A stretch of DNA of 48,460 bases, filler included, from Jimgerdemannia flammicorona (lineage: Eukaryota), in NCBI GenBank assembly GCA_003990765.1. It is 2 parts of 2 records of this genome, joined end to end, with 100 filler letters (N's around TTAATTAATTAA, not from the genome) between each part and the next. Parts side by side here need not be neighbours in the genome. Positions count along the whole stretch, not along the records: positions 1 to 24,182 come from RBNJ01001010.1; 1 more part is not named here. One strand, written 5' to 3'. The notes under the pieces were generated by a model that saw nothing but the letters and a program-made list of their open reading frames with translations, was not told the origin of the DNA and did not search any database. Numbering within the stretch: the stretch's first letter is position 1; the number at the start of each line of letters is the position of its first letter. Made by a program: the position numbers and the translations under genes. Shown here piece after piece: positions 1 to 48,460 of this stretch.

Positions 1-712
1 CCTAGGAGCCCCCCCCTCCCCTACTCCTTCCCTATGAAAGACCACCTTGTCTGATACCATTTCCACCCTCCCTCCACTCTGCTCACAAATCCTCACCACC
101 AAACTGTGATGGCGTCCACCCTGAGGACCCCAGCCCACCCACCATCCAGTCAAAAGATCTCCCAACAACTCCTCCCACCGTAATACCTTCTCTCGGCACC
201 CCACCTGCTGCCCCTCCTCAAATACAAAAAGCCAATGGCCCGCCATCCTCACCCACATTGCCAACACCCACCCTACAGTGATCCAACTATTGCCCACCCC
301 CCCCACAAGCTGAGATCGCAAGTCCTCCCAGTGGCCTCCCACACCCGCCGGCCTCCGCTCCACACCTAGTCTATTTCCTATTTCTACCCAAAAGTCCCCC
401 AATACCTCACACTCCTCCAGCCAATGTTCCAGCGTCTGCACAAATCCCCCAGCTTGCCCTACATTGTAACACTCCTCACAATCAAAATGGCCACCATTCA
501 CCAGATGCCCAGTGCGAAAATTCAGCATGACATTCCTCCGCAGCATTCGCCACCACACCACTCAGTACTTGGAAGGAAGCCAACTCTGCACCTCAGCACT
601 CCAAGACCAGATACCCACCCAGTCCCACTCCTCGCCGATTCCTGCCCCCTGCCAGCCACTCGGCCTAAGATCCTGGCCAAGACCCTACTGACACTCCACC
701 CCATCTCCAAGA
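1..712 (-). mobile_element. LINE family C, 3' part of ORF2 (5'-truncated copy, runs off the left edge), inserted in LINE A2
   Basis: The minus strand reads WWRMLRRNVMLNFRTGHLVNGGHFDCEECYNVGQAGGFVQTLEHWLEEC, homologous to the C-terminal Cys/His knuckle of LINE B (30930-31181). The sequence switches abruptly to family A RT at ~713. Confidence 0.8.
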
Positions 713-1720
713 GAATTTAACTTTGCCCCTACCAGCCTCTCATACTGTCCTACCTCTTCCTGCAGACTATCAATATCTGCTATATAACCTAATTCAATCA
801 CTATATCATCAGCAAAGACCCCCAACTTCCAGACCACATTCTCCATTTGCAACCCAGTCAGCCTTCCCTTCAGCTAAGCCAATAAAGGTTCTAAGAACAA
901 AATATAGAAGAGTTGGGAAAAAGAATCTCCCTGTGGTATACCTCTCTTCAAGGTGAACTCTGGGTCATACCACCCATTCATCAGCACTGCTGCTCAGCAG
1001 CCTTGTACCTGGCCCATCAATCTTTGAGCCTCCACTATACTGAATCTGGCTTTCCACAATACTGCCTCTAAATAGTTCTACTGTACTCTATTATATGCCT
1101 TCTCTTGATCCAAGAAGACCATCTGCCCATCTACTTGCTAGCTTCTACAGCTCTCTAAAACATTTTGCATTCAGGTAGTACTGTCTTGAATCTGCTTCCT
1201 CTTTACAAAACCTTACTGGTCCTTACTCACCAATCAGCAAATCTACTACTATATCCTCTCAGCCAGAATTTTGGACACCAACTTCCTGTCTACATTCAAT
1301 AATATAATAGGCTACCAATTTCACCATATATGCTGATCCCCCTTCTCCTTATATAGCAGATAGACTAACCCTAAGGAACTATTGTCAATCTAGCAGCCAT
1401 CTCTCAATATAAAGTTCACCATTTTGATTAACTATCCATCAAACTCAACCTGGAACTTCTTTCAGAATTCCCAAGGCAGTCTATCCTCCCCTGACAATAA
1501 ACCAGCCTACATATTCCTCAGCATCTCCAATACCTCTTCAAGGGCTACTGGTCCCATCACTACCCCACCTATCTCAGATACTACTACTATAGGCCAGCTG
1601 CCTACTAAATTGTCATTATTCTCCTGGAAGACCTCTCTCCCAACTGGCTCTTCTTCATCTTACTAGAGAGTGCACTATTGTCCAGAGACCTCTCCCAGTA
1701 TATCAGCAATTTCAATAACC
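713..1720 (-). mobile_element. LINE A2 (old, degenerate), RT segment left of the nested A1 insertion
   Basis: Colinear with A1 3240-4245. Eroded FLDQEKAY and FADD motifs lie on the minus strand, with many stops. The element resumes after the right TSD at 7476-7485. Confidence 0.88.
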
Positions 1721-1849
1721 TTTTTTTTTTTTTTTTTTATAGTTACTTGGACTCCTTTATTATGGAACTATCTAATATAACAAGACCCTATCTGATAACT
1801 ACTATAACTATAAATATAAAGAAGAGTCTATCAGCCAATATCTTCTTTC

Positions 1850-4800
1850 CATTGCACCCCCTTCTCACCAAGCACCAGGTGCTCTTGAATTCTCTGGACA
1901 ATTTCTAGTACTTTTCTCATGGCCTCCAACTGATGTCTCTTTCCCTGATACCACCATCCTTGTACCACTTCCAGAAGCAATCTCTTCTACTACTCCACCA
2001 ATTCACTAATCTCCATCCAAGGATCCTTCTCGAACACCCATTGCCAGTACACTGCCATCAGGACCCAGATGCCAATAATCTGGCCCAGGCCACTCCAAAT
2101 GTCCCTAATCTCTCCCATCAGTCACTGCTTGACCATCTGACTAGTGGGGCCCCCTGCATGCTCACTCTTGCCACTCCAGTAGCTTTCCAATGTCTGCCAA
2201 AATCCCTCCACCCTGGGCATGCCACCAAGATATGCTCTGGCATCTGCACTACACTCCCATCCAGCTCACAACACCACTCACATATCTTTATACCTTCGGC
2301 CTCCATCCACTCTATTCTGTACCCCAGCATGACATTCCTTTGCAAAAATCTCCACCATACTACCCAGAACTTAGGTGGTACAACTTTGAGCAATGAGGTC
2401 CCCTATCTCCAAACTGGACCCCACTTCCAATCCTCTCCAAATCCAGCCTTCTGCCAACCAACTGGCCACCTCTTAAGCAGGCCCATCTGGATCCATTCCA
2501 TTGCCCCCAACAGAGAGTATTCCACCAACTAGTGGCCACCAATATGAATATTGCCAAGTTACTACCATCTCTGTTCTATATCCTCCTCTTTACCCAGCTC
2601 TGGACCTGTGAGTCCATTGCTAGCCAAGCTTCCACAATGCCCCACCAGAACCCCTGGTAATGTAATCTGCTAATCCTTCCAACCTGTAGCAACCCATGCA
2701 TATTCTTCCAAACCTTACCATGGGGGCAAAACCTGACTTCCCAATTGTCCATAGCCAGTTTGCCCCAACTATCCACTCTTAATTCTGCTAATCAACAACC
2801 CCACCAACCCCAAAGCACCTTCAGTCACCTCCTAAAATCCACCAGCCCCAATCCACCATTTACTGTATGCATCACTACTGTCTCTCAACTAATCTGGGGT
2901 CTTCTTCCTTACCACAGCCATCCTTCAACCACCTTCTTTAGTTTCTGTACCACCCAGCTGGGAAAGTCCAAATGATATCCCAAATACCATAGCTTTGGTA
3001 GCCAATATATATTCAAAACTACAATTCTCCCCACCAAAGAGAAGCCCCTCTCTGATCAGCCAACCAAGATATTCTCCCACTTCTGTATCATTCCACTCCA
3101 CTACTCCTTCGGCAATACTGTTCCATATACTGAGAACCAGACACTCAAATATTGAACTGCCTCTCCTGTACAGACCAGTTGACCAAAATGTCCATGCTCT
3201 CTCAAGCCAGCTCTCAGCTCCATAGTCTCACACTTGTCCCAATTCAGCTTTACCCCTGCCAGCCTCTCATACTGCCCCACCCCTTCCTGCAGTCTTGTCA
3301 TATTCACCATATAGCCTAACCCTACCACCATATCATCAGCAAAGGCCCTCAGCTTCCAGACCACCTCCCCCATCTTCAGTCTAGTTAGCCTTCCTTTCAG
3401 CTATATCAACAAAGGCTCTAAGGATAAGATATAGAGTAGGGGTGAGAGAGGATCCCCCTGTGGCACACCTCTCCCCAAGACAAACTCTGGGCCACTCCAC
3501 CCATTCATTAGTACAGCCCAACAGCCTTGCATCAGACCCATCAGTTTCCAAGCCTCCACCATACCAAATCCTGCCTTCTGCAGAACTGCCTCCAGATAGT
3601 CCCACCTCACTCTATCATATGCCTTTTCCTGATCTAAGAACACTATTCTCCCATCCACTTGCCGACTTCAACAGCCCTCCAATATGTTTTGCACCCAGGC
3701 TGTACTGTCTCAGATCTGTCTCCCCTTCACAAATCCTCACTGTTCTTCACCCACCAATTGGCCAATTCATCATTGCATCCTTCCTGCCAGGATCTTGGAT
3801 ATCAACTTTCTGTCTACATTCAGTAGCATAATGGGCTACCAGTTCTGCCACATATGGCAATCCTCTTTCTCTTTGTAGAGCAAAGAGACTAACCCTAAGG
3901 AGTCATTACCAATCCAGCAGCCTTCACCCAAAACAAAGTTCACCATTTCAACAAGCCATCCCCCAAACTCAACTTGGAATTCCTTCCAGAACTCCCAAGG
4001 CAGCCCATCCTCCTCTGGTGATGAACCAGCCTGCACTTTCTGCAGAACCTCCAGAACCTCTTCAAGGGCCACCCTACCCATTACTGCCCCACCTATCTCA
4101 GGCACTGCTACCACTGGCCAGCTGCCAACCAAATTGTCATTATCCTCTAGTGGAATCTCTCTCTCCACCAGATCTCCTCTATCTTGCCAAAGAGCACACT
4201 ATTGACCAGAGATCTCTCCAAGCATATCAGTAATACTAGTAACCTCAACTCCATTCTCCCACAACACCAAAGCCCAGTTATGCCACACTCTCCTGGCCTT
4301 TAAGATTCCCAACAAGTACTTAGTGGGTTGCTCTCCTTCCTCCAACTGCCTTGCCTACAGCCTCACCAGCAGCCCATCTACTACCCTATCTTCTGCTGCC
4401 TTCAAATCTAACTGCAACTCAGCCACCTCCTTGGCCAACTGGGAGCATCTTTCCTCTGATAAATTCTCCCCTTCCAGGGATTTCAGCTACTAATGAAGCC
4501 CCTGTTCAACTCTCCTTTCTCTATCCTTCTGCTCCCTTCCAGATACCTCCCCCACATCATACCAGTAAGTACCTGCCAAATATTTGAATTTTCCCCACCA
4601 CTGTGCTATTAACTGTCCACTGTCCTTCTACTATATCACTTCCTGCCTCACAATTTCCACAAATTGGTCCCTTTCTACCTACCTTTTGAGTAGTGCCACA
4701 TTGAGTTGTCATCTACCTCTACCTCCACTGACCATCTGGAATCTCCCACACACCTCAACTCTCCAGTGATCTGACCAAGGACACCATCTTACTCCTGTTG

Positions 4801-5454
4801 AATCCAATACATTACCCCAGCATTCTGCCACCAGAATCCAATCAATCCTTGTTCCAACCAAGTCCTCACCAACTGGGTGCCACCTAGTAAATGGCTCTGG
4901 CCTCTCTCCTTAACACTGTCAAATCCCATCAACCAATCCCATATCCCTCTCTGTCTGGAGCCATCGTGAGAGTCCAGTAGATACAGCCACATCAACTCCA
5001 CCATCAGATCTATCTAATGTCCTGTCACACACCATGTTAAAGTCCCCCCCCAGAATATCCAACCCCACTTTATCCTGGTCTCTCCAAGCCAGCCAACCCT
5101 CCACCCATTGGTTTTGCTCTCTGCCAACTGCCAGCAGATAAGCAGAGCCAACCATTAGTCCATCTCCAGCTCTACCTTTCAATCTCCCCCAGACTAATCA
5201 ATCACCATATACTGCAATCTCTATCAGCTCACCTCTCCTCAAGCCAACTATAATGCCCACCTGCTTGTTTCAACCTGTACTTCCATACCATTCCCTGCTC
5301 CAATTCTCATAATCTTGCTCCCATATGCCTGAATATCCTGCAGCAATATAATATCATATCTCCTGACCTTCAGCCAATAAAATAGATGCCTTTGCTTCAC
5401 TCCATCATACAAACCATTGATGTTTAACAATAAAATACATAGACTGTTCATCAT
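1850..5454 (-). pseudogene. A1 ORF2: APE endonuclease, reverse transcriptase and C-terminal Cys/His knuckle, disrupted
   Basis: ORF fragments LLNINGL..LLQD, GGDFN, FLDQEKAYDRV, GVPQGDPLSPLLY, AFADD, CEWC..EHILVAC. Multiple stops and frameshifts; lower boundary approximate. Confidence 0.9.
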
Positions 5455-5469
5455 TATAAATAAAAATGT

Positions 5470-7303
5470 TTAAAGATCCACTGGAATTGCCACCACCTTC
5501 TCCACCCAACCACAGATTATCGCCTTCCATTCCTCACAGATTGCCCTCCAGATATGGGCTCCATTCATGCTACTGTAGAAGATATCTACTTGCTTAGATG
5601 CCACCTTCCTGATGTCTGCCATATAGTTCTCATCCACCTCATATCCTTCATCATCCCGAAGTGCTGCCACCATCACCATCACCAACTTTGGCCCCTACAA
5701 TGCTATATTGAGAAACCCTTCCCAGGCCTCCTGAGATCTATTAAATACATCCACTTCCTTGATATCCTCCTCTGCCAGTTCCTTGAGCACTACCTGATAT
5801 CAGTCATTAGCCATCATCACCAAGGGCCCAGGAGTGGCAGGCCTTGAGGTTCTGCTCAGTTCCTGTAGCATCTCTCTATCTGCCAATACATCAGAGGCCA
5901 CATCCACCAGGTCATCCTCCTCCATACCCTTCTCCAGCCTCACCACTTTGCTGGCCTCTGGATATTCCCAATGGACATTTGTTGCTCCTGCCATATGAAT
6001 ATCCTCCAACTGAGTCTCTGGCACCACCTCAACAACCTCCTCAAAACCCCCTATATTTACCTCCTCCTTATCAGCCCACTTCCCCTTCACTGGCACATGA
6101 GCTGAGTCCTCCACCCCCCCTAGTTGCAAATAGAACACCTCAGCTATCTCCACCTCTTCCATCTGACTCTTGGCCATCTCTATCCTTTCTTTTTCCTCCA
6201 CTTTCGAGCCCTGGAGGACTGTCTATAGGTGCTCCCTGTTCGCTCTCTACCACTTCTTCCTCCTTCTATCCATTGGAATCCAGATCCAGTCCTTGGCAAA
6301 CTCCTCCCATCTCCTCTTTTGCAATTCCTTCACAGCCTTCCTCTCCTCTAGGGCAATCAGCAATTCCTCCTCCTCCTGTTCAGAGCCCTTCCTTCTCCAC
6401 ACTTTGCACTCCTGCCCTTTGACATGAATCACCTCTGGCCGTCCCTCTCTAGCCCTGTGGCCTTCTTACCTTCCAGCCTCACCATTACCTCACAGTTACC
6501 ATTCCTCAGCTTGGTCTCCTCCCAGAACATAAACCCAAAGTCAACCATCTCAATGAAACCCCCCAGTATCTCTGCTACAATCCCTTTAGTCTCCTGTCTT
6601 CTCAAATGTCAGCAGCCTCTCAATCATCAGGCATACAGCATATAGGTCCCACCTCAGGCACCTCACCATGCCAACCTTAATATTCTTGATGACCAGTCCT
6701 TTCTCCAAGGCTTTTGCCATCTCTTCCTCCTCTACAAATTCTATCTCTACTGTCTCAGCTAATGAGATAAACTTCAGTGACTTTGCCCCAGCAACCTCCT
6801 CTCCCACTAATTACAAGATCTCCCTAGCAGATATTCTCAGCTCTAAGAAATATGCCGAGATGACCCACATCAACACCAACTTGTGGAAGAAGGAGTTTAC
6901 CAGAGCCTGCTACCATTATAGCCTCCCTCTTATTCTCAGATACCTCAGCAGTCACTCTAGCCACAGGCCCAGCCCCAGGAATACTAGTCCCAGCTGCACC
7001 ACTTCTGGACCCCTGGCCCCTGGCAGGCACCTGACCAGTCACCTGACCAGTCACCTGGCCAGTTCCCTGACTCCTACCCCTGTCAACACTATGTCCCCCC
7101 TGCCCTACCCCCATGGGCCTAGTAGCTACTCTCCTGCCCCCCATTACTGTGTGCCAACTCTCAATACCAGCCTGCCTTTCATGACCACCTGCTCCTCCAG
7201 CTCCCACACCAGCCCCAGCCACCACTGCAAAACTCTTAGGGAGGCCCAGGCCAGGCCTCCTTCTCTCCAAGTACTCAGAGCTTGATGAATCCTGGGTTGC
7301 CAT
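5470..7303 (-). pseudogene. A1 ORF1 (nucleic-acid-binding protein), disrupted
   Basis: Fragments MATQDSSSSEYLERRRPG, MGEEVAGAKSLKF and MEEKERIEMAKSQ are colinear with the intact 614-aa ORF at 17276-19120. Confidence 0.9.
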
Positions 7304-7475
7304 TCGATGAAGACTCCACAGAATTTGACAAAACTTGTTATAGACTATTACTAGACTCCTGCTACACCTTGTACACCAGTATAGACAAAGTGAAAACTTG
7401 AAAACATATTGCTTTTTGCGAAAAGATGTCTATGTGGCTTAGCTCACTCTGAATGGTTTGAGCAAAAGAACTTCC

Positions 7476-10400
7476 TCCAGTAACCTCAATCCCATCTTCT
7501 TACAACACTGAAGCCCAGCTGTATCACACTTTCCTGGCTTTCAGAATTCCAGATAAATATTTAGTAGGCCACTCTTCTTCTTCCAACCACCTTGCCTGCA
7601 ATCTCACCAATAGACTATCTACTACTCTATCCTTAGCAGCCTTTAGATCTAACTTCAACTCAGCTATCTCCTTGGTCAACTGGGAGTATTGCTCTCCTGA
7701 TAAGTTCTCCTCTTCCAACATCCTCAGCTGCCATTGTAGCTCTTACTTGACCCTCCTCTCTTTATCCTTCTGCTCTCTCTCAGTAATATCCCATATATCA
7801 TACCAATAGGCACCTGCTAAATATTTAAATTTACCCTACTACTGCTCTATCAGCTGTTCACCATTCTTCCACTACATTACTTCCTGCTTTGCAATTTGTA
7901 CAAAATATTCTCACTCTACCTTTCTTTACAGTAGAGCCACATTGAGATGCCAGTGAACTGACTGCCTGAAATCTTCCATATACCTCTACTCTCCAGTGGT
8001 TTGAGCAAGGATACCACCATACTTCTGCTCTATTCAGCATATTGCTCCAGCATTCTGCCACCAGAATCCAATCAATCCTTATCCCAATCAAGTCTTTGCC
8101 AATAGGGTGCCACCTAGTGACGGGCCCTGGCCTCTCTCCCTGACATTACTATACCCCATTGACCAACCATATCTCTCTCAACCTGAAGCCATTGTGAGAG
8201 CCCTACTGAGACTGCTATACTAACCCTACCATCTGACCTATCTAAAGTCCTATCGTGTATACTATATTAAAGTCCCCTCCCAGAATGTTCAGCCCAACTT
8301 ACTCTCAGTCTCCCTAAGTTAGCCAGCTCTCCACCCATTGGTTTTGTTCTCTATCAACTACCAACAGATAAGTAGAGCCTACAATCAGCCCATCCTCAGC
8401 TCCTTCTTTCAATTTCCCCCAAATTAATCAATCCCTATATACTTCAACCTCTACCAGCTTGTCTCTCCCCAAACCAACCAGAATACCCACCTGCCCATTC
8501 CAATCTGTACTGCTATACCACTCTCTGCTCCACTCCTCATAATTCTGCTCACCATAGACTTAAATATCTTGAAGAAATACCACATCATACCTCCTGACCT
8601 TCAGCTAGCAAAACAGACACCTTCACTTCACTCCATCATACAGACCATTGACATTTAATAATAAGATATATAGACTGTTCATCATCTAAAATAAAAATAT
8701 TTAAAGCTCTACAGGAATTGCCACTACCTTCTCAGTCCTACTGTGGATTATTTCTTTTATTTCTTATAGATAACTCTCCAGATACAGACACTATTCACAC
8801 TGCTGCAAAAAACATCCACATACTCAGATGCCACTTTCCTAATATCAGCCATTTGGTTCTTATCTACCTCATATCTTTTATCATTCAGAAGTGCTACTAC
8901 CATCACTGTCACCAACTTCAATCTCTGCATTGCAACATTGAGGAACCCCTCCCAAGCTTCTTGAGATCTATTAAAAACATTCACTTCCTTAATATCCTCC
9001 TCTTCAAGTTCCTCAAGTACTGTCTGATATCAGTTATTGACTGTCATCACCAGAGGTCCAGAGGTGACAGACCTCAGGGTTCTATTCAACTCCTGCAGCA
9101 TCTCTCTGTCTGCTGAAACATCAGAGGCCACATCCACCAGGTCATCCTCCTCAGCACCCTTCTCTAGCTACACCACTTTGCCTGTCTCTAGATATTCCCA
9201 ATGGACATTTGCTGCCTCTACCATATAGACATTCTCTAACTGAGTCTCTGGTACTATCTCAGTAATATCCTCAAAACCCCCTTTGCCTATCTCCTCCTTA
9301 TCAGCTCACTTCCCCTTCACTAGTGTATGGGCTGAGTTCTCCACACCTCCCAGTTGTGAAAAGGATACCTTAGCAGCCTCCACTCCCTCCATCTGACTCT
9401 TGGCCATCTCTGCCCTCACTTCTTCCTCTGCTTTCAAGCCCTGGAGAACTGTCTGCAGGTACTCTCAGTTTGTTCTCTGCTACCTCTTCCTTCTCTCATC
9501 TGTCAGAATCTAGATCCAGTCCTTGGCAAACTTCTCTCATCTCCTCTTCTGCAATTCCTTTACTGTCTTCCTCTCCTCCAATGCTAGAAACAATTCCTTC
9601 TTCTCCCGTTCTGATCCTTTCCTTTATCATACCTTGCACTTCTGCCCTCTAATATGAATTACCTCTGGCCAATCCCTCTCTAGCCCTATGGCCTCCTTGC
9701 TCTCCAGCCTCACCATAACCTCACAGTTGTTATTCCTCAGCTTAGTCCTCTCTCAGAATATGAATCCAAAGTCAACTATCTTACCAAAGCTCACCAGTGT
9801 CTCTGCCACAATTCTCTTAGTCTCCTGTCTCCCCAATATTGACAGCTCTTCTACCATCAGACATACAGCATGCAGATCTCACCTCAAGTATCTTGCTATT
9901 CTAACCTTGATATTCTTAACTACTATCTCTTTCTTCAGAGCCTTTACCATCTTCTCCTCCTCCACAAAGCTGATCTCTACTGTCTCTGCAGATGGAATAA
10001 ACTTCAGAGACTCTGTACCAGCAATCTCTTTACCCACTAGCCATAAAACTTCTTTAGCAGACATCCCCAGTCTCATGAAATTCACCAAGATCACCCATAT
10101 TGATACTAATTTGTAAAAGAAAGGGCATACCACCAGTTCACTAGAGCCTGCTGCCATTGTGGTCTTCTTCTTATTCTCAAAAACTCTAGTAGTTACCTCT
10201 TCTACCCCTGTAGGCCCACCAGCAGTCCCCCCACCAGCCACTGGCTCAGTCTCAGAAATACTAGTCTCAACTGCTATACCTCTGGACCCTTGACCCCTGC
10301 CAGGCACCTGACCAGTCACCTGACTGATCACCTGACCCTTCCCCCTATCAATACTATATTCCCTCTACCCTACTCCTATGGGCCTATATAGCAGCAGCCC

Positions 10401-10740
10401 TGTCCCCCATCACTATATGCCAATCTTCAATACCCACAGGCCTCTCCTGATTACCCACTCCCCCAGTCCCAGTACTAGTTCCAGCCACTACTGTGAAGCT
10501 CTTGGGGAGACCCAGACCAGGTCTTCTCCTCTCTAAATACTCAGAGCTTGATGAACCTTAAGTTGCCATCAGATGAAAACTCTACAGAAATTTATAAAAC
10601 TTGATATATACTATTGCTAGACTCCTGCCACACCTAGTACCCCAGTATAGGTAAAGTAAAAACTTGAAAATGTGTTGTTTTTTGTGAAAAGATACCTGTG
10701 TAGCTTAGCTTACTCCAAGTGGTTTGAGCAAAAGAAGTTC
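7476..10740 (-). mobile_element. LINE A2 (old, degenerate), 5' half: endonuclease, ORF1, 5' UTR
   Basis: Colinear with A1 4240-7470 (IRIDWILV, FLQD, ORF1 fragments). The 5' UTR ends GGTTTGAGCAAAAGAAGTTC at 10740. Confidence 0.9.
8701..10569 (-). pseudogene. A2 ORF1, disrupted
   Basis: Fragments such as ELVVCPFFYKLVSIW and MNVFNRSQEAWEGF match A3 ORF1. The start codon is at 10567-10569. Confidence 0.85.
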
Positions 10741-11253
10741 TAAGTTAATCTGAATTAACTTGGATGGAAAACAAGCTGATCTGGATTGATTCAAATAGAA
10801 TATTATTTTGATTTCCATTAAATATTTACATCAATAATTTGATATATAATCATTCTATTTTAATGATTATAGTATTATTTGAAAGTTTTTTTTTTTTTTT
10901 TTTTTTATAGTTCTTATTTGAAAGCCTTTAATAAGGCCTTTCTAATGATATCAAAAAATTAAGAATATTAAAATTAGATTACATATTGCTGAGTTATTAA
11001 GAAAAACATTCTTTTAAAGAAATTTCCAAAATTAGTAAGTTAAATAATTTCCAAAATCAGCAAGTCAGACATTATTAGAAAGGCCTTATTAAGGACTTTA
11101 AAATAATACCATAATTATCAAAATTAGATATGTAATTATATATCAAGTTATTGATGTAATCATTTAATTGTCTAATTTTGAAAATTAAAACAATAATTGA
11201 TCTAGATCAGCTTATTTTTCATTCAAGATTGAATTGACTCATTTAGAGCATTA
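10741..11253. mobile_element. Foldback MITE of the hAT-like TAGTGCTCC-terminus group; left tip cut off by LINE A2
   Basis: Long inverted arms (AAGCTGATCTGGAT / GATCTAGATCAGCTT; TAATAAGGCCTTTCTAAT / ATTAGAAAGGCCTTATTA). The right end GAGCATTA is the reverse complement of TA(A/G)TGCTC. Homologous to 24029-24182. Confidence 0.8.
10886..10913 (-). mobile_element. 28-bp ultra-truncated LINE-mediated insertion (GAACTAT + A21)
   Basis: T21-ATAGTTC is flanked by a perfect 11-bp TSD TTATTTGAAAG (10875-10885 and 10914-10924). ACTAT(A)n is the shared LINE 3' terminus. Confidence 0.8.
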
Positions 11254-11371
11254 GTTGGAAGCTATAGATTTGTAATCAAAGAAATGAACTTAAAGATGAG
11301 TTATAGGTTTTACTCATTACTATTATTAAGTTAATTATTTTCTTTTATATCTTATAAATATTTTCTTTAAT

Positions 11372-12367
11372 TGTAATAATTTCTTAATCATATCTTAGTT
11401 AAAGTATATTTTTATATCTTTTCTTTAGTCTTTTTTTTAAATATTCTACAATATTCTAGTATTTTACAAATATTTAGAAATTCTCTTTTAGTATTAACAC
11501 TTTACTAGAATATTTTTGTATCTTAGCTAATTATAAAACTTTTTGCTGAGAAATATTTTTTTGACTTTTTTTTTTATTTCTAAGATTCTTTTAGATCTTT
11601 CTTTGATATCTTGTATAAATATTCTCTTTTTTTATTTAAATAAAATTTAGTATCTCTTAGATTTACTTTAGGTTTATTAGAATCTTTCAGATTTAGTTAT
11701 TTTTTCTTAAAGAAATTAAAATTATTATACTTAATAATAGCTATAAAGTTATATATTATCTTATTAAAAAAATTTTATACAAATTCAGAAATTGATCATT
11801 ACTTACTATATGAATCCAAAATAAATATTAAAGAATTAGTCAATTATTCAGATCTCTCTATAGTAAAAAATACAGACTCAGAGATATAAATTAACATAAA
11901 AGAGATAATTATTACTATAGTTATAATGGTTCTAGATTTTTTAAGAGAAAGCAACTAAATTTAAAAATATTCAAGTAGATATAAAGTATATAACTTGAAG
12001 AGATACTTATAGGTTTGAGAGATCTTAAAGGATTTTTGAAGAAAATAAGCTATCTTTTATTTAAGTAGAAGATCAGAAGAATTCAGAAGGATCTTAGAAA
12101 TAAAGAGAAAAGCCAAAAAATAAGTTCTTAGTAAAGATGATTAATAGAATTCTATAATATTCTAAAAGATTCTATAATTAGCTAAGATAGGATACTTGAT
12201 ACCAAGAGAAGATAAGAATGTTTTAGTAAAGTCTTAATATTAAGAGAGAATTTCTAAGTATTTAGAAATACTGAAACATTGTAAAATATTCAAGAAAAGA
12301 TAAGAAAAGACTAGAGAAAAAGATATAAAAATAAACTATAACAAAGAAATACTAAGAAATTATTATA
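11372..12367. repeat. ~1 kb degenerate inverted-repeat element (arms ~330-370 bp)
   Basis: TGTAATAATTTCTTA (11372) pairs with TAAGAAATTATTATA (ends 12367). Internal matches include TATCTTAGCTAATTATA / TATAATTAGCTAAGATA and TATTTAGAAATTCTCT / AGAGAATTTCTAAGTA. No TSD seen. Confidence 0.7.
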
Positions 12368-13149
12368 TCTCTCTTTTTTTAAAAATCAATATTCTTATTA
12401 TGTTTCTAAGATTATATAAGAATAGTTATACTTAACTAAAATTTCTCAAACTTATATAGATATCACTATGAGGAGTTAATTACTTCATATAAGATAAGAG
12501 CTAAAGACTTAATAGTTAGAGGTTTAAATTACTCAAAGAGAAATCATTATTATTCCAAGTAAGCTTACTATATAGTAGTAATTACACCTATATATGAAAG
12601 TGTATCAAGCTAATAGAGAGAGGTAGAGATATATATTTTTGCTTTAAAGTCTTATATAAGGTCTTGGATATTCTTAAGATTGATCAGTAGTTTTTAGATA
12701 GTATTATATTTAGAGTAGTCTATCTATTTGATTAGATATTTAGGTCAGTAATAGTAGATTTATTTGTTAAGAATTTTCTTATAATAAAACTATATACTAA
12801 TAGAATTACTATATTGTGAATAATCAATAATAACTATTAGTCCTGAGCTCTGAGTTCTTGAGGAAGCATGGAGTTCTGAATTGCCTAATATAGTAGAGTC
12901 TAAGTATTACTTTCAGGTTCTTACTTTAGAAGAGACTGTACTTATATCCTAAGTTAATCAGACTCAGAATTATTAATAAGTTAGATCTGAGGTTTCTGTA
13001 ATAAGAATACTACTTTATTCTTATACTGTAGAAAGCAGAGCTGAGGTTATAATTTACTCAGTACAGAAGGTATTTATATATAGCTATAGATAATAACTAA
13101 ATATGGTATACTGGATATATCTATATATAGTTATACTACTTTGGGTAAC

Positions 13150-13880
13150 TGTGATGGTAAGTTGGAAATTTCATAGAAATTTATATAGGAATTTCTATAG
13201 AAATTTCTGTCAGAAATTTCAGAGACTTATAATGATTCATTACATCCTTTCTTTCTTTGCTTAAGCCTACTTATTAAACTTAGTACTAAACTCTAGATAT
13301 TCCTCAAACTGGAAGACAGTATACTGGACTACTTGAAAGATTATTTTACTTTATTATTTATCCCTCAAGTTGGCAATGTTCTTAGGAGATACTCCTCAAA
13401 GATAGTTAAGGACTTAGAGTTAAGTACAAAAAAGGACATAGAGTCTCTTGGCAACTATATATATGGTGGTCAATGAAAAGATAAGCTCATTATTTAGCAG
13501 CACTGAGGGTAACTCATTGATAGATAAGATGTTCTATCTTATAGTACTCTTTAAGTTCTTATTAGTATCAGAAGACTTGGAAATATTGTATTCTTTTAAG
13601 ATATTATTAGGCTTCATTTGGATCTGGATCTCTAGAGATTTGTATATTGACAGATAGTGATTCAGTGGAGTTTCATTAGAATTCAATTGCTCTAAATATA
13701 GCAGTAGCAATCCTGTTCTTGACTTATTTTTGATATTATTACTGAGTACTCATATTAGAGAGAGAGAAGTGAGTTATCTATGCAGATTTATGTCAAGATA
13801 TTTATACTTCTTTTTACTGGAGTTATTCAAGAGTAGAAATATGACTATCTTTTAAAAATTCCATCAGAATTTCCATTACA
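13150..13880. mobile_element. Putative LTR (TGTGATGG...CCATTACA)
   Basis: Imperfect inverted termini with TG...CA and GAAATTTC-type subrepeats near both ends; lies just downstream of the chromovirus pol. No TSD and no second copy in the window. Confidence 0.4.
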
Positions 13881-13889
13881 CTTAGTTTC

Positions 13890-16832
13890 TGTATCAGGTT
13901 ACTACTTCTTCTGTATTTAGCAAAAGATTGTCTTCTTTTTTCCAGATTGTATTATATTCAGGATATTTTTTCCATTTTATAAGATAGTACTAGATAGGCT
14001 TAGCAGCTTGTCTAAATCAGTAATCCTTATAATCTAAGATATGATCAACTTTATATTCTAATTATTGATCAATAATTACTGAATCTGGAGATAGCATGGT
14101 TCTTCCTTCAAAGGTATTTGGAGTATATAGCTAAAGTTGAGATATATAAAATACTGGATAGATTCTTTTTAGAATTGCTGAAAGATTAAGCTTATACATA
14201 TATATATAACAGACTCATATTTCTCAAGGATCTTAAATAGTCAAATAGAGTGTGGTCTAAGTTTCTTCTTTAGGCTAGTATTACTCAGAGTCAGATACCA
14301 GATACTAAGTAATAGTTGTTCTTCTATTTTGTAGGTAACTTCTCTTCTATTTTTGTCAGTATATACTATTTATATCTTCTGTACTTCTATGAGAGCATCT
14401 CATGCTTACTGGATATTACTTTGTATGATATTAGTAATTTCTTATATTGCTGATATGTACTATGGTTTGAGTAGTGATTATGGGAGTTTGTGAGTATTAC
14501 CCATGGTTTAAGTAAAATGGTATCATCTTAGTACTTGTACTTGGGCTATTGTTATAAGCAAATTTGGCTAGAGTCAGCTTTTCACTCCAATTATTTTACT
14601 TATAGCCATAGTAGATATTAAGCATCTACTTCAGGGTTTGATTAGTTCTTTCTATCTAGCTATTTATTTATGGATAGTATGCTATAGATATTTTCAGTTA
14701 CACCTCTAGACTCTTAAAGAGTATTTGTCAAAAGTTGCTTATAAACTTTATATCTCAGTCTGAGATAATTGCTAATAGTAGTCCATAAAGACAGAATATA
14801 TTATAAATAAACAGTTGTACTGTTTTTGATACTGTTGCTATGGTAGTTGTTACAACAAAGTGAGTCTGCTTACTGAGGCAATTAATAAAGACAATGATCA
14901 CATCTCTTTCTTTCTTAGTTTTTAGCAATTAGATAATGAAGTCCATACCAATATAGTTCCAATTTTAGATGGGAATTGGTAGCAGTTGTAGAGTGCTGGC
15001 AGATATCTGATTGCTGGATCTATACCTTTGGTAGATATTATAGGATATAATATAATTCTTGATGTCTAATATATTTTGGACATATAGAAGTCTTGAGCAA
15101 TATTCTGATATATCTTGTCAAATCCTATATAACCAACTATGGATATGTTATAGTATCCTTGCAGAATTCATAAGTGGATAGAGATATCAGAGACTCAGAT
15201 TTTTGTATTATCAAGATATATATATCTATTTTGAACAGACACATTCATGTAGACTTTCTTCATGAAATTGCTGCCTTCTTTGAGGATTTATCTGGTAATT
15301 TCTTATATATTAGTATCTTTGATATATTCTTTCTTAACTTCTTTAAATATATTAGTGATAATGTTACTAATTACTATGAGGTCTTCTTTTTGAGTACTTC
15401 AGAAGAGTATATTGACTACTTCATTCTTAGTTTCAGAAATATGCTTGATTTTAATATCAAAGAGTATAAGGATTTGCATCCATCAGACTTGTCTTTCTAT
15501 AAGAATTAGCTATATCTAGATATATTAGAGAGCTTAATAATCAGTCTATAAGGTGAATTTTTTGCTAAAAAGAAAGTATCTCTATGCTTATAGAGATCAG
15601 ATGACAGCAAGGAGTTTCTTGTCTTATATATGTTGTATAGTTTCTTTTATGCTCATTGAGTTTCTGTGATAGGTAGGTGATAGGATGTTTATATTGGTTC
15701 AGAACTACTCTAATGGTAATATTGGAAGTATCAATAGTAACCACAAATAGTTCTATTGAGTCAGGACTGATCAGAATTGATATATCTGTTAATATTCTCT
15801 TAAGGGTATTCATGGCTATGGTATGTGCCTCTGTCTATTCTTTTTTGATATTGGCTTCTTTCTTAGTAAGGCTTGTAAGTAAGATAGTAATTACAGAGAA
15901 TCTTTAAATAAATCTCTTATAATATCCTGTTAGTTTATTAAATTCTCATAAGGACTTAAGAGTCTTGGAGATAGGTCAATTACAGATTGCTTGGGTTTTA
16001 TTAGAGTTAATGACAATACTATTTTCAGAGATAATATATTCTAGATATTCAATTTTCTTTTTGAAGAAATAGAATTTCTTCTTTTAAACTAAGAGCTTAT
16101 ATTTACAAAGTATATCAAAATCATTTATAAGTACTGTTAGTAAATAATATTACTTATGCTATATACCAGGATATCATCCAAATAGACCAGAATAAAGACT
16201 CTAAGGTATTTTTAAAAAATGGCATTCATTAGTATTTGAAAAGTTATTAGTGTATTGGTAAGGTTAAATAGCATTATATAGAATTTATAATAACCAAATC
16301 TTATTCAAAAGACTGTCTTAGGAATGTTTTCTTCTTTGATATAGATTTGATAATATTCAGATATAAGGTCAAAAGTGAAAATATCTTAGCCTTATATACT
16401 TGATTAAGTAATTTATCAATTCTTAGAAGTATATATCAGTTCTTAACTGAGATTTTATTGAGTACTCAGTAGTTAATATATATATATGTGAAGACTTCTA
16501 TCCTTCTTGTAGATAAAGAGAATTAGTATACTATATGGTGATTTTGATAGACAGATGAGTCCTTTGTTTGTTAATTCTACTAGTTGTTCTTTGAAAGTCT
16601 CTAACTTGAGTTGGGTTAATTGGTAGATTCCACAATAGGGAGGGTCACAACTATGAATAGTTTCAATACTATATTCAATTGCTCAGGCTGATAGCAGTTC
16701 TTGAGATTCTTGAAAGATATCTTTATATTTATTGAGTAGTTCTTGGAGGTTGTCTTTCTCATCATCTTTATCTTTTAGAAGCTCAGAAAGTTCTTCATCA
16801 TCTTCTTCTGGGGTTTCTTTGACTGTATATAT
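13890..16832 (-). pseudogene. Ty3/Gypsy chromovirus pol remnant (RT, RNase H, integrase, chromodomain)
   Basis: Minus strand: LVYLDDILV (~16165-16190), FVVTIDTSNITIRVVLNQYKHPITYLSQKL (RNase H), IGMDFII and IERTNQTLK (integrase), EYKVDHILDY...YLIKWKKYPEYNN (chromodomain, ~13905-14060). Many stops. Confidence 0.9.
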
Positions 16833-16991
16833 TGTAACAGACCAAAATGTACCACCTGAATTATAACTTAGCCAGATGATGCAAACAATTAGCATACTTA
16901 CTCGGCATGATGTAACTTCCAGTATATCATAGTTACTCATGCCCACTATACTTATAATTAGCCAAGACACCAGATCAGGATTATTTACCTG

Positions 16992-17099
16992 TGTCCTGAG
17001 GACACACTTATGTCCAGCAGACACACTCATGTCCTGTAGACACACTCATGTCCTGCAGACACACTCATGTCCTGCGGACACACTCATGTCCTGTGGACA
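16992..17099 (+). repeat. 19-bp tandem repeat TGTCCTGCAGACACACTCA (5 full units plus a partial), continuing after the LINE at 22920
   Basis: Units start at 16992, 17011, 17030, 17049, 17068 and 17087. They are head-to-tail with no spacers. Confidence 0.93.
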
Positions 17100-17275
17100 A
17101 GATTGGACTCCTTTTGCTCGAACCATTCAGAGCAAGCTAAGCCACACAGACATCCTTTCATGACAAACAACACGTTTTCAAGTTTTCCCGTCGTCTATTC
17201 TGGTGTACAAGGTGCGGCAGGAGTCTAGCTACAGTATACAACAAGTCACAATGATTTTGGTGGAGTTTTCGTCAG

Positions 17276-19120
17276 ATGGCAACCCAGGGTTCATCAAGCT
17301 CTGAGCGTTTGGAGAGAAGGAGGCCTGGTCTGGGTCTCCCCAAGAGTTTCGCGGTGACAGTGGGAGCAGGTGTCGGGGCAGGAGGAGTAGGTGGTCAGGG
17401 GGGGCAGGCTGGCATTGCAGGTTGGCACACAGTGATGGGGGGCAGGAGGGTGGCTACTAGGCCCATGGGGGTAGGGCAGGGGGGGCTTAGTGTTGACAGG
17501 GGTAGGGGTCAGGTGACTGGCCAGGTGACAGGTCAGGTGACTGGTCAGGTGCCTGCTAGGGGCCAGGGGTCCGGAAGTGGTGTGGCTGGGACTGGTATTC
17601 CTGGGGCTGGGCCGGTGGCTGGGGTGACTGCTGGAGTATCGGAGAACAAGAAGAAGGTGACGATGGCAGCTAGATCTGGTGAACTGGTGGTGTGTCCCTT
17701 CTTCCACAAATCGGTATCAACATGGGCCATATCGGCGAATTTTTTGGAGCTGGGGATGTCTGCGAGGGAGGTCCTGCGGCTAGTTGGAGAGGAGATTGCA
17801 GGAGCGGAGTCGCTGAAGTTTATCCCATCAGCTGAGGCAGTTGAGATAGGATTCGTCAAGGAGGAGGAGATGGTGAAGGCCTTGGAGAAAGGACTGGTCA
17901 TCAAGAGCATCAAGGTTGGCATGGCGAGGTGCCTGAGGTGGGACCCGTGGGCTGTGCGACTGGTGATTGAAGGGCTGCCAACATTGGGGAGACAGGAGAC
18001 CAAAGGAATAGTAGTGGAGGCACTGGGGGCGTTTGGCGAGATGGTTGATTTCGGGTTCATATTTTGGGAGGGGACCAAGTTGAGGAATGGCAACTGCAAG
18101 GTGATGGTGAGGCTGGAAGGCAAGGAGGCTACGGGGCAAGGGAGGAACTGGCCAGAAGTAGTTCGCATCAGAGGGCAGGAGTGCAAGGTGTGGAGAAGGA
18201 AGGGCTCGGAACAGGAGAAGGAGGAATTGCTAGTCACCCTAGAGGAGAGAGAGACTGCGAAGGAATTGCGGAAGAGGAAATGGGAGGAGTTTGCCAAGAA
18301 TTGGATCTGGATTCTGACTGACGGGAAGAGGAAGAGGTGGCAAAGGGCAAACTGGGAGCATCTGCAGACAGTCCTCCAGGGCTCGAAAAGGGAGGAGGAG
18401 GAAAAAGCAGAGATGGCCAAAAGTCAAATGGAAGAGGTGGAGACAGCTGAGATGTCCTTCTCACAACTGGGGGGTGTGGAGGATTCTACTCACGCTCCAG
18501 TGACAGGGAAGTGGGCAGATAAGGAGGAGGCAACCACTGGGGGCTTTGAGGAGGTCGTCAAGGTAGTACCAGAGACCCAGTTGGAGGATGTTCGTATGGC
18601 GGGAGTGGTGAATGTGCATTGGGAATGCCCAGAGGCAGGCAAAGTGGTTCGGCTGGAGAAGGGCACTGAGGAGGATGATCTGGTAGATGTGGCTTCCGAT
18701 GTGTCGGCGGATAGAGAGATGCTGCAGGAGCTGAGTAGGACTCCAAGGCCTGCCACCCCAGGGTCTATGGTGATGATGGCAGATGACTGGTATCAGGCAG
18801 TACTCGAGGAACTCGCGGAGGAGGATATCAAGAAAGTGGATGTATTTAATGGATCGCAGGAGACCTGGGAAGGATTTCTCAACATGGCATTGCAGGGGCC
18901 AAAGTTGGTGACAGTAATGGTGGTGGCACTTCTGGATGATGAAGGGTATGAGGTTGATGAGGACCATATGGCTGAAATCAGGAAGGTGGCATCAGAGCGA
19001 GTGGTGGTCTTTTGCAATGGGGTGAATAGAGCATGCATCTGGAGGGGTATCTGCAAGGAATGGAAGGCTATTATTTGCAGTAGGGCTGAGAAGGTGGCGG
19101 CAAACCTGGTGGAAATTTAA
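17276..19120 (+). CDS. LINE ORF1 protein, 614 aa, intact
   Basis: Longest ORF in the window, directly upstream of ORF2. Gly-rich N-terminus with GQVT repeats, an RRM-like VRLVIEGLP...EALGAFGEMVDF...NGNCKVMVRL region typical of L1/Tx1 ORF1, and an acidic C-terminal half. Confidence 0.88.
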   Translation: MATQGSSSSERLERRRPGLGLPKSFAVTVGAGVGAGGVGGQGGQAGIAGWHTVMGGRRVATRPMGVGQGGLSVDRGRGQVTGQVTGQVTGQVPARGQGSGSGVAGTGIPGAGPVAGVTAGVSENKKKVTMAARSGELVVCPFFHKSVSTWAISANFLELGMSAREVLRLVGEEIAGAESLKFIPSAEAVEIGFVKEEEMVKALEKGLVIKSIKVGMARCLRWDPWAVRLVIEGLPTLGRQETKGIVVEALGAFGEMVDFGFIFWEGTKLRNGNCKVMVRLEGKEATGQGRNWPEVVRIRGQECKVWRRKGSEQEKEELLVTLEERETAKELRKRKWEEFAKNWIWILTDGKRKRWQRANWEHLQTVLQGSKREEEEKAEMAKSQMEEVETAEMSFSQLGGVEDSTHAPVTGKWADKEEATTGGFEEVVKVVPETQLEDVRMAGVVNVHWECPEAGKVVRLEKGTEEDDLVDVASDVSADREMLQELSRTPRPATPGSMVMMADDWYQAVLEELAEEDIKKVDVFNGSQETWEGFLNMALQGPKLVTVMVVALLDDEGYEVDEDHMAEIRKVASERVVVFCNGVNRACIWRGICKEWKAIICSRAEKVAANLVEI

Positions 19121-19132
19121 ACATTTACATTT

Positions 19133-22100
19133 ATGATGATGAACAGTCTATGTATATTATCACTAAATGTCAATGGTTTGCGTGATGGAGTGAAGCGAAG
19201 GCATTTGTTTCGGTGGCTGAAGAACAGAAGGTATGACTTGATATTTCTGCAGGATGTTCGGGCCTATGGAGAGCAAGATTATGAGGAGTGGAGCAAGGAA
19301 TGGTATGGGAGCACAGGGTGGAATGAGCAGGTTGGAATTCTGGTTGGCTTGGGGAGAGGGGAGCTGAAGGAGGTCGAGAGATATAGTGATCGTTTGGTCT
19401 GGGGGAGACTGAAAGGAGGTGCAGGTGATGGACTTATAGTTGGCTCAGTGTATCTGCCAGCAGTTGGCAGAGAACGAAACCAATGGGTGGAAGGTTGGCT
19501 GGATTGGGAGGGCCGAGAGGAGATTGGGCTGGACATTTTGGGAGGGGACTTCAACATGGTTCATGACAGGACATTAGATAGGTCTGATGGTGGGATCGGC
19601 GTAGTGGTTTCTACAGGGCTCTCATGATGGCTTCAAGTGGAGAAGGAAATGGGAATGGTCGATGGAGTATGACAACATCAAGGTGAGAAGTCAGGGCCAT
19701 TTACTAGGTGGCATCTGGTTGGTGAGGATTTGGTTGGTACAAGGATTGATTGGATTTTGGTGGCAGAATGCTGGGGTAATGTTTTGGATTCGACTGAGGT
19801 ATGGTGGTGTTCCTGGTCAGATCACTGGGGTGTCGAGATGTGTGGGAGATTCCAGGCGGCCAGTGGTGGTGGAGGCAGATGGCGACTTAATGTGGCATTA
19901 CTCAAGAGACAGGGGGAGTGGGACCAGTTTGTCGAAATTGCAAGACAGGAAGTGGCATGGTGGAAGAATAGTGGCCAGTCGATAGCACAGTGGTGGGGGA
20001 AATTTAAACATCTGGCAGGTGCATTCTGGTGTGATGTAGGAGAGGTAGCGGGAAGGGAGCAGAAGGATAGAGAGAGGAGAGCAGAGCAGGGGCTGCGCTG
20101 GCAGTTGAGACTTTTAGAGGGAGAGAACCTCTCAGGGGAACGGCGCTCCCTGTTGATCAAGGAGGTGACAGAGTTGCGGTCAGAATTGAAGGCTGCAGAA
20201 GATAGAGTGGTGGATGGGTTGCTGGCAAGATTGCAAGCCAAGCGGTTGGAAGAAGGAGAGCGACCCACCAAATACTTGTCTGGCATCTTGAAGGCAAGAA
20301 GGGTGAGGCACAGCTGGGCTTCGGTGTTGCAGGAGGATGGCACTAAGGTGACTGATATCTCAGACATGCTTGGGGAAATCTCTGGTCGATGGTGCACCCT
20401 ATGGCAGGATGATGGAGGGCTGATGGAGGGAGGGGCAGCACTGGAGGATAATAACAATTTGGTTGGCAGCTGGCCAGTGGTGGCAGAGCCAGCGATTGGT
20501 GGGGCGGTAATGGGTAGGGTGTCCCTTGAAGAAGTGTTAGAGGTTCTGAGGAAAGTGCAGACTGGTTCATCGTCAGGGGAGGATGGACTGCCTTGGGAGT
20601 TCTGGAAGGAATTTCAAACTGAGCTTGGGGAATGGCTTGTGGAAATGGTGAACTTTACACTGGGGGAAGGCTGCTGGATTGGCAATGGCTCCTTAGGGCT
20701 AGTCTCTCTGCTCTATAAGGAGAAAGGGGACAGATGTGTGTGGTGGAACTGGAGACCCATCATGTTACTGAATGTGGATAGGAAGTTGGTCTCTAAGATT
20801 CTGGCAGGGAGAATGCAACAATGGATTGGCCGATTGGTGGGCGATGAACAGCGAGGGTTTGTGAAGGGGAGGCAGATTAGAGACAGTACAGCATGGGTGC
20901 AAAATGTTTTGGAGGGTTGTCGAAGTCGGCAAGTAGATGGGAGGATGGTGTTTTTGGACCAGGAGAAGGCTTATGACAGGGTGTGGTGGAACTACTTGGA
21001 GGCGGTTCTACAGAAGGCCGGGTTTGATATGGGGGAGGCTCGAAAGCTGATGGGTCTGGTGCGAGATTGCTAGGCTGCAGTGTTGATGAATGGGTGGAGT
21101 GGCCTGGAGTTCCTCTTAGGGCGAGGTGTGCCGCAGAGAGATCCTCTCTCACCCCTGCTTTACATTTTATCTTTGGAGCCCTTGTTGGCATAGTTGAAGG
21201 GGAGGCTTACTGGATTGAAAATGGGGGATGTGGTCTGGAAGTTGGGGGCCTTTGCAGATGATATGGTGGTAGGGTTAGGCAGTGTGGAAGATGTGGCGAG
21301 CTTACAGGAAGGGGTAGGACAGTATGAGATGCTGGCAGGAGTGAAGCTGAACTGGGGCAAGTGCGAGACTATGGAGCTTGGAGCTGGATTGGGGGAGCAG
21401 GGACATTTTGGACAATTAGTTAGACCTGGGGAAGCAGTTCGATATCTAGGCATCTGGTTCTTGGTTTATGGGACAGTGCTGCCAAAAGAGTGGTGGTGTA
21501 GAATGATACAGAAGTGGGAGAATGCCTTGGTGGGCTGGTCTGGGAGGGGCTTCTCCTTGGTTGGGAGGATTTTAGTTTTGAATGTGTACTGGTTACCGAA
21601 GCTGTAGTACTTGGGGTACCACCTGGACTTTCCAGGATGGGTGGTTCAGAAGCTGAAGAAGGTGGTCAAAGGATGGCTGTGGCAGGGAAGGAGATCGCAG
21701 ATTAGCTGGGAAATTATGGTGATGGTGAGGGCAGATGGAGGTCTGGGGTTGGTGGACTTCAGAAGGTGGCTGAAGGTACTTCGAGGCTGGTGGGGTTGTC
21801 GAATGGCAGAATTAGGAGGGGAGGGTTGGAGCAAACTGGCTATGGACAATTGGGAAGTTCGGTTCTGCCCCCAGAGCGAGGTTAGGAAGGACATGCAAGG
21901 TTTGCTCCAGGTTGGGAGGGTTAGCAGGTTACGTTATAGGGGATTTTGGTAGGGTATTGTATGTAGAAGCTTGGCTGGCAATGGGCCTCATTGGCCCAGA
22001 ACCTGGCGAAGAAGAGGAGGACCCAGATCGACGATGGTGGCAATTTGGTGTGATTCATATTGGTGGCCGCCCGTTGGTGGAATACTCTTTATCAGGGGCG

Positions 22101-22754
22101 ATGGAGTGGATCCAGATGGGTCTGCTTGAGAGGTGGCCGGTTGGTTGGCAGAAGGCTGGGTTTGGAGAAGAATGGGAGTGGGGTCGGGTTTGGGGCTGGG
22201 GGACCTCACTACTCAAGATTGCCCCACCCAAGTTCTGGGTGGTATGGTGGCGATTTCTGTGGAGGAACGTCATGCTGGGGTACAGGATGGGGTGGATGGT
22301 AGAAGAAGGTGTAAGGGAATGTGAGTGGTGTTGTGAGATAGATGGGGGAGTAGTGCAGACTCCAGAGCATGTTCTGGCGGCCTGTCCAGGGGTTGAAGGA
22401 TTTTGGCAGACATTGGAAGGTTACTGGGGGGAGGAAAGTGAGCAGGCAGGGGGCCCCACTTGTCGGGTGGTCAAGCGTCGCCTGGTGGGAGAAATTGGGG
22501 ACATCTGGGGAGGCCTGGGTCGGATTATCGGCATCTGGGTACTGATGGCGGTGCACTGGTGATGGGTGTTCGAGAGGGATCCCTGGATGGGAATTGGAGA
22601 ATTGGTGGAGCGGTGGAAGGGGTTGCTCTTGGAAGTGGTGCAAGGGTGGTGGTATCAGGGGAAGAGGCACCAGTTGGGGGCCATGAAGAAGGTGTTAGAC
22701 ATTGTTCAGAGAAGTCGGGAACACCTTGTACTTGGTGAGAAGGGGGTGAGGTAG
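19133..22754 (+). pseudogene. A3 ORF2: APE endonuclease, RT and C-terminal knuckle, with several stops and frameshifts
   Basis: SLNVNGL, FLQD, GGDFN, RIDWILV, SDH, NWRPIMLLNVDRK, FLDQEKAYDRV, AFADD, YLGI, CEWC..EHVLAAC. Stops at 19625, 21071, 21191, 21605 and 21950. Confidence 0.95.
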
Positions 22755-24028
22755 AAAGAAGGGGTAGGCTGAATGGCCCTTCTTTGTATTATTTTAAATA
22801 GTTGTAGGTTGGGTTCATTATTGTTTAAAGGTAATCATAGAGATACATGGATAGTATTCTCTTTCTAGACTAGTGGAATAAAGGAGTCCAAGTGACTATA
22901 AAAAAAAAAAAAAAAAAAATGTCCTGTAGACACATCTGTACTCAGAGGACACACCCAAACATTACTGAAGATAGCAAATCTATAGTTAGCTACATAGTAA
23001 CCAGATAGCAACCAACTTGTATAAATTACCCCAGAGATGAGAGTGAATAAAACCTCAGTCCGAATTGAAGTGCAAACCAAAGAAGCCTCTAAAGATTGAG
23101 CAATTGGTCCCCTTATTCCCACTCTAGTCCACTTTCCGATACAAAGAAGAGTTTGTTATGTTTTTGGTTCGCTTGCCAGATAAGCCTGAAGATTTGCTGC
23201 CTAAGTTCAAGGAGAACTTTGCTGCCTTTGAGAATTCTTGTTATTGGTTCACTTGCCAGATAAGCCTGAAGATTTCTGCCTTTTCCGCTTTTTATGCCAC
23301 CTAAGAGAAAGCTGCCTTGCTCAAGCCAGTTTCTGATGCAACTTTGCAGTGACTCATTTGTGCAAATGAAGCCAGTCTTTGACATAACTTTGCCAAGAGA
23401 CCCTTTCCCAAAGAATGCTGCCAGTTGTTCATATTCCCAGTTGAAGCCTGCCAATTCAGGAAGAATCTGCGCCATCCCATTTCCCAGTTAGAGCCTGCTG
23501 ATTCAGGAAGAATCCACATCACCTGCCATTTCTAAGCTATCCACTGTATTCCTAGTTAAGCCGCCATTTTCCAGAAGTCTGCCAATTCAGAAAGAATCTG
23601 CATCATCCGCCATTCCCAAGTTATCCGCATTTCCAGAAGAGCCCGACCTGTGATATTTGAGTTATTCGTCATTCCTAGTAAGCCTGAGTTATCGAGTTAT
23701 CCGCCACCTGAGATAATTCCCAGTGAGCCCAGTATAGAAGAATCCACGCCATACAATTTCCAGAGAGCTGAATCGAGTCATCTTCCAGAAACCGTATACT
23801 TTTGGAGATCATTGCACTACACAGAGATCATCACACAGAAACTGCATAAGGAGAACTGCTAAATTACCAGACCGTCACGCACAGAGATCATCACGCTACA
23901 CAAGACCATCACCCAGAAATCGCATCCTTTTGGAAATTACCTTGCTATATAAATTCTGCCATTCCCAGTTGACCCAAGAAGGAAACCCATTCACACACAC
24001 ACCCAAATTGCCGCTACACTCAGAGAAC

Positions 24029-24182
24029 TAGTGCTCCGAACGAGTCAATCCGGATGGATTCGAATCGGATTCGAATCAACCATTGTTTTGATTTCCAAAT
24101 TAGACAATTAAATGTTTACATCAATAACTTGATGAATAATCATCCAAATTTGATGATCTTGGTGTCATTTGAAAGCCCTTAA
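24029..24182. mobile_element. Left arm of a younger copy of the TAGTGCTCC MITE, cut by the contig end
   Basis: Begins TAGTGCTCCGAACGAGTCAATC and aligns to the arms of 10741-11253 with CpGs retained. Confidence 0.8.
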
Positions 24183-24282
24183 NNNNNNNNNNNNNNNNNN
24201 NNNNNNNNNNNNNNNNNNNNNNNNNNTTAATTAATTAANNNNNNNNNNNNNNNNNNNNNNNNNNNNNNNNNNNNNNNNNNNN
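24183..24282. other. Artificial assembly spacer (N44-TTAATTAATTAA-N44)
   Basis: Symmetric N runs around a linker that has stops in all six frames. Confidence 0.97.
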
Positions 24283-24440
24283 TTATAGTCACTTGGACTG
24301 CTCTTTATTACCAACGTCTATAATACACACCCTGCAATGTCACATATAATACACAGTGTCCCACCCCTACCCAATACCCCTAGGGACCCCTCCCCTCCTC
24401 CCCCCACCACCCCCTCCTCCCTGTGTCGAAAGTGTTGCCA
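24283..24440 (-). mobile_element. Short 3'-terminal LINE fragment (family C-like)
   Basis: The reverse complement ends AATAAAGAGCAGTCCAAGTGACTATAA. The C-rich tract resembles window positions 1-40. Confidence 0.75.
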
Positions 24441-25910
24441 AAGGTTCGTGTAACCGGATGTATTGCAAAGTCCAAAGGGCATTTAGAGATATTCAAACAG
24501 TTTTCTTAGAGCAAGAAAGACTGTCTTTTGAATGTCTTTTGGGTCTATTGAGATCTTATGGAATTCTGCAAAAAGGTCTATACTGCTGAAGTATCTGGTA
24601 TCTTATAACTAATCCAAGAGGTCATCAATTCTGGGCAAAGGATAGGCATTCTTTTCAGTAACTATATTGAATTTTCTATAATCTATACAAAGTCTCCATC
24701 CTCCTTTCTTTGGTATAATAAGTATAGAGCTGGCCCAGGGGCTGGTTGAGGGTTAGATAACTCTATTATCAAAGAGTTCTTAAATGTACTTCTTTTTGAA
24801 TATCTTTAGATAATGGGGTATTCTATAGGGTTTCTGTCAGATAGGTATTGCATTTCCTATATTTATACTATAGTGATATGATGGGTTGTATGGTAGGTTG
24901 CCATAATCAGTAGTGAAGATGTCTTGATATTGTTAAGGAGTTCCACTAGTTGTTGCCATTATTGGGGTATCAATTCTTCTCCAATGTTGGTGGAAGGTTT
25001 TACTATCTCCTGAGTTGCAGAGGGGCCTTTCCTTTCTTCTGAGATCTTTTGCCATTTCCCAAGAAGTTTAGTTCATAAACTTCGAGTTTGGTTGAGAAAA
25101 GGCACTAGATATCATATGATAGTTTCTTTTAGCAAGATGATGGTTTCTCAACTTTGGTTGATTACTTGGGAGTATACTGGATTCATCTTGTTGGAGAATA
25201 TATATCCTTCTATATCCAAGTGTGAGATATCTTCATTGGGCTTGAAGAAGAGGTTTCTGTGGTCAGATGGTGCAAAGATTTCGAAGGTGGTTTGTTCTCC
25301 TGAACTTCCAAATCCTTTGACTTGTCTTGTTCTTTCAGTCAGTTCAGAGACTTCTATAATTATGGAGTCTTGAACTTTATGATGACTGCTTAGGCAATCT
25401 TCTATTCTCTAATGATTCAGTACTATTCTGTACTACTGTTATGTAGAATGACCTTGATTTCACTGGTATATTCTGGGTCAATGATTTCTCCTTCTATGGT
25501 TATTCCTTGTCTGGCAAGTACAGATCTTGAGGTCAGTTGGATGTAAGCTCCTTAGAGTGGCTGCATGACTAGTCTGGTTCTGATCATAAATGTTTTTCCA
25601 AGCTTGATGAATTTATCCTCCAGACTGTGAAGATTATATTCTACATCTTCTGGGTGAACTTTGGTTGAGGGTTTGGCCTTGGGATGTAATAGGGCATACT
25701 GAGCAATATCTTTGCTGAGTTCAGACTGTTCTTGGGCTGAGGCTCCACTAGCAGAGAGCCTCCAGGCTCTGAGGTTGAGGTGTGGCCATCTGGCTCCAGT
25801 AGAGGGGTCTCAGAGATAGTTGATTCCATCCCTTTCACCAGTAACATTCAGGTGACACAGGATTCAGACAACACTTTTTACAACGTTTTTGGTGTCTGAC
25901 AACTAACAAC

Positions 25911-27840
25911 ATGGATGGCAATGATCGAACTAGTGAGCATACTGGCCAGGGGGGTGATAGTGCCTTTGGCTGGCAGTAGGTGGAGAGGAGGGGTGATGGT
26001 TTGGGGATGCCAGGGGCCTCGATGGCCAGCCGAGGCCCTGGTGGTGGAGGAAGAGGTGGTCTGAGGCAGAGAGGAGAGGAGAGGTCGACCTTTGCTGACA
26101 AGGTCAGAATGGAGAAGATGGCTTCTGGGCTCAATGGTTGGCTGGGCCTGGGGAAGGCATTGATGGCTGCTGCTGGGGGACAGGAAGGTGTGCCCAGGGG
26201 AGCTTCTGGTGGTAGGGTAGGAGCTGGAGTAGGGGCTGGAGATGTGACTGTTGATGGGACTGTGACTGGGGATCTGGCAAAAAATCCAGATGTGACAGCC
26301 ATTGGCAATTCAGGACTGGGAGTGGGCACGAGGCCCGGGGACCTGGCAGATGGGGTGACAGGTATGGTATTGGCCCCATTACTCAAGAAATCAAGGTCCG
26401 AATTTACAGTCATGATGTGCTTCCGGGGCTTAGTTGTGATGGCAAGGATGATTTTGGGGCTGGTGGTACAGGAGGCTAAGAGAGCGGTATCCGTGAAGTT
26501 TCTGAGAGGAAAGGAAGGGGTTGAGATGGGGTTTGAAGAGGAAGATGCCTTGTTGGCAGCCATGGAGAAGGGGGTGACAGTGGGTGGAGTTGTGGTCCCT
26601 ATGGCCCAGTGCATGTGGTGGTGCAGTTGACAGTGTTGGATCTACCCATGGTGTCAAAGGAGAGGACCAGGGAGTTGGTAGTGGAGGCAATCAAGGAGTA
26701 TGGAGAGATTGTTGATGTTGGGTTCAAGGTCTGGGAGGGCATGGAGCTTAGGATTGGTGATATTGATGTCAGGGTAAGGCTGGCTGGGAAGGAGAATACG
26801 GGGAAGTCAAGGGACTGGCCAGCGATGCTGAGGTGGGGACCAGTGGAGTGTAAGGTCACTAGGGTGAAGGGGACCCAGGAGGAGGAAGAGGACCTGTTGG
26901 AGGCCCTGGAGGATCTGGAAGGGGCAGTTGTGAGGAGGAGATTAGCCTGGCAGGAGTTTGAGGCCAGGACAGTGGTGGGGGAGGTGGATGGGAAGAGGGT
27001 CCGGATGGAGAATGGGACCTGGGAGAAGATGCAGGGGAGGAGAATTCAGAAGGAGCTGCTGGCGAAGTTGGGTGGGGATAGGGCTGGTGGTAGCTCAGGA
27101 GAGAGAGTGGCAGGGCTGCGGGAGAGTGCCTGGACTGAGGGGGGAGGAATGGCCCAGGGAGTGGCACCGATTGGAGTGGGGGAGGAAAGGGAAGGTGATT
27201 TGGAGGCGGATGCTGAGATGGGTGAGAGTGTGCACCCTCAGTATAGTGTCCCAGGTGGAGCTGAGGGGGAGGAGGAGCTGCTGGATGTACTGGATGAGGA
27301 GTGGGATGAGTCAGTGAGGAGGAGTGCACTGGTGGACACTGAGGTGGATGGGGGTCAAATCGCTCAGGGTGCAGTGGAAGTGGTGGATGAGGAGAAGTGG
27401 ATGTGGAAGACCCTGGAAGAGATTGTAGCTGAGGAGCTGGGGGGTGAGGATTTCAGGGTGATGGAAGAGAGACATTGGGAGAAGATCCTGTGGGGGGAGG
27501 AGGTGCTGAGGAAGATGAGGAATGAGATCCTGGCTGTCCTTCTGGAGTCAGTCAAATATCAGGTTGATGATCAGCAGGAAGAGGAACTTAGAAAGATTGT
27601 GAGTGACAGAGCACTTTTCCTGTGGAATACGAGGAAGGAGCTGGAGAAGTGGTGTGCAGTCTGCTTAGACTACCAGTCAATATGGAGGTGGTGGATGGGG
27701 TGGAGTGTCAGGAAATTTTGGAGGCACTGGATGCTCAGGCTATTGCAGAGGGTGACTTGGAAGCTGAATGGCGCTTGGATCTGGCTGGGGATGAGATGAG
27801 CATGGAATTCTAGGTTGGGGCCACTATTGCAACATTCTTC
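25911..27840 (+). pseudogene. LINE B ORF1, disrupted
   Basis: ATG at 25911, stop at 25977 and a frameshift near 26610. LEKGLVI / MEKGVTV and EALGAFGEMVDFGF / EAIKEYGEIVDVGF show homology to family A ORF1. End coordinate approximate. Confidence 0.85.
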
Positions 27841-27843
27841 AAT

Positions 27844-30800
27844 ATGAACAGTACAACTAAGATATTCTCATTGAACATTAATAGGTTATGGGGGGTGGCT
27901 AGGAGGAAGTATATATTTGGGTGGCTTAAGGGACTGGATGCGAACCTCTTCTTGTTACAGGATGTTCATTATGAGGCAGATATGAACTTCCAGAATTGGA
28001 CTAAGGAATGGGGGGGCGCAGTAGTATGGTAGGGGAAAGTGTGTATTCTCATTCAGAAAGGGATGGGGGACATTGAGGACATTGGACATTGGGGGTCTCG
28101 AGTGGTGTGGGGAAGGTGGAAGAGGCCTGGATGGGGTTCGTTGATGGTTGGGTCTTGTTACTGCTCAGCTGAGAGAGGGGAGTGAGTTGATTGGATTCAT
28201 AGGTTGAAAGAGGCTGGTATATTGGGAGGCATTGGGTTGGACTGTATGGGGGGGGACTTTAACATGGTATGGGATAAGAAGGTGGATAGAACAGATAGCA
28301 GGAGAGGCATGTGGGGTGAGAGTGGTGGGTTGGGTGACTGGCTGGAGATGGAAAGGTTGTGTTCTTTCATAGACTCAGGTAGACATTTTTGGGCTGAGTG
28401 GCAGGTATACACTTACTGGGTGGCAGGGCTGGGCTCTAGGATTGACTGGGTTCTGATGGCAGAGTATTGGGCAGTGGACATCTGGTCGGCACTGGAAGTA
28501 GTATGGTGTCTGTGGTCTGATCACTGAGGGCTGCTTGGAGGGGGGAGATTTGGGGGAAAGGAGGATGGGCCTGGACATTGGTGGCTAAATTCTTTCTTAT
28601 TGGAGGACAGGGTGTTGTGGGAGGGTTGGGAGATGGAGGTGGTGGGAAATATCAATAGGTGGTGGGAATGAGGCCTTGGGATTGAGGACTGCTAAAGACG
28701 TCTGAAGGCAAATGCTCAGGGGTATTGGAGGGAGGCAGGGAAAGAGAAGGATGCTCAGTGGAGGCAGAGGGTGCGTGGGCTTCATGGCACCTAGCTGCAC
28801 TCATGACGAGATGGGCAGGTGTGCTGGATGATGGGGAGGTGTCTAATTGGTGTATTGTGAGAATCTGGCAGGAGGTAGAGGAGCTTAAAGGAGTGTTGTG
28901 AAGAGAGGAGGAGGTGGAGATGCAGGGAATGGTGGCCCGACTGTGGTGGCAGGGGCTTGAGGAGGGGGAGAGGCCTACTCGGTTTTTGTCATAGTTGTTA
29001 CAAGCATGATATATGAAACAGTAGTGGGAGGGAGTTCTGGATGAGGATGGTGAGCTGGTGGTAGGGACTCTGACAATTCTGGGTACAATGCAAACTCAGT
29101 GGGAGAACCTATAGAGGGAGGAGGAAGGTGGATTGGATGCTCTGGATGTTGAAAGGCAGCTGGCGGATTGGCACCCAAACCCTGCCTTGGGTCTTGGGGC
29201 ATTGGGGGACCTGGTGATTGGTGAGGAAATTTGTAGGGTTGTAGCTTCGACGAGTAAGGGGACAGCCCCAGGAGAGAATGGCCTTCCCTGGGATTTTTGG
29301 CAGAAGATGGCTGGAGTGAGCAAGGTGCTGGAGGAAATGGCTGCTATGTACAATGGAGTTCTTCAGTCTGGTGCTTATATTGGGGGACAGCGATTAGGGC
29401 TAGTGTCCTTACTCTACAAAAATAAGGAGAGGCGGGAGGACTGGAAGAACTGGTGGCCCATTATGCTTCTCGACATGGACCACAAACTGGTGACAAAGAT
29501 CTTGGTGATGAGGCTGCAGGGCATGGCTCAGCAGGTACTTGGTGTGGAGCAGTGTGGTTTTGTTGGTGGTTAATTGATTCGAGATGGGACAGCTTGGGTT
29601 CATGGTGTGATTGAAGGTGCCTGGGCGGCAGGGGTAGATGGCAGATTGGTGTTTCTGGATCAAGAGAAGGCTTATGATAGGGTGCAGAGGATATGGTTGG
29701 AGAGAGTGCTGAAATGAATTGGTATTCCCCCAGGTTTTCGTGGAGCTCTGATCAGCCTCCTGGAGGACAGTCAGGTGGCATTGGTCATCAATGGCCATAG
29801 GGGGGAGACCTTTCCCCTGGGGCATGGGGTACTGCAAGGGGACCCATTGTTGCCCATATTGTATGCCCTTTCCCTGGAGTCTCTATTGGACAGGATTCGG
29901 CAGTGGATTGGAGGTTTGGATATCTTAGAGATTAATTGGAAGGTGGGGGCCTTTGCTGATGATATGGTGGTCGGGCTGGACTCCTTGGTGGATGTGGGGG
30001 AGTTACAGAGGTCTGTGGAATAGTACGAGCAGGGTTCTGGTGCTAAGCTAAACTGGCACAAGTGCAAGACCCTGGTACTTGGTACTGGTATTGTTGGTGG
30101 CGAGGTCATAGGGACAGTGGTACCGGCTGGTGAACCAGTATATTATCTGGGGATCTACTTCTCAGTGTTCAGATCTCTTCTTCCCTGGACATGGTGGGAC
30201 TGTCAGCTTCTGGAGTGGGAAAATGTTCTGCTGCATTGGGGAGGCCGGCCTATGTCTCTAGCCAGAAGGGTGATGGTGCTAAATGTGTATTAGATGCCGA
30301 AGTTGTGGTATGTGGGATACCATTTGGATTTCCCAACTTGGGTGGTCAGGAGGTTGTTGAAGATGGCTAGATCATAGATCTGGGGAGGGCAGCACAGCCA
30401 GGTTGGTTGGGAGGTTCTCACACTGCCCTTAGAAAAAGGTGGGCTGGGCTTAGTGGACTTTGCTAAGTGGCTTCTATGTCTGAGAGCTTGGTGGTTGTGA
30501 AGGGAGAGTGAGCTTAGGGGTCAGGAGTGGGTACCACTCATGCAGAGGTTGTGGGAGGTTCGGTACTCCCCATGTGGTGACTCAGGTGATCTGCTTGCGA
30601 TGGTGACCATAGATGGGAGCAGGAGGATGCAGTTTACTGGCTTCTGGTGGGGGGTGGTGGATGGTGCTAAGAAAATTGGACTTCAGTGGCAAGGTGATGA
30701 GGCCGAGGAGGATTGGAGACTGCAGATGTGGCAGTGGGACAGGCTTCTGCTGAGTGGTGTTCTGGTAGAGAGCTTTCAGCTTGGTGAGGGTCTGGAGTGT

Positions 30801-31505
30801 CTGCGGGGCCTTGGTGGGGACCTGTGGCCTGAAGCCTGGTAGAGGGTTGGAATTGGTGAGGAGTGGGACTGGCATAGGCTCTGGCTTTGGAGCAAAAGAG
30901 TGAGGCAGTGACTGCCCCCCAAGTTCTGGGTGGTGTGGTGGTGGGTCCTATGGCGGAATGTGATGCTGAACTATTGGTCTGGATACTTGGTGGACGGTGG
31001 CATATTTGAGTGCAAGGAGTGTGTCAATGTTGACCAGGAGGGGGGAGTGGTGCAAATGCCTGAACATTGGCTTAGTGAGTGTGAGGTTTTGGAGGAGTTT
31101 TGGAGATATATTATAGACAGAGTAGTGATGGATGCCTTGGAGGGCAAGGGAGGGGGGAGATGGGGTGAGCTCCGCCAGTGACTGGTGGGTGGGGTTGGGG
31201 ATGAATGGCTGACCTTTGGTTGGGCTTTGGCCATATGGGTTGGGTTGGCTGGGTATTGGATTTATGTCTTTGAGAGTGGGCACAGAGTTGGGGTTGTGGA
31301 CAAGGTGGTGCAATGGGAGTGGTTACTATTGGACATTTTGAACAGCTGGTGGTGAGATTGGGGGCTGGGTGGGGGATGCCACCAGGGTTTGGTGCAATGC
31401 ATCTTCCAGAAGAGTGGTGGGCAGATTCGGGTAGTGGGTGATTGGGTGGTGCTCAGGCAGAGGGGGGTCGAGGGGGGAGGGTTGAGGCCCTGGGGCATTG
31501 GTTGA
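27844..31505 (+). pseudogene. LINE B ORF2 (APE, RT, knuckle), disrupted
   Basis: FSLNIN, LLQD, GGDFN, RIDWVL, SDH, FLDQEKAYDRV, GVLQGDPLLPILY, AFADD, CKEC..EHWLSEC. End coordinate approximate. Confidence 0.92.
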
Positions 31506-34500
31506 GGGTGGGGATGATATTATATTATTAGAACTATAGAATTCAGTAATAAAGGGCAGTTCAAGTGACTATAAAAAAAAAAAAAAAAGAGATAGTTGAT
31601 TCCTCTTCTCCCTATAGGGTCTAGGGTTTCCATGAAGTTGGTGGCATCTTCTACCCATCCTTGGTGGGTTATATGTCTGATGAGAGCTAGGATGTCTTCT
31701 CCTAAATTGTAGATCTTGAGGATCCTTCTTCCTGGCTTCTTGGTCTGGCTTTTTTGGATCTGGCCTCTGTTATCTCCTCTCTTTAAGGTGTGGATTATAA
31801 CATTATGACTGAGGTGAATCTTCTGATGTCTGCAGTCTCAGCAATCTAAGTATCTTCTATAATTGCAATATCTCATTGCTTGGAAATGCTATTCCTAGTT
31901 GTTGATTTCTTGTTATCTCAGGAATCAGTATCCATCTTGGTCATAAGTTGGGGGAAGAGTGGACAAGGGATATACTTCTGTTTGGGTGAAGAGGTCTTGT
32001 CCTCTAAATTGACTTTGCAACTTAGTAATAACTTCTTGGAAGATAGTTGACTATGCAACTATATTCAGGAGTTCTGGTCTTTGGGGTCTCTGTCTTTCCT
32101 ATTAGTCTAGTAGATGGCACTGATAGCAGTAGTTTTAGGGAGAGTGGAAGACTATTTGATGTGGGTATCTTCCTAGCTAAAATGCTCTTTCTTGGTAAGT
32201 TTCTTTCTTGAGAATAATGGAGATCATACTGAGTCCTTCTTCTATATTCCAAGGATCATTATCTTCAGGTGGTATCTAGTAAGAGTCATCCTAGAGAATG
32301 AGTTCAGAGACCTCTTCTTCTTCAGGTGCTTCTTGTTCAGGAACTTCTTGATCAAGAGCTTCTTCTTTCTCAGATGATTCTTATTCCCAGATTGCTTGTA
32401 CTTCTGTGGCTTTGGCTGCAGGTGTTTCTGAAATATGTTTGCATTTCTTCTTTTTCTTTCTGCACTCTGGACAGGCTATGCCAGATAACTTCCTTGTCTC
32501 ACTGGTCTTAGAGAAGTGCTTGGGGCACTTGTGTCTCTTGAGACAGATGGGACATTCTTTGATTTCTCCTGCAATGACTCTGATGGTAATATAGATGGTG
32601 TTCTTGGCCTATATATTGTCTTCTGATCTGTCATCCACTAGGTTAATTTGGGAATTGAATCTGGGATCATTTCCATCTTCAGATTCTTCTTCCTCTTCTG
32701 TAGTAGATTCTTTACTACTGGTATATTTTTCCTAAATAGTGACCTTCTTCTTCTTCTTTGATTGCTCATAGCTGGTCATCTTGACTCTATACTTCTTATC
32801 TCAATAGTCAAACTTGAGTACTTGTTGACCAATATCAACAACTGTATTCATTTCCTTCATCCAGTTGATGTCAAGGATCATATCATAGATAACAGCTTTG
32901 GTGACAACAGCTTTTGGGATAAAGAACTGAATGTGTCTAAGAGAGATGGTGATGTTTCATACTTCTATAAGGAGTTGAGTTCAGGCTCCATCTGCTACTA
33001 TGATGCTGAGGTTAGATGGTCCATCAATGAGCAATTGGAGGGTATTCAGGAATTGTTTAGTAATGATATAGATAGCTACTCCTATGTCTATAAGGATTTT
33101 TGCCTTTTGTTCTCCAATATCTCTATGTAGGTAGGTGCTGACATGTCTTTCTACAGCTTAGATAGGAATGAAAGCTGGCTTCTGTTGTGGGATTGGAACT
33201 CAGCCAGTGCTAGACCTGGTAGTTCTTAGCAATTTGTTTTGAACTCTAGCTGGTATCAGTTGCAGGAACTACAGAAGGAAGATCTCCATCTTAGCTTCTT
33301 GAATCTTCTGCCAGGCCTTATAGATGTCTCTGGGTATAGTCTTTGGGGTATACTTCTTTTTAGGCTTTGGGACAGCAGGCTCCCATTCTTCTTATTCTAT
33401 TTTTTTATTCTCTAGAGGCAATTCATTTATCTCTGGGACAAAATGTGAGGAAGTTCAGAAAGGTGTTTCTACTTTTTCTTCTTTATATTCTTCATCTTCT
33501 TCTTCGATGATTCTTCTGCTGATATTTCTAGATGGTCTTCCTACAGATCTTTTCCTTTTCTCTACTGGATAGACTGTCATTTATGTAGTAACTTTGGCTA
33601 GATATAAGTCCAGATCACTGTAGTCTTTACTGTTGCTTTCTTCTTCAAAGTCTTTGACAGGATAGGCTTTAGTCTTCTTATACTGAGTTTCATTCCTTCA
33701 ATTTGGTATTTCTGAATCCCTTCAGTCACTTTTTTTATTGTCACATTTAGTGACATAGTATCTAAATTGTCCACAGTGGAAGTATTAGACTTGGGCTCTG
33801 TCTTAGACAAGGTATCTTCTTTCTTCTTGCTGATAGCTTCTATTATCTCTTAGTAGATAACCTTGGCTTCTCTGAGGTGGGCATCCTCTGTTGTCTTAAT
33901 AACTCTGATTTTCACATATAGTGAGTTTTTCAATCTGTCCAACTAATTGGTCCAACTTGGAGCTAAGGTCTTGGATTTTGCTTCTATCCTTCTTTTCTTC
34001 CTTAGCTGGCCTTCTTTCTTCAGATCTCTCTTATCCTTGAAGGAGTCCTTATAGGGCTTTGACCAGGATATCTTTCTTATTATCCATCTTGTTATGGTTA
34101 CTCCAGGTAGTTTCTTATCTGATATCAAAGAATCCTTGGACTATATCTACTTGCTCTTTGGACCTTCTAATACCTAAGGTACAGATATACTGGACAATGT
34201 TCAGGGAAATCTCATTCATGAAAGTCATTAGACTTATGCTGTTTTGGTTGGTAGTATTAAACCTAGCTATATATATTCTTTTCTGGATTCTTGTAAAGAA
34301 GGCTCTGGGTAATTCTTCAAGATTCATCTTTATCTCTATAATGGACTCTTGAGCCTTATGGTGGGTTTCATTTCCTGTATATTTTTCAATGAGCCAGTGG
34401 ACCATAGCTACATATTCCAGATCATAGGATGCTGCTGCTTATATTTGTACTGCCAGTTCTAAGTGAGGGTCATTTGTTGTTTAGTGGAAAATTCCTCTGG

Positions 34501-35272
34501 CTGGTTCTCTGAGCTGGGTCTTGTAGATGGTGATTTTTCTTTCATCAAAGAGATTTATCAAGACTGTGATTCCTTCAATTCTATTAAGGAATTCTTGAGG
34601 GTCTTCCTCTGGATATCTTGCAAAGATTGGTAATGAGGTGGCCATTTCATTGTCACTTTCTTCCAATTCTAGTTCTGGTCCAGATTCTAATTCAGATTCA
34701 GATTCAGATTTGCTTTCTGAACTGTCACTAGAGATGAGAGTACTTAGATATCTTGAGGATGGAGTTCTGGATCTTGGGTGAAGTGGAATGAGTCTAGGTA
34801 TTCTTGAAGGAGCTGCTTTCAGTTCTACAAGAGCTGGTGGTAAGAGTTCAATAGGTGGTGAGATTGACAGAACTACTGTGGGGTATCTGGCTATATGATT
34901 TTGAGCTTATATAATAAGATCTTCTAGTTTTTGGGCAAGTTCTCCAAAGTCTCTAATAGGGCCACCTGTGTTGTCTGATTGATCTGGTTGAGGATTGCAG
35001 ACTATACTGGTTTCTGGTTGAGATTCTTCTGATGCTGGATAATTGGCAAGTCTTGAAGTGATTACTTCTCTTTCTGTCTAAATGCTAGTGATAACTAGTT
35101 CTCCTATAGTGGTAGAGATTGGTGTTGTATCAAATGTATCCAGTTTGACTATTGGTTCTTGTGAGCTGAAAAGTCATATTGATTTTGAAATCTTCTCAGT
35201 TGAGTCTCCAAATATAATGTGCCTGACTCAATAGAGACAAATTACAAGGTTGGAGGTTGTACTAGTTTGGCT

Positions 35273-35282
35273 TGAGCCCCCA
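35273..35282 (-). promoter_or_regulatory. Putative tRNA-Pro primer-binding site of Gypsy G2
   Basis: Minus strand TGGGGGCTCA lies just inside the LTR end. The canonical tRNA-Pro PBS starts TGGGGGCTCG, and CG>CA is the local decay pattern. Confidence 0.6.
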
Positions 35283-36637
35283 GTTACTTTGTTAAAAGCA
35301 ATAAAATGTTCTTAGTATTTAGTGGTATATGTAATAGTCAAAGCTGGATATCTGCAAGTAATTTGTATATCAATTTCCTAATTGTGGGTATAGTGGTAAT
35401 TTGTATATATATGGTGCAGTGATCTCCAAAAGTATGCAATTTTCTACATAATGGTCTCTTTATATAGTATGATGGGTTTCCTTATATGAAGCAGTCTGGC
35501 AATTTAGCAGTCTTTCCTTCTTGGGTAGTGGCAATCTCTGTGTGATGATCTCTGTATAGTACAGTGGATTTCTTATATATAGCATTCTGACAATTTGGCA
35601 GATAACTCAATTTTAGTATAGATTCTCCTGAATTGGGCTCACTAAGAATAAGGAATGGCATGGATTCTTCTAGATCAGCTCTCTGGAATTGTACTGACAG
35701 CAGATAATTTGGAACTCAGATATTGTGAATTCTTTCTAAATCAGTAGAGTTCTTCTGGAAATGTAGTGAATAACTTAAAAACAGCAGATGATATAAATAA
35801 CTCAAATTATTGGCAAGTTATATCAAAGACTGGCTTCATGAATGGATTACTGCAAAGTTGTATCAAGAGACTGACTTGTGGCAAGATTTCTTAAGGCTCT
35901 TTAGGAATGTGAGTAACTTAGAATCTTCAGATTTATCTGGCAAGTGAACTAAAAATATAACAAACTCTTCTTTGTATTAGAAAGTAGACTGGAGTGGGAA
36001 TGGCAAAGCTCACAATCTCCTAGCAGTGGCTGTAGAATTCCTCTTGAAGTATAGTAGGCAGACTTGTCTTTTGCTTTAAATTTCAGACTCTTCTTTATAT
36101 CAGAAAGTAAACTGGAGTTAAAATGTATTCTGAATTTTGGACTGAGGTTTATTCACTCTTGTCTCTGGAGTATTTTATATAGTTGGGATTGCTACTTATT
36201 ACTATATTGCTAACTATAGATTACTAACTATGACAAGTGTTCCTTGAGAGTATAGTAAACATATATAGTTTTAAAAAAAATACTATTTCTTCAAATAACT
36301 TCTCTTTCTTCTGTTTCTAGTCACATCTCTATCACTAGTAGTTATTAGAAAATTATATTTTATTCTCAAATAACTCATATTAAACAAACTATCAAAAAGT
36401 CAACCTTTGGTCATATAGGCTGAGAAACTCTAATTAGTATATATCTGATTACTGTATCTATTAAGAACTCTATAGGGCTGAAGTATCTTGCTACTAATAT
36501 AGCAGTCAATATCCAGTTATTAAATCAGATATATGTATTAATTTAGTTAGAAGATAAGAAAAAAAAAAAAAAAAAAAAAAAAAGAATTATATATTTTATT
36601 TCAGATCTACAAATGTCTCTATAACTGAAGTATACTT

Positions 36638-38266
36638 TGTTATAATGAATAAAAGAAGTGATTTATTCAAAATAGATATGTTATATATTTCACACATAAC
36701 TGATAAATAATATAAAACTATATAATAGAATAGTATGTAGTATAAAGTCATATATCTACATATTGAGTTGCCATCTCAACACTCCTACTTAATGAGATAT
36801 ATACACCAAAACAAAAAAAGAAGAATATCAACTATATCTAAAAAAAAGAATACAAACTAGAATAAAAAGCAATATAAAATACATGTAAAAACTAAAACTC
36901 AAAGAACTAGAAATCCTATATATATCTAAGAAATTTTTACAAGTTAAAAAATAGCCTAAAATGTCCAAAATATCTGCTCATAGATAAGAGATATAAATGT
37001 TATACAGAGGCTTTTGATAGTCTGAAAAGTGTCCTGCTTTAGTCATTATATCTATTATAGATCAGTTGGTATTATAGAAGATAGGTATTATAGATACTAT
37101 TAATTACAGATATTAATACTCTTACTTAATCATTTATTGTCTCTATTTGGGTTACTCACATGGTACCTTTAGTAGTTGAGAATCATCATCATTATCATCT
37201 AGGTCTGCAAAACCATTATCTAGATTTGTATGACCATTGGTTGCTTAATTAGTACTGCTGGTACTACTTGTGATACTTATTTATAATACTTGTTACTATG
37301 TTTTCAGGAATATATTTAGTGTCAGATTGTGTAGAAACCTCAATATAGTTGTTCTTTTTAAACTATACATTATATAATATAACTATATACTGTTTCTGAT
37401 TTCTATAATCTATATATTATTATGCTGAAGTTCATTAGTTAGATATTATTATTATTATTGGCTATATTGATATATTTAGTAGATATTGTTAGTAGTACCC
37501 ACATATTGATGTTATTGATAGTACCCACACTGCTAATATTGTTGGTGATACTCATATAGAGCTTGAGTTTATATTTATCTCTATTGTTATTATTATTGTC
37601 CATACTGGCTTTATTTATCACATCTATACTTTTGACCTTATTGTCTATGCTGGCTTTGTTTATTACATCTATACTCTTGATCTTATTGTCTATGCTGGCT
37701 TTATTTGCTATATTTATACTTTTGACGTTGGATTCAGATTCATTTCTATTGACCTTATTGCTAATCTTATATATACTGACTTCATTAGTCTTATTAGCTG
37801 GTATCCTTGTTGTTATAATTGTCTTGATTACTTGAGAGAACTTCATAATTACCTCAAACATCTGGATAGATATTTTTATCATAATTGCCTTCTGCCACTA
37901 AGGAGGACTTCAGTATTACCTCTGACAGACTTCACTATTATCACTATCTGGTGGGCTTCTTTACTATCTGAGCTAGTAATGATCATATTCATCCATGAGT
38001 ACTTATACTTGATATACTCATGTACTTTGCAGTATAGTATATATACTAGAGGAGTTTTTAGCCACTAACTGATATCTGCTAACTAAGTTATATAGCTACT
38101 CAGTCACTAATAGAGCTCATAACTCTTATTGTAACAAATAAAAGAAGTGATTTATTCAAAATGAGTATATCATATATTTTATATATTACTGATAAATAAT
38201 ATAAAACTAATGAAATAGTATATAATATAAAGTCACATACCTATATATTAAGTTATCATCCTAATA
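36638..38266 (-). mobile_element. Internally deleted Ty1/Copia element with ~140-bp LTRs
   Basis: Direct repeats 36638-36781 and 38130-38266; 5-bp TSD TACTT (36633-36637 / 38267-38271); PBS-like AGTTATGAGCTC (cf. GGTTATGAGCCC of fungal copias); PPT-like AAGTAGGAG; RNase H remnant IDIMTKA (~37035-37056). Confidence 0.82.
37595..37730 (-). repeat. 45-bp tandem repeat (~3 units) inside the Copia remnant
   Basis: Translates as repeated NKASIDNK(I/V)KSIDVI in the 37439-37882 ORF. Confidence 0.8.
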
Positions 38267-38294
38267 TACTTTGATCAATCTATCAGTAGATACA

Positions 38295-38545
38295 TATCTC
38301 TATAACTGAAGCCATTTCTTTTATTTTATTCTAGATTAGCTGATATCTCTGTAACTAATATACTTTATAACTATTTATTTACTGATATCTCTATAACTGA
38401 AGCTATTTCTTTTATTTTATTCTAAGTCAACTGATGTCTCTATAACTAATGTACTTTATGACTATTTATTTACTAATATCTCTATAACTGTAGTTATTTC
38501 TTTTATTTTATTTTATTTTTGGATCAGTAGAATATCTCTATAATA
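38295..38545. repeat. ~91-bp AT-rich tandem repeat built from TATCTCTATAACT subunits
   Basis: Units start near 38295, 38386 and 38477. The same subunit precedes the Copia TSD at ~36615. Confidence 0.75.
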
Positions 38546-38593
38546 TATATAGGATTACTATTATGATATTTTTATTATACTATATACATATAT

Positions 38594-41500
38594 TGTGATA
38601 GTTGATCTGAATTAGGAATAGAAATCAGAAGAATTGGACATTTGATTATAGTGTCTGAACCCAATTCCTGATGTAGCATAGCTATATAAATAGTGGTTAT
38701 AAAACTTTTCTACTAGTAAATACTTTGCTATTAGCAAAATGATTCATAATATAGCCACCTTATAGTTAGCAAACTTATATAAATAACCCAATATCTTAGA
38801 GGGAATAAACCTTAGATCAAAATAGTTCAAAGTAAAGAAAAAGTAAAGAAACTAGTAAATCTGTAGGCAGATATACTTTGAACTCACTTCTGTACTCTGA
38901 GGACTCTGTAAGAGTCAGAACAAGTCAAGTTTTCAAGATACAGAAATCTACCATACTTCTAAGATTAAGTGTCTACTATATTACAACTTAGTGCCCATTA
39001 ACTTATGATTCAAGACAAATCTCTCACTTTTAAGCTAAATAATGAACAACTGCTACCACTCAAACAACCATACAAATTGAACCAAGACATTCAGATAAGA
39101 TAGATATAAGACCACTAGTATTTTATAGATATACTTCAGATGAATTAATCATTACCTTTATTAATGATTTTGAGTAGTATACTGCTGTAAGAACTCTGAT
39201 AGCAATACAGCAAGTAGCCCTCCTACTTTTCAGTCTTTAAGAACTAGTAAGAGTAGTATTTATAGCTGCAATCTATATGGGAAATGATGATAATACAGTA
39301 CTAGTAGTATAGAAGACCTGGCTTCAAACTATCTACTATATAGATGAGATCAAGCAAGCTCTAAAGAATCAGCTCAATATAACTTACCAAGGAATGAGTG
39401 AGGATTCAAACACATTCTATACTAGAATCTGATATTAGATAATTCTGATAGATTATACTGCTGCTATTTAAGATCAAGTAGCTGAGACAATCTTTATAAA
39501 AAGAGTTCACTCAGAGATAGTCTTAGCTATCTACTCATCACTAGTAGTCCTGGATCTATCACAAAAAGTCACCTATGTCCAGTAATACTAGATAGCCAGA
39601 TACCCTCAAGACTATATAATAGAAAGGGTCACCAGAGTTAAAATTGAAGTACCCAAAGCAACTAGTGTGATCTCTACCACAGTAATCAATTGAAACACAC
39701 CTTAGCCAAGAGCTACTGAGTAGTAGAGGAATAGTGACCCTATAGAGAAACTTGCTAAGGAGTTTGCTGAAATGACAACCTACCTAAGAGATGTAGTAAA
39801 GGAAATTAAAGGAAGAGACTCCCACCTAGTTCAGAAATTTTCCACCACCTCAGACAAGAAGAGAGATACCTGCTACACTTGTAGAGAAGAAGGCCACTAC
39901 TCATATGAATATATGAGTAAAACCAAGCATAAGGCCCAACCAAGCAATGCTACTTGAAACAAGGAACAGATTAACACCATCATCTTCAAGGAGATTGAGA
40001 AATCAGATAAAGAGGAATAGGAAGCCTATCCTGCTGAAACTATCAGAAAAGATATCTGCAAACAACTCTATAAGAGATTATCAGGGAGACCCAAGAATAA
40101 TTCTGTGGAAAAGCAAATAGAGACTACTACAGAATGTTAAGATGAAGAAATGGATCAAGATATAGAGCTAGAACAGACTGTTTAAGATATCATCTGAGGA
40201 ACCACTCTAGCTAGTAAAGGAGAAAAGAAGAAAAAGCTTCATAAAACCAAGATCTTCAAGTATAATATCTTCAAGGATCTCAGTTAATAAAAGGTCAATG
40301 CAACCTTTGTCTAGCTGGCAGAAATATCTACATTCAGACAGAAAATGAGATATAGACTTACTGAGACAACCAAGGAGCAAGGTTGGAAGATAACCAAGAC
40401 CAACAATGTTCAAGAAGACTCAGGAGAAGAGAGCAAAGACAATTACAAGACTTTTGCCTATATAATCTATCAGATTGAAGATAGAATCTTCAAAGTCATT
40501 ATTGATACAGAAGTAGGAAGATGTCTCCTTAGCAAGAAAGCAGCAGACAGCCTAGGTTGGAAAGTTGAAGAAGTAATCAAATTGGTGTTTGTCATAGCAG
40601 ATAGTATAAGAGCCATACCTCTAGAAAAGATCTAAAATGTTCCCATCAAGTTTGGGAGAGCAACTATTCTAGTAGATGTGATTGTGACCAATGCTACTTC
40701 TCATCAGTAACCAGTGGCTTCATAAAGTCAAGACAATAATTGATCTGAATGCCCAGAAGATATAGATTATCTACTGAAGCCAGAAGATGTAAATTCTCAT
40801 TAATGTGAACAAAGGAATACTGCCTGAGATGGAGGAAGAAGAAAGTGAGCAAGAAGAAGTCTATATGGTAACTACTCAGAAAAAGAAGAAGAAGGTCAGA
40901 TGGATCAGTAAAGAGAACTGGTATAAGAAGATTGCAGAAGAATATGCATCATAAGAAATCTGCCCCCATAGAATCAATATATACTATAGTGAGCACATCA
41001 ATGACTACTACCAATATAGCATTGGTGTCAGAAAGATCTATCAGGAAAGAAGACAGAAGGCTCTCGAAAAGCAGGCAAGAGAAAAAGAGAAGGAGGAAGA
41101 GGATGATGAATCACCAACTCTCCTAAAGAATAGAAATCAAGGTCAAGATTCAGAGGATCCACCCTGATGCAGTTCTACCAGAATACAAGTCATAGAATGC
41201 AGCTGGAATAGATATTACTACAGTAGAAAAAACCATACTGGAGCCCCAGACAACCACCCTACTTGCAACTGATCTAGAGATGACTATTCTAAAGGACCAT
41301 GTTGGGATCCTCAAGACAAGAAGCAGCCTGACTAAGAGTGAAATTACTATTAAAGGAGGAGTTATTGATTCAGATTATATTGGAGAAATATCACTCATTA
41401 TTAGGAACCACAATCCTATGATTCTATTTCCAATCAAGAAGAAGGACTGACTGATACAGATATTGATCTTCTCAGTTCTTCAGTCAAGGATCATGGAAGT

Positions 41501-44231
41501 CAAGAAGTTGAAGGAAATGGAAAGAAGGAGAAAAGGAAAGGATCCACAGAAAGAGAAGTATTTGCCAGTACTAAGATTACCAAACTGGATCACAAGGAGG
41601 AAACTATAAACAAGCATATCTATACCATTGGAAACGAATTTTAACTCAAGAAGGAACTCAAGAAGATACTCTATAAATTCAAGAATGTTCTAGCCACAGA
41701 TTTCAAGGATATCAAAAAAAATATCCCATATTACTATCATAATATAGATATAGGAGACACTAAATCAATCTACCAAAAAGCACAGCCAATACTGTCAGCC
41801 TATCACAAATAGCTCAGAGAAGAAATCAAGCAGATGGAAGAAGCCAGTATCATTAAAGAAACCAGCAGCCTCTGGGCTTTATCAGTTGTACTAACTCTGA
41901 AAAAAGAAAGCAAGCTAGGAGAAATCACCCCAAGACTATATACCAATTACAGAAAGCTCAACTTGGTTACTAAGAAAGATTACCAATTATTACCTCTCAT
42001 TAGTAACATCCTCATAACCCTGAGAGATAAAGTACAGTACTACAGCACCTTAGACTTATACTTAGGATTCTACCAAATTGACCTTACTAAAGTAGTAAGC
42101 AAAAAGTCAGCCTTCATTACTCCAGACAGAATCTATGTCTACCTGTGAATACTATTCAGAATGTATAATGTCCCTGTGAGCTTCCAGCAAATGATGAATA
42201 AAATCTTCTGATACATATGATATAAGGAGATGGATGATAGTCTATGTGGATAATATTATTATCTATAGCAAGATACATATCTGAGGAATATCTGCAGTAT
42301 ATCCAATAGATGATAGAGAATCTAAGATAGCATGGTCTTTACATTAAGCTCAAGAAGTACAAGTTTATAAAAATCAAGATCATCTATCTTGGCCATATCA
42401 TTAATTGAGATAGAATACACACAGACCCTCTCAAGATTCAGCATACCCAAGGCCTACTATAGTTACCAAAGCCCAAGTCTTCATGGAACTTACCTCTCAC
42501 TACTGGAGATTTAGCAGAGGATTCTTCAATATTATAAGCCCAATCTATGAACTCAACAAGAAGGATATCAAGTTCCAATAGACTGACAGGCAATAAAAAG
42601 CATTCAATGAGCTTAAGGTCAGACTGACTCAGGCACCCATTCTCAGAAGACCTGATTGGACTCAAGAATTCATTCTGTAGACAAATACGAGTGCCCAAGA
42701 ACTAGGAGTGGTCCTGGTCCAGAAGATTGACAAGGTAGAATATATCATTATATATCTCAGCTGAGGAACCTGAAGAGCTGAAAAAGAGTATGAATCCTAC
42801 AAGTTGAAATGCCTTGTGGTCATCTGGGCTATAGAAAAGTTCCACTACTACTTTGCTGGAAGATACTTCACTATTTAGATGGACTACTCAGCCTTCACTT
42901 GGCTACTGACCACTGGGCAACCTAAAGGAATCTATGCCAGATAGATTATAAAGTTGCAAGCCTATGATATAACTACTGTGTACTATCTAGGAAGAACCAA
43001 TACCGATGCAGATACCCTCTCACAGACATCCTGAAGGACTCCCAATCAGTAAATCAACTATGAATAAGGAGCTTTATTATAGAATTATCACCTATCTAGG
43101 ATTGCAAAAGATACTCCAATATTTGGAAGAATGGATATAAATGATTATCAATAGAACTTAGAAATAATTTGAAACCAATAGAGAGATACTGAAGAAAGAA
43201 AAGCTACTAGTCATATCTGAATACAAGAAGGAGCAAGCAATGAAATCAGTATACAAACTTAGTCACCTAAGAGGAATAAATACATATGATAAAGTAAGAA
43301 TGGCCAGAGATAGAGAAATATATCAGACAATTTGTCAAGATCTGTGACAAATACCAAAAATAGAAACAAGATCAATAAAACCAAACCCCAGGATTAGCAC
43401 ACATAGAACCAGTACCATTTACTCATATAGCAATAGATGTAATCAGCCTACTACCTCTGATATTAACTAGCAACTGATACATCATTATCATTGTAGATCT
43501 CTTCACAAAATAGATAGAGGCAGAACCCCTCAAAAAAGTCAATATATAGTTAATTGCTGATTTATTTTACAAAGAAATTATCTTCTGATTTAAGACTCCA
43601 GTACAAGTAACTACAGACAGAGAAACAGAATTTGTAAACCAGTTCTTTCTATAAAAAGTATAAGATCTAGTATATTTAGACCACAGCCTATCACCTATAA
43701 GAAAATGGACAAGCAGAAAGGACTAATAAGACCCTCAAGAATGTTATTGCTAAGATCTGCAATAACTATGAAAACTGAGATCACTATCTACCAATAGCAT
43801 TATCTGCTCTTCAGAATATTCAATTACAAAGCACCCACTTTACTTCTTGAGAAATACTATTCAGAAAAGAAAGTTCTTAAGGAATCTTATAATCTAATAG
43901 AGATGCTGTATAGAAATATATGGATACTAAGATATAAAGACTATACAAAATTAGAAAGAAGGCCAAAGATTATATAACCAAGGTATAGACACTACAATAA
44001 AATAATACAGAAAAGATTCACAAGCTCCTAGAGATTATAAAGATAGGAGACAAGGTTCTGATATATTGGAACATAGTAGAAGCTTCATGATCATAAAAAC
44101 TAGAACCTAAGTAGGAAGGACCTTACCTTGTGCAAGATATAAAAGGAACCACCTTTTGGCTATAAAAGCTCTCAGACACAATTATCTCTACTATTATTCA
44201 TCAAAACTGACTCAAGAAGTATTATGGCTAA
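38594..44231 (+). mobile_element. Ty3/Gypsy family G3 remnant: putative 5' LTR, gag, protease, dUTPase, RT, RNase H, integrase
   Basis: Putative LTR TGTGAT(38594)...TTACA(38985) followed by PBS-like TAGTGCCC; knuckle CYTCREEGH (39871); IIDTEVG protease; RT YRKLNLVTKKD..LPLI, STLDLYLGFYQI; RNase H VIWAIEKFHYY; integrase IAIDVI, NGQAERTNKTLK, EGPY. No 3' LTR recognised. Confidence 0.92.
41136..41550 (+). pseudogene. dUTPase domain within the G3 pol
   Basis: IKVKIQRIHPDAVLPEYKS*NAAGIDI..KTRSSL..GGVIDSDYIGEISLII..KD*LIQILI..GST shows trimeric dUTPase motifs I-V in order. Motif V is eroded. Confidence 0.92.
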
Positions 44232-45441
44232 TCAATGAAGTAATGCCACAGCCCTCAAGATTACTAGTACTATACAATGAGCCATAGAAAGACAGTTATG
44301 TTCTACTGAGTTACCAACTATAGAGAAATATTTTGATAGTATTCAGAGTATACTGCAAATATACTTATTGTAAATTTCATATTTCAAGACATACCAGGAC
44401 TGAAACAAGTTTCAAGAATACTTCAAGCTTGGGCAACTGCTGAATTCACAATCAGAAATAGGAAAAGAAGACTGGATCTAAGAATGCCAGCTCTCTCACA
44501 CTTAAATTACTATTATCAAACAAGTGGACAAGTTGTTTAAAGAAGACAAAACAGCTCTAGCTCATCTCTGTAGCCAATATCTAGTCAAACCCATCTATAT
44601 TGCCAACACCTACTCAATAGTAAGCTACTCATTATCAATATATTCTATCAATCTCTCCTCACAATATTATTAAATCTCTGTCAGATATATGAAAAAGAAA
44701 TAAATATATTAAATATATATATATATATACTCTGATATTTATAGAATATCTGACTAAATAATCTAAAGCTTTCTCAATAAAAATCACTAATGCCTTATCA
44801 TTATTGGTCTCCTATATAACCTCAACTTAAATATAGATCTCCAGAAGAACTTATCTCTGACTATAGGTTAGAATTTATTAATAAGTTAATTTTAACTTAT
44901 ATATATATACATAAATTCATAAGATTCATCTAAAACAAACTGTAATATACTACTTCCAAATTAATAAAATAATAGAATGAATGAACTAGACCATTAAGAA
45001 AGAACTTATCTAAGTCAATTCTATCAACTGAGATCTCTACTTATCTGAGATCCTTTGGAAAATCTGAAACACCTCTACTATCTCTACAAATAAAAGCTAT
45101 TCAAAATGATATTTATTAAAAAAATCTAAACTACTGATTATGAGAATCTCAGATAACTCTTGGATAAGATAGAATAATTACAAAGTCAAGCCTGAGATTA
45201 GATAATTAAGACCTAAGAAAAGCAAAAAAAGTATTATAACTAAAAGTAGAAAGATCAAGAGATCAAGATTAAAATCAAGTTCTTATATAGAGAAGTATAA
45301 TCAAAACTAATTCTGTTACTAAGCTGGACCCAAATGGTAAAAATCTTATCTTATATATAATATTAGATGAATAAGTATCTATATAAGAAGTTTGGATAAA
45401 TATATCTTAAAAACTTTAGCTTATATCAATTATCTCAAGAT

Positions 45442-45862
45442 TAGTACTCCCAATGAATCAAATCACATTGAATTTGACCCAAATTCGATTTTATTCAATT
45501 AAATCAAAGGTCCAATTCAATTTGATTTGAATCAAATTGAAGGCTAATTCGATTTAAGGTCCAATTTGAACCCTATTTTTTGAAATATAATAACTCAACT
45601 AATATATATCTAAATTCAATAATCTTTAGCTTTTTAGATTCCTCTTATATAGGGGAATCTAACAAGCTAAAGATTATTAAATTTGGATATATATTTGTTG
45701 AGTTATTATATTTCAAAAAATAGAGGTTGAATTGGACCCTCAATTTGATTCAAATTTGATTTAATTCAAACTTGATGAATTGAAAAATCTCCAATTAGAT
45801 TTGATTCAAATGACTCTCAATTCAATTCAATTCAAATTGATTTGATTCATTTGGGAGCACTA
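45442..45862. mobile_element. hAT-type MITE, 421 bp, nearly fully palindromic
   Basis: TIRs TAGTACTCCCAA / TTGGGAGCACTA; perfect 8-bp TSD CTCAAGAT (45434-45441 / 45863-45870); internal hairpin centred near 45648. Confidence 0.92.
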
Positions 45863-46394
45863 CTCAAGATATACTTATTATTTATATAATAATCTAGAGA
45901 ATTGACCAATATCTCCAGACTCTTGTTCTCAACTCTATTCAGATTCTATTAGGTTCTATTCTAGTTTTATAAAACTAATAAAATCTGTTTTCAATAGATC
46001 TAGATATATTAAGAGAATCTTATATTAGCAGAATATCTACTACAGATCCATTAATCATAGGCCTACTATGTGATTGATAAATAGAAAAGTCTATATAAGA
46101 GATACTACTGAGCTATTCAGAAAGAATACTACTACTACAGACTATACAATCTACATATAAGTGAAATATTACAACACTGATATAGATTTAGTTCTTTTTA
46201 GATAATATAAAAGAATAAATATAGTTATCTATCTGAGTATGTATCATTGACCATATTGAAGATCTGTTCTCTAAAAAAGAAAAGAAATTTTTAGAATAGC
46301 GTAACTTAGATATATACTGAAGAAGATGATAGTACAGATATAGATATAGAAGATATTGAGATAATAGTACTATATGACTTCTCTTATCTGAAGA

Positions 46395-47588
46395 GTAGAT
46401 TGAGGGTCAGGATCTTAGTCTAGTAGTACTGCTCTATAAAGATAAGAACAGGAGAGAGAATTGGAAGAACTGGAGGCTAATTATACTTTTAGATATAAAT
46501 AGGAAGTTGGTTATAAAGATGATTATTATGTGATTGCAGAAGGTGGCACAACAGATATTAGAGACTGAGCAGAGAGACTTTGTTGGTAGTTTACTAATAA
46601 GAGATAAGATAGCTTGGATTTATAGTATAATTGAGAAGATGAGGACTAGTGGACTGAATGTTCAGTTAATCTTTCCAGATCAGGAGAAGGCCTATAATTA
46701 TGAATGATAAGTCTGACTAGAGAAGGTGTTAGAGAGAATTAATATTTCTTACTAATTCTGGTTATAATTAATTAGTCTTTTGAAGAAAAGCCAGACAGTA
46801 ATCTTATATAATGGATATTATAGTATCTTATTTACATTAGAGAGAGATGTCCTCCAGGGGGACCTACTCTCTTCTATTCTTTATATACTATTATTGGAAC
46901 CTTTGATGGATCAAATTTACTATAAAGTGTCAGGACTTAATATCTTAGAGATAGTCTAGAAGATTGGGGCTTTTGCAAATGATATAGTAGTAGAACTTAG
47001 CTCTACTGATAAGTTAGTAAGCTAAAGACTACTGTTGATAGTTCAAGAAGTACTTTGGAGCTAAGCTTAATTAGAATAAGTATGAGACAATGGTTTTAGA
47101 TAATAGTTTAGTAGGTGGAGATATTGTGGGTACTATTGTCTCTCTGAAGAGGTAGTACAGTATCTAGGCATATTTCTATCAATATATAGATCAGTCTTGC
47201 CTAGGGTTTGTTGGAAAAGAAAGATAGTAGAATAGAGGAAGACTCTTTAGAGTTAGGGGGGGTACTATATTTCTCTTATCAGATAGATATCAATCCTTAA
47301 TATGTATCTACTGGTTATTGAAGTTGTAGTATTTGGCATACTATTTGGACTTTTCAGCTTGAGTAGTAAAGAGATTATTAAAGATAACTAAGGATTAGAT
47401 TTAGATAGAAAGGCAGAGCCAGATATTTGCAAAGTCTTGATAGCTCTGATGAAAAGGAGAGGTTTGAGTCTAGTGAGTTTCTTAAAGAGGTTATACTATC
47501 ATAGAGCTTAGTAGATAAAAAGGACTGTTGAGTTAAGGGGTAGAGAGTAGATACCTTTAATGCAGAAGATCTAGGAGATGAGGTTCTC
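46395..47588 (+). pseudogene. Heavily decayed LINE RT fragment (family B/C-like)
   Basis: LLYKDKNRRENWKNWRLIILLD, DQEKAY, VLQGDLLSSILY, GAFAND, YLGI; colinear with 29385-30570. Confidence 0.85.
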
Positions 47589-48460
47589 TGTAAGAGGGTT
47601 GCTTTTTAGGGTAACCGTTACGTAGTTCTGGAAGGGTTTTCTGGAAGTTCTGGATATTCTAGAAGACCGTTTTCTTATGGTCAAGATCAATTTCGTATGG
47701 AGTACGTCCTCTACGCTTATTGATTTCAAGATTGGGTTGACGTCTCAACCAAAGTCCTTCTTCGGACTAGTTCTAGATGTTCAGGATTTTCCGTATTTCA
47801 GGAAGTTCAAGAAACTAAGACCAGCTTAGTTGAATTGGCGTATCGCTGCAGACAATACCCAATTAGGAAATTTCGTGACAGGGTTAGGAGTAGGACCTAA
47901 CAGGGAGCGGATTTACTTAAGAGTGGTTTGTGGGTTATGAAATAGGTTTATTCGCTATTCATGATATTGCTATACTAGGAGTAGTTGTATGAAGGGATAT
48001 TGTGGGGAAGTACTCAGGAGTTGTGTTCGGATTGTTCAAGTCTTCAAGTCTGAGATTCTGAGGTCTGGGGGAGGGGGTATTTATACTAGTGAGGGCTATC
48101 TGGACTATGCTAAATATGGATGTAGCACTTAGTGCTTTGCTGAGTCGGAATGCAGTCACGTAGTACAATAGTGATCTGACAGGTCAAGAGATCGTCTGAC
48201 TGCTGAGTCAGTTCACAGTCACGTCGTACAAGGCTAATCTAACTATACTATGACTGCTAAGCTATTTATAGGTTTAGGCACTGTCTGGTTAGTCCTTGAT
48301 GACATCACTATTGATGACATCATCGCTGGCAAGGTCTGAGTAGTTTTCTGACTTCTGACATCATCAGTTTCAAGGTGTCGTCACTTCTATCTCTTGTAAG
48401 ATTAAGGCTGTCCTTAGTGGCGGTGGTTGTACAAGGATAACAGGTCTTGGTTCTCTTTTT
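47589..48460 (-). mobile_element. Young LTR inserted into the LINE fragment; probably continues past the right edge
   Basis: Abrupt switch to CpG-containing sequence at TGTAAG. Minus-strand TATAAATA (~48080-48087) and AATAAA (~47947-47952) are in LTR order. No second terminus or TSD found. Confidence 0.65.

Follow-up and report, generated by a model that had tools for sequence, protein, structure and literature searches.

Most LINE insertions are 5'-truncated, and what determines completion is an open question. One LINE copy, A3 (17100..22919, + strand), in the window (the whole stretch of DNA that was analysed, 48,460 nucleotides including filler) raises the question whether the two ends of a LINE RNA can pair with each other to form a panhandle. 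Near its start lies a 5' arm, TTGGACTCCTTT (17103..17114, +), which is indeed, as originally noted, the perfect 12-nt reverse complement of a 3' arm, AAAGGAGTCCAA (22880..22891, +), near the tail; both coordinates are correct. The ends of the A3 RNA could therefore pair. The 5' arm had been described as the first bases of A3, but it is preceded by AGA (17100-17102), which separates it from the target-site duplication. Likewise, the 3' arm was placed just before the poly(A); it is near, but 8 nt (GTGACTAT) intervene.

Element A3 and its neighbours

A3 is a LINE of 5.8 kb that encodes an APE and a reverse transcriptase. It starts with a 5' UTR of 176 nt, followed by an open ORF1 (17276-19120, +, 614 aa), for which no Pfam family was matched, and by an ORF2 with ATG codons 13 nt downstream of the ORF1 stop. 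ORF2 contains the APE and reverse transcriptase domains and is interrupted by six in-frame stops and at least one frameshift. Exo_endo_phos (E 3.1e-07, 19121-19627) was found N-terminal to the reverse transcriptase, which was matched by RVT_1 at 19673-21073 (E 2.9e-11) and 21194-21607 (E 0.0033); zf-RVT scored below its cut-off (E 0.046, 14.8 bits against 27.5). The distal part consists, in this order, of the 3' UTR, an AATAAA signal (22877-22882) that is overlapped by the 3' arm, and the poly(A). The terminal box CAAGTGACTAT and the A20 tail that follows it span 22889..22919 (+), and the box is common to A1, A3 and B as CAAGTRACTAT. The upstream target-site duplication, TGTCCTGTGGACA (17087..17099, +, direct reading), sits inside an array of 19-bp tandem repeats (16992-17093), and 12 of its 13 bp are identical in the downstream copy, TGTCCTGTAGACA (22920..22932, +).

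A3 has a reverse transcriptase, an APE, a poly(A) tail and target-site duplications and lacks LTRs, as is typical of APE-type LINEs. Among named proteins, those closest to it come from plants, are distant and carry the label LINE-1 or TX1 (E 1e-10 to 1e-22), and its sense strand is strongly G-rich, with a GC skew of about +0.45 to +0.5. A3 is best explained as an L1/Tx1-like LINE copy that is dead and whose source is an AT-rich, CpG-depleting eukaryote that also occurs in a soil metagenome. A DNA transposon with terminal inverted repeats was ruled out, because the 3' arm lies 8 nt plus the poly(A) short of the end and because A3 encodes an APE and a reverse transcriptase and no transposase.

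The earlier count of four 5'-complete copies was borne out for A1, A2, A3 and B. Copy A1 (1721..7477, -) is 80% identical to A3, is inserted into A2 and ends in A18 (1738..1721, -), with a target-site duplication, GGTTAYTG(RA), of 8-10 bp. Copy A2 is 75% identical to A3; its 5' part is found at 7478..10743 (-) and the remainder continues at 1720..1, where it leaves the window. Since A2 runs off the window at position 1, its 3' end is outside view; there, beyond position 1, AAAGAAGTTC would be the compensated state, as opposed to AAAGGAGTCC. Copy B (25828..31588, +) belongs to another family, with 30-51% amino-acid identity to pieces of the A3 ORFs. It carries an A16 tail and a perfect target-site duplication of 15 bp, GAGATAGTTGATTCC (25813-25827 and 31589-31603; 15/15 identical). 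Two more LINE remnants were observed in the window, an extreme 5' truncation that consists of GAACTAT and A21 (10913..10886, -) and a third LINE reverse transcriptase fragment at 46414-47313.

Complementarity of the ends and its conservation

The 5' end (30 nt) was searched for its longest complementary run with the 3' end (60 nt), and this was compared with 20000 shuffles of these ends. The 12-nt run of A3 was reached in 4/20000 shuffles, and the A3 5' end has a run of at most 7 with any of 190 internal 60-nt windows. For A1 the longest Watson-Crick run was 4, which was equalled or beaten in 19959/20000 shuffles, and for B it was 6, with 6664/20000 shuffles doing as well. These counts show that the complementarity is beyond chance in A3 only. 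Many windows were scanned, so a coincidence of 2 in 10000 will turn up somewhere. The first 16 nt of A3 form a duplex of -18.8 kcal/mol with the 3' arm, which ranks 1 of 1916 windows, and as partners of their own 5' ends the 3' ends of A1 and B rank 473 of 1895 and 1454 of 1897. When the 5' probe is lengthened to 25 nt, better partners lie in G-rich internal windows of A3 (-25.3 kcal/mol at element position 261) and the A3 3' end falls outside the top 8 of 1150 windows, which counts against specificity.

Among the A copies the 5' arm is homologous, with 3 substitutions in A1 and 2 in A2. As noted earlier, the + strand at 10730-10740 reads AAAAGAAGTTC in A2, two transitions away from AAAAGGAGTCC (the A2 arm itself reads GAACTTCTTTT, 10740..10730, -), and the A1 5' end is more eroded (GGAAGTTCTTTT, 7475..7464, -). 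Upstream of TTTTGCTC, the three A copies have GGACTCC (A3), GAAGTTC (A1) and GAACTTC (A2), which are homologous in all three, and therefore these bases were in the RNA template. GGACTCC is 5/7 identical in A2, where both differences are transitions, and 4/7 identical in A1. A1 and A2 have in common an A at -6 and a T at -2, and consequently the older state may have been the less complementary GAAsTTC. Sites at which A1 equals A2 and differs from A3 are frequent throughout (310/3214 ungapped aligned sites), so the polarity is not fixed.

The 3' arm of A1 (AAAGGAGTCCAA, 1758..1747, -) is unchanged from that of A3 and the 5' arm has three changes, which means that A1 shows no compensation. A1 and A3 differ at a single one of the 27 nt that precede the poly(A), against an identity of only 80% over the elements, and the 3' UTR that adjoins these 27 nt upstream aligns poorly. 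The 5' arm is no better kept than the remaining 5' UTR, with 3/10 positions changed in A1 against about 20% overall. In family B the 5' start noted earlier, ATCCCTTT (25828-25835, +), and AAAGGG (31551-31556, +) are both present, but the claim that they covary with family A hinges on the alignment, in which the extra G can be read as a substitution or as part of a 2-nt insertion; in the alternative alignment AAAGG-GC-AGTTC stands against AAAGG-AGTCC. Both ends are visible in only three elements (A1, A3 and B), and in this small sample the pairing is kept neither by conservation nor by compensation in A1 or B. The potential for end pairing is real in A3, at -18.8 kcal/mol and in the full-length fold, and A1 and B give it no support as a family feature. 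Within the A lineage, the complementarity is real and probably inherited.

Predicted folds and sequence searches

The minimum-energy fold of the full-length A3 RNA (5806 nt) forms the panhandle, joining 17103-17113 to 22881-22891, with more helices between the 5' UTR and the 3' region stacked on it, although such folds of 5.8-kb RNAs are unreliable and biased toward joining ends. When the A3 5' UTR was cofolded with the last 156 nt, the 5' arm again paired with the 3' arm. In the predicted fold of B, the 5' end finds its partner in a G run at 31470-31477 instead of in the 6-nt match. When the three A 5' UTRs are folded to a consensus, the first 13 columns stay single-stranded. Folded alone, the A3 5' UTR pairs the arm locally with GGAGUCUAGCU near 17220. 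This is the site of GCAGGAGTCTAG (17217..17228, +), a second complement of the 5' arm and its local alternative partner, which is identical in A1, A2 and A3.

Directly 3' of the 5' arm, and sharing the last two T of the arm, lies a 5'-proximal hairpin, UUUGCUC / loop GAACCAUUCA / GAGCAAG (17113..17136, +), which is kept in A1 and A2 and has a counterpart in B at 25835-25855. A 7-nt contact between the loop and the 3' UTR, CCATTCA/TGAATGG, was rejected as a candidate, as it occurs in A3 only and A1 and B have no match of at least 6 nt. At the other end, the 4-bp hairpin AGTC-CAAGT-GACT (22885-22897) had been proposed to compete with the end pairing. It folds at -2.4 (A3), 0 (A1) and -0.2 kcal/mol (B), which does not improve on shuffled sequences (an equal or lower energy in 45, 200 and 145 of 200 shuffles), and it is too weak to compete with the panhandle. 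The stable conserved hairpin before the tail that characterizes stringent-type LINEs was not found here. A search of the window with Rfam returned no ribozyme and no other family.

Further copies were searched with a 5' UTR anchor (AGCTAAGC, 32 nt, TTTTCAAGTTTT), which puts no constraint on the arm and fits each of the three A copies in the window, and with a 3' anchor (AATAAA, 5-16 nt, CAAGTRACTAT, poly(A)). In metagenomes the 5' anchor returned 22 loci, none of them similar to A3 or B by blastn (E<=1e-3), and these are therefore chance matches. The 3' anchor gave 36 loci in genome contigs, every one of them from a prokaryote record and none similar to the elements, and these too are chance matches. 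Neither anchor matched in viral contigs (0 matches each), and a protein-profile scan of the viral contigs gave 227 pattern matches, of which 0 were confirmed. Matching sequencing runs numbered three, all from one soil metagenome study, with no RNA data set listed. One of these (X1) contained 976 short contigs with at least 80% likeness to A3, and among the 40 best-supported of its 630 differences from A3 none falls inside either arm. Depth of this run in the bin 22708-22918 was low (4.59), which reflects thin cover and is not evidence.

Explanations of the complementarity and comparison with known systems

The A3 RNA would open with a short leader, single-stranded and rich in pyrimidines, followed by the conserved 5' hairpin, and in A3 this leader is perfectly complementary over 12 nt to the segment between AAUAAA and the conserved terminal box CAAGUGACUAU. 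In the explanation that we favour, the complement was inherited with the 5' end that the A lineage transcribes, rather than being an insertion artefact, and the two RNA ends could pair to form a panhandle. In the closed RNA, by analogy with CYC5:CYC3 of Ty1 and with viral cyclization sequences, the 5' end could be sequestered, protected and held close to a reverse transcriptase that sits on the 3' end, which might favour full-length cDNA and formation of the 5' junction; the proposed role in complete reverse transcription or 5' joining could arise in this way. A functional RNA panhandle in the A lineage is plausible, although we put it forward tentatively. That it would be a cis-acting device of this LINE lineage, which protects the 5' end and raises the share of full-length insertions, is rather doubtful.

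It is also quite possible that the complement was inherited but is functionless, a historical accident in a transcribed 5' end. Either a short inverted copy of the 3' end was added once in an ancestor by template switch or snap-back, or a partial chance match (YCUUU/AAAGG and a few more pairs) was extended to 12 nt by two neutral transitions in the A3 lineage. An accident would account for the uncompensated changes in A1, for a 5' arm no better conserved than other parts of the 5' UTR, and for B, which has the 5' hairpin and the 3' box yet lacks the pairing. It also agrees with the A2-type arm, which, of 10 positions facing the A1/A3 3' arm, has only 8 in Watson-Crick pairs, one in a G-U pair and one mismatched and is by a rough estimate near chance for ends of that size, and with a look-elsewhere effect that is large across the whole scan. 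It is less easily reconciled with the rarity of a perfect 12-nt run (4/20000 shuffles) and with a 3' arm that was kept between A1 and A3 when the adjacent 3' UTR was not. Moreover, the arm lies in a single-stranded leader and its partner adjoins the conserved 3' box, which is the position that a working element needs.

Two further explanations seem less probable. The working unit could be the AGGAGTC motif or a local 5' stem instead of an end-to-end panhandle, which we consider unlikely. As a local stem, the 5' arm would pair with the invariant GCAGGAGTCTAG about 115 nt downstream and close a 5' UTR domain. The identity of this sequence (17217-17228) in A1, A2 and A3 and the minimum-energy fold of the A3 5' UTR alone, which joins the arm to it, support this, but the stem is absent from the three-copy consensus fold and from the folds of A1 and A2, it requires two G-U pairs against 12 Watson-Crick pairs with the 3' arm, and both the full-length fold and the cofold prefer the 3' arm. 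As a protein site, AGGAGTC would be bound at the 5' UTR and at the 3' end, with the complementarity as a side effect. In favour of AGGAGTC as the working unit, in either form, it occurs on the A3 + strand only at 17219 and 22882; against it, B has no motif of this type. Very unlikely is an artefact of the A3 insertion, in which the reverse transcriptase, on reaching the 5' end of the RNA, switched at an AAA/TTT microhomology onto the 5' region of its own cDNA and copied a few bases, so that this single 5' junction would have gained a stretch of inverted 3'-end sequence. Passages in two papers describe imprecise 5' junctions of LINEs (PMC4245944, PMC11331408), which counts for this explanation, as do the extra AGA, and possibly TT, between the target-site duplication and the part common to A1 and A2, and the two T by which the match grows from 10 to 12 nt and for which A1 has no clear counterpart. 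Such a switch would however need to end after 9-12 nt, and GGACTCC has homologous counterparts at the same place in A2 (5/7) and A1 (4/7), so that it was inherited and not added when A3 was inserted.

The predicted panhandle can be compared with several known systems. In influenza virus, bunyaviruses and flaviviruses, panhandles or cyclization sequences close the RNA through terminal or near-terminal complementarity of ~10-15 nt, and viral panhandles form the polymerase promoter and are strictly conserved. A3 resembles these in having near-terminal complementarity of similar length, but its 3' arm is internal to an 8-nt box and the poly(A), and conservation fails in A1 and B. Among retrotransposons, replication of Ty1 takes place in virus-like particles and involves a tRNA primer and strand transfers, and LINEs use target-primed reverse transcription, where there is no strand transfer for end pairing to help. 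The CYC5:CYC3 pairing of Ty1 is a precedent for functional 5'-3' pairing in an LTR retrotransposon, and what is described of it in part of PMC3681743 agrees with A3 in the short complementary sequences near both ends of the genomic RNA. The two differ in the strand transfers, which LINEs lack, and in that the pairing of A3 is predicted only. For R2, a passage in PMC11331408 reports that a stable structure at the 5' end of the template raises insertion efficiency; the likeness is that a structured RNA 5' end can aid insertion, but no ribozyme or other Rfam family was found in the window to set beside the structured 5' module of R2. With the 3' stem-loops of the stringent-type LINEs UnaL2 and ZfL2, the elements here have in common a conserved 3' terminal sequence that is likely read by the element's own protein, but the local 3' hairpin has only 4 bp (-2.4/0/-0.2 kcal/mol in A3/A1/B).

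L1/Tx1-like LINEs are similar to A3 in the order of APE and reverse transcriptase, in an ORF1 upstream of ORF2, in having their own AATAAA and poly(A), in target-site duplications of 8-15 bp and in 5'-truncated inserts. A3 differs from them in a 5' leader that is complementary, over a short stretch, to the segment before the poly(A), in an 11-nt 3' box conserved across families that are only 30-51% identical in protein, in target-site duplications without A runs at their start, in an ORF1 without Pfam match and in the strongly G-rich sense strand. Titles and abstracts in the open-access literature searched contained no description of 5'-3' terminal pairing in a LINE. If the complementarity is a relic or a coincidence, the finding shrinks to a new L1/Tx1-like LINE family of a soil eukaryote, with a conserved 3' box and a conserved 5' hairpin. 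If the panhandle is a working device, non-LTR retrotransposons would have their first described cyclization element, a short sequence that could serve as a simple cis-determinant of full-length LINE insertion and that would connect LINEs with the logic of paired ends in Ty1 and RNA viruses.

Structure and relatives of the LINE copies

The LINE insertion A3 (17100-22919, + strand) has a 5' UTR of 176 nt and an ORF1 of 614 amino acids that is still open and matched no Pfam family. The ATG codons of ORF2 start 13 nt past the ORF1 stop; ORF2 encodes two domains, an APE endonuclease (Exo_endo_phos, E 3.1e-07) and a reverse transcriptase (RVT_1, E 2.9e-11), and the 3' end consists of a 3' UTR, AATAAA and A20, in that order. 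ORF2 is dead: its frame is interrupted by two TGA stops (19625, 19670), four TAG stops (21071, 21191, 21605, 21950) and at least one frameshift (near 21816-21952). The target of A3 is a 19-bp tandem repeat, and the target-site duplication TGTCCTGTRGACA (13 bp) is identical at 12 of 13 positions. A contig of X2, a sequencing run of a soil metagenome study, links 17055 to 22976 without A3 (depth 2, 80% likeness threshold). This hints weakly at an A3-empty site in a related genome, with the exact joint uncertain in the tandem repeat.

Two relatives of A3 lie on the - strand. A1 (7477..1721; 80% identical to A3; target-site duplication GGTTAYTG(RA)) is nested in A2 (10743..7478, resuming at 1720..1; 75% identical; 3' end beyond the window), at a site equivalent to A3 20345-20354. 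B (25828-31588, + strand) is flanked by a perfect 15-bp target-site duplication and represents another family, with 30-51% amino-acid identity to the ORF pieces of A3. A third LINE reverse transcriptase fragment (46414-47313, + strand) contains stops and shares 30-41% identity with the RT pieces of A3; its ends were not found within the window. A minimal LINE-type insertion of GAACTAT + A21 (10913..10886, - strand; 7-nt insert) is flanked by perfect 11-bp duplications CTTTCAAATAA (10924..10875, - strand). It looks like the final LINE 3' box bases plus tail, left by reverse transcription aborted within a few bases, and shows that extreme 5' truncation also occurs. AT-rich remnants of LTR-type retroelements (39727-39954 and 41813-42145, + strand; 15568-15834, - strand) carry a CCHC zinc knuckle at E 2.6e-4, an RVT_1 match that is weak and under the cut-off (E 4.6e-4), and an RT-linked RNase H domain at E 1.9e-13.

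Over the shared 3.2 kb, A3 has 74 CpG, A1 9 and A2 3. These counts mark A3 as the youngest of the three and show that CpG is lost in the host; the fall from A3 over A1 to A2 suggests that CpG sites are methylated and deaminated there. In the LINE sense strands (1-10000, 17100-22900, 25800-31600), G+C is about 47-55%, against 27-30% in the DNA around them, and G far exceeds C (GC skew about +0.45 to +0.5). An abundance of W, G, R and E likewise marks the metagenome protein relatives. In mammalian L1, poly(A) priming rests on a T-rich nicked end. The target-site duplications here start with TGTCC (17087), GAGAT (25813), GGTTA (7485) and CTTTC (10924), without A runs, so poly(A) priming does not seem to depend on such an end.

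Outside the window, the A3 family is clearly present in X1, another run of the soil study, where 976 short contigs matched A3 with a likeness of at least 80%. The metagenome scan (22 loci) and the prokaryote genome collection (36 loci) gave chance matches and no further copies of either family, and no copies were found in the viral collection. Protein relatives were few, and the best of the 18 were unnamed metagenome proteins (42-57% identity); the nearest named ones were plant proteins labelled LINE-1 or TX1.

Complementary ends of A3

The original prediction held that the ends of A3 are complementary over 12 nt, and indeed TTGGACTCCTTT (17103-17114, the 5' arm) and AAAGGAGTCCAA (22880-22891, the 3' arm) are perfect reverse complements of each other. 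AGA precedes the 5' arm, and eight bases (GTGACTAT) lie between the 3' arm and the tail. The ends that the prediction described for A2, A1 and B and the AGTC-CAAGT-GACT hairpin were correct as sequences.

A run of at least 12 was reached in 4 of 20000 shuffles of both A3 ends, and the longest run against 190 internal 60-nt A3 windows was 7. When the first 16 nt served as probe, no duplex in the whole element was better than the one with the 3' arm (-18.8 kcal/mol, first among 1916 windows). The longest run in A1 has 4 nt, which 19959 of 20000 shuffles equalled, and the rank of its 3' end was 473 of 1895; the 6-nt run of B was equalled in 6664 of 20000, and its 3' end ranked 1454 of 1897. The complementarity is real, and among A3, A1 and B it is non-random, exceeding chance, in A3 alone.

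In its predicted minimum-energy structure, the complete A3 RNA (5806 nt, -1876.3 kcal/mol) forms a panhandle of 17103-17113 with 22881-22891 and adds helices of 17117-17154 with 22604-22750. A cofold of the 5' UTR with the final 156 nt also chose the 3' arm. For a 25-nt probe of the A3 5' end, the best partners were G-rich internal windows (-25.3 kcal/mol), and the 3' end was absent from the top 8 of 1150 windows. The 5' end of A1 stayed local in its cofold; in the full-length fold of B the 5' end paired with a G run (31470-31477) and AAAGGG paired locally. The AGTC-CAAGT-GACT hairpin, proposed as competitor of the panhandle, has negligible energy (-2.4 in A3, 0 in A1, -0.2 kcal/mol in B), no better than shuffles.

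Arms, hairpin and 3' box across the copies

The 5' ends of the A copies were aligned on the invariant TTTTGCTC, which is preceded by agaTTGGACTCC in A3, (ga)GGAAGTTC in A1 and ttaGAACTTC in A2. GGACTCC is matched at 5 of 7 positions in A2 (both differences transitions) and at 4 of 7 in A1, which indicates that these bases stood in the inherited RNA template and were not added at insertion of A3; the 5' arm is probably inherited. The 3' arm is identical in A1 and A3, so the three changes in the 5' arm of A1 have no compensating partner. Both A1 and A2 have A at -6 and T at -2, and they agree with each other against A3 at 310 of 3214 ungapped aligned sites. GGACTCC may be ancestral and have decayed twice, or the A3 lineage may have gained two changes, both improving pairing. 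Covariation had been claimed for B (TCCTTT/AAAGGA versus CCCTTT/AAAGGG), but this does not hold up in the alignment, as it needs the extra G of B to be a substitution and a 2-nt insertion fits equally well.

Both families share a 5'-proximal hairpin directly behind the leader (A3 17113-17136 and B 25835-25855, + strand; A1 7464..7441 and A2 10733..10710, - strand), with similar loops (GAACCAUUCA in A, AGUAACAUUCA in B). From the loop, the stem pairs are C-G, U-A, C-G, G-C, U-A in A3 and C-G, C-G, A-U, C-G, U-A in B; at three positions both bases thus differ, yet they still pair. Its energy is unremarkable, the fraction of shuffles folding as well being 0.13 (A3) and 0.03 (B). When the 5' UTRs of A1, A2 and A3 were folded as a consensus, the first 13 columns stayed unpaired, and the hairpin followed directly, kept in all three copies. 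CAAGTRACTAT, the final 11 nt ahead of the tail, is common to A3 (22889-22899, +), A1 (1749..1739, -) and B (31562-31572, +) despite a protein identity of only 30-51% between A and B, and likely forms a 3'-end recognition or cleavage box.

Possible role of end pairing

We tentatively propose that the RNA ends pair, which would shield the 5' end, hold it close to the reverse transcriptase and in this way let more copies reach completion. This builds on the inherited 5' leader, the perfect pre-tail complement in the youngest copy, the predicted panhandle and the box common to A and B. It is almost as likely, though likewise doubtful, that the complement is an inherited relic without function or an extended coincidence; the ends of A1 and B pair no better than chance. 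A fold of the A3 5' UTR by itself joins the arm to GGAGUCUAGCU near 17220, inside GCAGGAGTCTAG, which is invariant in A1, A2 and A3. This speaks for a local stem, or a binding motif AGGAGTC, in place of the panhandle, an unlikely explanation given the choice of the 3' arm in the larger folds. An artefact of the A3 junction is very improbable, since the counterparts of GGACTCC in A2 and A1 mark these bases as inherited template.

A3 has the defining features of an APE-type LINE. For assignment to the L1 or Tx1 clade, zf-RVT scored under its cut-off. It matches neither a stringent-type LINE 3' stem-loop nor a terminal-inverted-repeat transposon. Conservation or compensation of the pairing across relatives was not found in this very small sample, and A3 can therefore not be counted as a demonstrated cyclization element. 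A full-text literature search, judged by titles and abstracts, found no description of 5'-3' end pairing in LINEs. The end-pairing mechanism is plausible because CYC5:CYC3 of Ty1 provides a precedent for paired ends (PMC3681743) and a stable structure at the 5' end of the R2 template raises insertion efficiency (PMC11331408).
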